Part shown: in pieces, positions 1 to 64,000 of the stretch
Layout: every line of letters starts with the position of its first letter
Position numbering within the stretch: position 1 is the first letter of the stretch
NCBI GenBank assembly: GCA_964529745.1
Contig: CAZGZR010000001.1
Location: 5,590-69,589 of the forward strand
Direction of reading: 5' to 3'
DNA length: 64,000 bases
Origin: an uncultured Candidatus Bathyarchaeia archaeon
Lineage (GTDB): Archaea > Thermoproteota > Bathyarchaeia > TCS64
Translations under genes and position numbers: made by a program
Notes under the pieces: generated by a model
What the model was told of the DNA's origin: nothing
Seen by the model: only the letters and a program-made list of their open reading frames with translations
The model's database searches: none

Positions 1-203
1 CTGGTATCGACCTCGAGGAAGTGGTCGGGTCGCCTGATGCCGAGGTCCTTGAAGAATATCTCGTTGAGCTCGTAATCATAGTTTTGCCCGGTGTGCACAA
101 TCTTGTGGTCGAGGTGCCCGTCCAGCAAGGCCATGACCCGGCTCAGGCGTATTATCTCTGGTCGCGTACCGAGTATCGTAACTACCTTTAAACTGCTATT
201 CAC
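1..203 (-). CDS. UDP-N-acetylglucosamine 2-epimerase (CapG/FnlC/WbjD-like), N-terminal part; gene runs off the window start
   Basis: Minus-strand translation of 1-203 reads MNSSLKVVTILGTRPEIIRLSRVMALLDGHLDHKIVHTGQNYDYELNEIFFKDLGIRRPDHFLEV, a typical non-hydrolysing UDP-GlcNAc 2-epimerase N-terminus. GTG start overlaps the TGA of the upstream gene (GTGA). Self-derived coordinates. Confidence 0.6.
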   Translation of the reverse strand, partial: MNSSLKVVTILGTRPEIIRLSRVMALLDGHLDHKIVHTGQNYDYELNEIFFKDLGIRRPDHFLEVDT

Positions 204-1354
204 GGCGCGGCCTCCAAGATAATGGATCCATCCAACAACTTGGGCTCGTTCACCGGCTCGTAATACGTATCGGGGTCCTCAGGGTTATAGAGCTCACTTG
301 TCCAGAAGAGCATGAACAGCTCCTCTTCCCCGATATTGACTAGGTTATGGGTATGGAGCACCGGTATATCGATGTAGGCGGGGTTCTCCCCATCCAGAAC
401 ATAGTCTTGAACGGTTTCTGTTCCCACCCTTCTCAACTGGACAAGAGCTTGCCCCTTTACTATGCTGAACCTCTCCAGCTTCCTCCGGTGGTAATGGTTG
501 CCTCTTTCGACTCCTGGCTTCGTCGTAGAGAGGAAAGCTTGGCCCTTGTTGAGGGACCTTACAGCCTCGAATAGTCGCCCCCTGTGGTCCTTTTTCATGT
601 TGTGTAGGATCGGGTAGTGGCCTGGCTCGATGTAAGACCGGAAGGTGTTGAATAGATTGAGGTCGAAGGGGTCCGAGAGATCAGGAATGACTTTCTCCTC
701 CATGTACTGTTGCTTGAAGCCTTGGAGTTTGTCTAGTAGGTCGCTCACCTTTATCTCCAGGTTGGGCGGCACCACCATCTCGTCAGACTCCAGCTCATAC
801 ATTATTACCCGTTGGATCTTCTTGAGCACGTCGTCGATGTAAACGAGGCCCATGGTCTGGTCCTCCTTTATCTCTGGCTCCTGGCCATGGGTGAGCTGGT
901 GGCAGAACGTGGCGACCACCGAGTTATAAAAGGGGCTGCAGAAGGGCCCATAGACGTTAGGGATGATAAGACCGGTGAACTTGGCGTCGTTCTCGTGAGC
1001 CCATGCTGAAAATTTTCGTCTAGCGTGGAGCTTGGATCTGCCGTAAGCCGTGTCTCGGCTCTCGTGGATGGAGGAGGAATAGATCAGGTGGGGTGTGGAC
1101 CCTGTCCGTTTTAACGCCGACACGAGTATCTCGGCTAGCTGTACGTTAGTCTCATAGACTTCCTCGTCTGGCCCTCGGTTTGCTCCGGCTAGGTCGACGA
1201 CGGTGTCGCAGCGTTTGAGGTACTCGTCGAGTTCGTAGACATGCTCGAAGAATCTTCTCTGGTACGGGATAAGAGTCACATCTTTGTTGTTCTTCAGGTA
1301 GCTGTGTAGGTGTGATCCGATGAATCCCGACTGACCTGTTATCCCTACTCTCAC
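200..1354 (-). CDS. CapF/WbjC/FnlB-like bifunctional SDR reductase with C-terminal cupin domain (UDP-L-FucNAc pathway)
   Basis: 384 aa. N-terminal Rossmann motif GITGQSGFIGSHL. C-terminal half is cupin-like (HYHRRKLERFSIVKG...). Sits between CapE-like and epimerase genes. Confidence 0.7.
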   Translation of the reverse strand: MRVGITGQSGFIGSHLHSYLKNNKDVTLIPYQRRFFEHVYELDEYLKRCDTVVDLAGANRGPDEEVYETNVQLAEILVSALKRTGSTPHLIYSSSIHESRDTAYGRSKLHARRKFSAWAHENDAKFTGLIIPNVYGPFCSPFYNSVVATFCHQLTHGQEPEIKEDQTMGLVYIDDVLKKIQRVIMYELESDEMVVPPNLEIKVSDLLDKLQGFKQQYMEEKVIPDLSDPFDLNLFNTFRSYIEPGHYPILHNMKKDHRGRLFEAVRSLNKGQAFLSTTKPGVERGNHYHRRKLERFSIVKGQALVQLRRVGTETVQDYVLDGENPAYIDIPVLHTHNLVNIGEEELFMLFWTSELYNPEDPDTYYEPVNEPKLLDGSIILEAAP

Positions 1355-1364
1355 ACATTCACCT

Positions 1365-2444
1365 CTACACTGGCTGGGTTATGACCGGTAGTTGTTCAGA
1401 GGATGACGGCGGCTCGCCTCCCAGGTGCTCCTGCACCTCTCTGCATGACAGCAAGAGGGCTATCGTCTCGTCGAGGGTGAGCCTCCGTGTGTTGCTGGAC
1501 GTGTATCCATCGGCGGGGAGTTCCTCGTACTTCCCGGAGGAGAAAAACTCCTCGTAGTCGAGCCTCCTCAAGTTCCTTATCCTGTAGAACTCTTCGTTGC
1601 TCTCGGCCTTCATGAGCTCCTCTCGGGTCACCAACGTCTCGTGCATCTTCTCGCCCTCTCTGACGCCGATTGTCTTGACGCCCCTGTTGTGGTTGAAGAT
1701 GATGGTCATGGCCTCCGCTAGGGTGCCTATGGTGGCGGCTGGGCTTTTCTTCACCAGCAGGTCTCCGTTCTCACCGTACTCTATGGCGTAGAGTACCAGA
1801 TCGAGGGCCGTGTCAAGGGGAAGAAGGAACCGGGTCATGTCGGGGTTGGTGACTGTGAGCTGAGTGCCTTTTAATATCTGGCTTATGAAGAGGGGAAGCA
1901 CCGAGCCCCTGCTGAACATGACGTTGCCGTACCTGACGCCGCTGTAGACAGTGCCGCCGTTGAGCCTCGCCTTGGCAGTCATGAGCTTCTCCATGAGGGC
2001 CTTGGTCATGCCCATGGCGTTTATAGGGTAGACTGCCTTGTCGGTGCTCAGTATTATGACCTTCTCGGTGCCTGCGTCCTCGGCGGCGTCCAGAACATTA
2101 CTGGAGCCCTGGATGTTGGTCTTGACGGCCTCCATGGGGAAGAACTCGCATGTGGGAACCTGCTTCAGTGCCGCTGCGTGGAACACTATGTCCACACCCC
2201 TCATCACCCGTTTCACGGAGTCTCTGTCGCGTACGTCTCCTATGATGAACTTGACCCTGTCCGTGTTCAGGCGTCTGCGTAGGTCGTACTGTTTCTTCTC
2301 GTCCCGGCTGAAGACGATGATGTCTTTAGGGTGGTAATCTCTCAGGACTCGCTGGACCATGTTGCTGCCGAAAGAGCCGGTGCCCCCAGTGACCAATATG
2401 GTCTTTTCTTCGAGTAAGTCGTCTCTGGTCCTGTATGAATGCAA
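1365..2444 (-). CDS. UDP-N-acetylglucosamine 4,6-dehydratase / 5-epimerase (CapE/WbjB/FnlA/PseB family)
   Basis: 359 aa. Carries TGGTGSFGS and the polysaccharide biosynthesis CapD-type extended SDR signature. Confidence 0.8.
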   Translation of the reverse strand: MHSYRTRDDLLEEKTILVTGGTGSFGSNMVQRVLRDYHPKDIIVFSRDEKKQYDLRRRLNTDRVKFIIGDVRDRDSVKRVMRGVDIVFHAAALKQVPTCEFFPMEAVKTNIQGSSNVLDAAEDAGTEKVIILSTDKAVYPINAMGMTKALMEKLMTAKARLNGGTVYSGVRYGNVMFSRGSVLPLFISQILKGTQLTVTNPDMTRFLLPLDTALDLVLYAIEYGENGDLLVKKSPAATIGTLAEAMTIIFNHNRGVKTIGVREGEKMHETLVTREELMKAESNEEFYRIRNLRRLDYEEFFSSGKYEELPADGYTSSNTRRLTLDETIALLLSCREVQEHLGGEPPSSSEQLPVITQPV

Positions 2445-2808
2445 CTTGGTTGCCCCTATCTGTCTAGGGGTTTCGTGGAACAGTATTCCATATTAGATTG
2501 TATGTGTAGTCAAGCTAGACAACCATCACCTGTTGGTCTGTGAGGCTTCGTCGTAGTTCTTCTTGAGACGCTGTGCCTCCATTGAGATCGATGAAGTACT
2601 CGCCTTCGTCGGCGAGTACTAAGATGGGCTGCTTTTCATTGCTTTTTGGTAGTGGTCTGGGACGTATGAAAAATATCCGTAAAAAGCGTCCAAGGAACGA
2701 TTACTTTTCCCTATTACGTTTGATCTGGGTGATCATTATGCCTTATTCTATAGTTGTATTCGTTATCACTAACAAGTTCTTTTAACCTTTTTTCAACGAA
2801 GCCTAGGC

Positions 2809-4065
2809 ATGCCATACATGGAAACTGATACTGTTTACGATGGCCTAGAGAGATGCAGCCGATGCCTCTTACCAGACAGCTTTCCCGGTATCAGTTTCGA
2901 CGAGGACGGCGTGTGCAACTACTGCCACGATCAGCCACCATTCGAGGAGCTCGGCGAGGAAGCCTTCACCGAGCTGTTGGACCAATACCGGGGCAAGGGC
3001 GACGAGTATGATTGCATTGCCCCGATCAGCGGAGGCAGGGATAGCGCATACGTTTTGCACCAGCTGGTGACCAGGTACGACATGCGGGTGCTGGCGCTAA
3101 CGGTTGACAGTGGGTTCATAACGGATGAGGCTAACAGGAATATAGAGCAGGTTACTGGCAAGCTGAGCGTCGACCACGTCTGGCTAAGAGATGAAGCCCA
3201 GATAAGCGCGGCCAGGCGGAACGCGGAGATAAAGTTCAATGGGTGGCTCAAGGCCCCCTCCATTCACAACATCGTGCCTGTGCTCAACAGCGGCGACAAG
3301 CTCATGAACCTACGGATGTTCAGATACGCTTCGGAACACGGCATCCCCCTTCTACTGGGCGGGAACGTCGTGGGGACAAGCACTTACGAGCACGGCAACG
3401 CTCGGACGGGGTACCTCGGGGTTTTCCCGGACGACCACGGGGTATACTCCCTAGCCGACAAGCTGAGACTCATACTGTATTATGGTTGGGACTTCCTGGC
3501 TAACACGTACAACTGGCAACCCTCCATATTCAAGGAGTACCTCACAGGGGCGGCTGTCTACTTCTTCGACCGAGTCTTCAAGCCAAGCAGCGTGGACCTG
3601 GTGGGGTTCTACGACTATGTTCCCTGGAACGAGGAGAAGATCGTGTCAACGATAACAGGAGAGCTGGGTTGGAGGGGGGCAGACGACACCACGACCACGT
3701 GGCGTATAGACGACTCGGCCTACGCCGTCATCAATTACCTCTACTTCTACCTCGCCGGCATCGACGAGCACGTGGAGCTGTACAGCAAGATGATCAGGGC
3801 AGGCCAGATAACTAGGGAGGAGGCGTACCGTCGATGCCACACCGACTCCCGGCCCAGGATACCCAGCTTAGAGAAAGAGTTCAAGAACCTCGGGGTCACG
3901 GAGATAGAGGTCCATTGCGCACTTGATGAATACCGTCCCGCGTTCATTAGAAAACACCTGAAAGGAACAAGTTTCGAGAGATGCATGTCCTCATACTCGC
4001 CCAGTACTATCCACCAGACCTCGGTGGAAGCAGCACCAGAGCCTATAACGTCGCCCGCGGACTAA
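2809..4065 (+). CDS. N-acetyl sugar amidotransferase (WbuX family, PP-loop ATP pyrophosphatase)
   Basis: 418 aa. N-terminal Cys-x2-Cys...Cys-x2-Cys zinc ribbon. PP-loop SGGRDS. WbuX-family members convert 2-acetamido sugars to acetamidino sugars. 3' end overlaps the next gene by 85 nt in another frame. Confidence 0.65.
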   Translation: MPYMETDTVYDGLERCSRCLLPDSFPGISFDEDGVCNYCHDQPPFEELGEEAFTELLDQYRGKGDEYDCIAPISGGRDSAYVLHQLVTRYDMRVLALTVDSGFITDEANRNIEQVTGKLSVDHVWLRDEAQISAARRNAEIKFNGWLKAPSIHNIVPVLNSGDKLMNLRMFRYASEHGIPLLLGGNVVGTSTYEHGNARTGYLGVFPDDHGVYSLADKLRLILYYGWDFLANTYNWQPSIFKEYLTGAAVYFFDRVFKPSSVDLVGFYDYVPWNEEKIVSTITGELGWRGADDTTTTWRIDDSAYAVINYLYFYLAGIDEHVELYSKMIRAGQITREEAYRRCHTDSRPRIPSLEKEFKNLGVTEIEVHCALDEYRPAFIRKHLKGTSFERCMSSYSPSTIHQTSVEAAPEPITSPAD

Positions 4066-5189
4066 CGCGGAACGGCGTTAAGGCCACCGTGGTCGCTGCA
4101 TTCCCCCACTACCCCCACGGCGTAGTGCCGATGGAGTATCGGTGGAAGCCTTACCGCCGCGAACAGGTGGACGGCGTCGAAGTCATCAGGACCTTCATGC
4201 TACCCATTGAGTCCAAGGGGCTGCTGTACCGGGTCTTCACCTTCGTGACATTCATCCTCAGCAGCCTCATAGGGCTGCTGCTGGTAAAGGACGTGGACGT
4301 AGTCTGGGCCGCCAACCCAGACATCTTCGCCCTGATCCCAGGAACGCTGTATAAGCGGGTGTACCGCTGCCCACTCATCTTCAACGTTGACGACCTTAGC
4401 ATGGAGGACGTGAACAACCTTGGAATAATGGGGAGCGGAACAGTCGCTTACAGGTTAGCGAAAATACTCTCCACAGCTCTTTACAAAGGGATAGATGCCG
4501 TGACTCCCATTAGCCCCGGGTATTTCAACAGCATAGCTAGGTTCGGCGTACCGCGGGACAAGATGTATTTTATCAGAAGCGGAGTAGATCTCGAAGTCTT
4601 TAAGCAGGAAGAGAGAGGGCTAGGAAACAAGTTTACTGTGGCTTATAGTGGCTCCTTCTCTGTCGCATACGACTTCAATCAAATAATCCGGGCGGCTGAG
4701 CTTCTCAAGGACCAAGGAGTCGAGTTCTGGATTCAGGGGAAAGGTGAACAAGGTCTAGGGATAAGAGAAGCTATCCACGAGAGCAGGCTCTCAAACGTAA
4801 TGCTTTTTGACACAATTCTGACGAGGAAGCAGGTCGCGGAGTTCTTGGGAGAAGCCGACTCGTTGATCCTCCCCTTAAAGGATTTCAATGCACCTTATCC
4901 TGGGATCTCATCCAAACTTTACGAGTATCAAGCGCTTGGTAAACCAATCATCTGCTGCTCCGAGGGCCAGTCAGCTGAATATGTTGAGGAGACACGTTCC
5001 GGCGTCGTCGTGAAGCCAGGTGACCACGAAGCTCTGAAAGAGGCCGTGCTTTTTCTCCGTGATAACCCAGAAGAGGCCTCAAAACAAGGTATGTCTGGCA
5101 GAAGATACGTTGAGGAAAACGTGGGTTTTGTACAAATTGGAGTACAGATGATTGAGGTAGTCAACCAAGTAGTTTCTGGAGGAGTGTAG
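3981..5189 (+). CDS. GT4 family glycosyltransferase
   Basis: 402 aa. N-terminus MHVLILAQYYPPDLGGSS and C-terminal E-x7-E region typical of GT-B / GT4. Confidence 0.75.
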   Translation: MHVLILAQYYPPDLGGSSTRAYNVARGLTRNGVKATVVAAFPHYPHGVVPMEYRWKPYRREQVDGVEVIRTFMLPIESKGLLYRVFTFVTFILSSLIGLLLVKDVDVVWAANPDIFALIPGTLYKRVYRCPLIFNVDDLSMEDVNNLGIMGSGTVAYRLAKILSTALYKGIDAVTPISPGYFNSIARFGVPRDKMYFIRSGVDLEVFKQEERGLGNKFTVAYSGSFSVAYDFNQIIRAAELLKDQGVEFWIQGKGEQGLGIREAIHESRLSNVMLFDTILTRKQVAEFLGEADSLILPLKDFNAPYPGISSKLYEYQALGKPIICCSEGQSAEYVEETRSGVVVKPGDHEALKEAVLFLRDNPEEASKQGMSGRRYVEENVGFVQIGVQMIEVVNQVVSGGV

Positions 5190-5190
5190 C

Positions 5191-6345
5191 GTGAAAATCC
5201 TTCAGATCTGCGACAGAATGGATCCTAACTCCTCGGAAGGAAGAAGAGTAATAACTATCTCAAACGAGCTGTCAAAAAGAGGGTATGACGTTACAGTCGC
5301 TTCAGCCATACGAGCCCAGAAAGAGAAACAGAGAGTCGAATCCTGTTTAGAACACGGCGTAGACATTATCTGGCATAAACCGGCGTTCGGATTCAGTAAC
5401 TTCTCATACTCACCAAGCCTCTACCAGAATATATGTGAGAGAGAGTTTGATTTAATCCACGCACACAGTTACAGGCATTACGGGACTTATATAGGAGCCG
5501 TTCTCGGGAAAAAGAATAAAATCCCTTACATTATGAGTCCATACGGTTCCGTAGGCTATGAATCCACTAGATCCCTTAAACCCCTCTATTGGATGCAAGA
5601 CCTCGTCACCAGAAAACTACCGTTAAAACAGGCGGAAAAAATCCTCGCTAACACAAACTATGAAAAAAACCAGATAATCCGAATAGGCGTCGAGGAGAGT
5701 AAAATCGATGTCGTATACCGTGAGGTAAATACCAGCCTATTTACGAACCGGTGCAACAACTCGTATGATCCAAAAACCGTTCTTTTCGTCGGGCGAATAA
5801 CACCAATTAAAGGCATTGAACTCGTTATCAATGCTCTCAATCTTCTAGACAAAGAAATAACTCTAAAAATAATAGGTCAAGTTGAGAACTACGATTATTT
5901 TAAACGCCTTGAAAACTTGGTTAGACATTACAATCTTCAAGATAGAGTAAACTTCCTCGGTTCAGTGACGCATGAAGAACTCCCTGAACACTATTCCTCT
6001 GCCTTAACCTTGGTTCTTTCTTCCCTTTACGAGAATCTGGGAGGAGTCCTCTTAGAAGCACAAGCGTGCGCCTGCCCCGTTATAACCACTGCAACCGGAG
6101 GCACGGCAGAAGTCCTGGAGAATGGGAAAACCGGGTTCTTGTTGTCTTCGAGATCGCCAAAAGAAATTTCTGAAGCGATCAATCTATTGGCCAATGATCT
6201 ATCGCTAAGAGATCGAATGGGGGTAGAGGCCAGAAGGTTCGTAGAATCAAAGTTCTCAGTTGAACAATACATCGATAGAATCATTTGCTCATATGGAAGC
6301 GCGTTAACTCCATCTATCCACAAGAAAGAGTGTGTTTCTTCATGA
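5191..6345 (+). CDS. GT4 family glycosyltransferase
   Basis: 384 aa. Contains LLEAQACACPVITTATGGTAEVLENGKTGFL, a GT4 donor-binding motif. Starts 2 nt after the previous stop. Confidence 0.75.
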   Translation: MKILQICDRMDPNSSEGRRVITISNELSKRGYDVTVASAIRAQKEKQRVESCLEHGVDIIWHKPAFGFSNFSYSPSLYQNICEREFDLIHAHSYRHYGTYIGAVLGKKNKIPYIMSPYGSVGYESTRSLKPLYWMQDLVTRKLPLKQAEKILANTNYEKNQIIRIGVEESKIDVVYREVNTSLFTNRCNNSYDPKTVLFVGRITPIKGIELVINALNLLDKEITLKIIGQVENYDYFKRLENLVRHYNLQDRVNFLGSVTHEELPEHYSSALTLVLSSLYENLGGVLLEAQACACPVITTATGGTAEVLENGKTGFLLSSRSPKEISEAINLLANDLSLRDRMGVEARRFVESKFSVEQYIDRIICSYGSALTPSIHKKECVSS

Positions 6346-7403
6346 ATATCCTATTGTTGACTTTCAAGACAGATCGGGGAAACGCTTTAGCAGATGCATT
6401 GAATAAGATCGGGTATAATGTATCGGTTGATGAAATAGGTAAGAAAAAGTTATCGATAATCAGGAACCTATACCGCGTGGTATTCTCATATTTTAAGCAT
6501 CATGGGAAATATGATTTGGTAATTACCGAATGTTTTGACTATAACGGTATGCTTGCATTATTATTATCATTTTTTGAGGACACTCCCTACATTATATATG
6601 TGAAAGGGTTTTCACCCGATGATGCTAAAGAGAAATCAGGCAAGTTAACAAGGTTTCTTGATGAGAAATTAAACCATATGATATTTTCAAAAGCAAGTGC
6701 CATTGCATATATTAGTAATCACCTGAAACAGAAATACGAAGAGCATTTCGCAAAAAAACAAAAAGACGAATATTTAAGCGTACCATCAAAGGTAATACAT
6801 CATTCCATAGACGAATCATATTTTAAAAATGAGAAACGTAAAAGATCAGGAAACAGAGTGCTTTATGTTGGTAATCTTGATTTTAAAGGGAAAGCCGATG
6901 GGGCTGTTTTCCTATTAAATATGATGAAAAGCCGCGATGAAACTGAAAGTTATTATCTTTCTATAGTTGGCGGAGGCTCATATTTACCATTTATACAAAG
7001 TTTAGCCAAGGAATATGGACTAAGAAACGTGAAATTTCACGGCTATATAACTAAAAAGGAACTTCAAGCACTTTATAGAGACTCTTCTTTGTTTGTATAT
7101 CCATCTTTTCAAGATGCTTTTCCCACAGTAGTTATGGAGGCCCAGGCGATGGGGCTTCCAGCCATAGTTACTGATACATCAGGCGCAAAAGAGGTTATAA
7201 TCGATGGAAAAACAGGCTACGTGGTTGAAGCTGAGCCAGATGTATTTCATCATGCTTTATTCAAGCTCATTGAAAATGATGAGTTACTAAAATCCATGTC
7301 TGAAGCCTCAAAAACACATATAAAAAAGAATTTAACATGGGAAAAATCGGCTGAAAAATTTCATGAACTAATTACATCTTGCATTATGGAATCTAGGAGA
7401 TGA
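6342..7403 (+). CDS. GT4 family glycosyltransferase (AT-rich)
   Basis: Start taken at the ATG of MNILLLTF, which overlaps the upstream TGA (ATGA). Contains VMEAQAMGLPAIVTDTSGAKEVIIDGKTGYVV, a GT4 motif. GC drops sharply here. Confidence 0.7.
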   Translation: MNILLLTFKTDRGNALADALNKIGYNVSVDEIGKKKLSIIRNLYRVVFSYFKHHGKYDLVITECFDYNGMLALLLSFFEDTPYIIYVKGFSPDDAKEKSGKLTRFLDEKLNHMIFSKASAIAYISNHLKQKYEEHFAKKQKDEYLSVPSKVIHHSIDESYFKNEKRKRSGNRVLYVGNLDFKGKADGAVFLLNMMKSRDETESYYLSIVGGGSYLPFIQSLAKEYGLRNVKFHGYITKKELQALYRDSSLFVYPSFQDAFPTVVMEAQAMGLPAIVTDTSGAKEVIIDGKTGYVVEAEPDVFHHALFKLIENDELLKSMSEASKTHIKKNLTWEKSAEKFHELITSCIMESRR

Positions 7404-7407
7404 TGAT

Positions 7408-8091
7408 TTGAGATCACCTTTTTTCATTCTCTTTGATTCCCTATACAGAGAAAATGTATATGTTTTTGATTTTATTCAATTTATTACAAGACAACAATAT
7501 TACAACCCAACGGCAGATCTCTGTATCGATGGCTTTCCTCGTTCTGCCAATTCATTTGCCGTAAATTTAGTCCATACCGCTTGTCCAGATTTAAAAATAA
7601 ATCACCATCTGCATTCACCAGTAATAATTAAGAAAGCAGTTCGTGATGAGATCCCCATCTTTATACTTATTAGGAATCCTGAGGATGCGGTTACATCCGA
7701 GTACATCCGTTTAAAATATTCTGAAGAGAAAAACCCCGATGTTAAGTGGTTAATTAATAGATACGTTAAGTATTATAGTATCGTAAAAGTTTACGTTGAG
7801 GACATTTTTATTGTAACTTTTGAAAAAGTCACTCAAACTCCTGTTGAATACCTGAAACACGTTTTCTCAAAGTTGCGTCTTAATAATGAAAGGGATTATC
7901 TTGAAATTGTTGCTGAAACTAAGCTTATGGGAAAATCAAAAATTACGGAAGATATTATCTATACAACATCGATACCTACCAGAGAAAGAGATGACTATAA
8001 GAAGCATGTAAAAAGAAAAATTATGTCAAAACATGATTTTTCTCAAGCTAATCAAATATACCAAACGATTGCTGAACAGTTATCTCAATAA
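7408..8091 (+). CDS. sulfotransferase-like protein
   Basis: 227 aa. DGFPRSANSF resembles the PAPS 5'-phosphosulfate-binding loop. LIRNPEDAVTSEY matches the 3'-phosphate-binding R-x-P-x-D-x-x-V-S-x-Y motif. AT-rich. Confidence 0.5.
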   Translation: MRSPFFILFDSLYRENVYVFDFIQFITRQQYYNPTADLCIDGFPRSANSFAVNLVHTACPDLKINHHLHSPVIIKKAVRDEIPIFILIRNPEDAVTSEYIRLKYSEEKNPDVKWLINRYVKYYSIVKVYVEDIFIVTFEKVTQTPVEYLKHVFSKLRLNNERDYLEIVAETKLMGKSKITEDIIYTTSIPTRERDDYKKHVKRKIMSKHDFSQANQIYQTIAEQLSQ

Positions 8092-8207
8092 TGTTAGAGT
8101 GTGTGTATCTTTTTCCACTTATTTCATCTTATATTTACAAAATAAATTTTTAAATATACTAGGATAACATGTCGCGATATTTGACACACGTCTTTGAAGG
8201 TGATTAA

Positions 8208-8885
8208 ATGGGGTTCAAAGTTTTTTACGAACAAAAATATTCGACTAGGAGCGAAAAATTAAACCCCATGAAATTAAAGGCCTTGAGCTATTTCCCATCT
8301 CCACCAAGAAAGATTCTAGATGTAGGGTGTGGGTCAGGGCTCCTCACTCAGCTATTAACTGAGAGAGGCTATGATACAATCGGCATAGACATCTCTGAGA
8401 AAGCCATAGAAAAATGTAGGGAAAAAGGGCTATTGAGTTATCAACAAGATCTGAGTGAAGAACTTCTATTTGAGGATGAAACTTTCGATTGTATTTTAAT
8501 GAGCGAGGTAATTGAACATCTAGTGGATCCTTATTTTGCTCTTCATGAGATTCATAGAGTGCTTAAGAAAAAAGGGATTCTTATTATTACTACCCCAAAT
8601 TCGTCTTTCATTACTAGAAGACTTCGTTATGTATTGGGAAAAACAAGCACGGAAACCCAAAATTTTTCGCATCTACGTTTCTTTAATGTAAGACTACTCA
8701 CTAAAATATTGCATGAGGTAAATTACGATATTCTGGATCTTAAAGGATACTTATTCAATCCCTTCAACCTTAACACAGGGTTCACTTTAGATTTTTTAAA
8801 AAATCTTCTATCTGAAAATTTTATAGTAATAACACAAAAAAGGATAGAAGATAAACCGTACAAATATCCCTTAAATAATGTATGA
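8208..8885 (+). CDS. class I SAM-dependent methyltransferase
   Basis: 225 aa. Motif I ILDVGCGSGLLT, acidic residue after beta-2 (DIS), motif II FDCILMSEVIEH. Confidence 0.75.
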   Translation: MGFKVFYEQKYSTRSEKLNPMKLKALSYFPSPPRKILDVGCGSGLLTQLLTERGYDTIGIDISEKAIEKCREKGLLSYQQDLSEELLFEDETFDCILMSEVIEHLVDPYFALHEIHRVLKKKGILIITTPNSSFITRRLRYVLGKTSTETQNFSHLRFFNVRLLTKILHEVNYDILDLKGYLFNPFNLNTGFTLDFLKNLLSENFIVITQKRIEDKPYKYPLNNV

Positions 8886-8920
8886 TTGTATTCTTTTACA
8901 CTAATATTACTGACATAATA

Positions 8921-11860
8921 TTAATCAGTATTTTTTGGAATGCCTAGATATAATCCCTCTAAGTTGGCTTCATTTGACCAAACATAAAATAAATCAGAGA
9001 AATTTTGATTATCCCCAAAATGAACTGATTCAATACTATAATTTTCACCTGGATAATTTGAGTAATTAAATTTCCTAAAAATTCCGATGTTGGGAGTATC
9101 ATTGTTAAAATATATAGATCCAGTTTTCCATGTTTTCTTTAATGTTTTTTCCTCTGAATACAGTCTACATGAGTAATATAGACCATCTTTAAGTTTTTTA
9201 ATGTCTTTGACTAATATTTTAACGATGTTAAGATATTTATATGATTCATCAAATATATCCCAATTTATTTTTTCTTTATTTCCCCATTCTAAACCATTTG
9301 AAGTATTTACGCGAATTATATTATATGATGATTTGCACTCATTAACCATTGTTTCTGTATATATTAAATTAATTCCATTGTTTTGTATCCAGGCTATAGG
9401 AGAATCAGCTGACCAGTATAAACAAGATGTATTTGGTGTAATTATTTCTGTGATATTTGTCCAGTCATCGCCTTCTTTGCTACTCATAGAAATTATAGAA
9501 TTGTCTTTTAATGACTTGCAAAAGAGTATCAAATCATTATCTCTATTTATTACGTAGGGATCATCATAAAGACCTAGAATAATGGGATCTGTAGCTTTAG
9601 TCCAATTTAATCCATTGCTTGAATAAGCGTATCCAAGCCCAATGTGTCTATCGTCGTCTCCTTTGATGGAGTAATAAAACCTATAATGTGGAGAACTTTT
9701 ATTTATGAAAACTAAATTACTAGGATTTATTATCTGTTTTCCATCTGAATCAATTAAGTTAGACATTAGAGATTCTTTTTCCAAGGTAATATTTTCAGCG
9801 TAAATAATGTCGTTTCTATTATAAGGTAGGGAGATACTAAAAACGAGTAAAGAACCATAAATTATTTTTTTACAATACCTATTTAGATAATCTCTAGTCG
9901 GCGATATTTCTCTTTCACTATAGAACCAATCATCTGTAATGCAGTAATGGATTTTATTTATCTCATTCCTAGAATCGGGGACATTTTTTAATAAATCATA
10001 AGGCGTTTTGTTATAGGATTCTAGCATCCATTTCTTTTCGTCTAAAGTATTTATCATCATATTTCTAGGAGCATCTATAAATTCAAAAATATGTGATGTC
10101 CCAATGGGAAAAATAATCTCATTAGATTCTACAGTTTTAATAAATTGTCCAGCGTCTTCTATGTTTGATGAAGAATATGAGCTAGAATATCTGTTATCTC
10201 CTCCTATTCGATTAATTCCAGCATTTATCTGTGGAGCTAATAATAATATTATAAATAAAATTCTTCCATATTCCTTCCATTGCTCTTTCCGAAATTTACC
10301 TAAAACAAGTCCGCTTCCATTTAAAATAAAAATCTCTTTAATAAAAAATGAAGCAAAATAGGTGGCAATCAATGATATGTAAATTATCAGTCTATTAAGA
10401 GGAACTTGGCACCCAATTATTGAGGCAAGAAGGACTGCGGTTATGAATGTCATCAAATATAACACTATACGATTCGTTTCAGTGAAAGCTTTATACGCGA
10501 TACCTAAAAGGCCTGTAAATAAAATTAACCGATTGAACATATGCCATTTTATATAATCAAATTTAGGATTTACACTGAATAAAGAAGGTTTGATAATGGA
10601 TAAAATAAAAATCGTAATTGATAATGTAATAAAAATAGTTGCTAAATAATTATAATTTATATTCATTCGTAGGAGCATACTCCTATTTATTAATATGTAT
10701 ATACCTAAAAATAGAATAAAAATAACTATAACATAAATATACAAGTTTTGGCTTTCTAAAAAAAATAAATTTTTTATAGGATAAATAAAAAATCCATAAA
10801 ACGGTAGTATAAATAAAGACATAACAATTAGCGAAGCGGCGATGTTTTTAATTTTGTAATATCTTTTTTCAATATAATAATTTCCTATTTCTAATGCAAT
10901 TACTGTGAGGTTTATCGCTATGGGCAGCATATGGGAGGTTAAAGAGGATGCCAAAAATAAACCATTTACAAAAATATATGTGTATTTATATTTAAAGTCA
11001 TTTTTCTTTTCTAAAACTATTAAAAGTAGAAAACTTGATAACATTAATATTATTGAAAAGTTTTCCCTAAGCAACATCGCGAATCTTAACCCTGTCCAAG
11101 GATTCATGAGGACGAGGGTTCCTGTTAAAACACCAACCAAAGTCCCGGCTATTCGTTTAAATATGAGATAACTCAAAACGCAGAATAATCCAACAAAGGC
11201 TATTGGTCCGTACCGCATGATTTCTTGACTTTTAAAGCCTGTATATTTTGAAACCATCGTTACAAAATATGGGAACCCAAAGTTCCATAACGATAGATAA
11301 GCTCTAAACTGTTCCACTGATTCGTATGGAGATAAATCAAGTGTCACTAGTCTTCTGGATATTGTGGCTGTTTCCCAAGTGTCCCATCCTAACCAATATT
11401 CTCCAGGGGTTTGACGTGCCACGAAGTATCCTCCTGCAAGAAAAGGGATGAAAGCTGCTAACCAGCTTATTATGAAAGATTTTATCTCGATTTTGTAGTA
11501 AAATCGTGTTTCATAAAATTGGTAAAATAGAAACTCGCAGAAGATCAAGAAGAATGATGTCTGTAATAGAAGAAATCTTGTAACTTGATCAAAAAGAAGG
11601 GTGAGTAATATATATGTCCAGAGTAACAGAAGGGTACTCAACACAACATTTATGATTATAAACTCATCAAAGTTAAGATCCAATTCATTTTTTAAGATTG
11701 CACTTAGGTAGAAGCCGGGGATTATTATGAGAAAAAGAAGAGAGAAAAACTTGTAACTCATAGTATTTAGGTTAATAACCGATGAATAAATCCAGAAAAA
11801 AAATGATGCAAGTAAGGGCATATAATTAATTTTTTTATTAAATAGCCCTTGGTAATTCAT
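8921..11860 (-). CDS. large polytopic membrane protein (GT-C-like N-terminal domain, about 13 or more TM) fused to a C-terminal Asp-box/BNR-type beta-propeller; function unknown
   Basis: 979 aa, AT-rich. N-terminal approx. 500 aa are strongly hydrophobic, with a conserved acidic loop LKNELDLNFDEF and YWLGWDTWE. C-terminal approx. 400 aa contain repeated S-x-N-G-L-x-W blades (YSSNGLNW, NTSNGLEW). Paralog of 12878-15829. Confidence 0.6.
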   Translation of the reverse strand: MNYQGLFNKKINYMPLLASFFFWIYSSVINLNTMSYKFFSLLFLIIIPGFYLSAILKNELDLNFDEFIIINVVLSTLLLLWTYILLTLLFDQVTRFLLLQTSFFLIFCEFLFYQFYETRFYYKIEIKSFIISWLAAFIPFLAGGYFVARQTPGEYWLGWDTWETATISRRLVTLDLSPYESVEQFRAYLSLWNFGFPYFVTMVSKYTGFKSQEIMRYGPIAFVGLFCVLSYLIFKRIAGTLVGVLTGTLVLMNPWTGLRFAMLLRENFSIILMLSSFLLLIVLEKKNDFKYKYTYIFVNGLFLASSLTSHMLPIAINLTVIALEIGNYYIEKRYYKIKNIAASLIVMSLFILPFYGFFIYPIKNLFFLESQNLYIYVIVIFILFLGIYILINRSMLLRMNINYNYLATIFITLSITIFILSIIKPSLFSVNPKFDYIKWHMFNRLILFTGLLGIAYKAFTETNRIVLYLMTFITAVLLASIIGCQVPLNRLIIYISLIATYFASFFIKEIFILNGSGLVLGKFRKEQWKEYGRILFIILLLAPQINAGINRIGGDNRYSSSYSSSNIEDAGQFIKTVESNEIIFPIGTSHIFEFIDAPRNMMINTLDEKKWMLESYNKTPYDLLKNVPDSRNEINKIHYCITDDWFYSEREISPTRDYLNRYCKKIIYGSLLVFSISLPYNRNDIIYAENITLEKESLMSNLIDSDGKQIINPSNLVFINKSSPHYRFYYSIKGDDDRHIGLGYAYSSNGLNWTKATDPIILGLYDDPYVINRDNDLILFCKSLKDNSIISMSSKEGDDWTNITEIITPNTSCLYWSADSPIAWIQNNGINLIYTETMVNECKSSYNIIRVNTSNGLEWGNKEKINWDIFDESYKYLNIVKILVKDIKKLKDGLYYSCRLYSEEKTLKKTWKTGSIYFNNDTPNIGIFRKFNYSNYPGENYSIESVHFGDNQNFSDLFYVWSNEANLEGLYLGIPKNTD

Positions 11861-11995
11861 ACTTTACTAGCTAAGTTTTGAGGGATATTTATCAGATGTT
11901 GAGTAAAAAAATAATACATACCATTCCGGTTGATTTGTAACCGTTGTTCTCAAGTCTACTTCATGAATCCTTTCATGAACATATAACTTAAATGA

Positions 11996-12679
11996 TCATT
12001 TAACGGCTTTAGCCATAATATGGTAATAATAGGGAAATACGCCTAAAATGTGTTTTTCGGGGAACATCTTAACAAATTCAATCCCCGCCTCCTCAAGGAA
12101 TTTTTTCATTTCATTCACCGAGAAATATCTTCTATATGCATATACATCCTCTCCATCACCCGTTTTCCCAGCTGTCTTAATGTAATGTTCTTTTCTACCC
12201 AACATTTCTAGTATCTTTATGGGAATCTCTGAGAAGCATTGAGTTGTAGTAAGAGCAACAAACCCACCGGGCTTTACCACTCGCCCCATCTCGGAAATAA
12301 TTTCTTTGATAACTTCCTCATTTTTTATATGAATGATTACTTGCTCAGCAAAAGCTACATCGCAGGAATTGTCGGGCAATGAGAGGTCCTGGCCTAGCTC
12401 GTTTAAAAGGTCTACTCTGGAATCTTTTACCATGAAATGGTGATATAATTCACTTGGTTCGACAGCATAGTATTTGGATACACCATATTCCTCTAATATG
12501 GCTCGTGCTATTCTTCCTACTCCAGCACCTACATCCAGAACAACATCTCCGTCTTTTATAGGAAGTATTTTAGCGATATCTCGTGCATACGCTCTGCTTT
12601 TCTCTGACATCAATATCTTTGCGTAATCATCAGCAATGCTATCGTGCATCTCCACGCTGTCAAGTAATTTCATATCCAA
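11996..12679 (-). CDS. class I SAM-dependent methyltransferase
   Basis: 227 aa. Motif I VLDVGAGVGRIA, then VEPSEL, then post-II PGGFV. Confidence 0.7.
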   Translation of the reverse strand: MDMKLLDSVEMHDSIADDYAKILMSEKSRAYARDIAKILPIKDGDVVLDVGAGVGRIARAILEEYGVSKYYAVEPSELYHHFMVKDSRVDLLNELGQDLSLPDNSCDVAFAEQVIIHIKNEEVIKEIISEMGRVVKPGGFVALTTTQCFSEIPIKILEMLGRKEHYIKTAGKTGDGEDVYAYRRYFSVNEMKKFLEEAGIEFVKMFPEKHILGVFPYYYHIMAKAVK

Positions 12680-12877
12680 CTAGATGGAGTTTGATTTTAA
12701 GAGTTAAATAATCATGTAGGTACAATCTAAAACACTCAATGATTAACCCTCAATATGGTCGAAAAAATCCGTCTCCACTATCAAAGAGATCTAATAACTG
12801 GTGATATAATATCCAGGTAACTACAGTCTACAAATATTTGTATTCGCTGGTGTTGTGGTGTAATCTCCATTCACTTA

Positions 12878-15829
12878 TTGATATATACATTTGGATGGAA
12901 CTTGGAAATAATGTTGCGGTCGAGAGGCTCGATTAGCAGATTTACGCCATTTTTTTTCTCGCTCATCCTTACTCTTTACTCATACATTGGAATTAAATTT
13001 TGGTTTGTAGACTCACTTCTTATCCCCGTCTTTGTTTTCGCGGCCCCAGGCTTCCTGGTGAGCTACCGGCTTTCTCATGAACTCGATTTGTCTTTGGATG
13101 AGTTTCTAGTTATCACAATAATATTCAGCGGAGTAGTCCTGATGTTTCTCTACCTTGCTCTTACCTGTATGTTTGCCTATGTAGCTCCATACATGGTTTT
13201 TGGGGGCTTGACTTGCTTCCTCTTCGTATTGGGGTTTCTGGTTGACGTTTCAACAGAGACTTTAGGAACCATCGATGATGAGACGATTAAAGGCTTGGGG
13301 GGGCTACTAGCGAGTTATTTTTTAGGTTTTTGGGTTATTTCCTGTTATATGCCCCTGCAATATTGGAGGGGTCCCGATGGGTGGGAGAACATCAATGTTT
13401 TCAGGAAGATTTCTGAGATGGGGTTATCTCCGGTAGAAGCATACAATTTTTTCAGGTGTTACGTTAAGATTCCGAATCCTGGCTTCTATTACTATTTCTC
13501 GGTTTTACATCTGATGACAGGGTTCTCTGTTGAGTCCATCATGCGTTATGGCGGTATGATACAGACGGGGGTGTTCGTCTCGCTGGCTTATATAACCTTC
13601 AAACGAGTAAACGGCCTCCTGTCAGGGTTGTCAGGTGTTTTTCTCCTCGTTCTCAATCCTTACTTTAACCACAGATTCATGGTTCTTCTACGCGAAGAGT
13701 TCAGCCTCTTCTTTTTTTTTACCGGTTTGTTCCTTTATATCTGCAACAGAGAATCTGGAGATTGGTCTTATCCTCTTAGAATAATGGTCATGGGTAGCTT
13801 GTTGGCATCCTGTATGGTATCTCACCCCATGGTACCTGTTTTTTTTATCGGGTTATTGGTATGCCGGATGGGCTATTCTTTCATCGAGAGAAAATTTGAT
13901 GAGATAACCGTCGAATTATACTCTCTCGTCCTCAGCCTGATACTTGTATTACCTTTTCTAAACATAATGTTAGATCCACTTGGCATTTTCATGAATAAAA
14001 TTTCATTGCCATACTTGTTGATTGGCTCATGTTTAGTGATCGTAGTAATCTCATCAATGTATCTTATTTATTATCAAAAAATAGATGTTGAACGTCTTAT
14101 TCCTACGGTACAAAAAGTTATGATCGTCCTCATGTTTTTCCTCCCATTACTAGGAGTAACGGTCAAACCTAATCTAGGCGAATCGTATTCTTTTGGATTC
14201 ATCGATATCGAAGATTTCTCAAAAATTCTTGTCCCCTTGTCAGTAGCTGGGTATTTCCTTCATTCTCTAGGGAGAATGGAGAAAAATATTGTTGGATTGA
14301 ATCTCATCACAGTCATATTGATAGCCTTAAGCTATCTTAGGATCCCCTTGCCTCTGGATCGACTCTCTATTCCACTTATTTGGCTCATGAGTTTCTATGC
14401 TTCCTATCTAGTAAATGCTTCAAAGCAGGCGTCTTTCCATGAAACAGCTTCAATTACACAAGATTCTGAGCTAGTTTCTAACTTGTTAAAACATCGAATG
14501 ACACTGGTTTTCATCTTGATGATATTCGCCGGAGGCGTGCTCGAGCTATCAACTATTACCAGGAAGTTGTCTACCTTCGATGCGTCGTGTGTCGAAGATA
14601 CCAATCTGTTTGTCTCAGAGTTGGAGCCAGGGGAGCTTGTTTTTCCTTACGGTACCGCCGATCATATGCTGTACTATGCAAATATACCGCAGGATAACAT
14701 CGTCGCAGATCTGGAGGTTAAAAATAAGCTTGCACTACTGCTGGACCAAGATTCTATATACGAGATCTCGGAGCTGGTTCAGGAAAGTTATCCTGAAGTC
14801 AACTCCTTGATCTTCTACGTAGATAGCTGGTATGAAAATGATCTCCGCGAAAAACCTTTCTGCGATCTATTGGAGTTATACTTCGAGAAAGCTGTTAGGG
14901 GATGTTTCTCGTCTTACGGGTTAGAAATACCCTTTACCGTCGAGAAACTAAAGTTAAACCAGGTTAGATACATCAAGGATTTCCCCGAAGACCCTCTCTT
15001 CGGCTCACATTGCAATATCACTGCAACAAGTAACATTCTGACCCTACCCGATGAAGAGGCATCTTATAAGTTCATGTTTCTAAGTGCGGATGCTGATGGA
15101 ACAAAGTATATTGGTTTAGCCTCCTCAACAAACGGTCTAGATTGGAACATAGATTACGAGGATAAACTAGGCTATGAACTTGAATCTATAGGCCTCATCG
15201 AACGTGACGATCGATACTATCTATATGCAGGTACTTCCTCCAAGGTCCAAGTTGTTCGGCTTGATAGCAATGACTTACGCAATTGGGGCAACTATACCAT
15301 AGTCATTGATTCTTCATCGAGGGATGAACTGGTTTTCATAGAGTCTCCCCTGGTATGGCAGGAAGAAAGCGGTTTTCGAATGTTATGGTGGGAAACCACG
15401 ATAGGAGACTCCATGATGAATGGAGTCCATTACGCCACCTCGATAGACGGTGCTAATTGGGTTATAGAACATAGGTCTCTGGAATGGGCCTTATTGGATT
15501 CCAGATACAGAGCGAATGAATATGACAAGATACTTCCCTATGACTTGATGCGAATAGGTGAAGGCATTATCATTCTGGCAAGAATGCACAAGGCTGACGG
15601 GTTTTCCCCAAAGAAATGGGTTACGGGCTCAATTACTCTTGAAGATGTAACCTCTAAGGCAGCTGAGGTGCAGGGTTTTGTATACAAGGATCATATTGAA
15701 TCTGAAATGGACTCGATTCATGTGATAAGAGACCTCGACGGTGTTAACCTGAGGTTCATTTACCTTGAATATTGTAGAGGTCGAGTCTACATCGGGGCTG
15801 CCTCCGACCATTATGGTGTGGAAAAATGA
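12878..15829 (+). CDS. large polytopic membrane protein with C-terminal Asp-box beta-propeller (paralog of 8921-11860)
   Basis: 983 aa. Same N-terminal motifs (LSHELDLSLDEF, YWRGPDGWE). C-terminal blades GLASSTNGLDW, HYATSIDGANW (S-x-D-G-x-x-W Asp-box). Confidence 0.6.
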   Translation: MIYTFGWNLEIMLRSRGSISRFTPFFFSLILTLYSYIGIKFWFVDSLLIPVFVFAAPGFLVSYRLSHELDLSLDEFLVITIIFSGVVLMFLYLALTCMFAYVAPYMVFGGLTCFLFVLGFLVDVSTETLGTIDDETIKGLGGLLASYFLGFWVISCYMPLQYWRGPDGWENINVFRKISEMGLSPVEAYNFFRCYVKIPNPGFYYYFSVLHLMTGFSVESIMRYGGMIQTGVFVSLAYITFKRVNGLLSGLSGVFLLVLNPYFNHRFMVLLREEFSLFFFFTGLFLYICNRESGDWSYPLRIMVMGSLLASCMVSHPMVPVFFIGLLVCRMGYSFIERKFDEITVELYSLVLSLILVLPFLNIMLDPLGIFMNKISLPYLLIGSCLVIVVISSMYLIYYQKIDVERLIPTVQKVMIVLMFFLPLLGVTVKPNLGESYSFGFIDIEDFSKILVPLSVAGYFLHSLGRMEKNIVGLNLITVILIALSYLRIPLPLDRLSIPLIWLMSFYASYLVNASKQASFHETASITQDSELVSNLLKHRMTLVFILMIFAGGVLELSTITRKLSTFDASCVEDTNLFVSELEPGELVFPYGTADHMLYYANIPQDNIVADLEVKNKLALLLDQDSIYEISELVQESYPEVNSLIFYVDSWYENDLREKPFCDLLELYFEKAVRGCFSSYGLEIPFTVEKLKLNQVRYIKDFPEDPLFGSHCNITATSNILTLPDEEASYKFMFLSADADGTKYIGLASSTNGLDWNIDYEDKLGYELESIGLIERDDRYYLYAGTSSKVQVVRLDSNDLRNWGNYTIVIDSSSRDELVFIESPLVWQEESGFRMLWWETTIGDSMMNGVHYATSIDGANWVIEHRSLEWALLDSRYRANEYDKILPYDLMRIGEGIIILARMHKADGFSPKKWVTGSITLEDVTSKAAEVQGFVYKDHIESEMDSIHVIRDLDGVNLRFIYLEYCRGRVYIGAASDHYGVEK

Positions 15830-15928
15830 TTTTCAGTACTAAAATAATCGATTAAAGATAAAGGCAATCATTCAGCGTCTTTGTGTGAATACAACCGCAT
15901 CATTTACGTCATCAAATTTAAAATATTA

Positions 15929-16159
15929 TTATATTATGATTTTTCCTCTTTCAAATTGCTTATTGTACCATATCTTTCCACGGGATCTTCTGCTGATCTT
16001 CTTTGGATTCCCTAAGACCGCGAATTGCTTTACCATGCTGAGGGCACGGATTATTATATAACTCGTTACAGATAACACCATCTTTATAGTAGTATTTACT
16101 ATCCTGTGAGAATATACAAAGTCATCAGCTCCAAGTATTTCTCGGATATTGTATGCCAT
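15929..16159 (-). CDS. hypothetical small ORF at the island boundary (may be non-coding)
   Basis: 76-aa ORF in an AT-rich intergenic stretch. No recognisable motif. Confidence 0.15.
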   Translation of the reverse strand: MAYNIREILGADDFVYSHRIVNTTIKMVLSVTSYIIIRALSMVKQFAVLGNPKKISRRSRGKIWYNKQFERGKIII

Positions 16160-16347
16160 GAGTAACTGATGTTTCTTTAAACAGATTTAGCTATATGTCA
16201 GTGTTACATTTCTTCCGCAGACATATTTAATCATTAACACGCTGTTGCACTTGCATCGAGCTGTATGCATAAGCCTGAATGTTGTTGCCGACTGTGTGGT
16301 TTATAGGACTTTATATAATGTTTCTGTATAATTACTTGGCGCATCAT

Positions 16348-17073
16348 ATGTCGAGCATTGAGATCGTTGAAATAGCCGAGGTCACAGAGAAGAGGCGTGT
16401 AACCGTCACGGGTTTCGCGGGGGCGGGCTCCATAGGCAACACGGCCTTGATGCACATGGTCAGAGCCGAGGGATATAGGCAGGTGGCTTACGTCAAGGGC
16501 GACATGATGCCTCCTCTGATGATCCTGATACAGGGGAAGCCCAACCGTGGCTTCCGGATATATGCAGACAAGGAAGACAGGCATCTGTTGCTGGTGACCG
16601 AGGCGATGCTTTCCACCGGGGCCGCTTGGGCCGTCGGCCGGGAGCTTATGAGGTGGTTTAGGGAGAAAGGCGTTGATGAGATCATTGCTCTCGAGGGGTT
16701 CCCTTTCAGCCAGACCGGAAGGAGGATCTTCGGGTTCACCACGGGCGGAAGGGACCTTCAGGGCGTCGGCGTCCAGCCGCTGTCCGAGGGGGCTATTCCA
16801 GGGGTCAACGCTTCGCTGCTTGAGGAGGCGGTGAGGCTGGGCGTTGACTGGACCACCGTGTTCGTCCCGACTCAGGTCATCGGCGGCGTCGATTACCGGG
16901 GGGCTGCCGACGCAGTAGAGGTGCTCAACAAGATGCTGGGCCTAGATGTTGACACAGGGCAGCTTCATGTGATGGCGGAGACGATGGCTAGGGCGGCCAG
17001 ATCCGCGCAGAGGCGGGAGCAGAAGAAGGGTGGGTTGCTGGGCAGGATTTTTCCCGGGGAATCCGACGAGTAG
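16348..17073 (+). CDS. PAC2-family protein (proteasome assembly chaperone-like, ATP-grasp-like fold)
   Basis: Start moved to the internal ATG (MSSIEIV), because the upstream part of the ORF is AT-rich island sequence. VTGFAGAGSIGNTAL matches the PAC2 G-x-P/A-G-x-G-x-V/IG motif. Length about 240 aa. Confidence 0.5.
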   Translation: MSSIEIVEIAEVTEKRRVTVTGFAGAGSIGNTALMHMVRAEGYRQVAYVKGDMMPPLMILIQGKPNRGFRIYADKEDRHLLLVTEAMLSTGAAWAVGRELMRWFREKGVDEIIALEGFPFSQTGRRIFGFTTGGRDLQGVGVQPLSEGAIPGVNASLLEEAVRLGVDWTTVFVPTQVIGGVDYRGAADAVEVLNKMLGLDVDTGQLHVMAETMARAARSAQRREQKKGGLLGRIFPGESDE

Positions 17074-17096
17074 CATCATATTCAGTGGGTTAGGCG

Positions 17097-17172
17097 TGGT
17101 GGAGAGAGGAGGAGTCGAACCTCCACGCATACGCCAATCAAGGCGCCGTTCTCCCAGTTAAACTATCTCTCC
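17097..17172 (-). tRNA. tRNA gene with encoded CCA; anticodon loop reads UUGAUU (probably GAU, Ile) but the anticodon arm is non-canonical
   Basis: Minus strand reads GGAGAGAUAGUUUAACUGGGAGAACGGCGCCUUGAUUGGCGUAUGCGUGGAGGUUCGACUCCUCCUCUCUCCACCA. It has a 7-bp acceptor stem, a D-arm with GG, a T-arm GGAGG/UUCGACU/CCUCC, a 5-nt variable loop, and discriminator A plus CCA. The anticodon stem GCGCC/GGCGU closes only 6 nt. Confidence 0.75.
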
Positions 17173-17336
17173 TTGGAGGGGGATGGGATCGGTGGGGTTG
17201 GATCCCCGTTTTGATGATCCCCGTTATCATTTGAACCGATGACCGTGATAAAGCTATGGAGCGTTTTATGACTGGTCTGAGGGCGTGAGGATGGACACCC
17301 GAGGGTTGGGCTGACTCCTCATCTGGGTCTAGCCCG

Positions 17337-18176
17337 TTAGGTGTCTCCCATGTCTTTCCCCTCCGTGGCTTCCTCCAGGTCTCTGAGCCGTTTCCTGAGG
17401 GAGACCTCGGAGACGCCGGCCGCAGCCGCGATTTCCCACTGTCTGCACTTCTCGTTCTTGGCTTTGCACGCCATGTAGAGGGCTGCAGCGGCCGAGGCTC
17501 GAGGGTCCTTGCCCGCCAGAGCCTTCTGCTCAGCGGCCTCCCGGAGTATCTCCACCGCTAGCAGATCGGTCTCCATGCTGGCGCCCACCTCTGAGGCCAG
17601 CCTCGGCACGAGCTTCATGGGATCGTCCACGGGCATGCGTAGATCCAGCTCCGTTACAAGGAGCCTGTACATCCTCGCAACCTCCTTGACGTCCTCACCG
17701 CTCTTCTCGGAGACTTCGTGGAGGGTTCTCGGAAGACCGGCCTCGCGGCAGGCGGCGTAGACAGAGGCCGCGGCGAAGCCTGCTATAGTCCCCCTCACGA
17801 TGAGGTTTCTTTCATGAGCCATCCTGAAGATGGCCTGGGCTCTCCTCCTTTGGTTTCTGGCGAGATGCAGCTCGTCAACGAGCCTGTCCATCTCCGCTAC
17901 TGCCTGCCTTATGGTCCTTGGATCCAAGTCCTCAAGCTTGGCAAGCTCGTCGTATCTCTGCAGCCTTTTCATCCGGCGCATGGTTTCGGGGGGCACCCGT
18001 TTCCTCTCTGTTCTCGTTTCAGGCGGGTAGTCCTCGGGTGAGGGCCCTAGCTCCAAGGGTTCCTCCCGTATCACGGTGCCGCAGCTGGCACAGATCACCT
18101 CGCCGGTCTCTGGGTCGTAGATCAGGTCAGAGCCGCTGCATCGGGGGCACGAGTCCTCGATGGTTTTATTGTCCAT
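17337..18176 (-). CDS. tfb: transcription initiation factor IIB (TFB)
   Basis: Start set at MDNKTIEDSCPRCSGSDLIYDPETGEVICASCG (zinc ribbon C-x2-C...C-x2-C), followed by two cyclin-like repeats. The ORF stays open 61 codons further upstream, but these lack TFB features. Confidence 0.85.
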   Translation of the reverse strand: MDNKTIEDSCPRCSGSDLIYDPETGEVICASCGTVIREEPLELGPSPEDYPPETRTERKRVPPETMRRMKRLQRYDELAKLEDLDPRTIRQAVAEMDRLVDELHLARNQRRRAQAIFRMAHERNLIVRGTIAGFAAASVYAACREAGLPRTLHEVSEKSGEDVKEVARMYRLLVTELDLRMPVDDPMKLVPRLASEVGASMETDLLAVEILREAAEQKALAGKDPRASAAAALYMACKAKNEKCRQWEIAAAAGVSEVSLRKRLRDLEEATEGKDMGDT

Positions 18177-18459
18177 GGTTGATGCTCCTGGCTGAGAGCA
18201 GTATTCTAAGAGAATGTTTGAGTCGTGTGTATTAAGGTACGAGGCGGGGCATGGGCGGACAGGGTTAATGTCAGCTTTCTTGGGACGGGTGGCGGGTGTA
18301 TGATGGTTTGGGACTGGGTTCACATCGCGACCAATACGGGATGTCGGCTCAAGGATCATCGTTGGGGTTTGAGATAGTCGTGAGCTCGGGGTTTTGGATC
18401 ATGTATATCACTGGCTTCTACTTGAAGGTGGTTGCCTTCTATCAGTAACCAGAGTCTTA

Positions 18460-18485
18460 ATAACAAAAAATAATAGAAAAAGGGT
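18460..18485 (-). terminator. oligo-T tract downstream of csp (archaeal-type terminator)
   Basis: Minus strand reads CCCTTTTTCTATTATTTTTTGT, about 25-50 nt after the csp stop. Confidence 0.35.
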
Positions 18486-18509
18486 CACGGTATGTGTGGT
18501 ATTGAAAAC

Positions 18510-18719
18510 TTAGTTGTATACTATCTTCACGTTGACGGCCCTTGGGCCTTTCTCGGTCTTCTCGATCTCGAACTCGACCACGTCTCCCCGGTCGAGGTCG
18601 TAGCAGTTACGTATGTCTCTGCTGTGGCAGAAGACGTCTCTGCTGCTTCCCTCGGCCTCGATGAAACCGAAGCCGTGATCGTATAACCATTTCTTTACTA
18701 CGCCTCTCAGCTTTGTCAC
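18510..18719 (-). CDS. csp: cold-shock protein (CspA family)
   Basis: 69 aa. RNP1-like HGFGFI and RNP2-like VFCHS. GTG start. Confidence 0.85.
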   Translation of the reverse strand: MTKLRGVVKKWLYDHGFGFIEAEGSSRDVFCHSRDIRNCYDLDRGDVVEFEIEKTEKGPRAVNVKIVYN

Positions 18720-18973
18720 CTCTCAATTATAGCGTTTGATCGTATCCTTACCCACCGGATAAGTTACGCCTATAACGAAACTTATTCGTTATAAATATTT
18801 GGGATTTCACATAAAATTATTAAAAATGCTGGTGCCTGGACTCGGTTCAATGATGGCGTCTCCTGCGAAAATAGACAAGCCCGACGCCTAGTCCCGCCGA
18901 CCAGTAACGCATGACCGTGGCCTGCTGCGTCGATCGTTTTTTCCAGTATGCCGGATAATGAGTAGGGATCGAG

Positions 18974-21337
18974 TTGAACGAAAAGGAAAACCGTGAACCC
19001 GTGACCATAAGCGAGTTCACTGAGGGCATGGAGAGGCATCCCGGATACTTCACCTATTACTGGGACGATGAAATGGGCAAGATGTGGCTGGAGATCGATA
19101 AGCTTGAGACCGAGTTCCTGTATGTGACGGGCCTGAAGGCGGGGATAGGGAGCAACGACATAGGGCTTGACAGGAACCAGCTGGGCTCCACCATGATCGT
19201 CAGGTTCCAGCGCTTCGGCCCCAAGATATTGCTCACCCAGGTTAACTACAGGTACAGGGCCATCACCGATAACCCGAAGGAGTTGGAGGCCGTGGAGGAC
19301 GCCTTCGCCAAGTCGGTCGTCTGGGGCTTCGAGGTCGAGGCCGAGGAGGGTGGAAGGTTTCTGGTTGACGCTACCGGGTTCTTCCTCAGGGACGCCAAAG
19401 GGGTGCCTCAGCGGCTTAAGGAGAAGGAGCAGGGCGAGTACGAGCTGGATGGGGACCGTTCAGCCATATCCCTAGAGTCGACCAGGAACTTCCCCAAGAA
19501 CACCGAGGTGGAGGCCGTCCTGACCTTCCGTGGGAAGGAGCCGGGCGACTGGGTGAAGGCCGTGGTGCCTGATCCCGAGGCCATCACCGTGCGGGAGCAC
19601 CACAGTCTCATAGAGCTTCCAGACGACGGCTACGAGCCGAGGAGGTTCGACATTAGGTCGAGCTACTTCGGGGTCGCTTACAACGACTACGCGACGCCTG
19701 TCACGGAGCCCCTGGAGAAACGGTTCATCCGCAGGCACAGGCTCAAGAAGATGGATCCGGGCGCCGAGGTGAGCGAGCCCGTTGAGCCCATAGTGTACTA
19801 TATAGATCCGGGCATACCCGAGCCCATCAGGTCGGCGGTGGTCGAGGGAGCCCGGTGGTGGAACGACGCGTTCGAGGCGGCTGGCTACAGGGACGCTTTC
19901 AGGGTGGAGATGCTGCCCGAGGACGCGGACCCCATGGATATACGGTATAACGTGGTCAACTGGGTCCACAGGAGCACCCGTGGCTGGAGCTACGGGATGA
20001 CGGTCACCGACCCGCGGACGGGCGAGATCATCAAGGGCCACGTCAGCTTGGGAAGCCTCAGGATCAGGCAGGACTTCCTCATCGCCATGGGCCTCGTGGG
20101 TGAGTACACCGAGGAAGGCGATAACACAGGTGAGGCTCTGGTGATGGCGCTGGCCCGGATCAGGCAGCTCAGCGTCCACGAGATAGGGCACACCCTGGGG
20201 CTTGGGCACAACTACGCGTCCAACATCAACGGGCGTTCATCTGTCATGGACTACCCGGCCATGTGGGTCAAGGAGGTGGACGGCAGGCTAGACATCAGCG
20301 AAGCCTACGCCACGGGCGTAGGGGAGTGGGACCTGGTGAGCATCGAGTACGGCTACCAGGACTACCCGGAGGGGGTTGACGAGGAGAAGGAGCTGAGTCG
20401 GGTGCTGGACGACGCGTTCAAACGGGGGCTGCTGTTCCAGCCCAGCAGGGACGCCGGACCGGGGAGCGCCAGCCCCTACGCCGCGTACTGGATAAACGGG
20501 GTGGACCCAGTTGAGGAGCTCCACAGGGTAATGAGGGTTAGGCAGGTGGCCCTGGAGGGGTTCGGCGAGCACAGGGTGAGGTATGGGGCGCCGTTAGCCG
20601 AGATGGAGGAGCCCCTCGTCACGACGTACCTCTTCCACCGGTTCCAGCTGGAGGCGGCCGCCAGCGTCCTCGGCGGCCTGTACTACCACTACAAGGTCCG
20701 GGGGGACCCGCAGGAGCTGCCGAGGCTTGTGCCCGCGGAGGTGCAGACGCGGGGGCTCGGAGCCCTGCTTGAGACGATTACCCCTGAGGCGCTAGCGCTG
20801 CCCGGGTCGTTGCGGGACCTCATGCCCCCGCGTCCCCAGAGCCTGCCACAGACACGGGACCTGTTCCGGGGTAGGACGGGGCTCAGCTTCGATCCCTTGG
20901 CGGCGGCGGAGACGGCCGCTGGCATGACCGTTGGGTTGATGCTGCATCCTGAGCGCGCCGCCCGGCTGGTCGAGTACCACGCACGTGACCGGGGGCTGCC
21001 TGGGCTCGGGGAGGTCATGGACAGGCTGTTCGAGGCAACCTGGCTCACCGTCCACGAGGATGGCTACCGTCAGGAGCTCCAGAGGCTGGTCAACTACGTC
21101 GTCCTCTACCACGTGGTAGAGCTCATCAAGAACGGGGATGCCCCCCAGTCGGTGAGGAGTCTGGCCCACTACAAGCTGGCGCAACTGTACGAGCGCCTAT
21201 GTGAGGTCGAGTCTGTTGACGAGGCGCAGCTCAGCCAGCGCATGTGTCTGGGCGTTGTGCTGGGTAGGCTTGAGGATGCCCCTGAGTCTGTGAGGCTCAC
21301 GCCTCCAGCCGAGCCCCCGATGGGGGCTCCCATCTAA
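18974..21337 (+). CDS. zinc-dependent metalloprotease, metzincin-like (DUF5117/DUF4953-type architecture)
   Basis: 787 aa. Contains VHEIGHTLGLGHNY (HExxHxxGxxH). Long N-terminal beta-rich region. No obvious signal peptide. Confidence 0.65.
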   Translation: MNEKENREPVTISEFTEGMERHPGYFTYYWDDEMGKMWLEIDKLETEFLYVTGLKAGIGSNDIGLDRNQLGSTMIVRFQRFGPKILLTQVNYRYRAITDNPKELEAVEDAFAKSVVWGFEVEAEEGGRFLVDATGFFLRDAKGVPQRLKEKEQGEYELDGDRSAISLESTRNFPKNTEVEAVLTFRGKEPGDWVKAVVPDPEAITVREHHSLIELPDDGYEPRRFDIRSSYFGVAYNDYATPVTEPLEKRFIRRHRLKKMDPGAEVSEPVEPIVYYIDPGIPEPIRSAVVEGARWWNDAFEAAGYRDAFRVEMLPEDADPMDIRYNVVNWVHRSTRGWSYGMTVTDPRTGEIIKGHVSLGSLRIRQDFLIAMGLVGEYTEEGDNTGEALVMALARIRQLSVHEIGHTLGLGHNYASNINGRSSVMDYPAMWVKEVDGRLDISEAYATGVGEWDLVSIEYGYQDYPEGVDEEKELSRVLDDAFKRGLLFQPSRDAGPGSASPYAAYWINGVDPVEELHRVMRVRQVALEGFGEHRVRYGAPLAEMEEPLVTTYLFHRFQLEAAASVLGGLYYHYKVRGDPQELPRLVPAEVQTRGLGALLETITPEALALPGSLRDLMPPRPQSLPQTRDLFRGRTGLSFDPLAAAETAAGMTVGLMLHPERAARLVEYHARDRGLPGLGEVMDRLFEATWLTVHEDGYRQELQRLVNYVVLYHVVELIKNGDAPQSVRSLAHYKLAQLYERLCEVESVDEAQLSQRMCLGVVLGRLEDAPESVRLTPPAEPPMGAPI

Positions 21338-21728
21338 ACCTTCTCCAAGTATTTTTCTGTAGCTTGGTGGGTTCGTTGTTCCTGTTTGTGGGGGTCCCGG
21401 GAAACGGGCTCGCTGATGTGATTGGGATGAGCGGCTTGCCTTCGAGGACGTGTTTATTCGTCCAGCGGGTCTAGTAGCCTGTATTTTTTATGTGGGTGCC
21501 TTTGTCTGAACTCTTTGATGGCGTCGGTTTTTGAGGCGGCCTCTATGGCTACTATCATGTATTTTGTGTCCAGGCTGGACCAGTACTCGAACTCGTATCT
21601 CAAGGTGGGGTTCCTCCTTGGTTGTTATCCTGTGTATGGAGATGAGTTTTATGGTTGGGGACCGGCTCGGGAAAAGGGGTGCCTTCGATGGCTGGGATAT
21701 ATGCGTGAACGTGTGGGAAACATAATTA

Positions 21729-22619
21729 TTGAATGGTCTTTCAGATGGTAATGTGATGCACTTGGACACCGTTGCTTTCTTGAGGTGCCGTGGAGATTTC
21801 AGGGAGACTCTTGGGGAGGCCGTAGAACTCATCGGGGGGGTGGGGGATCTGGGGTCCCCGCTCATACTGAAGCCAAACATCTGCACGGGCAACGACCACA
21901 CCGGCTGCGCCAACGTGAAGGTGGAGGCGGTAGAGGCCCTCGTGGACTGCGTCCTCAGGGAGGATCCGGGCATCGAGATCAGGATCGTGGAGTCCGACAG
22001 CATGTCCAAGTACGCCGACAAGGCCTTCGAGAGGTACGGCTACACGGCCTTCGTGGACCGGCTACGCGGCCTGGGGGCGGACGTCTCCATCGTTAACCTG
22101 AGCAGGTCGCCGTTGACGGGGTTCAGGTTCGACGGGCGCTACTTCGAGGACCCGATGCTGCCCGCCCCGCTGGCGGACGCGGGGGGCTTCGCGTCGGTGG
22201 CCCTCGCCAAGACCCACAGCCTCACCATGGTCACGGGCTGCCTCAAGAACATGTTCGGCCTCCTTCCCCGGAAGGACCAGTCTTTCTACCACCCGGATAT
22301 ACATGGGGTCATACTGGACCTTAACACGTTGTTCAGGAGCGGCCTGTGTCTGATAGACGGCAGGACCGGCCTGGAGGGTGTCATAAGCGGCAGGCCCCGG
22401 AGCCTAGGATGCGTGATCCTGGGCCGGAACCCGGTGTCGGTGGACGCCACCATGGCGAGGGTCATGGGGTTCGACCCCGGGAGGATCAGGCACATCGTGG
22501 AAGCCGGGAGCCGCGGGCTCGGGAGCCTGCATCCTAGGGTCGTCGGCGACGACGTGGAGGCTTCCCGCGTGGAGTTCAGGGCTCCGTCTGGTTTGAGGGC
22601 CGACGCGGTTCTGGGGTGA
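21729..22619 (+). CDS. DUF362-like protein
   Basis: 296 aa. ILKPNICTG-type motif near the N-terminus, as in DUF362 proteins. True start may be the ATG at about 21756. Confidence 0.45.
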   Translation: MNGLSDGNVMHLDTVAFLRCRGDFRETLGEAVELIGGVGDLGSPLILKPNICTGNDHTGCANVKVEAVEALVDCVLREDPGIEIRIVESDSMSKYADKAFERYGYTAFVDRLRGLGADVSIVNLSRSPLTGFRFDGRYFEDPMLPAPLADAGGFASVALAKTHSLTMVTGCLKNMFGLLPRKDQSFYHPDIHGVILDLNTLFRSGLCLIDGRTGLEGVISGRPRSLGCVILGRNPVSVDATMARVMGFDPGRIRHIVEAGSRGLGSLHPRVVGDDVEASRVEFRAPSGLRADAVLG

Positions 22620-22911
22620 GGATGGGCTTTCAGGTTGGTATCTGTATCCGTGGTATGGAGCCGGGTTCCACCGTCTTTAAACGTGGGTCCGATTGACGCG
22701 GAGACGTGGTTGAGAGAGATAGAGTGGTGATCGATGACCGGGATCACACTATACGCGGTTTCGGTGGCGTCGATGTCCGGCGGTTTATCCGTCAGGACGA
22801 CAGGGTGAGGGGGTTCATCTACAGGGTCATAGAGGACCTGTAGTCGTGGTGCTGGCGTGTGGCTTGGTTCGGGGGGAAACCCTCTTTTACCCCGGTTCCT
22901 CTGGGTGTTTC

Positions 22912-23298
22912 ATGAGATCTTTCATCAAGGTGATGGGTCCGCCTCTCTTGGAGGCCGTGAGGGCGCTGGAGAAGATCGCTGTGGACATGCCGCAGGTCTG
23001 TGTGATGGATGAGGCTATCCTGCTTGATGTCCCCCGTGCCGTGGCGAGGGATATAGGTGAGCCTTTCGAGTATCCTGATTATGTCTCGGATTTCTTCACT
23101 CGTAGGACGGGTGTGAGCGTCAAGACCGAGAGGTGTCACAACATCATCAGCGAGTCGGGTGAGGAGCTGGGGGAGTACGACTTCTTCTTCGAGTGGTTCG
23201 AGGAGCCTAGCTTGGGGCAGCTCAACCAGTTGGTGGAGAAGGTTGACGCGGCTCTGGGGTCCCTGGGGTGTCTGTACTCCATAACGACCAGGAAGTAG
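22912..23298 (+). CDS. hypothetical protein
   Basis: Start moved to the first ATG (MRSFIKVMGPPLLEA). The table ORF begins at a GTG. Acidic C-terminal half. No motif recognised. Confidence 0.35.
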   Translation: MRSFIKVMGPPLLEAVRALEKIAVDMPQVCVMDEAILLDVPRAVARDIGEPFEYPDYVSDFFTRRTGVSVKTERCHNIISESGEELGEYDFFFEWFEEPSLGQLNQLVEKVDAALGSLGCLYSITTRK

Positions 23299-23340
23299 TT
23301 TCTTACCTCTAGTCGCTGGGCGGGTGGAGTCTGCTTTTTC

Positions 23341-23373
23341 CTTATAATTGGTTACTTATTATAAGCGTTTTTT
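23341..23373 (+). terminator. hairpin (8-bp stem CTTATAAT/ATTATAAG, 9-nt loop TGGTTACTT) followed by T6; start of repeat copy 1
   Basis: Seen in sequence. Sits directly after the stop of 22912-23298. A homologous copy with compensatory stem changes lies at 37506-37538. Confidence 0.45.
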
Positions 23374-23530
23374 CGGGTGGGGGTTCAGCGTATGTGTGAG
23401 GCGTGGCTGTGCGGGTGTTTTTGGTTTAGGTGTTGTTGTTTTTCTTTGTGAAGGTGCGTCTTCCGTTGAACGGGGGGGGGGGCAGCTGTTTTTAGTTGGT
23501 TTCATTGTTTTTTGGTTGGTGGTTTCGTGT
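23374..23530 (+). repeat. G+T-rich repeat body, copy 1 (contains a G12 run)
   Basis: Shares GGTTTCATTG(G)TTTTTTGGTT-type segments with 37539-37680. Overlaps the low-complexity C-terminus of the GAF gene on the opposite strand. Confidence 0.4.
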
Positions 23531-24329
23531 GTTTGGGCGGTGAAGGGGTCAGCTTGGCCGTTATGCCGTCGTAGGTCTTCATGGCCTTTATGCCTTCGTC
23601 GGTGATCTTGTATGCGTATCGGGCGGCGGATATCTTTTCTCTTCTGAGGTAGCCCTTGGTGACCAGGTTGTTCACCATCTCCTTGCCGCGTTTCCAGGGC
23701 AGGACCACCCTGTGGATTATCCTGTTGAGTACCGTTTCGCCGTTGTAGGCGGCGACGAGGATGCCGTAGTAGTTGTCCATGGTGGACCGGTTCTTGACGC
23801 TGTAGAGCTCCCACGGCTTGCCTGTCGGCGCCTCTACCCGTACCCTGTGTATGGCTTCCGCGATCTCGTGTGCATACGCCTCGGTCAGCCTCCTGTCCTC
23901 GTCCGTGAAGCGGCCGGGTTGGCGGCACTCCAGGTTGATTGTGCCCAGGGTCTCGCCCCCGTGCATGAGGGGGACGCATAGCTCGGAGAGCATGGTGACG
24001 GCGTCGCGGCCGTCGCCGGGGAAGTAGTCGGGGTCCAGGCGTGTGTCGTTTACGAGCTGGGTCTCCCCGGTCTTGACGGTCCGCGTGTTTATGCTGGGCC
24101 AGTCCAGTTTGAGGTCGATTATCACCCGTTCGCCTATTGTGGTGACGGACTTGAGGGTGTCGCCCTCGATGACCGCCAGGGCGATCTTGTCTGTGGGTAT
24201 GGTGGAGTGGAGCATGGTGGTGGCGAACATGGCCACGTCCTCCAGGATGGTGTACTGGGCAAGCGTGTAACGCATGAAGCTCAGCTTGGCCCCGATATCA
24301 CCCTTCCCGCGTGATATCTCGTGGGACAT
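23502..24329 (-). CDS. GAF domain protein with C-terminal winged-helix DNA-binding domain
   Basis: 275 aa. GAF-like core (…ETQLVNDTRLDPDYFPGDGRDAVTMLSELCVPLMHGGETLGTINLE…). C-terminal wHTH (NNLVTKGYLRREKISAARYAYKITDEG). Confidence 0.6.
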   Translation of the reverse strand: MSHEISRGKGDIGAKLSFMRYTLAQYTILEDVAMFATTMLHSTIPTDKIALAVIEGDTLKSVTTIGERVIIDLKLDWPSINTRTVKTGETQLVNDTRLDPDYFPGDGRDAVTMLSELCVPLMHGGETLGTINLECRQPGRFTDEDRRLTEAYAHEIAEAIHRVRVEAPTGKPWELYSVKNRSTMDNYYGILVAAYNGETVLNRIIHRVVLPWKRGKEMVNNLVTKGYLRREKISAARYAYKITDEGIKAMKTYDGITAKLTPSPPKHTKPPTKKQ

Positions 24330-24451
24330 TGTAGAAAATGGAAGCTGGTGGACATATAAAAGTCAATGTGTCGTTCGTCGCCACAAAACCGGAGCGTCAC
24401 GTTCCTTTGCCCAGAACCATGAAATACGCAGATAGCCGTTATCTTAAACGG

Positions 24452-25240
24452 ATGGTTATGCCTTTCAAGGACCTGATAGTCGAGAGGGAGGGTAGGAGGC
24501 TCCTGGTCAAGATAAACAGGCCGGAGGTGCTCAACGCGCTACGGGGGGAGACCTTCCTGGAGCTGGAGGAGGCGCTCAGGATGCTGGAGGACTCGGACGA
24601 GGCCGGGGCCATGATAATCACCGGGGCGGGGGACAGGGCGTTCTCGGCGGGGGGAGACATCAAGGCCCTCGCCGGGATGGGGCCGGCCGACGCGGCCCAG
24701 TTCGCCGCCATGACCCACAGGGTCCTGGATAGGCTGGAGCGGGTCCCCAAGCCCGTCATAGCGGCGGTGAACGGCTACGCCCTGGGGGCCGGGTGCGACC
24801 TCGTCGCCGCGTGCGACCTTGTGGTGGCGTCCGAGAGGGCCAGGTTCGGGGAGCCCATGGCGGGGCTGGGGATAACGACGCCCTTCGGCGGCTCCCAGAG
24901 GCTCCCCCGCATAGTCGGCCCCAGGAGGGCGAAAGAACTGTTCCTCACGGGAGACGTCATCGACGCCGTGGAGGCTCACAGGATCGGCCTGGCTAACAGG
25001 GTCGTCGAGCACGGAGAACTGCTGCAGGAGGCGGGGAGGCTGGCGGACAGGGTGCTTGAGCGGGCGCCCATAGCCGTGGGCTACTTCAAGCGGCTCATAA
25101 ACCACAGCGTCTACGGGGGCCTGGGTGAGGGCGACGAGCTGGAGCAGGAGCTGTTCGCGCGGTGCTTCGAGACCGCGGACAAGGCCGAGGGGGTGGCCGC
25201 GTTCCTCGAGAAGAGGAAGCCGGTGTTCAAGGGCAGGTAA
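24452..25240 (+). CDS. enoyl-CoA hydratase/isomerase (crotonase family)
   Basis: Start set at the ATG of MVMPFKDLIVEREGRRLLVKINRPEVLNAL. Oxyanion-hole motifs ITGAGDRAFSAGGDIK and GYALGAGCDL. Confidence 0.8.
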   Translation: MVMPFKDLIVEREGRRLLVKINRPEVLNALRGETFLELEEALRMLEDSDEAGAMIITGAGDRAFSAGGDIKALAGMGPADAAQFAAMTHRVLDRLERVPKPVIAAVNGYALGAGCDLVAACDLVVASERARFGEPMAGLGITTPFGGSQRLPRIVGPRRAKELFLTGDVIDAVEAHRIGLANRVVEHGELLQEAGRLADRVLERAPIAVGYFKRLINHSVYGGLGEGDELEQELFARCFETADKAEGVAAFLEKRKPVFKGR

Positions 25241-25333
25241 TTTCATTACGTTGGTTAAACTCGACGGAGGACCCTGGCGTAAATATGCGTGACGCTCAAG
25301 GGTATCAACGGCGTTGCCTTGATGGTGAATGTT

Positions 25334-25852
25334 TCACTGGAGAATGGTTTGGAGTATTTGGAGGGTGTTTTCTTCCTCCGCTTTCTGCTTGACCTTTTCG
25401 GTATCGATTTGAGTGTACTCTAGTATCGACTTTACGTCATCCTTGTCCTTGGCAGTCTTAGCCGGGTCTATTGTTGCCCTTATCATCCTCAACTTGGCCA
25501 GTATAAGGGACTCCGGCGTCTGTACGTAGGTTGGCTGGCCCAGCAGGGTGCAGGGCCTCTTCTCCAACCGCTCCCCTGTCAAGATTAAGTCCACCGTGTA
25601 GGGGGAAAGGGTGTCCTGGAGGGTGGCTATGTTGTACCCTGTTTCAAGCGCGTCTCTGAGCCTCTGCTCGTCTACCTGCAGCCGCGTCTCCCGTAGGGCG
25701 TGCACCAGTTTTCCTTGGCCGGCGCCGCGTAGAGAGACTATTATGTCTATGTCCATGGTGGTTCTGGGGGTCCCGTAATAGCTTGCGGCCAGCGCCCCCG
25801 TGAACATGTAGTCTTGCTGAGTCTGGTTGAGCCGCGTTATGAGGCGTCTCAC
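25334..25852 (-). CDS. nucleotidyltransferase-fold protein (minimal NTase, GA...DIDII motif); possible TA component
   Basis: 172 aa, GTG start. GALAASYYGTPRTTMDIDIIV matches the G[SA]x9-13DxD pol-beta NTase motif. Confidence 0.5.
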   Translation of the reverse strand: MRRLITRLNQTQQDYMFTGALAASYYGTPRTTMDIDIIVSLRGAGQGKLVHALRETRLQVDEQRLRDALETGYNIATLQDTLSPYTVDLILTGERLEKRPCTLLGQPTYVQTPESLILAKLRMIRATIDPAKTAKDKDDVKSILEYTQIDTEKVKQKAEEENTLQILQTILQ

Positions 25853-25873
25853 CAGGCCTTGGAATGTGTCCAG

Positions 25874-25996
25874 TTAGGTTCTCCTCTCCTGAATTCGTCT
25901 GCGCAGCTCGGCGGCTACCTCTTCCTCGGTCATGCCGGGGTTTTGCGCCCGTATCCCCTCGGCGCATATCGCCGTGACTGCCTCGGTCATCTCCAT
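25874..25996 (-). CDS. small ORF upstream of and in frame with the NTase gene (MEMTEAVTAICAEGIRAQNPGMTEEEVAAELRRRIQERRT)
   Basis: Self-derived. Separated from the NTase reading frame by a single TAA and 7 sense codons. Could extend to a TTG at about 26043. Confidence 0.3.
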   Translation of the reverse strand: MEMTEAVTAICAEGIRAQNPGMTEEEVAAELRRRIQERRT

Positions 25997-26165
25997 CGCG
26001 AGCCTGGTTTTTTCTTCTGGAGACAGCCGGAGCTTCTTCAACTAGCCTCAAGTTGTTTCTGGTGTTCTTGTTGCTTTAAGTGTTGTTGAGCGTTTTTCGA
26101 GGTTCGACTTTTGATCCGGGTGTTATAGGCCGCTTTGGTGCTTGAAAGGGTTCAGGATCCCTTAG

Positions 26166-27560
26166 TCAATGCTCCGCTGAAAGATGGTTGGTGAACTCGT
26201 TGATGTCGGAGTACTCTGTGATGCGTTTAATCTCCTCGTAGATGGTTCTTGACTTCTCTTCGCTGTGGACGAAGCTGGAGCACTCCATGAACTTGTCTTC
26301 GACGTCTCTTTCCCGTAGCGGTTTCTCGGGGGTGCCCCTCGCGTCCTCGGCTAGGCGGGTGAACACTCTTCCGTCGGTTAGCTCCACCTCCACGACGCTC
26401 CTCATCTTTTCTGTCCCCATGCGGGCTATCTCGGGGTCGTTTATGGTCTTGACCCGGCGCATCGTCTCCCGTACCATTGGGCTGTTGACGAACTCGTCGG
26501 TGTACTCCCTGAGGCCGGCCCTGCCCTTGAGCAGGATGCTGGACAGCCCGAACTGGAGGCTGAACTTGGCCTCAAGCTCGTTCACGGGTGCCTGGTAGCG
26601 AAGAGGCTCCAGTATGTTGGGGCCGGCGCGGAGCCTGACCTCCTTGACGTTGTCTGGTGTCAGGTGGTGCTCCTCCACCATCTCCAAGAGGGCGTCCATG
26701 CTAGGCTGGCCCAGGGAGCCACACGGGTACATCTTCAGCGTGGCCCCGGGTTCTATGATGGAGTAGGGGTTGCCCAGCTTCCCCGTTATTCTGTCCCTGT
26801 CGTAGCCGCCTCCAAGCACCTGGAAGAAGCCCCACCGCCCGTCCAGGGCGTCGGTGTCCGCCGTGTACCCCATCCTCGCCAAGGCCGCGGCGGTGACGCC
26901 GTTCATGGCGGCCCTCCCCGCGTGGAGGGGCTTGGTCATGGTCCCGAAGTTGACCCTTATCCCCGACGCCAGGCTCGACGTTATGCCCAGGCCGTGCCTC
27001 ATCTCCGTCTCGTCGAGTCCATTCAACGTGGCCGCCGCCGCGTAGGCGCCGAACGTGCCGACGGTGGCCGTTGTGTGGAAGCCTTCACGGTAGTGTCTGG
27101 GGTTGATGGCCTCCGCCATCTTGCACTCCACCTCGAACCCGGCGATGAATGCCTCGACGAGTGCCGAGCCGCTGCAGTGGACCTGCTCCCCCACGGCGAG
27201 GGCGGCGGCCAGCGCCGGGACGGTGGGGTGGGTCAGCAGGCCGTATATCCTGTCCGGGGAGGAGGCGAGCTGGGTGTCGTCGTAGTCGTCGGCGTGGCCG
27301 CTCGCGCCGTTCACGAGGGCGGCGAAGGAAGGCGCAGCCCTAGCGTCGAAGCCGATGAGGGTGGATGTGGATGGCCTCGTCTCCTCGAGGGCGTAAGTGG
27401 CAAGCTTCACGGCGCAATCCGTCCGTGAGCCCGCGAGCATCACCGCCAACCCGTCGGTGATGTGGGTGATGGCCTTGGCCTTCAAAGGTTCACTGATTTT
27501 CTTCTTCCTCATCAGGAACCCCACTATCTCGGAGCTGCAGGTGTCGGTCATAGAATCCAT
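26166..27560 (-). CDS. MmgE/PrpD family protein (2-methylcitrate dehydratase-like)
   Basis: 464 aa. Overall architecture and conserved stretches typical of PrpD/MmgE. Confidence 0.8.
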   Translation of the reverse strand: MDSMTDTCSSEIVGFLMRKKKISEPLKAKAITHITDGLAVMLAGSRTDCAVKLATYALEETRPSTSTLIGFDARAAPSFAALVNGASGHADDYDDTQLASSPDRIYGLLTHPTVPALAAALAVGEQVHCSGSALVEAFIAGFEVECKMAEAINPRHYREGFHTTATVGTFGAYAAAATLNGLDETEMRHGLGITSSLASGIRVNFGTMTKPLHAGRAAMNGVTAAALARMGYTADTDALDGRWGFFQVLGGGYDRDRITGKLGNPYSIIEPGATLKMYPCGSLGQPSMDALLEMVEEHHLTPDNVKEVRLRAGPNILEPLRYQAPVNELEAKFSLQFGLSSILLKGRAGLREYTDEFVNSPMVRETMRRVKTINDPEIARMGTEKMRSVVEVELTDGRVFTRLAEDARGTPEKPLRERDVEDKFMECSSFVHSEEKSRTIYEEIKRITEYSDINEFTNHLSAEH

Positions 27561-27625
27561 GTGTTAGTGTTGACCACGTTTTTAGAGTTTATCTATGCGT
27601 ACACACCTGAGCGCTACGAAGGGGA

Positions 27626-28192
27626 TCATCGCTCATCCGATATGTACCTCTCGTAGAGCGATCTCATGCGTTGATGCGTGTATACTAATACCATCTCCAC
27701 GTTACCGGAGGCGTCCGAAGACACCGTCTCGAAGCCGAGCCTGCCCCACATCTGTGTCAGGGGCCTCCCCTTTTCGTCCAGTTCCTCGGTCGTTTGCCTC
27801 GTCCTCCTGTAACCCCGATGGTAAGAATGGAGTATCTCCAACGCGAATAGGGTGCTGCCCACCCTCTTCCCCTCGATGAGGGTGGCCGTGGTGTCGGAGA
27901 AGAACGTGTCCTCTTCCTCGTCGTCGTAGCCGTAGTCGAAGGCCACGGCTCTCCCGTCGAGGCTCACCAACAGGCATAGAAACCCCTTCTTCCCGGTTCT
28001 CGTGTCGAGTTCGTCGCGGCTGTACCGTAGCTCCTGCCTGAATTTCTCGTGGTCGATGGCCTGGATGGCCGTCTTCAGGTCTTCATCGAGTTCACGGTGG
28101 ACCGAGATCACGCAACATCCCTCAAGTACCCTGCTCAGCCTCTTCTCGGCCTCTCTCACCAGCTCGGGAAAAGGGGGAACCGTCTGCGTCAT
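27626..28192 (-). CDS. GNAT family N-acetyltransferase (putative)
   Basis: 188 aa. IEGKRVGSTLFALEILH resembles the acetyl-CoA-binding motif A (R/Q-x-x-G-x-G/A). Confidence 0.45.
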   Translation of the reverse strand: MTQTVPPFPELVREAEKRLSRVLEGCCVISVHRELDEDLKTAIQAIDHEKFRQELRYSRDELDTRTGKKGFLCLLVSLDGRAVAFDYGYDDEEEDTFFSDTTATLIEGKRVGSTLFALEILHSYHRGYRRTRQTTEELDEKGRPLTQMWGRLGFETVSSDASGNVEMVLVYTHQRMRSLYERYISDER

Positions 28193-28357
28193 AGGGGAAA
28201 CTAAGAAGAAATATCATCAGACATAAAAAATGATTCTTTGCCGTCTAGCTCGATCACTACAGGGGTTTGAAGTGAGGAGGGTTCTATACGCCTACCTACG
28301 CCACCTAGGCACAAGGGAATTAATACCGGATCAACAAGGTAAGCATGGGGTTTTGAT

Positions 28358-30082
28358 TTGCCTAGTTTCGATCTGCTTATCAAGAACGGCACGGTTATCG
28401 ATGGCTCCGGGTCGGCGATGTCTAAGGGCGGTGTCGGTGTCTCCGGGGGCAGGATCGTGGAGACGGGTGACCTCGCGGGTGAGGACGGTGCCACGGTCCT
28501 CGACGCGACGGGTAGGTACGTCGCTCCGGGTTTCATCGACAACCACGCCCACTCGGACTGGACCATCCTAGTCCACCCCACAGGCGACAGCAAGGTGATG
28601 CAGGGCGTTACCACCGAGCTGGGAGGGCTATGCGGCTACGCTGCGGCGCCCATCGACCGCGACGAGTGGTGGAAGCTGCTGTACGTCAGGATGACGGTGG
28701 GGTGGAGCATGCACTACTCGGCCGCCGCCTACAACTCGTGGCCCCTCCCCTACGGCAGGCAGATCGACGTCGATTGGTCGTCCCTAGGCGAGTACCTGGA
28801 TAGGTTGGAGAAGACTGGGCTGGGGCTCAACTACGGGATGCTGTTCGGCCACGGGGCCGTCAGGTACTACGTCATGGGGCTGGAGGCCAGGAGGGCTGAG
28901 AGGCGTGAGCTGGACGACATGAAGGAGGTGGCCAGGCAGGCCATGGAGGACGGCGGCTTCGGCATGTCCGCGGGGCTGTCCGGGTGCCCGGGGTGCTGGG
29001 CCGACACCGGTGAGCTCGTGGAGCTGTGTAGGGTCGTGGCGGGCTACGGCGGCGTCTACATGCCTCACATGAGGAACTCGTACCTCAGGTCGTCGGTCGA
29101 GGAGACCATCGAGATCGCCGAGGGGTCGGGTGTGCGCACCTGCATGTCCCACACCCGCCTCAACCCCGAGACGAGGAGGCTGGTGGACGAGGCGAGGGCG
29201 AGGGGCGTCGATATATCGTTTGACATGTACCCGTATCCGGGGTCCATCGCGGGGAACATAGTCTACATGCTCCCCCACTGGCTCAGCAGGCGCAGGGAGG
29301 AGGGCTTCGAGTGGATAGTGGAGCGGTTCAGGGACCCCGAGGTCCGCAGAAGGTTCGTCGAGGAGGATTACCCCGAGTGGCGCAGCATACAGGCCAGCGT
29401 GCCGGGTAAGCCACGGCATCAATGGGACGCGGAGGAGCTGGAGCCGTCGTGGTCCAAGATGCAGGTCCAGCAGGTGTGGACGGCCGACAACAAGAGGTAC
29501 GTCGGCATGACGTTCAGCGAGATCGCGGAGAGCAGGGGTGTGGACCCTTGGACGGCCTGGTTCGACATGATGGTGGAGGAGGGAGGCTACCTCAGGTGGC
29601 TCAACTTCAGGGGCACGTCCTACGAAGACATGTACAGTCCCATCTTCGCCGAGCAGCTGAAGGTGCCATACGTCTCCATCGAGTCCGACGCCCCCATCGA
29701 GTCGCCCCGAGGCGTCACGGCCACCTCGGCCGACCCCCGGGCCTACGGCACGTTCCCTCTGGTCCTAGGAGAGTACGTGAGGGAGAGGGGGCTCCTGTCG
29801 TGGGAGGACGCCGTCATGAAGATGACGAGTAACCCTGCAGCGACGATGGGCCTCACAGACAGGGGGCTCCTCAGGGAGGGTTACTGGGCCGACATAGTCA
29901 TCTTCGACCCGGCGACGATCTCCCACAGAGCCAACTTCCGTAACTGCTTTGAGCTCTCACAGGGCATCAACCACGACGTGTACCCCGTCGGCATTGACTA
30001 CACGATAGTCAACGGCGTCATCGTCGTAGAGAAGGGGATGTTAACCGGAGAAAGGCCGGGGCATGTGTTAAGGCACAGATAA
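28358..30082 (+). CDS. N-acyl-D-amino-acid deacylase (D-aminoacylase) family amidohydrolase
   Basis: 574 aa. N-terminus LLIKNGTVIDGSG...APGFIDNHAHSD, with the amidohydrolase HxH motif. Confidence 0.8.
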   Translation: MPSFDLLIKNGTVIDGSGSAMSKGGVGVSGGRIVETGDLAGEDGATVLDATGRYVAPGFIDNHAHSDWTILVHPTGDSKVMQGVTTELGGLCGYAAAPIDRDEWWKLLYVRMTVGWSMHYSAAAYNSWPLPYGRQIDVDWSSLGEYLDRLEKTGLGLNYGMLFGHGAVRYYVMGLEARRAERRELDDMKEVARQAMEDGGFGMSAGLSGCPGCWADTGELVELCRVVAGYGGVYMPHMRNSYLRSSVEETIEIAEGSGVRTCMSHTRLNPETRRLVDEARARGVDISFDMYPYPGSIAGNIVYMLPHWLSRRREEGFEWIVERFRDPEVRRRFVEEDYPEWRSIQASVPGKPRHQWDAEELEPSWSKMQVQQVWTADNKRYVGMTFSEIAESRGVDPWTAWFDMMVEEGGYLRWLNFRGTSYEDMYSPIFAEQLKVPYVSIESDAPIESPRGVTATSADPRAYGTFPLVLGEYVRERGLLSWEDAVMKMTSNPAATMGLTDRGLLREGYWADIVIFDPATISHRANFRNCFELSQGINHDVYPVGIDYTIVNGVIVVEKGMLTGERPGHVLRHR

Positions 30083-30216
30083 CGGGGAAAATAGGGGTTT
30101 TATTTATTCTCCCTTTAATATGATGCATGAGGTGGCTCCAGTTTGCCTGGATTTCTCAGCTACGGGTACGTTGTTAACGATGACATACTCTATACCTTTC
30201 GGCTTTACCCTGCGGA

Positions 30217-30638
30217 TTAGAATAAGTAGTGTACCAACAGATCGAGTCTGCCACGCTTTATCAGGTGCATCCCAGAGTGCCTCATGACCTCCCTTATCCT
30301 GGCTCTCATTGATGGCTCGTAGCAGTGGATGTGACAGTTTTTGCAGGAAGGCTTGGGGTCCAAGGGGCAGCGTTCCCGTCTCTCTGTGGCATAGGAGAGA
30401 AGCTCAGCGCATTCTGGGCACAGCCCCAAGGTCGAGCCATCCTCGTGGCTCGTTCCTTGAGCGCCCTATGTTTGGTTTCGCAGTAGATCCTGATGAACCG
30501 GTTTAGGGTCTCTATGTCCTTGCTTAATGCGCTTCGATCCATGGCTATTCGGGTTGAGGGGCGGGTGATAAAATTGTTCACAGGGGACCTCGGTGGCTCT
30601 GTCGCTTCATGTGTGACTTTGTGGAGAGGAGGTCGCAA
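30217..30638 (-). pseudogene. nitrous-oxide-stimulated-promoter (YgbA) family gene split by a frameshift
   Basis: The N-terminal piece (...IETLNRFIRIYCETKH) is in the frame of ORF 30306-30638. The C-terminal piece (GLCPECAELLSYATERRERCPLDPKPSCKNCHIHCYEPSMRARIREVMRHSGMHLIKRG) is in the frame of ORF 30217-30429. The frame switch is at about 30440-30470. Confidence 0.45.
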
Positions 30639-30845
30639 TAGATTCAGGAGAGATTGCTATCTATTTCGGTGTCTGCCTCTCCTTGTGGGAGGGCTGTATC
30701 ATTGTTTATAAAGTTGAGGTAAACCGGTTCACTCGGCTTAGCTATGTACGCTATATGGGGCGTGCCGTGTCTATGACATGGTACCTAATTTTATTCATAT
30801 TGAGGAACATAACACTCATAAACTGTTTGTACGGTAATGTACAGT

Positions 30846-31022
30846 ATGCCTAGGAAGGGATTCAGGTCTATAACGGTACGAGAAGAGATCTACGACGAAC
30901 TCATGCAGCAGTACACGGAGAACAGGGAGGAGCTTCTCAAGCAGGGGATCACCAGCTTCTCAGGCTACGTGACGAGGTTCCTCTACGACGCCTTGGAACG
31001 GGTCGCCGAACAGACTAACTGA
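30846..31022 (+). CDS. small ribbon-helix-helix-like protein (hypothetical)
   Basis: MPRKGFRSITVREEIYDELMQ resembles a CopG/RHH N-terminal strand-helix. Confidence 0.3.
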   Translation: MPRKGFRSITVREEIYDELMQQYTENREELLKQGITSFSGYVTRFLYDALERVAEQTN

Positions 31023-31164
31023 CAGCCTCCTCTATCTGGTCTATATTTTCGCGGTGGAGGCGGGCTGAGACGGCTTTAGCCAAGACCATCACTCAGTATG
31101 TATCTGTTCTACGCTGGACATGAAAAGGATAGACATAGTTTACGTACGCGTGCCTTTATCAGAT

Positions 31165-31608
31165 TTATATGAGTCTCAATATGTCTGATTCCTTCGCCTT
31201 CTCGTAGAACTTTCTGTCTGATGTGTAGACTTCGATTCCCATTAGTTCACCGAGGGCGAGGTAGCATGAGTCGTAGACCGTTGTATCGTAGAGGTACGCG
31301 TCTTCGATGGATTGTTGGAGGAGTTCTCTCCCAGGGTTTATCAGGTCGATCTGTAGGTCGATGAGGTCGGACAGGGCTTGCGCTGCTTTCTCGTCGTCGA
31401 AGTCTGGCTTGTATCTGAGGGCGTTCGCCAGCTCGTAGAGGAGGAGATCGGGGGCCGATAGAATGGTGGTTCCTTCTATGTGTTCCTCTCTCAGTTTTAG
31501 GGCGGCTTGGGTTCCTTCTTCCTCGGAGAGCCACTTGACGGCGACGGAGGCGTCTACTACCGCTTCCGTTTGTCTCGCCATCTCCGTATCTCCTCGGCTC
31601 CGGACCAC
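31165..31608 (-). CDS. vapC: PIN-domain ribonuclease toxin VapC
   Basis: AVVDASVAVKWL, the PIN N-terminal acidic motif. Partner antitoxin immediately upstream, overlapping. Confidence 0.7.
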   Translation of the reverse strand: MVRSRGDTEMARQTEAVVDASVAVKWLSEEEGTQAALKLREEHIEGTTILSAPDLLLYELANALRYKPDFDDEKAAQALSDLIDLQIDLINPGRELLQQSIEDAYLYDTTVYDSCYLALGELMGIEVYTSDRKFYEKAKESDILRLI

Positions 31609-31823
31609 TTAATCTCGCTTTTGTTTCTAAGCGCGTCCATGTCTTCGGCTGCCTTTCGCATGCGTTCTTCGTCTCTTTGTCTTGTCTGTCTCTTTGAGGC
31701 TACCCAGAGCCTGAAGGCTTCGGTCGCGGCTTCGCTTACCTTCATTCCGTGGCGAATGGCTTCGGCCTTGAGGTTTCTGTAGGCATTCTCGTCTAGGCCC
31801 TTGATGCTGACGCTCATACGCAT
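31557..31823 (-). CDS. vapB: VapB-type antitoxin (RHH/Arc-like)
   Basis: MSVSIKGLDENAYRNLKAEAIRHGMKVSEAATEAFRLWV, a ribbon-helix-helix fold. Overlaps the vapC start. Confidence 0.65.
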   Translation of the reverse strand: MRMSVSIKGLDENAYRNLKAEAIRHGMKVSEAATEAFRLWVASKRQTRQRDEERMRKAAEDMDALRNKSEIKWSGAEEIRRWRDKRKR

Positions 31824-32188
31824 TTTCCTAGGTTTCCATAATTATATACTTTTCTAACTTTTCCATCTCTTAATATACAAAGAGAGCCTAAAGCATCCCG
31901 AGCAGCGGGCTCTAGCTTCTATGTTTACTGTGTCTTAGGACGAGTCTTTCAACTAGCTCGCTGACTGTTAGCCCCTCTTTCTCGGCTTCTTGCTCTAGCC
32001 TCCGGTATGTGTCTTCTCGCACCCAGATCCGAGGCAAGCTTGGCCACCCGGTCTTGGATAGTGTTAGTGTCATTTAAAGGAGGCGTATGTACCGGTACCT
32101 AGGAGAGATATGAAAATGCCGTACAGATTAGCTTAAAGGCAGGTAAGGTGTCTCGGTAAGCCTTGAACGCCGGTGTTTTAGGAATTTC

Positions 32189-33397
32189 TTAGATTATACC
32201 CGGTTTCTGGTGGATTTCTTTCATCGCCGAGGCTACCTGGGCGGCGAGGACTTCTAAGAGGTAGTGGTCGAATACGGTGAAGGCGTCGAGCTCGAGGCTC
32301 TCTATGTTCAGCACGGCCACGGTCTCCTCCTCCACGGTCACGGGGACGGACAGCTCCGAGAGGGAGTCCGTTGAGCCCTTCATGAAGCCAGGGTCCAGCC
32401 TTGTGTCCGGGACGTACTGGGTTTCCCCCTTCTTTGCGGCCTTCACAGTGATGCCTGCCCCGCTCAGAGGCATCTCTCTGACGTTGTCAAGAAGGGGGGC
32501 TCCCCTCGTGCCGAGGGTTTGGAGGGTGGAGCCCCGGACCGCGTGGAACGAGGCGTACGTGAAGCCGAGGATCTTCTCCATGATATCCAGGGTGGTCTCG
32601 CCGATCTCCTCGACGTTCTCGGCGGTCTTCAGGAGGGTGGCGTGGTCGTGCAGGGCCTGCAGCAGGTTCTCTTTCTTCACCCTGTCCGTAATGTCTCGCA
32701 CGAAGGCGAGGAGGGCGGGTTCCCCGTGGTATCTGATGAAGCTTATGGACGCCTCGAACCTTCTGTCGAGCCTCTCGCCGAAGCCGTACAGGTAGTCGTA
32801 CGTGTAGGGGTGGCGACCCTCCCGTTCCCTGGCTTCTATGCTCTCGAATATCTTTTGCTCCGCCGGGTCCAGGAAGTCCACGGCGGAGGCCCCGATGATC
32901 TCTGATCTGTCTTCTACGTCGAAGATGTGGAGGGCGGCTGGGTTGACGTACTCGATGGTGCCGTCGACTATGATGAGTATGGCGTCGCGGCTGTTCTCCA
33001 CGATGTCCTTGTAGAGTCTGCGCTGCCAGCGGATCTCCACGGCGTCCTCCATGGTCCTGGCGAGGATGTTGAAGTGGTCTATGCCTCTTTCTCTTCTGAC
33101 CACGGAGTCTACTCCGCTCTGGTATGCCTGTTCCACCAGCTCCTCGTCTATTCGCGAGGTGTAGAGGATGAAGGGCGTGTCTCGGGTCTTCTTTACCTCC
33201 TCTCCCAGGAGTATGCCGTCGGTGTCGGGGAGAGCGTACTCAGAGACGACGCAATCGTAGTCGTCTGAGCCTAGTCTCTCTAGGGCCGTTTCTCTTGAGG
33301 ACGCCAGCTCGGTCTCTATCTGGGGGTCTATTATGTTGAGGTTTATTTTTATGAATCTCAGTGCCTCGTGGTCGCTACCTACTAGTAGTGCCTTCAC
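32189..33397 (-). CDS. response-regulator receiver domain protein with PAS and GAF domains
   Basis: 402 aa. N-terminal REC (DCVVSEYALPDTDG; phospho-acceptor Asp context). Central PAS. C-terminal GAF. Confidence 0.75.
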   Translation of the reverse strand: MKALLVGSDHEALRFIKINLNIIDPQIETELASSRETALERLGSDDYDCVVSEYALPDTDGILLGEEVKKTRDTPFILYTSRIDEELVEQAYQSGVDSVVRRERGIDHFNILARTMEDAVEIRWQRRLYKDIVENSRDAILIIVDGTIEYVNPAALHIFDVEDRSEIIGASAVDFLDPAEQKIFESIEAREREGRHPYTYDYLYGFGERLDRRFEASISFIRYHGEPALLAFVRDITDRVKKENLLQALHDHATLLKTAENVEEIGETTLDIMEKILGFTYASFHAVRGSTLQTLGTRGAPLLDNVREMPLSGAGITVKAAKKGETQYVPDTRLDPGFMKGSTDSLSELSVPVTVEEETVAVLNIESLELDAFTVFDHYLLEVLAAQVASAMKEIHQKPGII

Positions 33398-33545
33398 CTC
33401 GCGCTCACCGCCGCAGGCTATGAGTTGTACTGGTTTTACTCTCGTAATAATGTTTTTAATTTTAGTAAACCTGAGCGCCGAGAATCATTTTTTATTCTTC
33501 GTATTCGACAGGTTTTTTAATTAAAAACTGTAGATAATTAGTTCT

Positions 33546-33911
33546 ATGCCGCTTGAACTCGACACGGGGAGAGATCACTTGGAGATGTTCTTCAAGGACT
33601 GGCAGGTGGAGGCTCTACGCTACCTCTGGAGCATAAGACCTGGTGACGCCAACAGCAGGGCAGTCTGGGAAAACGTTAACCAGAGCTTCCAGGGCAGCAT
33701 CAGCAGGGCCAGCGTAATCAACTTCCTCAATGCTATGGTGGATGAAGGTCTGCTTACCTATACGGAGAGAACGGGCAAAGGCGGGCATCGAAGATTGTAC
33801 ACCATAGCTTTCGACGAGCAGGGATTCAAGACTCATGTTGCAGGACTCTTGATCAAAAAGTTGATCGAGGAATTCCCACAGGAAACCAGGAAAGTAATCC
33901 AAAGTATATAA
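33546..33911 (+). CDS. winged-helix DNA-binding protein (hypothetical regulator)
   Basis: 121 aa. ISRASVINFLNAMVDEGLLTYTERTGKGGHRRLYTI has the look of a wHTH recognition helix and wing. Confidence 0.4.
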   Translation: MPLELDTGRDHLEMFFKDWQVEALRYLWSIRPGDANSRAVWENVNQSFQGSISRASVINFLNAMVDEGLLTYTERTGKGGHRRLYTIAFDEQGFKTHVAGLLIKKLIEEFPQETRKVIQSI

Positions 33912-34076
33912 ACTAAAAATAGCCACAGCCTCTCTAATTATTTCTGTAGAGAAGACGCTTTAGATCGGCGTCCACACACAATATTACATTTAAATCTCTC
34001 TGAATCCTAGAAAATTAGGGATCATACACTCTCACCCAGTTGGGCACTGTTCGGCGCCTCCTTATGTTAATTCTTC

Positions 34077-34088
34077 AGCTTTATTATT
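34077..34088 (+). promoter_or_regulatory. TATA-like element AGCTTTATTATT about 25-30 nt upstream of the MEDLRG ATG (leaderless transcript likely)
   Basis: The same element occurs at the same spacing upstream of the paralog at 37166-37177. Confidence 0.4.
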
Positions 34089-34109
34089 CAAGATACCATG
34101 GATGCTATC

Positions 34110-34394
34110 ATGGAGGATCTACGAGGGAAGGCTCTCAAGGCCTATGAGGCGCTCTTCGACAACCAGGAAACCGTTGAGATCGATGGCATGGTCTATCACC
34201 TTGAGCACACTTCGATCCAGGAGCTGCGTAAATTCAGGGTGGAAGGCTATAACTTCATCGAGCAGAATCCGGACAAGGGCAGCAGGTGGGGTGAGTTGGC
34301 GAAAGAGGGGCACCAGATTATGTGGGTGATGAGAGGCAGAAAGTATCTCGCCCAGGTACGTGATGGTGAGTTCTTTGATTTCAGGAAACAATAG
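34110..34394 (+). CDS. small conserved hypothetical protein, duplicated family (copy 1)
   Basis: MEDLRGKALKAYEALF...VEIDGMVYHLEHTS...FIEQNPDKGSRWGELAKEGHQIMWVMRGRKYLAQVRDGEFFDF. About 70% identical to 37199-37486. Start chosen at the second ATG because of TATA spacing and paralog alignment. Confidence 0.5.
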   Translation: MEDLRGKALKAYEALFDNQETVEIDGMVYHLEHTSIQELRKFRVEGYNFIEQNPDKGSRWGELAKEGHQIMWVMRGRKYLAQVRDGEFFDFRKQ

Positions 34395-34511
34395 AAAGTG
34401 TTTTTTCGAAAATATGCTAATAATGTTAAATTTTAATCTCTAAATTTTACTAAGAAATCGTAATCAGGCTAATTACCGGTCTGAAAATCCTTTTTAAATA
34501 TAAAGGGGTGT

Positions 34512-35165
34512 TTATTTTGAGAACTTTTTTTCTATTATGTATATTTTATCTGATTGACGATCTATTTGCTTCGAATTAACGTATAGATAAGCGTATATTG
34601 TATATTGGCCTTCAATCTGCGGTATGAAAGTGATTACATCCTTTTCTATACCTACCTTTTGTATGGTTATTTTCTCTTGTCCTAGATTGTTGAAGACCCC
34701 CTCTGGGGTATTTACCCAATAATCAATATTTATTGATGAATTAGGTTTCAAGCCTTTAATGGTTGTCTCAACTTTTATTGATTGACCCACTTCTTGTTTC
34801 GCTTCTCCAAGTATTAGCAGGTTTATGATCTCTGCTGCTTCTTCGCCTACCTTTATTCTTAGTGCCGGTGATTCCCATGAGAATCTCTCATCGTCCATGT
34901 ACCCAAAGATTCTGATGTATAGTCTGGCGGAACCATGTGCTGATATGCTAAAGGGTACGATGATGGTCTCTTTTGGGTCGATGTTTTTTACCCATTTTAG
35001 AGAGTCTTTGACGTTTATGAGCCGTTGGTCTAGTGAGGCTAGTCCAACTTCGAGTGTTTCAATTTCTTTGTTTCCATGGTTTTTGATATTCAGGTTTATC
35101 CGACTCTTTCCCTTTTTTATTTCCATGGGAGCGAGTTTAACGGATATCGGTAATCTTCTCATCAT
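34512..35165 (-). CDS. two-domain beta-rich protein (paralog B), function unknown
   Basis: 217 aa, AT-rich. Aligns over its full length with 35570-36205 (shared ...LY..I.GY.....W.SP...I.VG and ...G.....I.F.P...G...I.AYLY...). Confidence 0.5.
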   Translation of the reverse strand: MMRRLPISVKLAPMEIKKGKSRINLNIKNHGNKEIETLEVGLASLDQRLINVKDSLKWVKNIDPKETIIVPFSISAHGSARLYIRIFGYMDDERFSWESPALRIKVGEEAAEIINLLILGEAKQEVGQSIKVETTIKGLKPNSSINIDYWVNTPEGVFNNLGQEKITIQKVGIEKDVITFIPQIEGQYTIYAYLYVNSKQIDRQSDKIYIIEKKFSK

Positions 35166-35485
35166 CCTTGTTTTTCCACCTTTTTTTCTTGGGTAAGGTT
35201 GAGTGAGTTTGCTATTTTCTCTCTATCGAAGCCTATTATCTTGGTATCGTCTACAACGATTATAGGAAAGGCGATGCTTATCCCTCCTTGGGGGATGTCC
35301 CAGCCGAAGATGCCGGCTGCATCCTGTCTGTGTTCTGGATCGGCTTTATCTATGTCGAGGTACCTGAACTTTACATCCCTTTCTTTTAGGTACGCTTTTG
35401 CTTCATCACAGGCGTGGCAATAGCTCAAAGAGTAAACTGAGATTTCTTTATCGTCTTTTTCTCCATCAACGGTTACCCAGCTCAT
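35162..35485 (-). CDS. glutaredoxin-like protein (CxxC = CHAC)
   Basis: 107 aa. VYSLSYCHACDEAKAYLKERDVKFRYLDID, a thioredoxin-fold Grx/NrdH-like motif. Confidence 0.7.
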   Translation of the reverse strand: MSWVTVDGEKDDKEISVYSLSYCHACDEAKAYLKERDVKFRYLDIDKADPEHRQDAAGIFGWDIPQGGISIAFPIIVVDDTKIIGFDREKIANSLNLTQEKKVEKQG

Positions 35486-35569
35486 ACCAGATTTTAAGAA
35501 GGGTGTTTTAAAAATCTAAAGCCATGGTTTTTATATCTTTAATTTTTTTACCAAAAAAAAATTGGGGAT

Positions 35570-36205
35570 TTATTCTACCCAGATGACGTCGGAGTCGGTT
35601 CCTATGTAACGATGGTCGTCGTAGAGATAGGCGTGGATCTCGTGTCTTCCCGACTCGTTAGGTGTGAACTCTATGGAGCTTTTCTTTACTTCTCCGGGGC
35701 CTAGTTTCTCGATCTTCGTTTCTCCCAGTTTCTCGAAGCTTGACGGTGAGTCGTGCCAGAAGGTTATCAAGAAGTTATCTCCGCCGGTTACCCCCTCCAC
35801 AACGGCTTCTGCTTCGAGGGTTTCTCCGCCGACGGCGTATGGGTGGGTTAGCGCGAATACGTTTCTGAGCTTCGCGGTGGTTATGCCTACGTAGATCTCG
35901 ATGTTCGGTGACGTCCAGAAGAAGTAGATTCCTTCTCGGTAGCCTGATACCGTTACATAGAGCTTTGTGGTTTGGTTTGCGTAGATCTGGAAGGGGAAGA
36001 ATCGTTCGTCTCCGGGTTTGATCTCGGAGGTGTATGTTCCTGTTCCCCAGACGTCGATGAAGGTCTGGTTCCTGGAGTACAGCTTTATGTCTAGTTGGGT
36101 TAGCGTGTCGGTGCTCACGTTTTTTAGGTGTACGGATACCCAGTGTGTTCCTGTCTTGAGTTCACTTGGGGTGATGTCAAATTCGAAGGGTCTCTTGATC
36201 CTCAT
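35570..36205 (-). CDS. two-domain beta-rich protein (paralog A), function unknown
   Basis: 211 aa. No signal peptide. Paralog of 34512-35165. Confidence 0.5.
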   Translation of the reverse strand: MRIKRPFEFDITPSELKTGTHWVSVHLKNVSTDTLTQLDIKLYSRNQTFIDVWGTGTYTSEIKPGDERFFPFQIYANQTTKLYVTVSGYREGIYFFWTSPNIEIYVGITTAKLRNVFALTHPYAVGGETLEAEAVVEGVTGGDNFLITFWHDSPSSFEKLGETKIEKLGPGEVKKSSIEFTPNESGRHEIHAYLYDDHRYIGTDSDVIWVE

Positions 36206-36414
36206 TTTTCATCATTTATTTCTGAAATAACATGTTATTTAAACCTGAAAAACGAGTTAAGATGAAATTAATTTTTTACACTATTTTATAATAATATGAT
36301 ATGTGGGCTATGCCTTTAATGGAGATTTTAGAGGTCTCGTGGTGACCTTGGTTGGCTGTGTTCTTGCTCAATAAAGCTTATTTCTACATATGTATATGTA
36401 GATGTAGATGAGTT

Positions 36415-36657
36415 TTGACGTCTAAAACGATATCGGTGTCGGAGGACGCCTACGAGCTCCTCAAGAAGATGAAGCTCAAGGGAGAGAGCTTCACGGAGAC
36501 CATCAGGAGGCTCGCCAGACGCCGTAGGCTCGCTGACTGCGCCGGGCTGTGGTCGGACGCCTCCGAGGAGGAGATGGAGGCTTACTGGGGCGGTATATCC
36601 GAGTTGAGGAGGAGGGCCGCGGAGTCCATGGAGATGCGCCGCGTTGAAGGTAGTTGA
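36415..36657 (+). CDS. vapB: VapB-type antitoxin
   Basis: MTSKTISVSEDAYELLKKMKLKGESFTETIRRL, the UPF0330/VapB antitoxin pattern. Confidence 0.6.
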   Translation: MTSKTISVSEDAYELLKKMKLKGESFTETIRRLARRRRLADCAGLWSDASEEEMEAYWGGISELRRRAAESMEMRRVEGS

Positions 36658-37042
36658 CACGACGTTCCTGGTTTGCCTCCTCCGCGAAGATTCATCGACC
36701 CTCGGCAAGGCTGAGGAGCTGGACGGTGAGGGCGGCGCCGCCACTACCGTCGTAAACGTCTATGAGGCATGTTATGGGGTTTACAGGGCCATGTCGGATC
36801 CGCCGAGGAGGATGGAGGCCTTAGAGCGTCTCGTCGCGAACTTGGAGGTGTTGGATCTGGACTATGAGGCCGCTGTGAGGGCCGCCGAGATATCGGGGAC
36901 GCTGGACAAGGAGGGGAGGGGGATCGATCCCTTCGACTCGCTCATCGCGGGGATCGCGCTCACCAGCGGAGCCGAGGCTCTGGTCACCAGAAACGTTACC
37001 CACTTCGAGAGGGTGCAGGGTCTGAAGGTAGAAGAACATTAA
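36644..37042 (+). CDS. vapC: PIN-domain toxin VapC
   Basis: TTG start. VVDTTFLV N-terminal and FDSLIAGIAL C-terminal PIN motifs. Overlaps vapB by 14 nt. Confidence 0.7.
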   Translation: MKVVDTTFLVCLLREDSSTLGKAEELDGEGGAATTVVNVYEACYGVYRAMSDPPRRMEALERLVANLEVLDLDYEAAVRAAEISGTLDKEGRGIDPFDSLIAGIALTSGAEALVTRNVTHFERVQGLKVEEH

Positions 37043-37165
37043 ACGAAGGCCGCTCATCCATAGCTTTGGCTCCGCCCAGGCATGGTACCCCGTTTCACCT
37101 GGTTTTCTGGGTGATTGTGGGGTGAAAGACTCATAGGCTTTCATTCATCCTTGGAAGAAGTCTTT

Positions 37166-37177
37166 AGCTTTATTATC
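37166..37177 (+). promoter_or_regulatory. TATA-like element AGCTTTATTATC upstream of paralog copy 2
   Basis: Same sequence and spacing as 34077-34088. Confidence 0.4.
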
Positions 37178-37198
37178 CGAGATTCCGTGGATCCTGTT

Positions 37199-37486
37199 AT
37201 GGAGGATCTCCGCGGAAAGGCCCTCAAGGCTTATGATGCGCTCTTCAATTACCGACGGACCGTTGAGATCGATGGCAGGGTCTATCGCTTGGAGCATACT
37301 TCGGTCAAGGGGCTGCGTAGGTTCAGTGTGGGGGGTTATGATTTCATCGAGCAGAACCCGGACAAGGGCAGCAGGTGGGGTGAGATGGCGAGGGAGGGCC
37401 ACCGGATATTGTGGGTGATGAGGGGTGGTAGTTATCTGGCTCAGGTGCGTGACGGTGTGTTCCATGATTTCAGGGAACGGGGCTAG
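37199..37486 (+). CDS. small conserved hypothetical protein, duplicated family (copy 2)
   Basis: MEDLRGKALKAYDALFNYRRTVEIDGRVYRLEHTS...FIEQNPDKGSRWGEMAREGHRILWVMRGGSYLAQVRDGVFHDF. Confidence 0.5.
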   Translation: MEDLRGKALKAYDALFNYRRTVEIDGRVYRLEHTSVKGLRRFSVGGYDFIEQNPDKGSRWGEMAREGHRILWVMRGGSYLAQVRDGVFHDFRERG

Positions 37487-37505
37487 AGGCGAGTTTGCGT
37501 TTTTC

Positions 37506-37538
37506 CTTGTAACTGGTTACTTGTTACAAGCGTTTTTT
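37506..37538 (+). terminator. hairpin (stem CTTGTAAC/GTTACAAG, loop TGGTTACTT) followed by T6; start of repeat copy 2
   Basis: Identical loop to 23341-23373. Two compensatory base-pair changes in the stem. Confidence 0.45.
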
Positions 37539-37680
37539 CCGGGTTGGGTGGTTATTGGTTTTGTGTTGGTTTCATTGGTTTTTGGTTTGTTTATTGTGTT
37601 TTCCTTGGTTTTGTGGCTGGGTTTGGTTAAATTTTTTTCGTCATGATCTTTCCTTTTTTTAGCGGCAGTTGGATGTGTTT
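37539..37680 (+). repeat. G+T-rich repeat body, copy 2
   Basis: GT-rich 140 nt sharing motifs with 23374-23530. The only ORF across it is a hydrophobic low-complexity artefact. Confidence 0.4.
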
Positions 37681-37835
37681 GGTTGGGGGAGGCCCGGATG
37701 CCTGGCGGGGTGACGTGGGTGCTGGGTTTTCCTGGGAGGCTTGTCTGGTTTTGGAGAGAAGTTTATGCTTGTAGCTTGTCGTTTATCCATTCGACGTATC
37801 TTTCTGCGTCTCTGACGGCCGTGGCTGCCCCTTTT

Positions 37836-38165
37836 TTACTGATGAGCCGCTCCTCGTACTCGGAGGCGTTCTTTATGCCTAGCAGCCTGCTGAGCTGTCT
37901 GCTCTTGTTTCTCAGCTCGTTTTTTAGGGAGGTTTAGGGTTTGGAGCAGCGAGAGGGCGTCTTCGTGTCGTTGTCCCACGTGTCTTACGCCTATTATGAA
38001 TACGGTTAAGGCGTCTGTGGCGCTTTTTCCGCTGTGGACCGCGTTTATCGTGGCGGCGTTCCGCCGTCTGGCTTGCAGGGATTCTTTCGCAGTCTCCAGG
38101 TTTTCCCTTGCTTTCTGGAGGTAGTTGCGGTATAGCTCCTTGTTCACCTTCCTCGTCTTGGACAC
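37836..38165 (-). CDS. HEPN domain protein (putative toxin of HEPN/MNT pair)
   Basis: 109 aa. GVRHVGQRHEDAL contains the R-x4-6-H HEPN motif. Confidence 0.55.
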   Translation of the reverse strand: MSKTRKVNKELYRNYLQKARENLETAKESLQARRRNAATINAVHSGKSATDALTVFIIGVRHVGQRHEDALSLLQTLNLPKKRAEKQEQTAQQAARHKERLRVRGAAHQ

Positions 38166-38171
38166 GTCCTG

Positions 38172-38504
38172 TCACCGGTCTCTGCTGCAGATGGGGATGT
38201 TGTTTTCACGTATTTCTTTTACTAGCTGCTGATTGTCCATGTTTTCTTCTTCGGGGGTCAGTATGTAGGGGTTTATGGGGTTACCGTATTTTTTGCTGCA
38301 GTGTATCTGCAGCTCCGTGAGCCTTTCCTCTGTTTCCTCTCTTTCATGGGTTATTACGAGGAGGTCGATGTCGCTTCGCGGCTCTTCCCGGCCTGTGGCT
38401 ACGCTTCCGAATATCTTGGCTGACTCTACTGCGGGGAGGGGGCAGAGGCGCTGCTTGATGTCTTCTCGGAGTTTTTGGACGGTTTTTTCCTCGTAGTCGA
38501 ACAT
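38172..38504 (-). CDS. minimal nucleotidyltransferase (MNT, putative antitoxin)
   Basis: 110 aa. FGSVATGREEPRSDIDLLV (GS...DxD). Sits 6 nt upstream of the HEPN gene. Confidence 0.7.
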   Translation of the reverse strand: MFDYEEKTVQKLREDIKQRLCPLPAVESAKIFGSVATGREEPRSDIDLLVITHEREETEERLTELQIHCSKKYGNPINPYILTPEEENMDNQQLVKEIRENNIPICSRDR

Positions 38505-38887
38505 GTGTGAGAGCAGGGGTGCTAGGACGCTTTCCTGGTTCAGGTGTATCCCTGCCGGACTGCTTCACCCTGTCCCTGGCGAAGCGCCTGTCCGTGCCAT
38601 ACCTCTTCGCCGGAAGAGAGAGGGAGCTGCTGGCGGAGACGGAGAGAAAAGCCTTCGACGTCGAGATAGCGTACCTGGAGGACTACGTGACAGACTAGGA
38701 TCCGAGCCACGCGGTTCACGCCGGCTCAAGAACCTAAGCCTCACCAGACCGCATAAGGTCCACGGACCCGTCGTCACACAACACCAGCCCATCCACCCAC
38801 TACATCATCCTCCTCGCCCAGAAGACCCACAGACCCCAGATACGTGCACACATCCACATCACACATGCACTCGAAGCTGACACGTGC

Positions 38888-40519
38888 TCACATCTTTTTC
38901 CTTATCTCGATAGGCGCGAGGAAAAGAGAAACGACGGCGGCGCCTAACACAAAAAACCCCGAATACGATATGGATGTCCTCGTCGCCTCTACTATACCTT
39001 GACGGATGTCATCCTCTAGGATCAACGAAACGTTCACCGGTAGAGAATCGTAGAGCCGCTGCAGCTGCTTACTGTCCAGCCCGTTCTCGGAGAGGGTGCT
39101 CTCTACCCGAGACTTAACCTCATCGGGTATTCTAGGATCACTCTGTATCCTCACGCCTGCGCTGGTGAACATCGAACCCACGAGAATGGCCCCGAGTATA
39201 GCCACCCCTATGCTACCTCCCACCTGACGCATCGTCGCGCTGATGGCCGACGCCTCGCCTGCAACGTTTAGAGGCGCAGAGGATAATATGATGTTGTTTA
39301 GCTGGCTCGACCCTAAGCCGAACCCCAGCCCGAATAGAGAGAGAGCGGGAAAAAGATCGATGTAGGTAGCACCCACCGATATCGCGCCCCGCAAAACGAA
39401 GGTACCAAGAGCCAAAACGAATAGCCCAGATATGACCAGATACTTTACGTCAACCCTCTTTGAGATGAAACCCGAGAGAAGCCCGAACACGAGTATACCG
39501 ATCGAGGCTGGAAGAAAATACAGCCCAGTCTGGAACGCGTTCAAACCCAAGACGTTCTCAAAAAAAATGGGCAACATGAAGAAAGTACCAGACTGCCCAA
39601 AGGCCAGTATCGCCAAAATGGCTAAACCGATGCTGAACGCCCTTGATCGAAACATGCTCAACTCTAGGAGAGGAGAACGGCCTTCCTCTTCCAGCACAGA
39701 TTCATGGCGTATAAACGACCTGATCAACAGAACGGATAACGCGAAGAAAAAGGGTATAACGGAGACAGCATCCCACGGCCACCTGTAGGAGAGAAAAGTA
39801 AACTCCTGTTTAGGCCTAAACCAGCCGTAATTGTCACCCTCGATGAAGCCATATACTAGGAACAGCAGCCCCGACGAAGATAAAAGAGTCCCCACCCAAT
39901 CGAACCTCTTCTCCTTCTCACCACAGGACTCAACGATCAAAACAGAGCCCGCTAAAGCAGCCATGCCCACGAAAATGTTGATCCTGAAGGACCACCTCCA
40001 CGAGAAAGACGAGGTAAGGTACCCCCCAAGCAGAGGCCCCACCGTCGCCGAGGCACCGGCTATGGCGCCCCACACGCCGAAGGCTATGGCCCTCTCTTCG
40101 CCCTTGAAGGTGCCGTCGATCAGGCTCAGCGCGGAGGTCAACGTCATCGCCGCACCCACGGCCTGAATGAGGCTCCTACCGAGAAGAAGATGAAATATGC
40201 CGGTCGACTCTGAGCCGATGAATGACCCCATCATAAAAACGATGACGCCAGCGACGAAGACCTTTCTCCTGCCAACCAGGTCGCCTAACCGCCCCACCGT
40301 TATCAACACCGCGGATATGGTAAGCGAGTAGCCCGAGATCACGAACTCGAGGGAGCTCAGCTGGACCCCGAGGTCACTTATCATATAAGGTATCGAGACG
40401 TTCAGAATGGTGTTATCGATCACGACTATGGCCAAGCCCAGCGAGATAATGATTAAGGCATACCAGCGGTTCTCATATTTTGCGTACGAGGAGATGCCCA
40501 TGATCTCCTTACATGGCAC
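38888..40519 (-). CDS. MFS transporter (14-TM DHA2/EmrB-like)
   Basis: 543 aa. MFS signature GRLGDLVGRRKVFVAG. 14 predicted hydrophobic segments. Confidence 0.85.
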   Translation of the reverse strand: MPCKEIMGISSYAKYENRWYALIIISLGLAIVVIDNTILNVSIPYMISDLGVQLSSLEFVISGYSLTISAVLITVGRLGDLVGRRKVFVAGVIVFMMGSFIGSESTGIFHLLLGRSLIQAVGAAMTLTSALSLIDGTFKGEERAIAFGVWGAIAGASATVGPLLGGYLTSSFSWRWSFRINIFVGMAALAGSVLIVESCGEKEKRFDWVGTLLSSSGLLFLVYGFIEGDNYGWFRPKQEFTFLSYRWPWDAVSVIPFFFALSVLLIRSFIRHESVLEEEGRSPLLELSMFRSRAFSIGLAILAILAFGQSGTFFMLPIFFENVLGLNAFQTGLYFLPASIGILVFGLLSGFISKRVDVKYLVISGLFVLALGTFVLRGAISVGATYIDLFPALSLFGLGFGLGSSQLNNIILSSAPLNVAGEASAISATMRQVGGSIGVAILGAILVGSMFTSAGVRIQSDPRIPDEVKSRVESTLSENGLDSKQLQRLYDSLPVNVSLILEDDIRQGIVEATRTSISYSGFFVLGAAVVSLFLAPIEIRKKM

Positions 40520-40922
40520 ATTCTATATAAACCAAAAAATGGAGTCCCCCAGCCTTCGTCGATTAAAGCACCAACAGGATGCTCAGCCCCGCGAGAAATC
40601 ATACGCCGCCTCCAACCCCATCAAACAGGGAGAAAACCCCGAGGACCGGGAAACAGAGCTCCCGTCCATACCCGGGCTCCGAACCCCCTTTCAACCAAGT
40701 TTAAAAGACACGATCCACCCACCACGGGCTAACGTGGAGACCCAGAACATCACCGCGGCGAAGACCGCCTTCCTCTTCCCCGACGAGCTGGACATATAGA
40801 AGTCGTGGTCCCCAAGTTCCACGCCGAGAACTGGTTCAAATACATCTCAGACGAGCTGAAAAAGAAACCATAACCGATACGCACACACATAGTAATAATA
40901 ACTTTATAGTTTACCAAGACAC

Positions 40923-41429
40923 ATGGGTCGTCAACTAAACCAACTGAATGTGTACCTTCTCGTGGCGGCTCTGATAGTTGGCGGCGTCACCGGATACGTT
41001 CTCGGCATAAAACCCATTCAGGAGATGTCGACTAAGGTGAACCAGTTGGAGAACGAGTTAGCGTCATTGAAGGAGGAGTTCACCGCATACTCTGGGAGGG
41101 ACTGGCGTCTCGCCTTCAACTATGGCGAATCCTTCGGCCAGGACACCCACCAGGTAGTACGCAACTCTCTCGGGCCCTTCCATCTAAACGGTAACGAGGT
41201 CAGGTTCGTCTGGCTCTTCCAGTCTCAGAAACTCGATGATGGAGTCCCCGGGACCCTGGAGATCACACTGAGATACGCCAACGGCACCTCTGTCGGGCGA
41301 CGCACAACGTCCTCGGTCTTCTCAATCGGATCGGCGGACATGGACCTCCGCGCCGCAGGCAACTACACGATCGGGTTCATGGCCACGGGATGCGTTGACA
41401 CGTTCATATGGGTCTGGGACTACGGCTGA
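40923..41429 (+). CDS. membrane-anchored hypothetical protein
   Basis: 168 aa. N-terminal TM helix, a short coiled-coil (NQLENELASLKEEF), then a beta-rich domain. Confidence 0.4.
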   Translation: MGRQLNQLNVYLLVAALIVGGVTGYVLGIKPIQEMSTKVNQLENELASLKEEFTAYSGRDWRLAFNYGESFGQDTHQVVRNSLGPFHLNGNEVRFVWLFQSQKLDDGVPGTLEITLRYANGTSVGRRTTSSVFSIGSADMDLRAAGNYTIGFMATGCVDTFIWVWDYG

Positions 41430-41608
41430 CAACATCGCATGCGTACCTCAGAATCGTCTCAACGCACGCTGGCTGCGCACATAGTGTCAGGCTCTCATAC
41501 TGGACGCTGTGAGGAAAGGCATTAGCCTACCCCTCAAACACCACAGTTGCGCCCAATGCATCGTTCATGCAAAACCAATAAAAAGGAAACCCGGAATCCC
41601 GTTGTGGC

Positions 41609-42562
41609 ATGAACACCGAGGCAAACTACAAGACCCGGGACCTGGAACCCGGAAACCTGGCGCTGTTCTTCGTGACCGCGTTCGCCTGGACCTGGGCCTT
41701 CTGGTCACCCTTCATACTCGGCATACTCAGACTCCCAATGGGAACCGGCACACCCAACGTAGACCTCGGCGAGATGGGACTGATCCTGCCCATCATCCTC
41801 GTCAGCCCCTTCGGGCCAACCATCGCCGCCTTCGTGACCAGCTACCTGAGCGAAGGCAGGGAAGGCCCCCGCAGGCTCTGGAGACGATTCAGAGACTGTA
41901 AACCCTCGAAAACATGGCTCATCATAACCCTGGCCTTTTACCCAGCCATCTTCCTATTGATCAGGGTATCCTCGGCGACGATCTTCAACGTCCCCCAACC
42001 CACACCGGCATGGACAGACAACCCGCTAATCATACTCGCGCCCCTCGCCGCGAGCGTGCTCCACGGGGGCCTGAGCGAGGAGTTCGGCTGGAGAGGATAC
42101 GCCTTACCCAGACTCCAGTCCCGGCTCAACGCGACACAAGCCAGCATGGCCCTGGGCCTCATGGAGGGCCTATGGCACGTGCCCCTCGTCTTCTGGGTGG
42201 GCGACGCCCGCTACGGCATGTCGATCCCGTTGCTGATACTGTGGCAGACGATAGCGACGTTCTACAGGACCTGGATATACAACAACACCGAGGGAAGCCT
42301 CCTGGCCGCGGTGCTCTTCCACGCCATGGGTAACACGGCCAGCGACATCGCGCCAATCAACATTCCCTCCATCCCCTGGCTTCCCAGATACAAGTTCGTG
42401 CCTCTACCTCTGTTGATTGTGTTCAGCGCGATCGTCCTGGTGATCGTGGGTGTTTACGGGCCCGAGGACATGATAAGAAAAAATAAATCTGACTCAAAAG
42501 GCACAAAAGAGAACTACAACTCTGTTTTGTTGGTTCAGCTGATGGCGGCAAGAACCCCGTGA
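41609..42562 (+). CDS. CPBP family intramembrane metalloprotease (CAAX protease / Abi)
   Basis: 317 aa. Motifs EEFGWRGY, FxxxH (LWHVPLVF) and HAMGN. Confidence 0.75.
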   Translation: MNTEANYKTRDLEPGNLALFFVTAFAWTWAFWSPFILGILRLPMGTGTPNVDLGEMGLILPIILVSPFGPTIAAFVTSYLSEGREGPRRLWRRFRDCKPSKTWLIITLAFYPAIFLLIRVSSATIFNVPQPTPAWTDNPLIILAPLAASVLHGGLSEEFGWRGYALPRLQSRLNATQASMALGLMEGLWHVPLVFWVGDARYGMSIPLLILWQTIATFYRTWIYNNTEGSLLAAVLFHAMGNTASDIAPINIPSIPWLPRYKFVPLPLLIVFSAIVLVIVGVYGPEDMIRKNKSDSKGTKENYNSVLLVQLMAARTP

Positions 42563-42662
42563 AGACAAGGTTATAAGCCCCTGGATTAAATGGGTCCGAC
42601 GTTCGCAGAGCTACACCACGAGGTAAGCTCCACGACTCGCCTCCTGCAGTCGAGGCGTCTCC

Positions 42663-43205
42663 TCACCTGATGGACCTGACAGGTATCCTCAGCGTAACTG
42701 TATCATCACCGATATCCGCTTTCACATCTACATCCAGGATGTTCATCACCATGGCATCAAGGTAAGACCTAATAAACACACTCCACTTCCTGTCCAACAC
42801 GTGCCTAAGATGAAACATATGCTCACCGTTCATCTGATGATAATCGCACGCAAACCATCCATCATACCCCGCCATAACCTCCTCGATAAACCACTTGACA
42901 GACGGGAAATTCAGCTTCATCCCACGCATCAGCATATCAACCCTGGCACGGGTGCAACCCGCATGCTCACCCACCCCAGCCGCCTCCTCGTCACTCAACG
43001 CCATGAAGATCAATGAAATGGTTTTTCGATCGATGCAGAGCAGCTGAGAGCTGCTGTAGAACTTCCCATGGTATAAGTACTTATGGACCAAGTGATTTAT
43101 CAACGAGTTCACGCTCTGATTCAATGCCTTCGCTTCCTCTATCAGCATCTCGTTGATATTATCAGGAAACCTAAATGTCCTCGTGACATATTTGTCCGAT
43201 GACAC
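42663..43205 (-). CDS. hypothetical protein with N-terminal RHH-like segment
   Basis: 180 aa. VTRTFRFPDNINEMLIEEAKALNQSVNSLINHLV. AT-rich. Confidence 0.35.
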   Translation of the reverse strand: MSSDKYVTRTFRFPDNINEMLIEEAKALNQSVNSLINHLVHKYLYHGKFYSSSQLLCIDRKTISLIFMALSDEEAAGVGEHAGCTRARVDMLMRGMKLNFPSVKWFIEEVMAGYDGWFACDYHQMNGEHMFHLRHVLDRKWSVFIRSYLDAMVMNILDVDVKADIGDDTVTLRIPVRSIR

Positions 43206-43254
43206 ATCATTACAATATGATAAACTTAAATAAAAAAAGAACGACTGTTCTTAA

Positions 43255-43578
43255 TTGGAACCGACAATTGTTTATAAAACATATCTTACTACAACACTCA
43301 TGGACTCGGTGTTCTTAGAACTTATAAACGAAATTATTTGTTCTTACAGCGATGACGAGAACCTCAAGATCGTATCAGACTTCTGGAATAGCATCGAGCC
43401 CGCAATTGGAGACGATAACCGTACAGCGTTCCTCCTAGGAAGCGTCTACGGTCAATGCCTCTTCCTCTACAACAGCTACTACGACGACAGCAGGGACCCC
43501 GAAAACAGGAAAAAGTTCCAGCACCTCTTATCAAAGATAATCAAGGGAATGAAAGACAACTTCAACGAAACCCCATAA
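43255..43578 (+). CDS. hypothetical protein
   Basis: 107 aa, AT-rich, no motif. Confidence 0.3.
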   Translation: MEPTIVYKTYLTTTLMDSVFLELINEIICSYSDDENLKIVSDFWNSIEPAIGDDNRTAFLLGSVYGQCLFLYNSYYDDSRDPENRKKFQHLLSKIIKGMKDNFNETP

Positions 43579-44044
43579 ACGTCTCGTATCCGCGTATATC
43601 CAAGCCGCTAAACATCACAGACAAGACCCTACACACATGCATCGAGAGCGTAACGAGCATAACCGTAGTTTTTGTATCAACATGATGCACAACAATGCAT
43701 CACCCAATGTAAATACAAATGTATTAAAAACTCTATAAAAAAATGACGTTATTAACATGAATAGATGAATCTTCTTTGTTATTTTTTTAATATTAAGGAA
43801 AATAAAGGTAAAGCGGGTCATCTTCTTTTTGCGATGGCATATAACGCAATATTGGTTCGTAAAGAGGACGATTACCGTTAGATTGTGCGAAATAAGAACA
43901 TTTCCATATTCAATAATATAAAAAAGGCGAAATCAGTGTCCTAACCAGAGTCAAGTCTCCTCGAGACAACGGATCATGCTCTCATATGGTATTCATTGGC
44001 TTAGGAATTTCAATCAACCAATGCTTGGAGTGGAAGCATGACAG

Positions 44045-44533
44045 ATGATGGCGTTAAGTCGTTTATCAAAAAAAGAGAAAGCGTACATCGGTGTGGCGGA
44101 GCAGTGCACCCAGTGCGGTAAATGCTCCAGCGGGTGCCCAGCCGCCAGATACCTCGAGCTGAGGCCACGGAGGATCGCGTTGATGGCCCAGAGAGACCTC
44201 GTCGAGGAGCTTCTCGGCTCCGACATAATATGGATGTGTACCCAGTGTCATCAATGCATGGAACGCTGCCCACGGGAGATAACCCCCTACGACATCATCA
44301 TATACCTCCAGAACCTGTCGGTGCTAAAAGGCTACGACTACCCCAAGGATCTTGACATACTGTTCGCATCCATCAAGAGGTACGGAGCCATTCAGCTACC
44401 CCAGGAGATATTCGACAGGGAATTCGAGAACTACGAGAGGAGTGACCTTAACCTGCCCGACCTCGAAGGCCCAGCCGACATCGAGGGGTTCCTAAAGGGA
44501 TTGACCAAGGTTCTGGGGGAGTCGAGGCGTTGA
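44045..44533 (+). CDS. hdrC: heterodisulfide reductase subunit C
   Basis: Two ferredoxin-type motifs, CTQCGKCSSGCP and CTQCHQCMERCP. Confidence 0.85.
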   Translation: MMALSRLSKKEKAYIGVAEQCTQCGKCSSGCPAARYLELRPRRIALMAQRDLVEELLGSDIIWMCTQCHQCMERCPREITPYDIIIYLQNLSVLKGYDYPKDLDILFASIKRYGAIQLPQEIFDREFENYERSDLNLPDLEGPADIEGFLKGLTKVLGESRR

Positions 44534-45405
44534 GATACGCGCTGTTCCTAGGCTGCTGGATACACACCCAGCAGTACGGCTACGAGATGTCCACCAGAAG
44601 AACCCTGCCCAGGCTAGGGGTGGAGCTCCACGACCCCGAGGGCTTCAGCTGCTGCGGCTACCCCCTGAGGAGCTTCAACGACTCGGCGTGGTTCTACCTC
44701 TCGGCGAGAAACCTCGCGATAGCCGAGAGGGACGGCCTCGACATACTCCCACTCTGCAACGGCTGCTACGCTTCCCTGAACGAAGTGAAGCACTACCTAG
44801 ACTCCGACGAGGAGTTCAAAGACTACATCAACGAGGCTCTCAGCAACGAGGGCTTGGAGTATAGAGGAGGCAAAAGGGTCAGGCACATACTGGAGGTTCT
44901 TCACGAGGACATCGGAGTTGAAAGGATAGAAGGAGAGATAGAAAAGCCGTTATCGGGTCTAAGCTTCGCCACGCACTGCGGCTGCCACGCGTTGAGGCCC
45001 AGCGACTTCAAGTACACCGACGACCCCGAGGACCCTAGGCTGCTGGACGAGGTGACCCAGGCTCTGGGAGCCGAGACGCGCTACTACCCGGAGAAGATGG
45101 ACTGCTGCGGAGCGACCCTGGTACTAAGCAACTACGAGGCGGCTTTCAAGCTGACGGGCTACAAGATCCAAGCCATCCAGAGACGGGGCTTCGATGGACT
45201 CGTGACCAACTGCCCGTTCTGCCTCAAGATGTTCGACTCAAGGCAGGAAGCCGCTGGCAAGATCATACACGACGAGGGTCTGAGCCTCCCAGTCTTCTAC
45301 ATCACCCAGCTCCTGGGACTAGCCCTAGGCATGGACGCGTTCGAGCTGGGTCTCGATTTCAACATGAGTCCGGTTGATGAAGTGATCGATAAAATTGGAG
45401 GCTGA
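44530..45405 (+). CDS. hdrB: heterodisulfide reductase subunit B (two CCG Cys-rich domains)
   Basis: 291 aa. CCGYP and CCGATL cysteine-rich motifs. ATGA-type overlap with hdrC. Confidence 0.85.
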   Translation: MRYALFLGCWIHTQQYGYEMSTRRTLPRLGVELHDPEGFSCCGYPLRSFNDSAWFYLSARNLAIAERDGLDILPLCNGCYASLNEVKHYLDSDEEFKDYINEALSNEGLEYRGGKRVRHILEVLHEDIGVERIEGEIEKPLSGLSFATHCGCHALRPSDFKYTDDPEDPRLLDEVTQALGAETRYYPEKMDCCGATLVLSNYEAAFKLTGYKIQAIQRRGFDGLVTNCPFCLKMFDSRQEAAGKIIHDEGLSLPVFYITQLLGLALGMDAFELGLDFNMSPVDEVIDKIGG

Positions 45406-46720
45406 GGCGATGGAGTCATCCGTAGTAGTGATTGGCGGAGGAATAGCCGGAATCCAAGCCTCCCTTGACCTGGCAGACGGCGGCCACAAAGTGTACCTCG
45501 TTGAGAGGACGCCAAGCATAGGGGGCAAGATGGCGCTGCTTGACAAGACCTTCCCGACCCTCGACTGCGCCATCTGCATACTCGCGCCAAAGATGATCGA
45601 GGTATACAGGCATCCCAACATCAGGCTCCTCACCAACTCCACGGTAACCAAGGTCTCCGGGGAAGCCGGGAACTTCGCCGTGAAGGTGACAAGGAAACCC
45701 AGGTACGTTGACGAGGACAAGTGCATAGGCTGCGGCGTATGCGCCCAGAAGTGCCCCGTACGCGTGCCAGACGAGTACCAGATGGGGCTCAGCGACAGGA
45801 AAGCCATCTACCTGCCGTTCCCCCAGTCGGTGCCGCTCGTCTACAGCATCGACCCGGAGCACTGCCTCCACTTGACGCAGGGCGTCTGCGGAGCCTGCGA
45901 GAAGCTCTGCGAAGCAGGAGCCATAGACTACGACCAGAAAGAGGAGACCCTTGAGATAAATGCCTCAGGGATAGTCGTGGCCACGGGGCTTGAGCCCTTC
46001 GATCCCACCATCATCAACGAGTATGGGTACAGGAGGTACAGCGACGTCGTCACCGCCATGGAGTTCGAGCGCATGATAACGGCCACCGGCCCCACCGAGG
46101 GGGAGCTGCTCCGTCCTTCAAACAGCCAGCACCCACATAGCATCACCTTCATCCAGTGCGTCGGCTCCAGAAGCCTGCGTGAGGGATACCCCTACTGCTC
46201 CGCGGTGTGCTGCATGCACGCCACGAAAGAGGCGATGCTAGCGAAGGAGCACGCCCCGGACGTGGAGGCAACCATCTACTACACAGACCTCAGAGCCTTC
46301 GGGAAAGATTTCAGAGAGTTCATAGAGAGGGCGAAGAAAGAGTATGGAGTCAATTACGTCAGGGGTAAGCCGGGAGAGATCAGGGAAGACCCCGAGACCA
46401 AGACGCTTCAATTCTGGTACGAGGACACCCACACCGGCGACGTAAGGCTAGCAGAGACGGACATGATCGTGCTCTGCACGGCCCTCCGCCCGAGCCCTGG
46501 AAACAGGGATCTAGCCGAGACCCTGAAGGTTGATGTCGACGAGTACGGTTTCTTCACCCAGCCAAGGCCCCTCATGGAACCGGTTGGTACGACTCGTGGA
46601 GGCGTCTACGTCTGCGGATTCTGCCAAGGCCCGAAGGACATACCAGACTCCATCGCGGAGGCCAGCGGAGCGGCGTCCATGATATCGGTAATCGCTGCAA
46701 AGAGGAGGGCTGGAGGATGA
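45395..46720 (+). CDS. HdrA-like FAD-dependent oxidoreductase with inserted ferredoxin domain (lacks HdrA N-terminal domain)
   Basis: 441 aa. VVVIGGGIAGIQASLDLA FAD motif. CIGCGVCAQKCPV and CGACEKLCEAGAI [4Fe-4S] motifs. Confidence 0.75.
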   Translation: MEAEAMESSVVVIGGGIAGIQASLDLADGGHKVYLVERTPSIGGKMALLDKTFPTLDCAICILAPKMIEVYRHPNIRLLTNSTVTKVSGEAGNFAVKVTRKPRYVDEDKCIGCGVCAQKCPVRVPDEYQMGLSDRKAIYLPFPQSVPLVYSIDPEHCLHLTQGVCGACEKLCEAGAIDYDQKEETLEINASGIVVATGLEPFDPTIINEYGYRRYSDVVTAMEFERMITATGPTEGELLRPSNSQHPHSITFIQCVGSRSLREGYPYCSAVCCMHATKEAMLAKEHAPDVEATIYYTDLRAFGKDFREFIERAKKEYGVNYVRGKPGEIREDPETKTLQFWYEDTHTGDVRLAETDMIVLCTALRPSPGNRDLAETLKVDVDEYGFFTQPRPLMEPVGTTRGGVYVCGFCQGPKDIPDSIAEASGAASMISVIAAKRRAGG

Positions 46721-48873
46721 GCGAGGAAGAGGCACCCAAGATTGGGGTGTTCCTCTGCCACTGCGGAACCAACATAGCTGGGGTGGTAGACGTGCCCAGC
46801 GTCGCCGAGTACGCCCGCAAGATACCGGGGGTACACTACGTCGAGGAGAATCTCCACACCTGCAGCTCCGAGGGCATCAACCACATCAAGGAGGCCATCG
46901 TGAGGGAAGGGTTGGAGAGGGTCGTCGTAGCCGCGTGCACCCCCCGAACCCACGAACCATTGTTCATGGACGCTGTGGAGGAGGCGGGGCTCAACAGGTA
47001 CCTCTTCCAGATGGTCAACGTACGCGAACACGACTCATGGGTCCACGGGGACAGGGAAGCCGCGACGGCGAAGGCTAAACAACTGGTCCACATGGCCGCG
47101 GCGAAGGCGATGTACCTGGAGCCTGAGGAGAGGAGAAAGATCGATGTCACCCCCACATCCCTCGTGGTGGGGGCCGGCGTGGCCGGGATGACCGCCGCCC
47201 TCGCCTTGGCGGAACAGGGTTTCCAGGTCATATTGGTGGAGAAGGAGAGCGAGCCCGGGGGCCTGGTGAAGAAGCTGCACGACCTGTCTCCGACCCGCCA
47301 AGACGCCGAGGAGTTCCTCGAACCCATGATCGCCGCGGTGCGAAGCAACGACAAGATACAGCTCTACACAGGGTCAAGGGTGGTGGATGTCAGCGGATTC
47401 ATAGGCCATTTCAGCGTGGGGATCCAGACCAACCAGAACCATCTCTCCACCGAGGTGGGCACCATCATCGTGGCCACCGGCGCAGAGGTCTTCGTCCCCG
47501 AAGGATACTATTCCTATGGTGAGACACCCAACATAGTAACACAGCTAGAACTCGAGGAAAAGCTCCGTGAAGGCTCGTTCAATGTTCCAGACCATGTGGC
47601 GTTCATCCAATGCGTGGGCAGCATGGAGGAGAAAAGGAGAACGTACTGCTCCAGAATATGCTGCGGCGTGGCGCTGAAGAACGCCATACGGCTGAAGGAG
47701 CTTAACCCAGACTCGGACATCCACATACTCTACAGGCAGCTTCAGGCATACGGAATAGAGTTAGAGGAACTATACAGGGAGGCCCTAAACAAGGAAGTCA
47801 AGTTCATCAACTATATCCCGGAGAAGCCGCCGGAGGTATCAGCTCAGAGCGGCGCCATCAACCTGAGGGTCTACGACACGCTTAAGGGATCAGAGATAGA
47901 GCTGCAGCCAGGCCTGATCGTCCTCTCCACCCCCCTGGTGCAACATGAGGAGGGGCGAGCCCTGGCTAGGCTGCTGCGGGTCCCGCTGGGCTCAGACGGT
48001 TTCTTCCTCGAGGCGCACCCCAAGATGCGGCCCGTCGACTTCTCGTCTGACGGCATCTACCTCTGTGGGACGGCTCACGCCCCCAAGAACATAGCGGAGA
48101 GCGTCACCCAGGGATACGCCGCGGCCTCACGGGCGGCAATACCCATGAGGCTTGGCGAGATCAGCGTAGACGCCGTCACCGCGGTCCTCGACCCGGAACT
48201 CTGCGTAGGATGCGGGGCGTGCGCCAGTGGATGCCCCTTCGACGCCATAGAGTGGTTGCCTTCGGGGAAGCCCCACGTGGTCGAGGCCGCGTGCAAAGGC
48301 TGCGGCGTCTGCACCGTGGAGTGCCCCGTCGGCGCCATGCAGCTGAGATACTTCAAAGACAGCCAGCTGATGCCCGCCGTCAAAGCCCTCACGCAGCAGG
48401 AACCATGGATGGAGGCAGAGGACTCCTCGAACCCGACGGTGCTTGTCTTCGCGTGCAGGTGGTGCAGCTACGCCGCAGCCGACTTCGCAGGCGTGATGAG
48501 GCTAAGCTACCCGGCCAACGTCCGAATACTCATGGTGCCATGCTCCGGCAGGGTCGACTTCAGACACATCTACGAGGGACTCAGCAGAGGCGCCGACGGA
48601 GTAATAGTGACAGGATGCCTCAAGGAGCAGTGCCACTACATAGACGGCAACCTCCTCGCCGAGAGGAGGGTGGAGGTAGCGAAGAAGGCCTTAGAGGTCC
48701 TGGGCATAAGCGGCGACAGGCTGGAGATGTTCTTCTGCAGCGCCGGTATGCCCAGGGAGTTCGCGGAGTACATGCGGAGCTTCACCGAGAGAATCAAGCG
48801 GCTTGGGAAGATCGAACGCGAGACCGTCCGGGCGTTCAAGGAAGTAGAGTTGGCGACAGCGGCTGGAGGGTGA
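46717..48873 (+). CDS. hdrA: heterodisulfide reductase subunit A fused to MvhD (methyl-viologen-reducing hydrogenase delta subunit domain)
   Basis: 718 aa. N-terminal IGVFLCHCGTNIAG. FAD motif LVVGAGVAGMTAAL. Ferredoxin CVGCGACASGCP...CKGCGVCTVECP. C-terminal approx. 140 aa (VLVFACRWCSYAAADFAG...VMVPCSGRVD) is MvhD-like. Confidence 0.85.
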   Translation: MSEEEAPKIGVFLCHCGTNIAGVVDVPSVAEYARKIPGVHYVEENLHTCSSEGINHIKEAIVREGLERVVVAACTPRTHEPLFMDAVEEAGLNRYLFQMVNVREHDSWVHGDREAATAKAKQLVHMAAAKAMYLEPEERRKIDVTPTSLVVGAGVAGMTAALALAEQGFQVILVEKESEPGGLVKKLHDLSPTRQDAEEFLEPMIAAVRSNDKIQLYTGSRVVDVSGFIGHFSVGIQTNQNHLSTEVGTIIVATGAEVFVPEGYYSYGETPNIVTQLELEEKLREGSFNVPDHVAFIQCVGSMEEKRRTYCSRICCGVALKNAIRLKELNPDSDIHILYRQLQAYGIELEELYREALNKEVKFINYIPEKPPEVSAQSGAINLRVYDTLKGSEIELQPGLIVLSTPLVQHEEGRALARLLRVPLGSDGFFLEAHPKMRPVDFSSDGIYLCGTAHAPKNIAESVTQGYAAASRAAIPMRLGEISVDAVTAVLDPELCVGCGACASGCPFDAIEWLPSGKPHVVEAACKGCGVCTVECPVGAMQLRYFKDSQLMPAVKALTQQEPWMEAEDSSNPTVLVFACRWCSYAAADFAGVMRLSYPANVRILMVPCSGRVDFRHIYEGLSRGADGVIVTGCLKEQCHYIDGNLLAERRVEVAKKALEVLGISGDRLEMFFCSAGMPREFAEYMRSFTERIKRLGKIERETVRAFKEVELATAAGG

Positions 48874-48877
48874 CGGC

Positions 48878-49699
48878 GTGTACAGGATAACAAAGAAACA
48901 TGATATACCGCCAAACATCAAGATGTTCAAGGTATACGCACCAGCCGTGTCGAGGAAGGCGGAGCCAGGACAGTTCGTAATAATCAGAAGCCACGAGAGA
49001 GGCGAGCGAATACCAATTACGATAGCGGGGAAAGACCCCAATGAAGGTACAGTCACAATATACTTCGCCGAGGTAGGCGTCTCATCCAAGGAGCTTGGAG
49101 CCCTAGGTGAAGGAGACACGATACTCAACTTCTCTGGCCCCCTCGGAAACGCCATTACTGTAGAGAAGTATGGAGAGGTTCTCTGCGTCGGTGGAGGAGT
49201 ATTCCAGGGAGCTAACCACTATCTGTCAAGGAGGCTCAGCGAGGCAGGTAACGAGGTAACCAACATCATCTGTGTCCCAAGCGAAGACCACTTGTTTCTC
49301 TTGGACGAGATAAAGAACGCAAGTAAGAACGTGCTAATAGCCATCGACGAAGCTGAAAACGGAGCCGGCTTACCGGAGTTATTGGAGGGAGCGTTCAAGG
49401 AAACTCACTTTGACAGAGTCTTCACGTTTGGACCCACCTCCATGCAGAAGCTGGTAGCAGAGACAACGAGGCCGCTGAACATCCCCACCAGGGTGAACCT
49501 CTTCCCTATAATGGTGGACGGCACAGGGATGTGCGGAGCGTGCAGGGTGACGGTGGGCGGAGCGACTCGCTTCGCCTGCATAGACGGCCCAGAGTTCGAC
49601 GGCCACCAGGTCGACTTCGACGAGCTCATCTCCCGGATGAGGTACTACACCGCCCAGGAGAAGATCGCCATGGTTCTCCAGGAAAGGAGGATCGTTTGA
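48878..49699 (+). CDS. NfnA/SudB-like ferredoxin:NAD(P) oxidoreductase small subunit (FNR-like with C-terminal [2Fe-2S])
   Basis: 273 aa. FAD/NAD FNR-like fold. C-terminal cysteines GMCGACRV...FACIDGPEF. Confidence 0.7.
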   Translation: MYRITKKHDIPPNIKMFKVYAPAVSRKAEPGQFVIIRSHERGERIPITIAGKDPNEGTVTIYFAEVGVSSKELGALGEGDTILNFSGPLGNAITVEKYGEVLCVGGGVFQGANHYLSRRLSEAGNEVTNIICVPSEDHLFLLDEIKNASKNVLIAIDEAENGAGLPELLEGAFKETHFDRVFTFGPTSMQKLVAETTRPLNIPTRVNLFPIMVDGTGMCGACRVTVGGATRFACIDGPEFDGHQVDFDELISRMRYYTAQEKIAMVLQERRIV

Positions 49700-51099
49700 T
49701 GGCCTTCGACGTCCCACAGGTGGAGATGCCAAAGCAGACACCGGAGGAGCGCGTAAACAACTTCGACGAGGTCGCGCTCGGCTACACCGAGGAGCAGGCC
49801 ATCCAAGAGGCGTCCAGATGCCTCGGCTGCAAGAACCCTCAGTGCATCAAGGGATGCCCGGTCGACGTCGACATCCCGAGTTTCATACAACTCATCAAGA
49901 CAGGAAACTTCGTCGAGGCAGCCACCAAGATCAAGGAAACCAACGCCTTGCCAGCCATATGCGGCCGCGTTTGCCCGCAGGAGAACCAATGCCAGAAACA
50001 CTGCGTCCTCGGCGTAAGAGGCGAGCCTTTGGCAATCGGCAGACTTGAGCGGTTCGCCGCAGACTACGAAAGAAAGCACGGAGAACCCTCAAAACCTGTT
50101 GAAGGCAAAAAACTTGGCCGCGTGGCCGTCGTAGGAGCGGGACCCGCTGGCTTAACGGTGACAGCCGAGCTTCTGATGAAAGGCTGCGACGTGGAGGTCT
50201 TCGAGTCCCTCCACGAGGCGGGTGGAGTGCTGATGTACGGCATACCGGAGTTCAGGCTGCCCAAAGCCATAGTCCAAGCGGAGGTAGACTATGTTAAGAG
50301 CCTGGGGGCAAAGATACACCTCGACGCCACAATAGGAAGACTCCACACAGTTTCAGAGCTTTTCGAGAGAGGCTTCCAAGCGATCTTCATAGGGAGCGGC
50401 GCGGGGCTCCCCAGGTTCATGAACCTACCCGGAGAGAACCTCAAGGGGATCTACTCGGCCAACGAGTTCCTGATCAGGACCAACTTGATGAAGGCGTACA
50501 GGTTCCCAGAGTATCGGACCCCCATCACGGTGGGCAGGAACGTGGCGGTCATCGGCGGCGGGAACGTGGCCATGGACTCGGCTCGGTGTGCCAAGAGATT
50601 GGGCGCCGAGGAAGTCTACATAGTGTACCGGAGGGGCAGAGAAGAGCTCCCCGCGAGGGAGGAGGAGGTAGAGAACGCCGAGGAGGAGGGCATAATATTC
50701 AGGTTCCTCACAAACCCAGTCGGGTTCATCGGCGACGACAGAGGCTATGTCACTCAAATGGAGTGTATCAGCATGAAGCTGGGGGAGCCAGATGAATCTG
50801 GAAGGCGACGGCCCATAGCTGTGGAGGATTCAGAGTTCCTCATGGATGTAGACAACGTGGTGGTGGCGATAGGGCAGACTCCTAACCCAATCATACAGCA
50901 GACCACTAAAGGATTAGAGGCAACTAGATGGGGCACCATAGTCGTTGACGAGGATACGATGAAGACGAGTATCGACGGCGTATACGCCGGCGGGGACGTG
51001 GTGAGCGGCGCAGCAACTGTGATAAGCGCTATGGGAGCAGGCAAAAAGGCTGCTAGAGCCATCCTCGAGTATCTGAACAAGTCTCACTCGGCGACGTAA
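49699..51099 (+). CDS. NfnB/SudA/GltD-like NAD(P)H oxidoreductase (glutamate synthase small-subunit family)
   Basis: Start at the ATG overlapping the nfnA TGA (ATGA). N-terminal [4Fe-4S] pair (CLGCKNPQCIKGCP; CGRVCPQENQCQKHC). Two Rossmann motifs (VAVVGAGPAG; VAVIGGGNVAMD). Confidence 0.8.
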   Translation: MAFDVPQVEMPKQTPEERVNNFDEVALGYTEEQAIQEASRCLGCKNPQCIKGCPVDVDIPSFIQLIKTGNFVEAATKIKETNALPAICGRVCPQENQCQKHCVLGVRGEPLAIGRLERFAADYERKHGEPSKPVEGKKLGRVAVVGAGPAGLTVTAELLMKGCDVEVFESLHEAGGVLMYGIPEFRLPKAIVQAEVDYVKSLGAKIHLDATIGRLHTVSELFERGFQAIFIGSGAGLPRFMNLPGENLKGIYSANEFLIRTNLMKAYRFPEYRTPITVGRNVAVIGGGNVAMDSARCAKRLGAEEVYIVYRRGREELPAREEEVENAEEEGIIFRFLTNPVGFIGDDRGYVTQMECISMKLGEPDESGRRRPIAVEDSEFLMDVDNVVVAIGQTPNPIIQQTTKGLEATRWGTIVVDEDTMKTSIDGVYAGGDVVSGAATVISAMGAGKKAARAILEYLNKSHSAT

Positions 51100-51341
51100 C
51101 AGGTCGTCGTGGATATTATGCCGTATAGATTTCTAATCTTGTCAAGCACAATGTCCTGCAGCAACTCTATGTCGTCGATCTCGACTTCAACATACATGTC
51201 ATAAGGCCCGTAAATGTAGTGGGCTTCCTTGACCCCTTCTATGCTTAGTATCTCTTTCTTTAGCATATTCTCTATCCTTGAGTCTACTCTAAGAAAAACC
51301 AGAGCCCTATGAGGGTCTAACTGGTTAAGGCCGTCACGCAT
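51084..51341 (-). CDS. stand-alone Lrp/AsnC C-terminal ligand-binding (RAM) domain protein
   Basis: 85 aa. ...HYIYGPYDMYVEVEIDDIELLQDIVLDKI... typical of the AsnC-type effector domain. No HTH. Confidence 0.55.
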   Translation of the reverse strand: MRDGLNQLDPHRALVFLRVDSRIENMLKKEILSIEGVKEAHYIYGPYDMYVEVEIDDIELLQDIVLDKIRNLYGIISTTTCYVAE

Positions 51342-51550
51342 TCTATTATGGTATAGATCTTCGCGTTATTGGATGTATTGAAGTCATAATTGTACGCGTT
51401 TCGTATAATTCTAGGAATAACTGTGTGTTCCGCATTATTAAAGTCCCGTAAAAACGCTCTCGAAACGAGACATATAAATACTATAAATACTATAATTATT
51501 TTAAAAGAGAGCGAAAACGTAGATTACATGATCGTGTAAAACTAACGCCA

Positions 51551-52033
51551 ATGATCCACGTTCTCTTTAGAGAGAAGAGAAAGAAATTGCGGATAGATCG
51601 ACTGGATCTACAGATACTTAGATCTTTAAGTAGAGATGGCCGCAAACCATTTAGAGAAATCGCTCGAGAGCTAGATGTAAGTGACGCTACTGTACGGAAA
51701 CGCGTCAGACGGATGCAGAAAGACGAGATCATAAGACAATTCCATGTGCTAATCAACTATGACAAGATAGGTAACTTCATCAAGGCTTTCATAGGGCTTA
51801 ACGTAAGCCCCGTGAAAATACCAATTATTGTTGAAGAACTCATGAAGTACCCAGACATTCAAGTAATATACAGAACCACGGGGGGGTGGGACATCTTCGT
51901 CGAAGTCGTTTTTAAAGATATGCGGGAACTTAAATGGTTTATAGAGAATAAGCTGAATTTCGAAGGTATAATCAGTACCGATGTAAACGTGGTAATAACA
52001 CCATACAAACGGTGTCCATGCACAAACATCTAG
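51551..52033 (+). CDS. Lrp/AsnC family transcriptional regulator
   Basis: 160 aa. N-terminal HTH (LDLQILRSLSRDGRKPFREIARELDVSDATVRKRV) plus C-terminal RAM domain. Confidence 0.8.
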   Translation: MIHVLFREKRKKLRIDRLDLQILRSLSRDGRKPFREIARELDVSDATVRKRVRRMQKDEIIRQFHVLINYDKIGNFIKAFIGLNVSPVKIPIIVEELMKYPDIQVIYRTTGGWDIFVEVVFKDMRELKWFIENKLNFEGIISTDVNVVITPYKRCPCTNI

Positions 52034-52149
52034 AGCAGTCATTTAACGAGTTTACGATCAACAGAGCGCTCACCTCTAACCCATCTTCAGTCTCCACAAT
52101 CACATAGTTACTAAGTGAGAATGCAAAGAACCGCGCGAACCTAAACACT

Positions 52150-53190
52150 TTACACCTCTCTCCTTCTGACCACACGGTCCTCAAGGCTTGACAGGAGTAT
52201 CATGTCCAGCGTGGCCTGCAGCGCCAGCATCTCCCCGGGCGCGGTCAGCGGCGCCTCGCCACCCTCGATGCATTCCACGAAGTGCCTCATCTCCTCCAGG
52301 TAAGGGTCGGTCTCCTCGTACGCGATGGGGACATCCACCCCGCCGTCCATGTACAGCGTCATGGTCTCCAGGTCCAGCCCAGCCTCATCCCCCAGCACCC
52401 TCACCGTGTACCGGGGCCCGGGCACGTGGGCGGCCCAGCTCACCTCGAAAACGACGGTGACCCCGCTCCTCATCTTCACCAGCGCCGCCGCAAGATCCTC
52501 CACGTCATAGTAACCATCGAAGTCGTGGACGCCCCACTCGCCCAGCCCCCTCCTCTTCGGGCCGAGCTTGGAGTAGCTCGACGCCAGCACCCTCTCGGCC
52601 TCGAAATCAGACATCAGCCAGCACGCGTTATCCAGGGCGTGCACCCCGATGTCGTATATAGGGCCGGCGCCTGCAAGCTCCCTCCTGGTGAACTGGCTCC
52701 CCCACCCGGGTATCCCGCTCCTCCGCACCCACTCGGCCCTAGAGTAATACACCTGCCCCAGCCCGCCGCCGTCCACGATCCTCTTGGCGGCCATGGACTC
52801 CCCGGTGAACCTCTTGGTGAGCCCGATGAGCAGCCTCCTGTCGTTCCTCTCCGCGGCCTCCACCATACGCTCCGCCTCGGCGAGGCTCGTGGCCATGGGC
52901 TTCTCACAGAGGACGTGAAGCCCAGCCTCCATGGCCTCCACCGACACCCTCGAGTGCATGCTGTTGGGCAGGCAGACGACCACCGCATTCAATCCCTCGT
53001 GCCCCAGCATATCAGAGACATCCGAGTACAGCGACCCCGATGACAGCCCCGCTTCCGCTCCGAACCTCTCCCGAGGCCCGGGGCTCCTGTTATAGGCCGC
53101 CACGATCTCCGCGGAGCCCAGCGACTGGATCGCCCTCAGATGGTACCACGAGATGCTGCCACACCCGATCACGCCGATTCCGACAACCAA
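52150..53190 (-). CDS. Gfo/Idh/MocA family NAD(P)-dependent oxidoreductase
   Basis: 346 aa. MVVGIGVIGCGSISWYHL Rossmann N-terminus. EKP motif (VLCEKPMA). Confidence 0.85.
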   Translation of the reverse strand: MVVGIGVIGCGSISWYHLRAIQSLGSAEIVAAYNRSPGPRERFGAEAGLSSGSLYSDVSDMLGHEGLNAVVVCLPNSMHSRVSVEAMEAGLHVLCEKPMATSLAEAERMVEAAERNDRRLLIGLTKRFTGESMAAKRIVDGGGLGQVYYSRAEWVRRSGIPGWGSQFTRRELAGAGPIYDIGVHALDNACWLMSDFEAERVLASSYSKLGPKRRGLGEWGVHDFDGYYDVEDLAAALVKMRSGVTVVFEVSWAAHVPGPRYTVRVLGDEAGLDLETMTLYMDGGVDVPIAYEETDPYLEEMRHFVECIEGGEAPLTAPGEMLALQATLDMILLSSLEDRVVRRREV

Positions 53191-53291
53191 AACCGCAACC
53201 AGTTATACATATACCCTGGAATAATAAAAAATGAAGGAGGGTCAAGTAAAGCTTATATGTAAATACAAATCGTATATACAAGATGTAACAC

Positions 53292-53516
53292 ATGTCCTCC
53301 GTTTCTGTCAGAGTCGAAGACGACCTTAAGAAGGAGATGAGCGCCCTAGACGTCAACTGGTCCGAGTACATACGCGAGGCCATAAGAACCAAGATCGCCG
53401 CAGAGAAACGCAGGAAAGCCGGGGAACGACTCCTCACGAGCCTGGAGAAACACGAGCACACAGTTCCAGACGGATTCATAAACGAAGTTATAAAGACAGC
53501 AAGGGAAACCCGATGA
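53292..53516 (+). CDS. vapB: VapB-type antitoxin
   Basis: 74 aa. MSSVSVRVEDDLKKEMSALDVNWSEYIREAI. Confidence 0.5.
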   Translation: MSSVSVRVEDDLKKEMSALDVNWSEYIREAIRTKIAAEKRRKAGERLLTSLEKHEHTVPDGFINEVIKTARETR

Positions 53517-53986
53517 CGCGATACCTACTAGATGCCAGCGTCGCAGCAAGGTTCCTCCTGACGGAGTCCCTCTCCAAGGAGGCAGCCGCCGTGCTCCGCG
53601 ACTACATCGAGGAACGCATAGAGCTGGCGGCCCCGGACATCCTAGCTTACGAAGTCGGTAACGCCCTATGGAAAGCCGTGCGAGGCAAACACGTGGAGCT
53701 GGACGCCGCCACCGAGAAACAGTGGGACTTTCATAGCCTGGAAATCCCCACGGTGGAGCTCGACGGCGGTGACCATCATGACATCTTGGAATGGGTCCAT
53801 ACGCGAGACGTCACCTACTACGACGCCGCCTACGCAGTCGCGGCGAAAAAACTCGAGGCCACGCTCCTCACAGCCGACAACGAGCTGCACAGAAAATCCT
53901 CGGATGGACAACCGACACAACACCTAAAGGACTACTTCTCAGAACGGCCCACGAACCAAGCAGCCAACGTGAGGCCAGCCGCGTAG
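53513..53986 (+). CDS. vapC: PIN-domain toxin VapC
   Basis: 157 aa. YLLDASVAARFL and YYDAAYAVAAKKLEATLLTAD PIN motifs. ATGA overlap with vapB. Confidence 0.7.
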   Translation: MTRYLLDASVAARFLLTESLSKEAAAVLRDYIEERIELAAPDILAYEVGNALWKAVRGKHVELDAATEKQWDFHSLEIPTVELDGGDHHDILEWVHTRDVTYYDAAYAVAAKKLEATLLTADNELHRKSSDGQPTQHLKDYFSERPTNQAANVRPAA

Positions 53987-54081
53987 CGCTACTCGTATAA
54001 AGCAGGAATAATTGCCACAATCACCAATAGATATTGATGCCGTACGTATTTACGAACTTTAATCCAACTTGAAAAAAGGTG

Positions 54082-54603
54082 TTAATATTTTATGTTATGA
54101 GTGGTCCCGCTCAGCGTACCAGTCAACGCATGATCTTTGGTAATCTCGATGACACGAAACCCATAATCTAGCCAGTGCCAGTAAGGCCGAAGCGTCACAG
54201 GATCATGGTGCTTAGCATGCACCATCAGATCCACCCCGAGGACGCAGGTATCACCGCTTATAGTAACGTTGTGTACCTCCGCGAAATAGTATTTGAAGTG
54301 GTCAACGGTCCCAACGGCCTGGTCATACTCGTGGGCGCCCTCACCACCCAGGTTCAACTCCCTGTAATGTGAATGAAACACGACCACATACTCGTCGCCA
54401 ACCATTCTTACCTCGATGTTCCAGTGTCCACCCAGTATCTCCGCATGGGGATCTGGTGGAAGGTACTCATCCCAGCTACCTTGAGCCTTGTACACGACCT
54501 TGTTCTTAGCCGATACGGGTGCCACGAGCATCATCGAGACTAAGACTACACTGAAAAGAATCAACGACTCTCTCTTCATAAACACCATACAACCGTGAAA
54601 CAA
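54082..54603 (-). CDS. secreted hypothetical protein (signal peptide)
   Basis: 173 aa. MKRESLILFSVVLVSMMLVAPVSA is signal-peptide-like. His-rich mature part. True start probably the third Met (about 54579). Confidence 0.45.
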   Translation of the reverse strand: MFHGCMVFMKRESLILFSVVLVSMMLVAPVSAKNKVVYKAQGSWDEYLPPDPHAEILGGHWNIEVRMVGDEYVVVFHSHYRELNLGGEGAHEYDQAVGTVDHFKYYFAEVHNVTISGDTCVLGVDLMVHAKHHDPVTLRPYWHWLDYGFRVIEITKDHALTGTLSGTTHNIKY

Positions 54604-54726
54604 TCAATAATGTGACAATAGCGTCACTGGAACGCCCTCATACGAGTAACAGACACGGGCTTCTTGGTCGCCCTCCTCAGAGGCGACCATGAAACTAGTA
54701 TAATACGGTTCTACAGGGCGATCTTC

Positions 54727-55122
54727 TCATTTCCACTCCTTTATATCTATGACCTCCAACCAGGGGGTTCCCAGTATCTGTTGGTGGTCTTCCGACTCCG
54801 GCTCCAAATCAGTTATACAGAGGTGCCAATGATCAGGATAAGAGCCGTACTTGCCCTCCATGATGACCGCCTTGTAAGTGTAACCAAATATATCCCTTAG
54901 ACGTTGTCGTATGACTGGGGTCTGCGTCACCCATGAGAAGTCGTATGATATGTGTGGCGGTATATCCGCTAGATGCCTTTTGAGGATCAGCATCACCCTC
55001 TCATGGTGTCCCTTAAGGTCTCTCGTCCTGATTATCGCGAAGTGTTCGTCTTCATATAACACGTTCTCGGGCTCTCTCTCACATATACCACATAGAGGGC
55101 AACCCTCTACTCTTTCCTTCAT
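54727..55122 (-). CDS. HIT-like domain protein (degenerate histidine triad H-x-H-x-C)
   Basis: 131 aa. CPLCGICE...VLYEDEHFAIIRTRDLKGHHERVMLILKRH parallels the HIT N-terminal region. PDHWHLCI sits in place of HxHxHxx. Confidence 0.4.
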   Translation of the reverse strand: MKERVEGCPLCGICEREPENVLYEDEHFAIIRTRDLKGHHERVMLILKRHLADIPPHISYDFSWVTQTPVIRQRLRDIFGYTYKAVIMEGKYGSYPDHWHLCITDLEPESEDHQQILGTPWLEVIDIKEWK

Positions 55123-55286
55123 ACTTCTCTCCCCACCCTTATGCAGGCGACGCGCACGCGTTCGCCCTATATAGCATCTCGTCGAAGGGAATAATAGCTA
55201 TATCGAAACCTTAACCGTCGTCTATTCTTAGAAGTTTATGGAAGGAACTCTAACTGCTGGATCAGTGAACCATATACCCTATCACC

Positions 55287-55742
55287 ATGAACAGGGACCT
55301 TACCCACGGGGGACGCGGCTGCATGCCTGCCTACGATCTGGGTGAGGTGATCAGAAACCACGTCTACGTGAGACAGGTATACTCAGCTGACAGAAGAGAG
55401 GCGGGGGACTGCCTATTCTCGTCGAAGGAACTGCATGGAAAGCTAGCGGCCATATACGACAGGCTCGGCGTCGAGCCGCGGACCGAGGACGAGCTAGGTG
55501 TCGTCGTCAAGCTGCCGAGAAACCAGAACCCCATACTAAGGGATTGGTGGCACCCAACAACCATAAAGTGGACGGACGAACGGCCCCAAGTGATGAGGCT
55601 GGACAGCCTCGCCGGATGCCTGAGAAACGAGGCCGTGCTGGCGACGAGATCATGGATAAACAGGTTCGAGTCCAAGCCGGGGGACCAGGTCATCATCTCC
55701 CCCTGCTTACCGGTCCCCGACTTGAGCCAAATATGGAGATAA
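55287..55742 (+). CDS. hypothetical protein
   Basis: 151 aa, no motif. An equally long antisense ORF exists (55364-55867), so strand is uncertain. Confidence 0.3.
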   Translation: MNRDLTHGGRGCMPAYDLGEVIRNHVYVRQVYSADRREAGDCLFSSKELHGKLAAIYDRLGVEPRTEDELGVVVKLPRNQNPILRDWWHPTTIKWTDERPQVMRLDSLAGCLRNEAVLATRSWINRFESKPGDQVIISPCLPVPDLSQIWR

Positions 55743-55799
55743 CGATGGAGACCAGTTAGATCTCCTTCTCGGCTATCTCCTCCCACATGGCCAGCCTCT

Positions 55800-56147
55800 A
55801 TGAAGCTAGTCACCGATAACCCGTTCCAAGCCTCCACGGCCTCGTCAGGATCGAAGACGTACGCCATGTGGTCGTCGCATCCCCAGACGGTGGCTGAACT
55901 TTATATTCAATCCCGTGCATGGTCTCCCATGTCGAGCGACGAGTTAAAGGAGATTCTCGAGGACAGCATCCACCTCGCAGCCACGGTCGTGAACGAACAC
56001 TTCGGCAGCATGGAAGACATCAGAGAAGAGAACCAAGACAGGGAGGAGGTCGAGTACGTGAAGGAGATGAAGATCAGGACCTACGATACCCTGCTCCAGG
56101 AACTCATCAAATGGAACCTAAACAACGAAACACTGTTAAACGAGTAG
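55800..56147 (+). CDS. hypothetical protein
   Basis: 115 aa. Acidic, helical C-terminal half. Confidence 0.3.
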   Translation: MKLVTDNPFQASTASSGSKTYAMWSSHPQTVAELYIQSRAWSPMSSDELKEILEDSIHLAATVVNEHFGSMEDIREENQDREEVEYVKEMKIRTYDTLLQELIKWNLNNETLLNE

Positions 56148-56238
56148 CAGTCCACACCCCTCTTTTTTTCTTCGGCTCACCAAGCACTCATTTTTATCTC
56201 ACGCCGTTTTCATGAGTACCGCGTAAAAGGGATACGGT

Positions 56239-56700
56239 ATGAGCGAGAAAAAGAGGCTTCTCATAGTATGCTCCAAGGGAACGCTCGACATGGCCTTCCC
56301 GCCCTTCATGATGGCGACCACTGCGGCCTCGATGGGCTGGGACGTTCACCTATACTTCACCTTCTGGGGTATGGACATTATAACGAACAGCAAGGCGTTG
56401 AAGATGTCACCGGTGGGGAACCCGTCACTGGGCATACCCAACATCGTCGGCATCATCCCCGGCATGACGGCCGTCGCGACCTGGATGATGAAGAGGAAGA
56501 TGCGTGAAAGCCACATGCCTACGCTGGAGTCCCTCATAGACATGGCGAAACAAGCCGGCGTCAAGTTCCACGCCTGTTCACCGACCATGAAGCTGGCCGG
56601 CATCACGAAAGAGGACCTCATCCCACAGTGTGACGACATCATCGGCGCGGCCACGTTCCTGGACCTGGCGGGAGACGACGCGGTGACCCTCTTCATCTAG
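56239..56700 (+). CDS. DsrE/DsrF-like (YchN-like) sulfur-relay family protein
   Basis: 153 aa. LLIVCSKGTLDMAFPPFMMATTAASMGWDVHLYFTFWGMD, typical DsrE-like fold signature. Confidence 0.65.
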   Translation: MSEKKRLLIVCSKGTLDMAFPPFMMATTAASMGWDVHLYFTFWGMDIITNSKALKMSPVGNPSLGIPNIVGIIPGMTAVATWMMKRKMRESHMPTLESLIDMAKQAGVKFHACSPTMKLAGITKEDLIPQCDDIIGAATFLDLAGDDAVTLFI

Positions 56701-56743
56701 CCACTGAGCCCAAATCAGCGGGTGTACCGAGGAAAGCACATGC

Positions 56744-57829
56744 TCAATACTTGGGGAAAGACCCATCCACCGACTCGGACCAGCCGTGGATACCCCCCTC
56801 GAGGCTCCTCAGCTTCCTGAACCCGGCGTCCTGAAGCACCCTCAACGCTCTGCAGCTTCGCACCCCGGTCCTGCAGTAAAGAACTATGTCATCACCTTTG
56901 TCCAGCTCACCCAGCCTAGCCGGCAGCTCAGGCTCCGGTATGAGCCGGGCGCCGGGGAGGCGGCAGATCTCCCACTCGAAAGGGTCTCTGACGTCGATCA
57001 GGACGAGGTTCGGGTTATCGCTGATCTCGGCCGACAGCTCGTTCGGCGAGACCACCCACTCATCGCCGAGCGCCCCGACACGGCTCCCGGAGACACCACA
57101 AAACCGCTCGTAGTCAACCAGCTCATCGATGGAAGGGTCCTCCCCGCAGATGGGGCACCCGGGATCCCTCATGACCTCCACCTCCTTGACACGCATGGTT
57201 AACGCGTTGTAGAGAAGCAGGCGCCCTATGAGGGGCTCCCCGACCCCCAGTATCAGCTTGATGGCCTCCGTCGCCTGGATGACGCCCATCACCCCCGGCA
57301 AAACCCCAAGCACCCCGGCTTCGGCGCAGCTCGGGACCGTCCCCGGCGGCGGGGGCTCCGGGTAGAGACACCTGTAGCATGGGCCTTTCTCCGCGTAGAA
57401 AACGGATGCCTGCCCTTCGAACCGGAAGACGCTGGCGTACACGTTCGGTTTCCCGAGAAGCACACACACGTCGTTGACGAGGTACCTCGCAGGGAAGTTA
57501 TCCGTCCCATCGGCCACGACGTCGTAGTCCTTGCATATCTGCGCCGCGTTGGCCGAGCTGAACGCCTCCTCATGTCTAACGACTTCGATCTCGGGGTTGA
57601 GAGCCCTCAGCCTGGCTGCCGCCGCTTCGAGCTTGGGCTCCCCCACATCGTCTGAACAGTACAGGATCTGGCGTTGAAGGTTACTATAATCGACTACATC
57701 GAAATCGACGAGCCCGATCCTGCCGACGCCGGCCGCGGCCAAGTACATTGATAGGGGAGAACCCAGGCCCCCAGCTCCTACGCATAACACGCTGGCCTCC
57801 TTGAGCCTCCTCTGCCCGTCCACCCCCAC
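56744..57829 (-). CDS. MoeB/ThiF/MoeZ-type E1-like adenylyltransferase fused to a C-terminal rhodanese domain
   Basis: 361 aa, GTG start. VLCVGAGGLGSP nucleotide motif. C-x2-C...C-x2-C zinc site. Rhodanese with active-site CRTGVRS. In frame upstream the sequence continues QEIRRYSRHLLLPGVG, so the true N-terminus is probably about 20 aa longer. Confidence 0.8.
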   Translation of the reverse strand: MGVDGQRRLKEASVLCVGAGGLGSPLSMYLAAAGVGRIGLVDFDVVDYSNLQRQILYCSDDVGEPKLEAAAARLRALNPEIEVVRHEEAFSSANAAQICKDYDVVADGTDNFPARYLVNDVCVLLGKPNVYASVFRFEGQASVFYAEKGPCYRCLYPEPPPPGTVPSCAEAGVLGVLPGVMGVIQATEAIKLILGVGEPLIGRLLLYNALTMRVKEVEVMRDPGCPICGEDPSIDELVDYERFCGVSGSRVGALGDEWVVSPNELSAEISDNPNLVLIDVRDPFEWEICRLPGARLIPEPELPARLGELDKGDDIVLYCRTGVRSCRALRVLQDAGFRKLRSLEGGIHGWSESVDGSFPKY

Positions 57830-57897
57830 CCCTGGGAGCAGAAGATGACGGCTATACCTCCTTATCTCCTGGTTCGAAAACGCGGCTGTGAAAACGG

Positions 57898-58176
57898 TCA
57901 GCCTCCGCTCACCGCCGGAATCAAAGAGACCTCGTCGTTAGAATAGAGCTCGGTGGACAGCTTCTTCAGGAAACGAAAGTCCCTTCCATTCACGTAGACG
58001 TTTATGAAGCGCCTCGGGTTTCCGTCCTGGTCGTAGAGTTTCTCGCGGAAGCCTTCCCCGTATCGGGCTGAAAGCGCCTCAAGGGCCCCGGAGACGGTGG
58101 CCGCCTCCACGGAGGTGGCCGCAGCGCCCGCGACGGATGCCAGGCTCCCGTACAGTAGAACGGTTACAGACGCCAT
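57898..58176 (-). CDS. ThiS/MoaD-like sulfur carrier protein (C-terminal GG)
   Basis: 92 aa ending ...IPAVSGG. Beta-grasp-sized. Confidence 0.7.
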   Translation of the reverse strand: MASVTVLLYGSLASVAGAAATSVEAATVSGALEALSARYGEGFREKLYDQDGNPRRFINVYVNGRDFRFLKKLSTELYSNDEVSLIPAVSGG

Positions 58177-59465
58177 CGCTCGGCCTCCAGGCTCGTTTCC
58201 CCTCTCTGGGCTCCGGTTGAAGAGTATGGGGGTGTCTCCACGTCCGCGTCTGCCTTGTTAAGTAACTCCATCAACGCGTTCAACGTTGGCTCGATGAGGG
58301 CTGGCTTGTTTAGAGACCGCTGGATGGTGTCCGCCGCCTTGAACCCGTTCCCGGTGACGGCACAGACCACCTTCTCGTCCGCCTCGAAGTAGCCCTCCTC
58401 GGCGAGCCTCTTCAGGACCGCTATCGTCACGCCTCCCGCGGGCTCGGTGAAGACGCCCTCCTTCTCCGCGACGAGCTTGATGGCCTCGAGTATCTCCTCG
58501 TCGGAGACGGCCTCCACCGTGCCGCCGGTGGCCCTGGCGTTCCTCAGCACGTAGTACCCGTCACCGGGATCGCCTATCGCCAGGCTCTTGGCCAAGGTGT
58601 GTGGGTGCTCGATGGGCCTTACGTCGTCGAGCCCGGCTTTAAACGCGTCAGCGATGGGTGCACAGCCCTCTGCCTGGGCGCCGATGAGCCTGGTGGGTTT
58701 GTCCTCAATGAGACCCACCTTCTTGAACTGCTCTAGTCCCCTATGGACGGCGCAGAAAAGCGCCCCGCTTCCCAAGGGTATGATGAAGCTGTCCGGCGCC
58801 TCCCAGCCCAGCTGTTCGCACACCTCGAAGGCGAGGGTCTTGGAGCCCTCCACGTAGTAGCTTCTTAGGTTGATGTTAGCGAAGGCCCAGCCGTAGTGTT
58901 CAGCCGCCTGCGCCGCCAGCCTGTTGGCCTGGTCATAGGTGCCGTTCACGGCGATGATGCGGGCACCGTAGACCGAGGCCTGAAGAACCTTGTTTAACTC
59001 GGTGTCGGATGGGACGAAGATGTAGCAAGGCAGCTCCGCCTTAGCCGCGTGAGCCGCAACGCTCGCCGCCAGGTTGCCTGTCGAGGGGCATCCCACCGCC
59101 ACCGCCCCGAGCTCTCTCGCCTTCGAGACGGCCACCGACGCGGGTCTATCCTTGAACGAGTTGGTGGGGTTAACCGTGTCGTCCTTGATGTAGAGGTTGT
59201 TCAAGCCCAGCTGCTTCCCGAGGTTAGCGGCCTTATGCAGTGTTGATAGACCCGTTCCCAGGTCTACTGCCGACTCGTAGCTGTTCAGGGGCAGAAGCTC
59301 CCTGTACCTCCAAATGTTTCTAGGTCGCCGTGATATCTCCTCCCTCGTCACCCTGATTCCATCTAGGTCGTATGATACCTCGAGGGGGGCGAAGCAGTTA
59401 TCACAGGCGTGTATGAGTTTCTGGGGGAAAGTTGCGCCGCATTCACGGCACACAAGCCCTTTCAC
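58164..59465 (-). CDS. threonine-synthase-like PLP enzyme with N-terminal zinc ribbon
   Basis: 433 aa. CRECG...CDNC N-terminal ribbon. PLP lysine motif NPTNSFKDR. Fold-type II PLP architecture. Confidence 0.75.
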   Translation of the reverse strand: MKGLVCRECGATFPQKLIHACDNCFAPLEVSYDLDGIRVTREEISRRPRNIWRYRELLPLNSYESAVDLGTGLSTLHKAANLGKQLGLNNLYIKDDTVNPTNSFKDRPASVAVSKARELGAVAVGCPSTGNLAASVAAHAAKAELPCYIFVPSDTELNKVLQASVYGARIIAVNGTYDQANRLAAQAAEHYGWAFANINLRSYYVEGSKTLAFEVCEQLGWEAPDSFIIPLGSGALFCAVHRGLEQFKKVGLIEDKPTRLIGAQAEGCAPIADAFKAGLDDVRPIEHPHTLAKSLAIGDPGDGYYVLRNARATGGTVEAVSDEEILEAIKLVAEKEGVFTEPAGGVTIAVLKRLAEEGYFEADEKVVCAVTGNGFKAADTIQRSLNKPALIEPTLNALMELLNKADADVETPPYSSTGAQRGETSLEAERWRL

Positions 59466-59620
59466 ATATCGATTGAGTTATTTACGCCTCCTGTGTACCC
59501 ACACAATCCATCATTACTATATTAATATCTTATTGTCAATTCAATTAGCCTAGGAATAAACCGGGCTGCCTACTAAGCCGTATCCGTTTGGCGTGGACAC
59601 ACCTCCCTGCTCGAACGGCT

Positions 59621-60787
59621 TCAACCCCACAGGAGGAGGCGTAGCCCACCGATGGTGGCGACGTACCAGTAATTAACCATCTTCTTCAGCAGCCTCGCTA
59701 GTAAGCCCCTGAACTTGAAGCCAAAGAGGACACCTACGGCGTCGGACCTGCCCAGGGTCACTATCTCCCCAACCCTCTCGAACCGGTACTCCTCCATGCG
59801 GCTCCCTCTCACCTGGGCCAGTATGTTGTGCGCCACCACACCTCCCTGAGCCATGGCGATGTGCGCGGTGGGGGGCTGAGGCTGGCCCTCCGAGTCCACG
59901 GCACACGCAGAGTCGCCGGCTACGAACACTCTCTCGTGACCCACGGCGCGGCAGAACTTGTCCACCGCTATCCTGCGGCCGTTGACCTCGAAGCCCAGGC
60001 CACAGGCGGGATCATGCTCCACGCCGCCCGTCCAGATGAAAAGATCTTTTTTTAAGACTAGGCCGCTCCTCGTCTCCAACCGGTCCTCCCCAACACGCGT
60101 CACGGGATCGTTGAAGACGAACTCCGCGCCTCTACCCTCCAGGTTCCTCTGAGCCTCCAAGCTGAGGCTCTTTTCCCACCCTGGGAGAATGGAGGGAAAA
60201 GCCTCAACCACAGTCAACAGCTTCTCCGGGGGAGCGAGGCCGTTCTCCTCGTATAGACGGGGGAGCCAGTCGAGAAGCTCGCCAGCCAGCTCGACGCCGC
60301 TGAACCCCCCGCCCCCGATTACTATCTTGACCGAGTCTCCAGTCTCCCTCGTCTCCGTGAACAGCTGAAGTATCCTAGACCTGATCTCCAGAGCCTGTTC
60401 GTAGCTCCCCAGGGTGAGGCTGTGCCCCCGTATCCCCTCGATTCCAAAGTAGGCTGGGTGGCTCCCGAGGCAGACGGCGAGCAGGTCATAACCCATCTCC
60501 CCCTCGTCTGTGATCACCAGGCCCCTATCCGGGTCTACGGACTCCACCTTCACCCTCCTGAACTCGGTCTCATCCATATCGACTATTTTCTCGAGGGGGA
60601 CGATTATATCCTCTTCCTGGAACTCGGCGTTGCAGACCTCATGTATCCGGTAGAGGTACTGATGGTAATCGTTCTCGTCTACTAGGACCAGCCTCCATGC
60701 ATCGGGCAGCCTCCTCTGCAGCTCTTTGACGATCTTTATCCCAGCGACACCTGCTCCGAGAACCACGACGCTTTTCGGCGACTCCAT
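59621..60787 (-). CDS. FAD-dependent pyridine nucleotide-disulfide oxidoreductase (NDH-2 / sulfide:quinone oxidoreductase family)
   Basis: Start set at MESPKSVVVLGAGVAG (the table ORF extends 45 hydrophobic codons upstream). Second Rossmann motif IVIGGGGFSGVELAGEL. Confidence 0.65.
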   Translation of the reverse strand: MESPKSVVVLGAGVAGIKIVKELQRRLPDAWRLVLVDENDYHQYLYRIHEVCNAEFQEEDIIVPLEKIVDMDETEFRRVKVESVDPDRGLVITDEGEMGYDLLAVCLGSHPAYFGIEGIRGHSLTLGSYEQALEIRSRILQLFTETRETGDSVKIVIGGGGFSGVELAGELLDWLPRLYEENGLAPPEKLLTVVEAFPSILPGWEKSLSLEAQRNLEGRGAEFVFNDPVTRVGEDRLETRSGLVLKKDLFIWTGGVEHDPACGLGFEVNGRRIAVDKFCRAVGHERVFVAGDSACAVDSEGQPQPPTAHIAMAQGGVVAHNILAQVRGSRMEEYRFERVGEIVTLGRSDAVGVLFGFKFRGLLARLLKKMVNYWYVATIGGLRLLLWG

Positions 60788-60975
60788 ACACACATACTCC
60801 ATCAGAGAATCAATGGCTACCCGCATAGTGAGGGACGTAATTACACCCATCAGTAAAACCATACAATAAAAACCTACATACACGGCACACCAACGCTTCG
60901 ACTCAATGCATGCGGTCAACATATGTATGCCCGGTGCGCGGAGACTTTATCTCACCAATCCGTCAAGAATAATCC

Positions 60976-61860
60976 ATGAGGCCTGACCAAGACCTGCTCC
61001 AGGGAGCCATCGATCTCCATCTCCACGCCGGGCCCAGCGTCTTCCCGCGTCTCATGGACGCCGTCGATACGGCGAATGCCGCGAGGGCCTCCGGAATGAG
61101 GGGGATCGTGATCAAACACCACCACACCCCATCCGTAGATCGGGGGTACCTCGTCCACAGGGCCGTGCCGGAGGTCGAGGTGTATGGCGGGGTCACGCTC
61201 AACTACGCCGCAGGCGGGCTGAACCCCTACGCCGTGGACGCCGCCCTCAGGCTCGGCGGAAGGATGGTCTGGATGCCGTCGGTTGATGCCCGTAACCACA
61301 AGACCCACTTCGGCGAGCTCGGGAAATACGGCTCACGGCTAGACTACGACAAGCCCGGCATATACAGCGATGCCCCGGGCATCACCATACTCGACGAAGG
61401 CGTCCTCAAACCGGAGATCGGTCAGATACTGGACGTCGTGGCGGACCACGACGCGGCCGTAGCCACCTCCCACCTAGACCTGGAGGAGTCTAGGGCCCTG
61501 GTGGAGGAGGCCCGGAGGAGAGACATCAAGACCGTGGTGACCCACGTCAACTTCGTCACCGCCTCTCTGCCGCCGGAGGACCAGAGGTGGATGGCGGACA
61601 AGGGCGCGTACTTGGAGCTATGTTACTCTTCCCTGTCGCCGGCATGGAGAAGCACGTCCATCGACGAGGTAGCCGAGACCGTGAGAAGCGTTGGCCCCGA
61701 GCACTACGTTCTAGCCAGCGACCTAGGCCAGATCCATAACCCCGCACCGCCGGAGGGCCTCCGCATCTACATCAGCCTGCTCCTGGAGCGTGGACTAGAC
61801 CCCGAGGAAATCAGGGTCATGGTCAAGGATAACCCAGAGAAAATTCTTGGTCTTGATTAG
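60976..61860 (+). CDS. metal-dependent TIM-barrel hydrolase (amidohydrolase-like)
   Basis: 294 aa. N-terminal IDLHLHAGPS (HxH metal ligands). Later conserved His and Asp. Confidence 0.45.
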   Translation: MRPDQDLLQGAIDLHLHAGPSVFPRLMDAVDTANAARASGMRGIVIKHHHTPSVDRGYLVHRAVPEVEVYGGVTLNYAAGGLNPYAVDAALRLGGRMVWMPSVDARNHKTHFGELGKYGSRLDYDKPGIYSDAPGITILDEGVLKPEIGQILDVVADHDAAVATSHLDLEESRALVEEARRRDIKTVVTHVNFVTASLPPEDQRWMADKGAYLELCYSSLSPAWRSTSIDEVAETVRSVGPEHYVLASDLGQIHNPAPPEGLRIYISLLLERGLDPEEIRVMVKDNPEKILGLD

Positions 61861-61925
61861 CTCACGTAAACTCGTTGTTTGCTAAGCATCAGCTTCGAAG
61901 ATTAGGGGGATCGACTCGCCTCAGG

Positions 61926-62579
61926 CTAGATGACGAGCCGCGTCGCCTCGACGCCGTCACCATACACCATCCTCAGGTACCCTAATATGGTGGACAGATG
62001 CTCGTCAACCATCTCATGGCTTATCCCCACCGGACACCACGCGAAGTAGAGGGGGTTCAATGTCTCCATACCGATGGACGTCTTCGCCGCCGGCCCGAAG
62101 AGGACGCTGGCCAACACCCCCTCATCGTCCCTGAGCACTACGTCGTTCTTCACGAGGACCTGCTTCTTGCCGTTGAGCTTGACGTATTCCTCGCCGTCGT
62201 CGGCGAGATCATAGACAAGCTCCCCCTGGATTGCGTCCCTGTCGTGCCCAGAGGTAAGGATCCTGTCCTCCAGCTCGGCCATGAACATGCAGTCCACGTG
62301 GGTTGAAACCTGGGGGAACGTCCTCCCCTTCTTGACGCTCTTGATCTGATACTCGATGGGGTAGGTCCTCCCCCACCTGTCGAAGTACCCTGCGTACGCC
62401 TGGATCACAGAGTCATCCTCGGGGTCCGGGTATTCATCCCTGATCCTACTCTCTAGCTGGCGTTTGGCCTGCTCTAGGCTCGAGTGCTTCTTCTTGTTCT
62501 GCTGGTTGGCTATGGTGATGCAACCAAAGACGGCTGTCGGGTACATCATTTTGAGTTCGGGTCTGACCTTGAAATCCAT
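61926..62579 (-). CDS. B3/B4 domain protein (phenylalanyl-tRNA synthetase beta-subunit-like, COG3382-type)
   Basis: 217 aa. Pattern ...YVKLNGKKQVLVKNDVVLRDDEGVLASVLFGPAAKTSIGMETLNPLYF... matches solo B3/4 domain proteins. Confidence 0.45.
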   Translation of the reverse strand: MDFKVRPELKMMYPTAVFGCITIANQQNKKKHSSLEQAKRQLESRIRDEYPDPEDDSVIQAYAGYFDRWGRTYPIEYQIKSVKKGRTFPQVSTHVDCMFMAELEDRILTSGHDRDAIQGELVYDLADDGEEYVKLNGKKQVLVKNDVVLRDDEGVLASVLFGPAAKTSIGMETLNPLYFAWCPVGISHEMVDEHLSTILGYLRMVYGDGVEATRLVI

Positions 62580-62687
62580 TCCATGTAATATTATGGCTTT
62601 AACTAAGAAATATCTATGGATGGCTGCCTCCCCCCGCGTCTAAATGGTTGAAAAGGCTCCTCGGAACTGTGACTTAGCGAGTCGAGC

Positions 62688-63206
62688 CTAGGGATACTCT
62701 ATCTCCACGCCCACCTCGTTCCTCCGAAGGAACCCGGGCACATAGGGAGGGTTGTACTGCATCAGGAAGGGAGCGCCCCTGGCCTCGATGCCCTCCGCCT
62801 CCAGCCACCCTAAGAGCTTCTCCTTCTGTCTCCTGACGCTCTCCTTCCAAGCGAAGCCCCTGAACCTGACGGTGGCGACAACCCGTTCAGGCACCGTGTT
62901 GATGGTGACCCTCTCGTCCGTGGGCTCGGGCACCGTCTCGGCGTCATACTCCGAGGGCACCATGAAGCTCATGGATCCGGTGTCGCTGAACACCGGGGAA
63001 GTCATGGCGATCTCAGTGGATGTGATGACCGGGCTGGTCATTGCTATCTTGGACCTCGAACGGTTGGCTCCGGTGATATACTTGAATAGGACGCTGAACC
63101 GTGACGGAGCGTCCTCGACGGTGGCGACAAGCATAGCCGGGTACCTCCTGATCTCATACTCCCCATCGCCCCGTAACACGGTGTACTTCGCCGTCTCCAC
63201 CATCAC
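62688..63206 (-). CDS. SOUL/HBP family heme-binding protein
   Basis: 172 aa. Internal IAMTSPV duplicate and C-terminal YNPPYVPGFLRRNEV characteristic of the SOUL family. Confidence 0.7.
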   Translation of the reverse strand: MMVETAKYTVLRGDGEYEIRRYPAMLVATVEDAPSRFSVLFKYITGANRSRSKIAMTSPVITSTEIAMTSPVFSDTGSMSFMVPSEYDAETVPEPTDERVTINTVPERVVATVRFRGFAWKESVRRQKEKLLGWLEAEGIEARGAPFLMQYNPPYVPGFLRRNEVGVEIEYP

Positions 63207-63733
63207 CTGATCCTCTCCTTGAACTCCTTCCTAACCTTCCTAAGTTTTGGCTCGATGACGTACCGGCTGTAGCCCTGACGCCTGTTCCTCTCGTAGTATT
63301 TCCTGTGGTAATCCTCGGCCTCGTAGAAACCCGTGAAGGGCTCCACTTTGGTAACGACGGGTAATTTGAAGACGTTGCTCTCGTTCAACTCGGCTACGAA
63401 CTCCTCGGCGATCCTTCTCTGAGCCTCGTCGTTGTAGAATATGACGGAACGGTACTGTGGGCCCACGTCGGCGCCCTGCCTGTCGAGCGAGGTCGGGTCG
63501 TGCATCGTGAAGAAGACCTCCAGTATCTCCCTGAAAGATATGATCTCGGGGCTGAAGGTGACCTGCACAACCTCGACGTGGCCCGTGGTGCCCGTAACCA
63601 CCTGCCGATACGTCGGGTTCTCAACGTGTCCACCGGAGTAGCCGGGGACGACCTTGAGCACCCCCTCGATCTCCATGAAAACGGCCTCGGTACACCAGAA
63701 ACAGCCGCCGCCAAGAGTAGCCACCTCCACCAT
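63203..63733 (-). CDS. msrA: peptide methionine sulfoxide reductase MsrA
   Basis: 176 aa. Active-site GGGCFWCTEAVF. 4-nt overlap with the SOUL gene. Confidence 0.9.
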   Translation of the reverse strand: MVEVATLGGGCFWCTEAVFMEIEGVLKVVPGYSGGHVENPTYRQVVTGTTGHVEVVQVTFSPEIISFREILEVFFTMHDPTSLDRQGADVGPQYRSVIFYNDEAQRRIAEEFVAELNESNVFKLPVVTKVEPFTGFYEAEDYHRKYYERNRRQGYSRYVIEPKLRKVRKEFKERIR

Positions 63734-63839
63734 GGATAGCCCCGTAGAACCGCGTACTATAATGGTTACCCATTATCCGGTCACGTTTATCCAATCAGCC
63801 GAGACCAGCCTTTAACTCCAGCCGTTCATCACAAAACAT

Positions 63840-64000
63840 ATGCCAAAAGTTAAGGTCGGTGACGAGGCGCCGGAATTCACTCTACACGACCAGGACGGCA
63901 AACCAGTGTCGCTTAGCGACTACACAGGCAGAAGCAACGTGGTGCTGTTTTTCTACCCGAAGGACTTCTCTCCAGGCTGCACGAAACAGGTCTGCAGCTT
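63840..64000 (+). CDS. bcp: peroxiredoxin (Bcp / AhpC-TSA family), 5' part; runs off the window end
   Basis: MPKVKVGDEAPEFTLHDQDGKPVSLSDYTGRSNVVLFFYPKDFSPGCTKQVCS, with peroxidatic Cys in FSPGCT. Self-derived start. Confidence 0.75.
   Translation, partial: MPKVKVGDEAPEFTLHDQDGKPVSLSDYTGRSNVVLFFYPKDFSPGCTKQVCS

Follow-up and report, generated by a model that had tools for sequence, protein, structure and literature searches.

What is the short hairpin that stands twice, with the same loop, in a stretch of DNA from an uncultured Bathyarchaeia archaeon, and what might hold its shape constant while its sequence changes? The DNA analysed here, which we call the window, is 64,000 nucleotides long, and an earlier note made from its letters had claimed that a hairpin recurs in it with an identical 9-nt loop and with two base pairs exchanged on both sides of the stem. 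Direct reading confirms this, and the parts of the two copies are as follows.

23327-23340, + strand: 5' flank of copy 1, a semi-conserved GAGTCTGC and then T5 and C (alignment A5)
23341-23365, + strand: hairpin of copy 1, 8-bp stem and 9-nt loop, read directly
23341-23348, + strand: 5' arm of copy 1, CTTATAAT
23349-23357, + strand: loop of copy 1, TGGTTACTT
23358-23365, + strand: 3' arm of copy 1, ATTATAAG
23366-23373, + strand: CG spacer and T6 of copy 1 (T6 at 23368-23373)
37491-37505, + strand: 5' flank of copy 2, GAGTTTGCG and then T5 and C (alignment A5)
37506-37530, + strand: hairpin of copy 2, 8-bp stem and 9-nt loop
37506-37513, + strand: 5' arm of copy 2, CTTGTAAC
37514-37522, + strand: loop of copy 2, TGGTTACTT
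37523-37530, + strand: 3' arm of copy 2, GTTACAAG
37531-37538, + strand: CG spacer and T6 of copy 2 (T6 at 37533-37538)

Each hairpin is directly preceded by TTTTTCC and directly followed by CG, six Ts and a C, and the two copies have in common a 50-nt core of the form TTTTTCC-hairpin-GCGTTTTTTC (23335-23384 and 37500-37549), which a repeat finder run on the window places in direct repeat family D10 at 84% identity. Over the 41 nt from the upstream T5 to the T6 there are only four differences between them, and these make up two compensated stem pairs, such that pair 4 is A-T in copy 1 and G-C in copy 2, and pair 8 is T-A in copy 1 and C-G in copy 2. Chance is no explanation for this: by a simple count, the probability that four substitutions among 41 positions land as two compensated pairs is 3e-5 to 3e-4; a degenerate version of the 25-mer has two matches in the window, with 0.00 expected from 100 shuffles. 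The copies are in direct orientation and 14.2 kb apart, which corresponds to 2 copies in 64 kb, and folded as RNA their hairpins have free energies of -3.2 to -3.9 kcal/mol (copy 1, 37 C) and -8.1 kcal/mol (copy 2). The Logan assembly of run SRR14802572, which is independent, is 100% identical to window positions 29711-42543, copy 2 included.

Related loci were obtained as contigs fetched through homologues of the GAF regulator encoded beside copy 1, and the contexts they offer are biased by this one gene family; the total Bathyarchaeia DNA examined is about 160 kb, and those GAF homologues that bear a name belong to Candidatus Bathyarchaeota. The fetched loci gave five further distinct members, recognised by sequence features outside the 5' arm and in keeping with the suggestion that both copies belong to one family, and this brings the count to seven sequence types in about 160 kb. 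Non-orthologous copies number about 4 for roughly 125 kb of DNA from the lineage. With the model built on family members (R1), members score 60-77 bits and everything else in the window and all fetched loci scores 15 bits or less, a separation from which we conclude that the window holds exactly two copies. Two candidates for a third copy look like chance, one at 41570-41596 (inverted repeat I8) and one at 8888-8940, which reaches 15 bits only.

The members differ between loci in a way that is most easily followed by the identity of the GAF proteins. Copy 1 is unchanged in L041 and L042 (GAF 93-95%), and in L059 (79%), where coding DNA is about 85% identical to that of the window (about 15% diverged), the stem is as in copy 1 and the loop is TGGTTACCT. 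Loci L060 and L061 (77%) carry GTTGTAAC-TGGTTACTT-GTTATAAG, at a distance of about 350 nt from the stop of the GAF gene and with a different gene upstream. L089 (76%) has no copy on the 3' side of its GAF gene and has two members, L089a and L089b, with the arms TCTAGGGT...ACCCTAAG and CTTGTAAT...GTTATAAG; L088 (69%) likewise has no GAF-adjacent copy and contains one member elsewhere, CTTATCGT...ACGATAAG. No member was found in the P0013 lineage (75%), for which about 6 kb of unique sequence was searched. At least two subtypes, with TTATAAT and TTGTAAC stems respectively, are shared between genomes.

As a pattern the family is TGGTTACYT-N5-AAGCGTTTT, which reproduces the 7 nt found between loop and GCG in members. 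Two scans of viral sequences at the correct spacing gave 15 matches, none of which is a member by the covariance model, and a BLAST search of plasmids and phages with the copy 2 element returned no match. A comparison with Rfam 15 gave no match around either copy up to E=10, and a tRNA alone passes the gathering threshold in the window. The hairpins are members of a small, dispersed, previously undescribed and, as seen in the roughly 160 kb examined, lineage-restricted family of Bathyarchaeia intergenic elements.

Alignment of eight sequences (A2, with A5 covering the 5' flanks) reveals which positions are held and which are free to vary. Loop positions 1-7 and 9, the stem base AAG, the GCG and five Ts are invariant; the 9-nt loop has the consensus TGGTTAC(T/C)T, GCG followed by T5-7 is present in all eight aligned members, and the flanks conform to GAGTYKGC-Tn-CC on the 5' side, where the T run is 3 to 6 long, and to GCG-Tn on the 3' side. 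Within the 8-bp helix, 96.9% of the cells form standard pairs and five of the eight pairs show double-sided changes, values of pairing and covariation that none of 500 shuffles reaches, and when the partner is slid by 1-3 columns as a control the pairing falls to 27-56% with 0-2 double-sided pairs. The same helix, and no other structure, is independently predicted by RNAalifold from a wider alignment, so that an outer helix around the hairpin, which we had considered, is not supported. The stem therefore co-varies while the loop and the GCG-T run stay fixed, and the compensatory pattern that had been read as selection on the hairpin, far from dissolving, strengthens as more copies are aligned.

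Membership in this family is defined by sequence features that lie outside the 5' arm, and the pairing of that arm may be compared with the pairing at chance matches. Every AAGCGTTTTT in the roughly 160 kb of Bathyarchaeia DNA is a member, and in each of them 7-8 of the 8 positions of the 5' arm are paired. For three matches to the loop only, all of them within genes, the figure is 2-3, and for 81 chance loop-plus-flank matches in unrelated DNA, which have a spacer of 8 as against 7 in members, it is 0-6 with a median of 3.

The element is also asymmetric between its strands. As + strand RNA, each of the seven sequence types forms the hairpin, and for L060 and L089a there is no fold on the - strand. 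Six cells of the helix depart from Watson-Crick pairing: four G·T (as read on the + strand), one C·A and one G·G. A + strand G·T would read A·C on the other strand, and the resulting 4-to-1 asymmetry of wobbles lacks statistical significance. A/U pairs make up most of the 8-bp stems, whose energies are -3.2 to -7.4 kcal/mol at 37 C, and the hairpin is weak, half of the members being unfolded at 60 C. We think that the conserved core acts as + strand RNA.

The genes around the two copies, which bear on what such an RNA would belong to, are these.

22846-23298, + strand: gene upstream of copy 1, 150 aa, no Pfam match
37115-37486, + strand: gene upstream of copy 2, 123 aa, no Pfam match
23502-24329, - strand: GAF + winged-HTH regulator, Pfam GAF_2, GAF and HTH_45, convergent with copy 1

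Both copies lie 3' of unrelated + strand genes, as the earlier note had it, the upstream products being without BLASTP similarity. The TAG stop codon of the 150-aa gene is 43 nt before the hairpin of copy 1 and 70 nt before its T6, and the stop of the 123-aa gene is 20 nt before the hairpin of copy 2 and 47 nt before its T6; this spacer between stop codon and element is not conserved. Orthologues of the 150-aa gene occur at 99% identity in L041 and L042 and at 72% in L059, and a paralogue of the 123-aa gene at about 34050-34391 (family D1) has no element after it.

Across the family, five of six independent contexts place the element 20-146 nt after a co-oriented gene, namely copy 1 with its orthologues, copy 2, L060, L089a and L089b, and four of these five lie between convergent units, the partner in L089b being a tRNA. 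The exception is L088, where the intergenic region is divergent and the element has no co-oriented gene before it; it is flanked by a 5'-truncated MurJ-like ORF on the opposite strand, of which profile positions 242-433 of 451 are left, and by a co-oriented 380-aa gene 250 nt downstream. In the window, 13 of the 57 ORF-defined genes have a T run of at least 5 within 150 nt downstream, and four such runs are found at the two element loci only. A member lies less than 500 nt from a GAF-wHTH gene in four lineages, on its 3' side in the window, L059 and L060 and on its 5' side in L089. We also considered whether copies 1 and 2 bound a 14-kb island and rejected this, since part of the gene order (GAF, ECH, amidohydrolase, PAS-GAF) is still found in L059, and this speaks for an ordinary region of the chromosome.

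Behind the T6 of each copy lies a long tail of unusual composition.

23374-23549, + strand: tail of copy 1, G+T-rich, with further T runs of at least 5 at 23418, 23439, 23489 and 23508
37539-37700, + strand: tail of copy 2, G+T-rich, with further T runs at 37579, 37632 and 37654
23472-23482, + strand: G homopolymer, G11, inside the tail of copy 1

These tails are the only places in the whole window at which G+T reaches at least 78% per 100 nt (window mean 0.51, sd 0.08). Five members have such a tail, 150-200 nt long and 75-93% G+T per 40 nt (about 80%), and it is absent from L089a and L089b. T runs of at least 5 number 4-5 in the tails, the tails are free of any A run of 5 or more, and the - strand of the tails is without T runs; taken over 220 nt, the tail of copy 1 contains 17 A, 28 C, 86 G and 89 T, giving a GC skew of +0.51 and an AT skew of -0.68. 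What might have shaped this composition is a matter of speculation, either selection for U-tracts together with G-rich pausing or, equally, the mutational signature of a non-template strand that is chronically single-stranded.

The tails are related to each other to different degrees. The two window copies have a 33-nt motif in common (23488-23520 and 37558-37590, 88% identity, family D4), so that the shared tail motif reported earlier is real, except that copy 1 reads GGTTTCATTGTTTTTTGG, one base off copy 2. Homology between tails is strong for copy 1 and L059 (z 12.7) and for copy 2 and L060 (z 11.5), and weaker for copy 1 and copy 2 (z 5.1) and for copy 1 and L060 (z 3.7). The similarity of copy 2 and L060 starts sharply about 10 nt before the hairpin and extends for about 200 nt between genes that are unrelated on both sides, and the element is therefore a discrete unit that occurs in different contexts. 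The tails of copy 1 and L059 have 75% aligned identity, which, as the coding DNA of window and L059 is itself about 85% identical, is no evidence of constraint. One-base indels between copy 2 and L060 break every reading frame and so rule out a conserved small ORF, and a candidate ORF in the tail was rejected in addition because the TTG at 23348 is CTG in copy 2 and the frame is not conserved. We also discarded the idea that the loop motif TGGTT is repeated in the tails: TTGGTT is enriched in the tail of copy 2 only (seven observed against 1.5 expected), and its tandem structure is weak.

The tail of copy 1 runs into the gene for the GAF regulator, and here the overlap with a Pro/Lys/Thr-rich C-terminus that had been seen before was found as described. 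The stop codon of the regulator is at 23502-23504 and its last 15 codons, 23505-23549 on the - strand, are TPSPPKHTKPPTKKQ, Pro/Lys/Thr-rich; the last 45 nt of the tail are thus, on the other strand, the C-terminal extension of the GAF protein. Most GAF-wHTH homologues have 262 aa and end in ...EKLxx, and extensions of 11-17 residues, variable and rich in Pro, Lys and Thr, are confined to lineages in which a tail abuts the gene (window, P0001, P0002 and P0006). The extension is translation into the antisense of the G+T-rich tail, lineage-specific and poorly conserved, and the case shows how the antisense of a tail can be recruited as a disordered C-terminal extension of the adjoining protein. 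The G homopolymer, given before as G12 at about 23472-23483, is in fact a G11 at 23472-23482, in non-coding DNA and 20 nt beyond the stop codon of the GAF gene. Relatives read GGGGGGAG (L041 and L042) or GGGCTTG (L059) at this site, and the tract is therefore strain-specific and not part of the family; its suggested role as a slippage-prone site is weakly supported.

We consider it most likely that the element marks and protects transcript ends. The explanation we prefer, and to which we would give about an even chance, is that the family constitutes a dispersed + strand RNA module for transcript 3' ends, composed of a hairpin, a U-tract and back-up terminators, and with a loop that is probably recognised by a factor. 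Transcription from the upstream gene would produce the 8-bp hairpin with a tract of U5-7 two bases on, and the archaeal RNA polymerase would terminate at this U-tract; the hairpin, now 3'-terminal, would shield the end of the transcript, and its invariant 9-nt loop, UGGUUAC(U/C)U in RNA, would probably be read by a protein or other factor. In most members the 150-200-nt G+T-rich, G-skewed tail with its 3-4 more T runs would then serve as a one-way fail-safe terminator, the opposite strand having no T run, hence convergent transcription would not be stopped. Four steps of this scheme we infer: transcription of the element, termination at its T run, recognition of the loop by a factor, and the role given to the tail.

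Among the possibilities that the earlier note had listed for the family, a structured 3'-UTR or terminator is the best fit, on account of the + strand G·T wobbles, the invariant T5-7 and the co-oriented gene in five of six contexts. Both copies carry, as an archaeal oligo-U terminator does, at least 4-5 Ts on the non-template strand downstream of a gene. Of the features of the bacterial type, the U-tract 0-2 nt after the stem is there (CG and then T5-7 in 8/8), but in place of a stable, G+C-rich stem of 5-14 bp with a loop of 3-8 nt there is an A/U stem with a loop of 9 nt, and a terminator scan of the window reported neither hairpin.

Archaeal termination is thought to require a U-tract only, aided by aCPSF1/FttA. 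A review describes archaeal terminators as U-tracts of 4-7 U for which no hairpin is needed, and those mapped so far, in four species, have no preceding hairpin and no conserved sequence (PMC8716108). The family resembles these oligo-U terminators in its T runs of at least 5 on the non-template strand after a gene, and in the several consecutive runs of its tail, but differs in having a co-varying hairpin with a fixed loop before the first conserved T run. Bacterial intrinsic (Rho-independent) terminators are similar in having a 7-8-bp hairpin, U5-7 within 2 nt and a co-oriented gene upstream, but the stem of the family is A/U-rich and weak and its loop is 9 nt; moreover, bacterial terminators share structure only, whereas the loop and flanks of the family are conserved in sequence across loci and genomes. 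The host is in addition an archaeon, whose polymerase is hairpin-independent (PMC8716108). Because archaeal termination proceeds independently of a hairpin, and because ordinary terminators have no conserved loop, the hairpin would seem to have an added role, which may be protection of the 3' end or the binding of a factor that reads the loop.

In eukaryotes, the 3' stem-loop of histone mRNA has a conserved loop and flanks and is read by SLBP, a dedicated protein which directs 3'-end formation. By functional analogy only, the family may be likened to it as a short 3' stem-loop with conserved loop and flanks; the sequences are unrelated, the sizes of stem and loop are different, and the reader protein of the family is only putative.

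Several observations count against the terminator reading, namely the L088 context, the tail-less L089a and L089b, the weak hairpin and the non-significant wobble asymmetry. Furthermore, a unit of about 200 nt that two genomes have in common, each time with unrelated genes on its sides, has more the look of something mobile or duplicating than of a gene-specific terminator. The main rival, which we regard as unlikely though well ahead of the others, and which takes up the miniature mobile element among the earlier suggestions, is this: the hairpin would be the substrate of a structure-specific enzyme acting on single-stranded DNA, which moves or copies the unit of about 200 nt in the manner of REP elements, and terminator activity would be a side effect. 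The enzyme could be an HUH/Y1 transposase (RAYT or IS200/IS605 type) or a rolling-circle Rep that nicks the loop. A co-varying stem with fixed loop and foot is what would be expected of such DNA enzymes, DNA hairpins also tolerate G·T pairs, the copy 2/L060 homology has its sharp edge and its unrelated genes on both sides, and the L088 element abuts a 5'-truncated MurJ-like gene and has no upstream gene to terminate. However, a scan of 38 window ORFs against Pfam found no transposase, HUH, Rep or RAYT gene; the family has no GTAG/CGTC tag, terminal inverted repeats, REPIN-type inverted pairs or recognisable target duplication; and its density is low, at the two copies per 64 kb given above. 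The ends of the copy 2/L060 unit show no inverted repeat and no flanking duplication, as would be looked for in a MITE. The TTATAAT and TTGTAAC subtypes, being shared between genomes, indicate that the copies are old and retained and not recently amplified, and the invariant T run and the missing A runs belong to one strand only and have no evident part to play in transposition.

Two known systems are relevant to this mobile reading. REP/REPIN sequences typically occur in tens to hundreds of copies per genome, often as inverted doublets. They are short extragenic palindromes with several copies per genome, often at gene 3' ends and in unrelated contexts, which the family resembles, and they can act as terminators or mRNA stabilisers; the family differs in its A/T-rich stem and, in the DNA examined, its low density, besides having no tag, no inverted doublets and no RAYT gene among the window ORFs scanned. 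REP/RAYT systems are described mainly from bacteria (PMC2817692, PMC3733652), and a REP-like nature of the family would extend REP biology to archaea. The second comparison concerns the origins of rolling-circle replicons. Their hairpins carry in the loop a conserved nonanucleotide with a consensus of the NANTATTAC type. The variable complementary stem and conserved 9-nt loop containing TTAC may be analogous to these, but the copies of the family are chromosomal, multiple and at orthologous positions, no Rep gene was found among the window ORFs scanned, and the loop is not of the NANTATTAC type.

The remaining explanations are less likely than the REP-like one. That the element is a small non-coding RNA gene of its own we judge improbable, whether the product were a short hairpin RNA from the + strand or a C+A-rich RNA from the - strand, about 200 nt long and with the hairpin at its end. 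It would account for a discrete unit of about 200 nt conserved as a whole in copy 2/L060 and in copy 1/L059, for a - strand that could be transcribed from end to end as it has no T runs, and for the L088 copy that stands apart from any upstream gene. On the other hand, reading of the sequence on either side reveals no conserved TATA/BRE-like element, + strand transcription through the tail would meet 4-5 T runs, and the - strand hairpin is broken in L060 and L089a and has no terminator after it. RNAalifold shows no structure beyond the hairpin, and Rfam has no match. With no promoter found, the free-standing small RNA that had been proposed is without support.

Somewhat less probable again is a double-stranded palindromic operator for a dimeric DNA-binding protein, for example the adjoining GAF-wHTH regulator. 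The dyad symmetry on which the earlier suggestion of a protein site was founded is present, and the 25-mer with loop TGGTTACCT (L059, L089b) is symmetric at 11 of 12 positions, but the protein site itself is disfavoured: a dimer that reads bases should keep a fixed half-site, and the arms differ at 5/8 positions yet remain complementary, while the commoner loop TGGTTACTT breaks the inner symmetry. The nearness of a member to a GAF-wHTH gene (less than 500 nt) in four lineages would suit this reading; it is, however, partly a matter of ascertainment, all loci having been fetched through GAF homologues, and copy 2, L088 and L089b are not beside such a regulator. In three lineages the site is at the 3' end of the gene and not at a promoter, and the conserved T run is left unexplained.

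In bacteria, a change in one arm of a quasi-palindrome can be carried over to the other by template switching. A neutral duplication relic whose symmetry came from such templated mutation, and not from selection, could have kept its arms matched, and with about 15% DNA divergence between window and L059 the conservation between these two is weak evidence; we consider it very improbable all the same, as the loop (8/9), AAG, GCG and T5 are invariant across paralogues and lineages (GAF 69-76%) in which stems changed at five pairs, the stop-to-element spacer is not conserved, and G·T intermediates persist uncorrected. A promoter was rejected, the TATA-like stem of copy 1 being replaced by TTGTAAC, TTATCGT or CTAGGGT in other members, and a dif/Xer site, an origin recognition box, an integron attC site, a C/D or H/ACA RNA and a K-turn all have what we take to be a spacing, copy pattern or consensus unlike that of the element.

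If the 3'-end module works as proposed, it would add an extra, sequence-specific layer of 3'-end formation or RNA protection. A bolder version, which we offer tentatively and think unlikely as it stands, is that Bathyarchaeia have a dedicated, sequence-specific mRNA 3'-end signal in which a co-varying hairpin, whose invariant loop is read by a lineage-specific factor, is combined with a U-tract and with a strongly G-skewed, R-loop-prone zone downstream that makes termination one-way, or alternatively that this is the first archaeal REP/RAYT-like system. Were the former true, archaea would have their own version of what eukaryotes do with a signal and a G-rich pause site after it. The host lineage is uncultured but globally abundant, and the family supplies an exact motif with which metatranscriptomes can be searched. 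It has a practical use as well, since the lineage is cleanly marked by the 10-mer AAGCGTTTTT in combination with the loop.

The hairpin element, an 8-bp stem and 9-nt loop followed by CG and five to seven Ts, lies downstream of only one member of a pair of paralogous genes in the window, both encoding proteins of about 120 amino acids with no known family:

34050-34391, paralogue within a low-GC stretch
37115-37486, paralogue with copy 2 downstream

These share 70% amino-acid identity, and their DNA is 81% identical across 300 nt; the first ends in a plain T6 without the hairpin element. Toxin-antitoxin-type genes are dense in the 14 kb that separate copies 1 and 2 and in the DNA immediately past them:

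25334-25852, 31165-31608, 36415-37042 and 37836-38504, toxin-antitoxin-type genes encoding an AbiEii-like nucleotidyltransferase, a PIN protein, a VapB/VapC pair, and a nucleotidyltransferase accompanied by a small 109-aa partner

A member of the element family in L088, a related Bathyarchaeia locus, lies on the opposite strand about 100 nt from the start of a truncated reading frame:

L088 7588-8391, plus strand, MurJ-like ORF matching only positions 242-433 of the 451 in the profile

The 5′ half of this ORF is missing, and its proximity to the element suggests a rearrangement breakpoint at that site. A gene cluster at window 44045-51099 resembles heterodisulfide reductase and related oxidoreductases:

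within 44045-51099, a ferredoxin-like protein and a Fer4_20/Pyr_redox_2 protein

The ORFs at 44530-48873 are putative counterparts of the CCG-domain and large FAD/4Fe-4S genes identified in L060, another related locus. The L060 equivalents of the cluster adjoin the GAF locus, and gene order has therefore been reshuffled between the two genomes.

The window also contains a low-GC island at 5000-16000, with 27–43% GC versus 55–63% in the flanking DNA:

5000-16000, three GT4 glycosyltransferases
5000-16000, two methyltransferases
8921-11860, minus strand, ORF encoding about 980 aa, without a Pfam match
12878-15829, plus strand, ORF encoding about 980 aa, without a Pfam match

This may be a surface-glycan island gained horizontally. 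About 1 kb beyond its end is a tRNA gene (17097-17172, minus strand). ARAGORN labels this gene and one at 12062-12134 (plus strand) in the related locus L089 'tRNA-???', giving each an anticodon of two bases (ga) at position 34; the window gene is a normal tRNA by Rfam (51.6 bits). The anticodon loops may be unusual, or the two calls may be an artefact of the program.

G+T-rich sequence also occurs apart from the element, beyond a transporter gene:

38888-40519, minus strand, MFS transporter gene

Over the 100 nt past its stop codon (38766-38875, minus strand), G+T makes up about 78% of the coding strand, with no hairpin and no T run in this flank. G+T-rich 3′ flanks may be a more general trait of the genome. 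The antisense of the copy 1 tail, for its part, encodes protein:

23505-23549, minus strand, C-terminal extension of the GAF-wHTH regulator

This extension varies in length and sequence even between close relatives (TPSPPKHTKPPTKKQ, TPPPPQHTRNHQPKNNKTN, TASPPQPTRPSHP), and is an example of low-complexity intergenic DNA recruited into a protein tail.

Follow-up and report, generated by a model that had tools for sequence, protein, structure and literature searches.

The six genes at positions 44045-51099 of the 64-kb stretch of DNA that was analyzed (the window) are best, though tentatively, explained as encoding a system for flavin-based electron bifurcation that is linked to pyridine nucleotides, has no hydrogenase and is specific to one Bathyarchaeia lineage. 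hdrC, hdrB, hdrAs, hdrAL/mvhD, nfnA and nfnB form a tight series on the + strand, and alignments and motif maps indicate that cofactor ligands are intact in all six proteins. The two HdrA paralogues have complementary domains, and the adjacency of the hdr and nfn genes is conserved. A complementary HdrA pair is itself already known from ANME archaea and is common, and the literature already contains proposals for NAD(P)H-linked HdrA proteins (HdrL, type III HdrA) and for Flx-Hdr. The novelty here is the location of NfnAB directly after the HdrA pair in close, Bathyarchaeia-labelled relatives.

Organization of the gene cluster

The features of the cluster and its flanks are as follows.

43579-44044, no strand assigned: AT-rich non-coding region of about 470 bp 5' of hdrC, presumed promoter (reading of the sequence)
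44045-44533, + strand: hdrC-like gene, 162 aa (Pfam Fer4_8, 6.8e-12)
44530-45405, + strand: hdrB, 291 aa (PF02754 twice, 8.5e-27, for two CCG domains)
45395-46720, + strand: hdrAs, short hdrA paralogue, 441 aa (489 bits against 5ODC_A residues 146-567)
45692-45934, + strand: inserted ferredoxin domain of HdrAs, about residues 100-180 (aligned to about 237-315 of 5ODC_A)
46717-48873, + strand: hdrAL, long hdrA paralogue with mvhD, 718 aa (aligned to 8RVU_a 10-245 and 323-653)
48430-48816, + strand: MvhD domain of HdrAL, about residues 572-700 (PF02662, 2.1e-46)
48878-49699, + strand: nfnA (NfnS), 273 aa (PRK06222, 325 bits against a cut-off of 220)
49699-51099, + strand: nfnB (NfnL), 466 aa (TIGR01316, 596 bits against a cut-off of 472)
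51084-51341, - strand: stand-alone Lrp/AsnC ligand-binding (RAM) domain protein (PF01037, 7.6e-11)
51551-52033, + strand: full-length Lrp/AsnC regulator (HTH_AsnC-type, 1.1e-13; AsnC_trans_reg, 5.6e-12)

All six ORFs are present at the positions given in an earlier, sequence-only reading, and their profile matches have E-values far beyond chance. The junctions between the genes range from -11 to +4 nt, which bears out their description in that reading as tightly coupled. That reading had placed ATGA overlaps at hdrC/hdrB and nfnA/nfnB; the overlap at hdrC/hdrB is actually TTGA (with a TTG start), the nfnA/nfnB junction is TGATG with a 1-nt overlap, and ATGA occurs instead at hdrAs/hdrAL. nfnA starts at a GTG 4 nt past the hdrAL stop codon with GGAGGG upstream, and GGAGG lies ahead of each of the four internal starts inspected. 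The start of hdrAs may be ATG 45410, which has GGAGG ahead and would give 436 aa, instead of TTG 45395. Region 43579-44044 has no ORF of at least 80 aa in the ORF list and contains A-T-rich runs, such as AATAATATAAAAAAGG about 120 nt 5' of the hdrC ATG. It is presumably the promoter region of the cluster; the promoter scan used a bacterial model, which is not applicable to archaea.

The scan took in the vast majority of the window ORFs of at least 150 aa, including all of those within about 8 kb of the cluster. Among the scanned ORFs were no genes for a hydrogenase or a formate dehydrogenase and no mcr or Wood-Ljungdahl genes, in agreement with the earlier observation that MvhA/MvhG genes are not adjacent. 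Adjacent hydrogenase or formate dehydrogenase genes had been named as evidence against the proposal, and none lies within about 8 kb; nor is another donor module present in the operon or within 8 kb. The RAM-domain gene is convergent with nfnB and overlaps its 3' end by 16 nt. It is found at the same place in three relatives (L001, L090 and L096), in which the full-length Lrp/AsnC gene also adjoins the cluster. The product of the latter gene is a candidate amino acid-responsive regulator of the cluster.

HdrC and HdrB

The HdrC-like protein has two CX2CX2CX3C [4Fe-4S] motifs (C21-C31 and C65-C75), as the sequence-only reading had recognized. It scores 66 bits against HdrC of 8RVV/8RVU and 82 bits against TIGR03290, under the cut-off of 160. 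The two CCG domains previously assigned to HdrB are likewise present, and they are predicted to hold two non-cubane [4Fe-4S] clusters in what would be the disulfide-reducing subunit. HdrB scores 234 bits against 5ODC_B and keeps all 10 cluster cysteines of that protein (C9, C41, C42, C76, C79, C152, C192, C193, C228 and C231); its 267 bits against TIGR03288 are under the cut-off of 345.

The complementary HdrA pair

HdrAs consists of a thioredoxin reductase-like FAD domain and an inserted 2x[4Fe-4S] ferredoxin domain (C110/113/116/120 and C157/165/168/172), which in methanogenic HdrA is the ferredoxin-reducing output. Its C58xxC61 pair corresponds to Cys194/Cys197 and one of its lysines to Lys409. 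The HA4 cysteines are present too, and the match of HdrAs to NF040770 spans model positions 138-558. Alignment to 5ODC_A confirms that the protein is without the HdrA N-terminal domain; the C-terminal ferredoxin domain, whose absence had been overlooked, is missing as well. Both the first-motif cysteines of the inserted domain (108/108 homologues) and the CxxC/U pair (108/108 HdrAs-type genes in 97 loci) are invariably kept.

In HdrAL, an N-terminal cluster domain (C14, C16, C49 and C74) is followed by an FAD domain that keeps the HA4 cysteines and the lysine, by a C-terminal ferredoxin domain (2x[4Fe-4S]) and by an MvhD domain with a [2Fe-2S] cluster. This last domain, a predicted electron transfer adaptor, matches PF02662 at residues 575-697 (157 bits) and scores about 100-109 bits against the MvhD chains of 9SW2, 9SFI, 7BKB and 5ODC. 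While the MvhD fusion was thus read correctly, HdrAL is not the full HdrA it was taken for, since the alignment to 8RVU_a skips residues 246-322, which removes the inserted ferredoxin domain, and places no cysteines at the Cys194/Cys197 positions. That region is without cysteine in 115 of 120 HdrAL homologues, and the four N-terminal cysteines are kept in 118 of the 120.

Both features missing from HdrAL are present on HdrAs. HdrAs is directly upstream of HdrAL in 98 of 101 related loci, with an in-frame fusion in 71 (a fused relative, P0117, has 1159 aa, which equals 441 + 718), so that the tandem regarded earlier as unusual is the rule in this family. The same pair is encoded in further phyla, among them Desulfobacterota, Chloroflexota and Nitrospirota. 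Of the NCBIfam models, that of M. acetivorans HdrA2 fits both paralogues best, with scores under the cut-off; against the NCBIfam equivalog model HdrA reaches 696, where the cut-off is 1100. A complementary HdrA pairing was proposed earlier to form a heterodimer in ANME archaea (Chadwick et al. 2022, PMC9012536), and cryo-EM of BamE revealed a fused dimer of HdrA that holds a single bifurcating FAD (preprint 10.64898/2026.04.10.717634).

NfnA and NfnB

NfnA, a PyrK-like subunit for FAD and NAD(H), has a [2Fe-2S] site of the Asp+3Cys type (DGTGMCGAC...C234). Its scores are 246 bits with T. maritima NfnA (4YLF_A) and 240 bits with P. furiosus NfnI-S. NfnB is GltD-like, with ligands for two [4Fe-4S] clusters (C41/44/49/53, and C88/92/98/102 together with the Glu of PQE), with FAD and with a GGGNVA NADPH-type fold. 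The scores of NfnB against T. maritima NfnB (4YLF_B, 558 bits), P. furiosus NfnI-L (519 bits) and 5VJ7_A (485 bits) exceed that against a true GltD (6S6S_G, 290 bits). Both proteins have the lengths of the free-standing T. maritima proteins, and alignment to these reveals no extra or docking domain. With its GGGNVA motif and every FeS ligand present, the pair described earlier as NfnAB-like is, by its sequence, a canonical, genuine NADPH-type module.

Conservation of the nfnAB position

nfnAB is directly 3' of hdrAL in 12 of 14 Bathyarchaeia-labelled relatives with at least 50% identity and in none of 76 more distant ones. Gaps or overlaps between hdrAL and nfnAB are 1-8 nt in L001, L004, L096, L097 and L098, and minimal hdrAs-hdrAL/mvhD-nfnA-nfnB modules with overlapping stop/start codons exist in relatives. 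NfnA and NfnB identities drop in parallel with that of HdrAL, from 93% to 54%, which indicates joint inheritance of the module. hdrCB is not next to the module in a clade of about 55% identity (L004, L006, L097 and L098), and in L005 FrhB, GXGXG and Glu_synthase genes come after a fused HdrA-MvhD.

Among the neighboring genes of relatives are those for glutamate dehydrogenase, glutamine synthetase and asparagine synthase and for Lrp/AsnC regulators. The glutamate dehydrogenase gene (gdh) lies between hdrAL and nfnAB in L002/L003/L089, L087, L088 and L092, and nfnBA is on the opposite strand in L088. Given this inversion and the intervening gdh (five loci), nfnAB and hdr are not always translationally coupled. 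The adjacency of NfnAB and the presence of gdh in the cluster fit pyridine nucleotides as the relevant substrate. L087 and L088 retain a separate NfnAB although their HdrAs carries a fused NfnB-like domain, which argues that NfnAB has its own job.

Proposed mechanism and alternatives

Nfn and Hdr are tentatively proposed, at slightly less than an even chance, to be wired through MvhD into an NADPH-linked system that reduces ferredoxin plus a disulfide; the physical contact between Nfn and MvhD, the direction of electron flow and the substrates are as we infer them. The core would be an asymmetric heterodimer in which HdrAs provides the FAD domain that bears the CxxC pair and, as low-potential output, the inserted ferredoxin domain. 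The input wire would be made up of three parts of HdrAL, namely its N-terminal cluster domain, its C-terminal ferredoxin domain and its MvhD adaptor. HdrAs and HdrAL would rebuild one full wiring copy, whereas the methanogen HdrA homodimer has two. HdrC and HdrB would constitute the high-potential output, reducing a disulfide, and NfnAB, an NADPH/NAD/ferredoxin bifurcating module, the pyridine nucleotide end. Because the distal [4Fe-4S] cluster of NfnB is the only one-electron port of NfnAB, it would be the cluster wired to the [2Fe-2S] of MvhD. At the NfnB flavin, NADPH, which glutamate dehydrogenase could for instance supply in amino acid fermentation, would be split, with one electron passing through NfnA to NAD+. 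The other would reach the HdrA flavin by way of MvhD, and bifurcation there, the second in the series, would deliver electrons to ferredoxin and the disulfide.

A precedent for such wiring is the MvhD-type adaptor that links a second bifurcating module to HdrA-like BamE (preprint 10.64898/2026.04.10.717634). A GltD/NfnB-like domain is also fused into HdrL and type III HdrA, for which NAD(P)H use has been proposed (PMC2702500, PMC12054007). These fusions place the NfnB-like domain in the inserted ferredoxin domain, so the docking site proposed here, MvhD, differs from the one they suggest. Serial bifurcations from NADPH would also be wasteful of energy unless a very low-potential acceptor were served.

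Alternatively, and this is a substantial though lesser possibility, the genes could encode two separate but co-regulated soluble enzymes, a canonical NfnAB and an HdrA2B2C2-like reductase (HdrAs/HdrAL-MvhD/HdrBC). NfnAB would catalyze 2 NADPH + NAD+ + 2 Fd-ox <-> 2 NADP+ + NADH + 2 Fd-red, Hdr would be fed by another carrier such as F420H2, and the enzymes, with only the ferredoxin pool in common, would together balance NADPH, NADH and ferredoxin during amino acid fermentation. The strong likeness of NfnAB to biochemically proven Nfn, with no added domain, is consistent with separate enzymes, as are the best match to HdrA2, whose complex HdrA2B2C2 needs no separate donor module (PMC5296606, PMC5861303), the displaced or inverted nfnAB of some relatives, and the persistence of nfnAB beside HdrL-type genes that already bear an NfnB-like domain. 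Separate enzymes would, however, leave the MvhD adaptor without a partner in an operon that, in contrast to L005, has no FrhB-like gene, and the adjacency is very strongly conserved, down to the minimal modules with overlapping codons. It is quite improbable that the GltD-like and PyrK-like pair is the electron-donating subunit of an archaeal glutamate synthase, with Hdr supplying or tuning electrons. NfnB passes TIGR01316 ('NADPH-dependent glutamate synthase') and is called 'glutamate synthase small chain' in source annotations, and the nitrogen metabolism neighbors in relatives and the genes following HdrA-MvhD in L005 point the same way, but the scanned ORFs of the window include no GltB-type gene (Glu_synthase, GXGXG, GATase), the nfnB gene overlaps that of an NfnA-type partner by 1 nt, and the pair is nearer to Nfn than to GltD. 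Catabolic GDH fits NADPH supply and nitrogen assimilation equally well.

The sequence-only reading had also considered a CoM-S-S-CoB-like substrate; CoM-S-S-CoB itself is unlikely for HdrBC given that HdrA, HdrB and HdrC score well under the NCBIfam equivalog cut-offs and that the lineage is Bathyarchaeia-like. A CoM-S-S-CoB heterodisulfide reductase of methane or alkane metabolism, with its donor hydrogenase or formate dehydrogenase elsewhere in the genome, is a most improbable identity for the cluster. A few Bathyarchaeota reportedly carry mcr (Evans et al. 2015, cited in PMC6085437), and the HdrB ligand cysteines are the same as in the methanogen enzyme, but no mcr, CoM/CoB or methanogenesis genes were found among the scanned ORFs of the window. 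The HdrAs-HdrAL pair is, furthermore, shared with phyla such as Desulfobacterota, Chloroflexota and Nitrospirota, which are not known to employ CoM or CoB. In favor of this identity, methanogens often have their Hdr and Mvh genes at separate loci (PMC6085437).

Relationship to known systems

ANME HdrA pairs (PMC9012536) and 'type II HdrA' (PMC12054007) resemble the pair described here in that one protein has the N-terminal cluster domain without Cys197 and the other the reverse. The C-terminal ferredoxin domains of the ANME pairs are also complementary, and an asymmetric heterodimer is predicted. The Cys197 half comes first here and in fused relatives, whereas the N-terminal-domain half comes first in ANME fusions; unlike in the ANME pairs, MvhD is on the long paralogue, NfnAB is next, and the host is Bathyarchaeia-like and not a methane oxidizer. 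HdrL of Desulfobacterium autotrophicum ('Hdr/glutamate synthase fusion', PMC2702500), HdrABC/HdrL of Syntrophobacter fumaroxidans (PMC5947623) and type III HdrA/HdrA-NfnB fusions (PMC9012536, PMC12054007) similarly combine HdrA, MvhD and a GltD/NfnB-like module, and NAD(P)H is proposed as their donor, with no hydrogenase. This architecture occurs in 23 of the related loci fetched, and in most of these the NfnB-like domain is 34-45% identical to NfnB of the window. The domain sits inside the inserted ferredoxin domain with no NfnA, whereas the cluster here has a separate canonical NfnA and NfnB pair downstream of MvhD.

Characterized NfnAB/NfnSL proteins (T. maritima 4YLF/4YRY; P. furiosus NfnI 5JCA) share protein sizes, FeS ligands, FAD/NADPH motifs and gene adjacency with the pair here but are stand-alone heterodimers, while the genes here form part of an hdr operon and come immediately after the MvhD domain. 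HdrA2B2C2 of Methanosarcina acetivorans, with F420H2 as donor and CoM-S-S-CoB as substrate (Yan et al. 2017, PMC5296606), also has a C-terminal MvhD on HdrA and no hydrogenase partner. HdrA2 is one polypeptide with all domains, which are split here over two complementary genes.

FlxABCD-HdrABC of Desulfovibrio (Ramos et al. 2015) is reportedly a hydrogenase-free Hdr proposed to use NADH, with FlxA (a PyrK/NfnA-type FAD subunit) and FlxD (an MvhD-like adaptor) said to be encoded beside hdrABC. This system ('Hdr/Flox' in PMC5947623) is similar to the cluster in all three respects, a hydrogenase-free Hdr, a PyrK/NfnA-type subunit and an MvhD-like adaptor, but the window is without FlxB/FlxC-type subunits and has in their place a complete NfnB of the bifurcating type, together with a predicted HdrA heterodimer. 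Class II benzoyl-CoA reductase BamBCDEFGHI (preprint 10.64898/2026.04.10.717634) likewise has an HdrA dimer, fused in BamE, with one bifurcating FAD; BamF is an MvhD-like adaptor to a second, unrelated bifurcating/confurcating module, and an HdrBC-like subunit is the high-potential branch. Its second module is HydBC/NuoEF-like and not Nfn-type as here, and its low-potential branch ends in a tungsten enzyme and not in free ferredoxin. For the Bathyarchaeia-like host, the cluster suggests that two different electron-splitting enzymes may cooperate without any hydrogenase, putatively as a single complex.

Organization of the hdr-nfn gene cluster

A sequence-only reading had placed six co-directional genes (hdrC-hdrB-hdrAs-hdrAL-nfnA-nfnB) at positions 44045 to 51099 of the + strand of the window, and all six open reading frames are present at exactly these coordinates. 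The first encodes an HdrC-like protein of 162 aa that has two CX2CX2CX3C motifs (residues 21-31 and 65-75) and scores 66 bits against HdrC chains, while the second encodes a 291-aa HdrB with two CCG domains as identified by Pfam and NCBIfam. These are followed by genes for a short HdrA paralogue of 441 aa (HdrAs) and a long one of 718 aa (HdrAL), the latter of which carries a C-terminal MvhD domain (PF02662, residues 575-697, 157 bits). The last two genes encode a 273-aa PyrK/NfnA-like protein (PRK06222, 325 bits with a cut-off of 220) and a 466-aa GltD/NfnB-like protein (TIGR01316, 596 bits with a cut-off of 472). The closest homologues of HdrAL are 54-93% identical to it and, where named, nearly always belong to Bathyarchaeia or Bathyarchaeota MAGs. 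An archaeal TFIIB is also encoded in the window.

The genes are tightly packed. The hdrC/hdrB junction is a TTGA overlap, the hdrAs/hdrAL junction an ATGA overlap, and hdrAL and nfnA are separated by a 4-nt gap. At the hdrB/hdrAs junction there is an 11-nt overlap if translation of hdrAs starts at TTG 45395, or a 4-nt gap if it starts at ATG 45410. The nfnA/nfnB junction is TGATG (1-nt overlap) with AGGAGG upstream, and a GGAGG-like sequence lies 5' of all four internal starts inspected. Upstream of hdrC is an AT-rich region of about 470 bp, and nfnB is followed by a small convergent gene and then by a separate promoter-like AT-rich stretch. Given these junctions and the boundaries on either side, the six genes look like a single transcription unit. 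A scan with a bacterial promoter and terminator model, which is not informative for an archaeon, gave no signal inside the operon, and terminator-like matches from this bacterial model in the archaeal host were fewer than in shuffled sequences.

Pfam was run on the large majority of ORFs in the window that are at least 150 aa long, together with smaller flanking ones. These scans revealed no genes for hydrogenase, formate dehydrogenase, mcr or the Wood-Ljungdahl pathway, and the same scans of window ORFs revealed none for CoM/CoB biosynthesis. The absence of hydrogenase genes noted from sequence alone holds for the window ORFs scanned. The window shows neither a hydrogenase or formate dehydrogenase gene adjacent to the cluster nor a separate transcription unit for the GltD-like genes, the two arrangements that would speak against the hydrogenase-free, NAD(P)H-linked system proposed in that reading.

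Other features of the window

A low-GC island at about 6000-16000 (30-41% GC versus about 55-60% elsewhere) encodes glycosyltransferases, methyltransferases and two ORFs of about 980 aa that have no Pfam match:

8921-11860, - strand, ~980-aa ORF
12878-15829, + strand, ~980-aa ORF

The island resembles a surface-glycan region that is variable or was acquired horizontally. A tRNA at 17097-17172 on the - strand is matched by Rfam with 51.6 bits, but ARAGORN assigns it no anticodon ('tRNA-???', anticodon 'ga'). Eight small ORFs of 106-217 aa occur in a run on the - strand at 34500-38500, a region with a strong GC skew of 0.22 and one 20-nt tandem repeat (37544-37602). Pfam gave no match for either of the two ORFs scanned, which are 217 and 211 aa long.

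Downstream of the cluster is a sulfur-handling group of genes at 56239-60922:

56239-56700, + strand, DsrE-like protein
56744-57829, - strand, ThiF/MoeB-rhodanese fusion
58164-59465, - strand, PLP-dependent enzyme
59621-60922, - strand, pyridine nucleotide-disulfide oxidoreductase

The DsrE, ThiF-rhodanese and PLP-enzyme genes, 5-10 kb downstream, were considered as a source of a disulfide or persulfide and rejected as a conserved feature, since L001, a locus with 90% identity, has none of them among the genes called 3' of its cluster. The family of the pyridine nucleotide-disulfide oxidoreductase is likewise not among the called downstream genes of L001.

Identity of the NfnAB and HdrBC subunits

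Judged from its ligands and relatives, the NfnAB pair of the cluster is a canonical Nfn. NfnB scores 558 bits against Thermotoga maritima NfnB (4YLF_B) and 519 bits against Pyrococcus furiosus NfnI-L versus 290 bits against true GltD, which makes a glutamate-synthase-type role of this GltD-like subunit unlikely. The eight cluster cysteines and the PQE glutamate for two [4Fe-4S] clusters are all there, as are the FAD site and the GGGNVA NADPH-type fold. NfnA scores 246 bits against T. maritima NfnA, to which its Asp+3Cys [2Fe-2S] site (DGTGMCGACRV...FAC) aligns. The lengths of both subunits are those of the free-standing enzymes.

All ten ligand cysteines of the non-cubane clusters of HdrB (C9, C41, C42, C76, C79, C152, C192, C193, C228 and C231) align to those of 5ODC_B (234 bits), and the disulfide-reducing site is therefore intact. 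A methanogenic CoM-S-S-CoB role is unlikely. Scores are well under the NCBIfam CoB-CoM equivalog cut-offs (HdrA 696/568 versus 1100 bits, HdrB 267 versus 345 bits, HdrC 82 versus 160 bits), so the cluster is not filed as a CoM-S-S-CoB reductase. The hdrCB genes lie upstream of the module in the clade with at least 63% HdrAL identity, which includes the window, and are not adjacent to it in a clade of about 55% identity (L004, L006, L097, L098). In two loci of the latter clade a gene for a low-molecular-weight thioredoxin-reductase-like protein (CGVC, GGGNSA NADPH fold) is located directly 5' of hdrAs (L006, 8396-9325; L097, 5633-6568), and its product could be an alternative disulfide-reducing partner.

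Complementarity of the two HdrA paralogues

HdrAs aligns without a break to residues 146-567 of Methanothermococcus thermolithotrophicus HdrA (5ODC_A, 489 bits), a region that comprises the thioredoxin-reductase-like FAD domain and the inserted 2x[4Fe-4S] ferredoxin domain, and it retains Cys194/Cys197 (C58 and C61), the four cysteines of the HA4 cluster and Lys409. HdrAL matches 8RVU_a over residues 10-245 and 323-653. The protein accordingly possesses the N-terminal cluster domain, an FAD domain that includes the HA4 cysteines and the lysine, and the C-terminal ferredoxin domain. The inserted ferredoxin domain is missing, and RQDAEEF occupies the Cys194/Cys197 position. All five HA4 and flavin-site residues (C386, C399, C403, C404 and Lys409) are present in both paralogues in the alignment. 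The pair, which the sequence-only reading had described as a truncated copy beside a full HdrA, is instead made of two complementary halves.

The generality of this pairing was examined in related loci L001 to L098, minus L095 which gave no match. These came from a genome scan with alignment, which returned mostly distant bacterial relatives and served the heterodimer statistics rather than Nfn adjacency, and from a metagenome scan for close relatives, which gave 10 loci. Among 116 HdrAL-type genes, 101 had enough upstream sequence, and an HdrAs-type gene is directly upstream in 98 of these. The two are fused in frame, with no stop codon between them, in 71 cases; a fused example from Geothermarchaeales (P0117) has 1159 aa, which equals 441 + 718. 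The CxxC pair is kept in all 108 HdrAs-type genes, 41 of which, in bacterial loci among L009-L085, have an in-frame TGA at the second position (aligned to C61 of HdrAs, the Cys197 equivalent). This TGA presumably encodes selenocysteine, which underlines the redox activity of the position. The CxxC pair is missing from 115 of 120 HdrAL-type genes, and the four N-terminal cysteines are retained in 118 of the 120. The pair occurs in Bathyarchaeia, Thermoplasmata, Promethearchaeota, Desulfobacterota, Chloroflexota, Nitrospirota, Planctomycetota and others. Given this near-constant tandem, the cysteine statistics and the spread over phyla, the tandem arrangement, regarded as unusual in the sequence-only reading, is the normal state of an old and widespread HdrA sub-family.

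Tandem or fused HdrA proteins of ANME archaea consist of one copy that has the N-terminal domain and lacks Cys197 and another that lacks this domain and has Cys197, a complementarity that Chadwick et al. read as a symmetry-breaking heterodimer (PMC9012536); exactly the same complementarity is seen in the window pair. A fused HdrA dimer with a single bifurcating FAD is found in BamE of class II benzoyl-CoA reductase, in which the equivalent pair Cys59-Cys62 takes part in electron transfer (cryo-EM preprint 10.64898/2026.04.10.717634). An HdrAs-HdrAL heterodimer would have one input wire (MvhD, the C-terminal ferredoxin domain and the N-terminal cluster) and one low-potential output, the inserted ferredoxin domain. 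The bifurcating FAD probably sits in HdrAs, an assignment made by analogy, as the lysine is retained in both paralogues.

Locus L005 (8566-16853, Geothermarchaeales MAG GCA_046757245) has hdrC-hdrB followed by one gene for a 1159-aa fused HdrAs-HdrAL-MvhD protein. FrhB-like, GXGXG and Glu_synthase (FMN + Fer4) genes come next, overlapping or with short gaps. It thus appears that the Hdr module of this locus is transcribed together with an archaeal glutamate synthase of the F420 type.

Conservation of the hdr-nfn linkage

Linkage of nfnAB to the HdrA pair was assessed in 14 close loci, defined by an HdrAL at least 50% identical to that of the window and at least 3.5 kb of downstream sequence. 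Both nfnA and nfnB are downstream in 12 of the 14, and likewise on the short contigs L091, L092 and L094; in the two exceptions (L011 and L077) an NfnB-like domain is inserted in HdrAs. No nfnA was found nearby in any of 76 lower-identity HdrAL loci with enough downstream sequence. In L001, L004, L096, L097 and L098, hdrAL and nfnA are 1-8 nt apart or overlap. NfnA and NfnB identities drop in parallel with that of HdrAL, as would be expected if the module were passed on as one block.

In at least four Bathyarchaeia lineages (L002/L003/L089, L087, L088 and L092) a glutamate dehydrogenase gene, gdh (ELFV_dehydrog), is located between hdrAL/mvhD and nfnAB, and in L088 nfnBA is also inverted. Coordinates of gdh in representative loci are:

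L002, 12322-13668
L087, 9455-10798
L088, 3832-5175
L092, 1058-2401

This position of gdh suggests that the module handles NADPH from glutamate oxidation. The 3' end of the cluster is flanked in the window, L001, L090 and L096 by two genes related to Lrp/AsnC regulators, which in the window are:

51084-51341, - strand, stand-alone RAM (Lrp/AsnC ligand-binding) domain, sharing 16 nt with the 3' end of nfnB
51551-52033, + strand, full Lrp/AsnC regulator, after the RAM-domain gene

Taken together, the spacing, co-inheritance, gdh and regulatory neighbors tie the module to NADPH-producing amino-acid catabolism.

Comparison with known systems

The cluster shares with methanogen HdrABC the ten HdrB cysteines, the two [4Fe-4S] motifs of HdrC and the HA4/Lys409 FAD site, and with NfnAB transhydrogenase, an NADPH:NAD+/ferredoxin-bifurcating free heterodimer, the predicted ligands of both subunits and the adjacency of their genes with the TGATG overlap. 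Methanogen MvhADG-HdrABC has a single HdrA polypeptide with all domains that forms a homodimer, whereas in the window these domains are split over proteins of 441 and 718 aa. HdrA2B2C2 of Methanosarcina acetivorans, for which F420H2 is the donor, resembles the cluster in having MvhD on the C-terminus of HdrA, but the window protein scores 696 bits, under the NF040770 cut-off of 1100. FlxABCD-HdrABC has the iron-sulfur subunits FlxB and FlxC and a separate FlxD; the window operon has none of these, MvhD being fused and HdrC being the only stand-alone FeS protein among the six genes. A likeness to QmoAB (short and long HdrA, MvhD-like end) was rejected because QmoC, with its membrane (HdrE-like) domain, and the linkage to aprBA are missing. 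The QmoC model NF038018 is matched only at positions 18-111 of 360 (60 bits versus a cut-off of 300), and Pfam scans of window ORFs found no apr genes.

In HdrL, or type III HdrA, an NfnB-like domain is part of the HdrA polypeptide, whereas HdrAs of the window lacks the insert and NfnB is a separate gene. HdrA has such an insert in 23 relatives. The inserted NfnB/GltD-like domain of about 400 aa, which is 34-45% identical to window NfnB, lies between residues 153 and 165 of HdrAs-type genes, within the inserted ferredoxin domain, in L087 (4471-7062), L011 (8087-10705), L077 (8090-10741) and about 20 bacterial loci. This architecture is widespread in Desulfobacterota and is found in Bathyarchaeia too. 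As a guide to the docking of NfnB, these fusions are weakened by the 34-45% identity of the insert in most such loci and by L087 and L088, in which the insert and a separate NfnAB occur together.

Every building block of the cluster and the general idea are already published. An NADH-linked Flx-Hdr was reportedly described by Ramos et al. in 2015. Heterodimeric HdrA was described in 2022 and HdrA with a fused MvhD (HdrA2) in 2017, and NAD(P)H linkage of HdrA through a GltD/NfnB-like domain was proposed for HdrL in 2009, ANME HdrA-NfnB in 2022 and type III HdrA in 2025 (PMC2702500, PMC9012536, PMC12054007). In the searchable literature these last three were all that turned up for a named Hdr-Nfn complex, and no operon with a split HdrA heterodimer and MvhD followed by complete nfnA and nfnB was found there. 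A survey of Bathyarchaeia gives hdr and sud/nfn only as separate markers (PMC11631310). The part not found in the literature is the specific arrangement, which is restricted to and conserved in one Bathyarchaeia lineage, often with gdh.

Proposed mechanism and alternative explanations

The operon encodes no donor module besides NfnAB, and MvhD, as an adaptor, must have a partner. A single system with NfnAB as its pyridine-nucleotide end is the most economical model. NfnAB has three ports: the NfnB flavin for NADP(H), the NfnA flavin for NAD(H), and the distal, ferredoxin-binding [4Fe-4S] cluster of NfnB. As the last is the only one-electron port, it is the one that would be wired to the [2Fe-2S] cluster of MvhD through physical contact. 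From MvhD, electrons would reach the HdrA flavin by way of the C-terminal ferredoxin domain and the shared N-terminal cluster, and this flavin would split them between HdrC/HdrB (disulfide) and the inserted ferredoxin domain (ferredoxin), placing two bifurcating flavins in series. The genes, their ligands, the complementarity of the HdrA halves, the tight packing and the conserved synteny are observed; the Nfn-MvhD contact, the direction of flow, the stoichiometry and the substrates are what we infer in this scheme. A structural precedent is class II benzoyl-CoA reductase, in which the MvhD-like adaptor BamF joins two bifurcation modules (10.64898/2026.04.10.717634), and two bifurcation sites with NAD(P)H use have been proposed for fused HdrA-NfnB proteins (PMC9012536, PMC12054007, PMC2702500). 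In its full form the model is tentative: the six proteins may constitute one supercomplex in which Nfn- and Hdr-type bifurcating flavins act in series via MvhD, with NADPH from glutamate or amino-acid oxidation driving reduction of ferredoxin or an acceptor of unusually low potential and a non-methanogenic disulfide serving as electron sink.

Nearly as likely is co-regulation of two enzymes that share only ferredoxin, a free Nfn transhydrogenase and an HdrA2B2C2-like enzyme with a different donor, for example F420H2. Economy and the inheritance of the genes as a unit argue for a single system, while several points speak against it and fit separate enzymes. NfnAB has no extra domain, nfnAB is split off by gdh or inverted in some relatives, and it is kept in L087 and L088 beside HdrL-type genes that already have an NfnB-like domain. 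The NfnB-like domain of known fusions is in the inserted ferredoxin domain and not beside MvhD, and two bifurcations starting from NADPH seem wasteful if there is no acceptor of very low potential to serve.

Biological significance

Bathyarchaeia are among the most abundant archaea of anoxic sediments, and their energy conservation is largely guesswork. A conserved, lineage-specific HdrA heterodimer with MvhD followed by NfnAB, often accompanied by gdh and amino-acid-responsive regulators, offers a concrete, testable hypothesis in which NADPH from protein fermentation yields reduced ferredoxin without hydrogen. Should the two turn out to be uncoupled, the cluster is no more than two known enzymes under common regulation. 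A physical Nfn-MvhD-Hdr supercomplex, if real, would be the first Nfn-Hdr double-bifurcation machine and only the second complex with two bifurcation modules after class II benzoyl-CoA reductase. If the two enzymes are physically coupled, their flavin bifurcation sites would be stacked in a new manner, and the coupling would be relevant to the old problem of the substrate that non-methanogenic HdrABC homologues reduce.

Follow-up and report, generated by a model that had tools for sequence, protein, structure and literature searches.

We asked whether a threonine synthase (ThrC) homologue lying among sulfur-carrier genes in a Bathyarchaeia archaeon makes threonine, as its family would suggest, or homocysteine. 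The window, that is the whole 64-kb stretch of DNA that was analyzed, carries this homologue on the minus strand together with genes for a ThiS/MoaD-like carrier and a MoeZ-like activating enzyme. Comparison with related proteins and loci makes it likely that these three genes form a homocysteine (methionine) operon of the MetM/MetO type. The operon is a known kind of system that has been mislabelled, and its class was first described in Streptomyces in 2024.

Gene content of the locus

An ORF check of the window confirmed four ORFs at the positions given in the initial annotation. The ThrC-like, carrier and E1 genes are all on the minus strand and abut without spacer, in agreement with the tight packing described for them. 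The ThrC-like gene (58164..59465, minus strand) encodes a fold-type II PLP enzyme of 433 aa (PALP E=3e-75). It has the PLP-lysine motif NPTNSFKDR, in which K105 aligns with K61 of Thermus ThrC, and its overlap with the carrier gene measures 13 nt; both the motif and the overlap are as first annotated. A zinc ribbon is formed by the N-terminal C6/C9/C21/C24 (codons 6-24, CRECG...C..C, minus strand 59394..59450), and alignment A1 shows no variation at C6, R7, E8, C9, G10, C21 or C24.

The carrier gene (57898..58176, minus strand) encodes a ThiS/MoaD beta-grasp protein of 92 aa (PF02597, ThiS, E=3e-13) whose C-terminus, ...IPAVSGG, is directly followed by a TGA stop, leaving the free Gly-Gly already evident in the earlier reading. 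The third gene has an open frame at 56744..57901 (minus strand) and combines a MoeZ/MoeB-type E1 domain (ThiF E=7e-83) with a C-terminal rhodanese domain (E=6e-21). Its motifs are GAGGLG, CYRC, CPIC and CRTGVRS, with two CxxC pairs, and the CRTGVRS loop supports the assignment of an active-site Cys to the rhodanese domain. In NCBIfam, the carrier passes the MoaD_arch cutoff (51.5 bits, cutoff 49.5) and the E1 stays under the equivalog cutoffs of both MoeZ (453 bits, cutoff 647) and MoeB (458 bits, cutoff 633).

These two proteins could also be read as serving primarily SAMP/UbaA-type protein conjugation and tRNA thiolation, with service to the PLP enzyme being secondary. Archaeal E1s do serve several carriers, and the carrier reaches 57.8 bits on the SAMP1 model and the E1 321 bits on the model of the SAMP-activating E1 UbaA, but both scores are under cutoff (60 and 450 bits, respectively). 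Furthermore, in phylum after phylum the carrier gene stays in one operon with that of the PLP enzyme, and the same carrier type is found inside bacterial SAM-riboswitch operons. We consider a primary role of this kind highly improbable.

The fourth ORF (56239..56700, plus strand) encodes a DsrE2-like putative sulfur-relay protein of 153 aa, with a strong match to PF13686 (DrsE_2, E=2e-37) and 139.8 bits on the NCBIfam DsrE2 model (cutoff 210). The gene had been described as divergent and as a member of the sulfur-carrier module. Instead, it and the E1 gene are convergent, tail-to-tail with 43 nt between the ends, and such a gene is near the operon in only about four of 85 loci, independently of one another. 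Those copies that lie close to metM-like genes (L001, L009, L010 and L076) keep the Cys of its HACSPT motif, and the one in L076 is fused to a TusA-like domain. The gene thus appears to be only loosely associated with the operon and no conserved part of the module; as a weakly supported role, its product may supply the rhodanese domain with sulfur as an accessory donor.

Elsewhere in the window, an Rfam scan returned one tRNA and nothing else, the lack of a riboswitch being as expected for an archaeon. A regex motif search of the window found no JAMM/Mec protease. No homoserine kinase gene, methionine synthase gene or other thrC was seen within the 64 kb.

The ThrC-like enzyme and canonical threonine synthases

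One reading is that the PLP enzyme is a housekeeping threonine synthase and a chance neighbor of a MoaD/MoeB pair for molybdopterin or tungstopterin cofactor synthesis. The protein passes two 'threonine synthase' models, TIGR00260 (296 bits, cutoff 167) and NF006050 (337 bits, cutoff 303), and the window holds no further thrC to fill that role. The carrier passes an archaeal MoaD cutoff, as given above, and fused carrier-E1 proteins of Thaumarchaeota have been taken for MoaD-MoeB (PMC11237513) and are read as Moco genes at present. However, the TIGR00260 cutoff is passed by all clade members tested, including the riboswitch-controlled ones described below, and the model is therefore non-discriminating. 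NF006050 (PRK08197) was also considered as a possible MetM-specific model and rejected: scores of the clade (262-337 bits) lie on both sides of the cutoff of 303 bits, and a haloarchaeal paralogue without ThiS reaches 281 bits.

We compared the protein with the solved threonine synthases 2zsj, 1uim, 6cgq, 2d1f and 1e5x, which match it at E=5e-72 to 2e-41. It shares with canonical class-I threonine synthases the fold, the SFKDR PLP-lysine motif, the S-T-G-N loop and the EG.KT motif, and O-phosphohomoserine is probably the substrate of both. The whole ThrC-like clade keeps the PLP lysine and the S-T-G-N loop and has 52 invariant positions in common with the solved enzymes. Conversely, identity to the solved enzymes is 30-40.5%, compared with 48-58% to riboswitch- or ThiS-linked orthologues, and the N-terminal zinc ribbon is an addition: its CxxC...CxxC pattern is present in 86/86 clade members and absent in the solved ThrCs.

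Phylogeny separates the two groups. A neighbor-joining tree splits the ThrC-like clade from the five solved enzymes and from five zinc-ribbon paralogues that lack ThiS, in 100/100 bootstraps. An HMM of riboswitch-linked bacterial orthologues gives the window protein 582 bits, an HMM of the solved ThrCs 294 bits, and the margin between the two is at least 222 bits in all 70 clade members that were not used for training.

Alignment identified 15 clade-specific positions, defined by conservation of 95% or more within the clade and by a different, invariant residue in ThrC. Among these substitutions are T88L, S155N, N157R, R160Y, N188S and W249G (Thermus ThrC numbering), corresponding to L132, N199, R201, Y204, S233 and G303 in the clade. 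From the structural literature, we take T88, S155, R160 and N188 to be the phosphate site of Thermus ThrC; a literature search for the roles of Arg160, Asn188 and Thr88 of this enzyme found nothing. With these counterparts replaced clade-wide and no clustering with the solved ThrCs, the PLP enzyme is, on the evidence of its sequence, not a housekeeping threonine synthase.

Linkage to a sulfur carrier and the proposed pathway

A ThiS-like ORF is found directly downstream of the ThrC-like gene at 82 of 85 related loci, spanning Bathyarchaeia, Nitrososphaeria, Hadarchaeota, Methanohalophilus, Chloroflexota, Actinomycetota and others. An order kept in so many phyla of both archaea and bacteria is far more than chance would give. 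The E1 gene is found at 63 of the 85 loci, and the set of three genes recurs amid unrelated flanks (L003, L004 and L171-L173). Clustering of the ORFs of 89 loci, with JAMM/Mec, thrB and metE sought, gave no recurrent cross-phylum neighbors, only lineage-specific synteny such as histidine genes in Nitrosopumilales.

The bacterial orthologues are preceded by a SAM-I riboswitch (RF00162) in 16 of the 18 loci scanned, on the same strand and 16-500 nt upstream. The riboswitch scores 68.7 bits at the Nonomuraea orthologue and 56-88 bits at 15 of the 17 other bacterial loci. The riboswitch-controlled orthologues carry all the clade-specific active-site residues of the window protein, and the carrier encoded downstream of the Nonomuraea gene matches the window carrier (E=2e-12). 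Since archaea are without the riboswitch, the methionine link of the window operon is borrowed from these orthologues, which are 48-53% identical to the window protein. In a homologue search from the Nonomuraea orthologue the best 120 matches are all from Streptosporangiales, and within these best 120 the actinomycete orthologues that have names are labelled threonine synthase in 120/120 cases.

A housekeeping threonine synthase next to a cofactor pair is strongly disfavoured by these results: the adjacency is kept across domains with genes overlapping or abutting, the regulation of the bacterial orthologues is not threonine-related, and the clade is distinct in both its branching and its conserved positions. 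The separate clade, the SAM riboswitches and the downstream ThiS-like gene instead bear out the earlier proposal of thiocarboxylate-dependent sulfur incorporation with a ThrC-family PLP partner.

This combination had been called poorly characterized, a description overtaken in 2024, when Hasebe et al. (Appl Environ Microbiol) described MetM/MetO in Streptomyces albulus. MetM/MetO produces homocysteine from O-phosphohomoserine and a carrier thiocarboxylate (Hasebe et al., 2024, via bioRxiv 10.1101/2024.10.14.618325 and PMC12172450). The ThrC homologue of this pathway, MetM, frequently carries the wrong label of threonine synthase; O-phosphohomoserine is the substrate, with MetO as the carrier and MoeZ as the ligase (bioRxiv 10.1101/2024.10.14.618325). 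In S. albulus, metM has a SAM riboswitch upstream and metO adjacent (PMC12172450).

The window operon is placed in this class by way of a proxy, the Nonomuraea orthologue with its riboswitch and metO (48% identity). It and the S. albulus system have in common a misannotated ThrC-homologous PLP enzyme, its gene directly followed by that of a ThiS-like carrier, and a MoeZ-type E1-rhodanese as the activating enzyme, and the bacterial orthologues of the window protein share the SAM riboswitch reported for metM. The window operon differs in its archaeal host (Bathyarchaeia) and lack of a riboswitch, in an E1-rhodanese gene that is inside the operon and without a canonical start codon, and in the adjoining DsrE2-like gene. 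It also differs from the MetM/MetO/Mec arrangement in having a carrier that ends in Gly-Gly and no JAMM gene nearby. Mec-type maturation is seemingly unneeded because the Gly-Gly end is already in place.

We predict that the ThrC-like enzyme is most likely a homocysteine synthase dependent on O-phosphohomoserine and carrier thiocarboxylate. By homology, the E1 domain would adenylate the Gly-Gly end of the 92-aa carrier with ATP, and the rhodanese Cys in the CRTGVRS loop would act as a persulfide carrier that converts the acyl-adenylate to the thiocarboxylate. The ThrC-like enzyme would bind O-phospho-L-homoserine and eliminate phosphate as threonine synthase does. The carrier thiocarboxylate would then attack C-gamma, in place of water adding at C-beta, and release from the carrier would yield homocysteine. 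In vitro, a cyanobacterial homologue acted as threonine synthase and deaminase, and a MetM function was not clearly seen (PMC12172450); some clade members may therefore be promiscuous.

The same machinery could instead supply a CysO/CysM-like synthase that makes cysteine, or another thio-metabolite, from carrier thiocarboxylate and an amino acid in phosphorylated form, such as O-phosphoserine, or in acylated form. The CysO/CysM/MoeZ/Mec system of M. tuberculosis provides analogous chemistry, with a carrier thiocarboxylate, a MoeZ-type E1-rhodanese and a PLP enzyme of fold type II whose substrate is an O-phospho amino acid. There, O-phosphoserine is converted to cysteine, and the PLP enzyme is of the CysK/CysM family and not of the ThrC family. 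Relatives of ThrC such as cysteate synthase do use O-phosphoserine, the match of the window protein to TIGR03844 being weak (89 bits, cutoff 325), and here the substrate specificity is not readable from sequence. However, SAM riboswitches, which are of the methionine pathway, control orthologues with the same clade-specific active-site residues and point to methionine, and the characterized family member uses O-phosphohomoserine (bioRxiv 10.1101/2024.10.14.618325). A cysteine-type synthase therefore seems quite unlikely. Of the alternative routes suggested by the initial annotation, the one to homocysteine stands, and those to cysteine and to a thio-cofactor are disfavoured because of the SAM regulation of the bacterial orthologues.

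The HcyS/HcyF/HcyD/MetY system of Wolinella succinogenes resembles the predicted homocysteine pathway in that an E1-made ThiS-like thiocarboxylate gives its sulfur to a homocysteine-forming PLP enzyme. In Wolinella, reportedly described by Krishnamoorthy and Begley in 2011 (listed as reference 34 in PMC5764234), the PLP partner is said to be MetY, a fold-type I O-acetylhomoserine sulfhydrylase with O-acetylhomoserine as its substrate, and the cluster is said to include the JAMM protease HcyD. The partner in the window is of the fold-type II ThrC family, and no protease is present.

The E1 start codon and the possible reach of the pathway

The first canonical start of the E1-rhodanese frame is a GTG at 57829, giving a protein of 361 aa (56744-57829, minus strand), and it comes after the conserved RY.R[QH] motif, here RYSRH. 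Upstream of this GTG the frame is open up to the thiS stop for about 24 codons (57830-57901) and encodes the conserved N-terminus ...EIRRYSRHLLLPG. From the thiS stop to the RYSRH motif there is no ATG, GTG or TTG, and the thiS/E1 junction is identical in an independent assembly (L001). To judge from the reading frame, a canonical start codon has been lost from the E1 gene, while the conserved N-terminus is still in frame. A metagenome scan with the E1-rhodanese for more start-less junctions returned only MoeZ-like genes, 56-62% identical.

Translation may begin by termination-reinitiation, at a CTG overlapping the thiS TGA or at a GTT replacing an ancestral GTG. Expression of the E1 by frameshift fusion to the carrier is less likely than termination-reinitiation. 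We reasoned that a -1 frameshift at GGC-TGA is unlikely, given no slippery sequence and poor tRNA-Gly re-pairing. In other Bathyarchaeia, carrier and E1 are separate genes. Thaumarchaeota and Hadarchaeota have the two as a single fused protein.

We tentatively raise, as a rather doubtful proposal, that the E1 is translated by non-canonical means only and coupled to the carrier, and that MetM/MetO is the main homocysteine route of Bathyarchaeia and ammonia-oxidizing archaea. If true, production of the E1 would be strictly coupled to that of the carrier by either translation route, and the start-less E1 would stand functionally between other Bathyarchaeia, with their separate genes, and Thaumarchaeota and Hadarchaeota, in which the two are fused in frame. 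This main route would, moreover, have gone unrecognized so far.

Current pipelines name the ThrC-like gene threonine synthase, and NCBIfam release 20 contains no MetM-specific model. Because of this mislabelling, a homocysteine route is absent from metabolic reconstructions of Bathyarchaeia, and their count of threonine synthases may be too high. This annotation gap also concerns ammonia-oxidizing Thaumarchaeota, Hadarchaeota, Chloroflexota and Acidimicrobiales. In 2018, a missing pathway to homocysteine was pointed out explicitly for organisms such as Acidimicrobium (PMC5764234), and our riboswitch scan found SAM-riboswitch-controlled copies of the ThrC-like gene in relatives of the Acidimicrobium group. 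The 15 clade-specific positions provide a simple sequence test to tell MetM-like enzymes from ThrC.

Gene layout and the thiS/E1 junction

The four genes of the sulfur-carrier module described in the initial annotation are all present in the ORF list, and each domain of their products is backed by Pfam and NCBIfam with strong E-values. The top homologues carry the names Candidatus Bathyarchaeota or Bathyarchaeia, which assigns the window to a Bathyarchaeia archaeon. A DsrE-family protein of 153 aa is encoded on the plus strand (56239-56700). The minus strand carries a 361-aa protein joining ThiF and rhodanese domains (56744-57829; hereafter E1), a 92-aa ThiS-family carrier with the C-terminus ...IPAVSGG (57898-58176) and a 433-aa PLP enzyme that begins with a CxxC...CxxC region and contains the motif NPTNSFKDR (58164-59465). 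The PLP and carrier genes share 13 nt. The DsrE-like gene, previously read as divergent, is instead convergent with the E1 gene, their 3' ends being 43 nt apart.

The genes at 59621-63733 encode, in order, an NDH-2/SQR-like flavoprotein, a DUF6282 protein, a B3_4-domain protein, a SOUL haem-binding protein and MsrA. L001, the closest relative, is syntenic here, and more distant MetM loci are not; the upstream flavoprotein and DUF6282 gene are common only to the window and L001.

The E1 frame is open 5' of the listed GTG as far as the thiS stop codon, and comparison with relatives and L001 indicates that the junction (57830-57901, minus strand) lacks a canonical E1 start. No ATG, GTG or TTG precedes RYSRH in any frame; the TGA stop of thiS and a CTG overlap. 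Relatives with 78-85% identity have an ATG, GTG or TTG start for E1, placed 4-5 nt behind the stop of thiS, and the Gly-Gly codons (GGAGG) lie at Shine-Dalgarno distance from this start. The ancestral GTG, as in these relatives, is replaced by GTT both in the window and in L001, an independent assembly whose junction is identical (GGAGG-CTGACC-GTT-TTC). Over the 24 startless codons, the two differ by six synonymous and six non-synonymous changes; stops and indels are absent, and RYSRH is kept through synonymous changes. This substitution pattern suggests that the segment is translated, perhaps by ribosomes that reinitiate on a near-cognate codon or by some comparable means. We regard an E1 gene of this kind, with no canonical start, as a minor curiosity.

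Elsewhere in the window, a low-GC island at about 5000-16000 (30-42% GC versus 55-62% elsewhere) sits inside a polysaccharide/glycosyltransferase region and holds two ORFs of about 980 aa without a Pfam match (8921-11860, minus strand; 12878-15829, plus strand). A heterodisulfide-reductase-like cluster at 44045-51099 comprises a 4Fe-4S protein, a CCG-domain protein and two HdrA-like flavoproteins, of which the second carries a fused MvhD/FlpD domain; a GltD-like Fer4_20/Pyr_redox_2 protein comes next.

Linkage, regulation and phylogeny of the ThrC-like enzyme

The PLP enzyme exceeds the NCBIfam cutoffs of both TIGR00260 (296 bits versus 167) and NF006050 (337 bits versus 303), and annotation pipelines would name it threonine synthase. 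Four lines of evidence from sequence comparison argue against that name, and with it against a housekeeping ThrC standing beside an unrelated MoaD/MoeB pair.

The ThrC-like/ThiS/E1 triad recurs in the Bathyarchaeia contigs L003, L004 and L171-L173, whose flanks are otherwise unrelated. When the species genomes of GTDB were scanned, 589 relatives emerged. The best 80 of these span archaea (Bathyarchaeia, Nitrososphaeria, Hadarchaeota, Hydrothermarchaeota and Methanohalophilus) and bacteria (Chloroflexota, Actinomycetota/Acidimicrobiales, Binatia and Nitrospinota, besides other groups). A ThiS-like ORF lies directly 3' of the ThrC-like gene in 82/85 loci, the three loci without one being all from Chloroflexota, and E1 is also encoded in 63/85. 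Clustering of all neighbouring ORFs revealed no further partner recurring across phyla.

Regulation points in the same direction. The Nonomuraea gerenzanensis orthologue (48.8% identity to the window protein) has a SAM-I riboswitch (68.7 bits) immediately 5' of its gene and, after it, a 91-aa carrier ending in IIPAVAGG. SAM-I riboswitches were also found in 15 of the 17 further bacterial loci scanned, on the same strand and 16-500 nt upstream (56-88 bits; for example L031 4691-4866 and L052 4686-4800). SAM riboswitches are regulators of methionine and SAM metabolism rather than of threonine synthesis. The genes that the riboswitches precede, at L005 5816-5957 and in these 15 loci, are labelled 'threonine synthase' in every source; every MetM-clade protein that was tested clears the TIGR00260 thrC cutoff, and NCBIfam showed no model specific to MetM. 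The label is a systematic misannotation of MetM-clade genes.

For phylogeny we built a neighbour-joining tree of 96 sequences: the window protein, 85 ThiS-linked relatives, five threonine synthases of solved structure and five ThiS-less zinc-ribbon paralogues (L086-L090). The window protein and its 85 relatives split from both other sets in 100/100 bootstraps, so that the comparison with canonical threonine synthases proposed in the initial annotation sets this protein apart from the five solved enzymes. Its identity is 30-40.5% to the solved enzymes and 48-98% (median 52%) to clade members. An HMM trained on riboswitch-linked bacterial proteins only gave it 582 bits, versus 294 bits for an HMM built from the solved ThrCs, and the margin was at least 222 bits in all 70 non-training clade members. 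Linkage, riboswitches and phylogeny together contradict the housekeeping reading.

Fifty-two positions are invariant in clade and ThrCs alike, including the S-T-G-N loop and the PLP lysine (K105 of the window protein, K61 of Thermus ThrC). At fifteen others, clade conservation is 95% or higher and bacterial ThrCs are invariant with a different residue, among them L132/T88, N199/S155, R201/N157, Y204/R160, S233/N188 and G303/W249. In Thermus ThrC, T88, N154, S155, R160 and N188 presumably line the phosphate site, which we take to steer water addition at C-beta. If so, substrate and PLP binding have been kept in the clade, and what has been remodelled is the region on which the intermediate's fate depends. 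All 86 of 86 clade members have a four-Cys zinc ribbon, which the solved ThrCs lack. Activity as a cysteine synthase like CysM/CysO, or as a synthase of another thio-metabolite, is compatible with the sequence but disfavoured by orthologues that bear the identical active-site signature under SAM regulation.

The zinc-ribbon 'thrC' paralogues without a ThiS neighbour, two of them on haloarchaeal megaplasmids (L086 2986-4245 and L087 2977-4236; the others being L088, L089 and L090), share 32-38% identity with the window protein. They often adjoin amidohydrolase genes, have divergent active-site motifs (e.g. CFKDR, STGNA) and fall within neither a ThrC clade nor a MetM clade.

Probable correspondence to the MetM/MetO pathway

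According to the GapMind 2026 preprint, Hasebe et al. (2024) described in Streptomyces albulus a thiocarboxylate pathway from O-phosphohomoserine to homocysteine, made up of the carrier MetO, the ligase MoeZ, the hydrolase Mec and the synthase MetM. The preprint describes MetM as a MetO-thiocarboxylate-dependent homocysteine synthase and a threonine synthase homologue 'often misannotated as such'. The S. albulus metM has a SAM riboswitch upstream and adjoins metO; for strain NBRC14147, the GenBank record given is BHXC01000007 (PMC12172450). Homologues of MetM also occur in cyanobacteria, where the Microcystis 'ThrC' (51.6% identity to MetM) acted in vitro as a threonine synthase and as a deaminase and had no clear MetM activity (PMC12172450). 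Some promiscuity is therefore possible in the clade.

MetM-like, MetO-like and MoeZ-like proteins are encoded together by the window operon as one transcription unit, a pattern that matches the MetM/MetO pathway; likeness to the S. albulus MetM was judged through the Nonomuraea orthologue as a proxy. Linkage, riboswitches, phylogeny and active-site divergence support the earlier proposal of carrier-thiocarboxylate sulfur chemistry with a ThrC-family PLP partner. The combination is not, as had been suggested, a poorly characterised one: it appears to be a new member, from an archaeon, of a pathway published in 2024 and no new kind of system. A SAMP/UbaA conjugation role could coexist with this main role; the carrier and E1 each fall under the respective cutoff, and conjugation would leave the operon unexplained.

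In the MetM-like mechanism that we propose, the E1 domain (GAGGLG, two CxxC pairs and a conserved RYSRH N-terminus) would adenylate the terminal glycine of the carrier at the expense of ATP, and the rhodanese cysteine (CRTGVRS loop) would pass on a persulfide to yield the carrier thiocarboxylate. Phosphate would then leave O-phosphohomoserine by PLP-dependent gamma-elimination, the thiocarboxylate would attack C-gamma, and homocysteine would be set free. Because the Gly-Gly of the carrier already stands directly before the stop codon, no Mec-type trimming should be needed. The 64-kb window contains no JAMM motif and no canonical thrC, homoserine kinase or other homocysteine route.

The neighbouring DsrE2-like protein, whose cysteine is conserved, is a candidate sulfur donor to the rhodanese; DsrE2-like genes lie near the operon in only 4 independent loci of 85. 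In a Hydrothermarchaeota MAG (L076 9669-10508), a TusA-like domain (GLSCPKP) is fused to a DsrE2-like one about 4 kb from the MetM-like operon.

Carrier-E1 fusions in other archaea

About 35 loci of Nitrososphaeria and 2 of Hadarchaeota encode carrier and E1 together in one ORF. The junction reads ...ILPAVAGG-SDELSKKELDKFSRQ..., with the general pattern ...PAVAGG-S[DE]EL...[RK][FY]SRQ..., and a fused ORF implies a cleavage step after Gly-Gly. The same fusion, present in 61/98 Thaumarchaeota, has been read as MoaD-MoeB for Moco synthesis (PMC11237513). Since the fusion directly follows the MetM-like gene (L044 6196-7536; L061 6210-7523; L017 6238-7359), its position suggests a function in methionine biosynthesis rather than in Moco synthesis. 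The chief value of the system lies in annotation correction and metabolic reconstruction.
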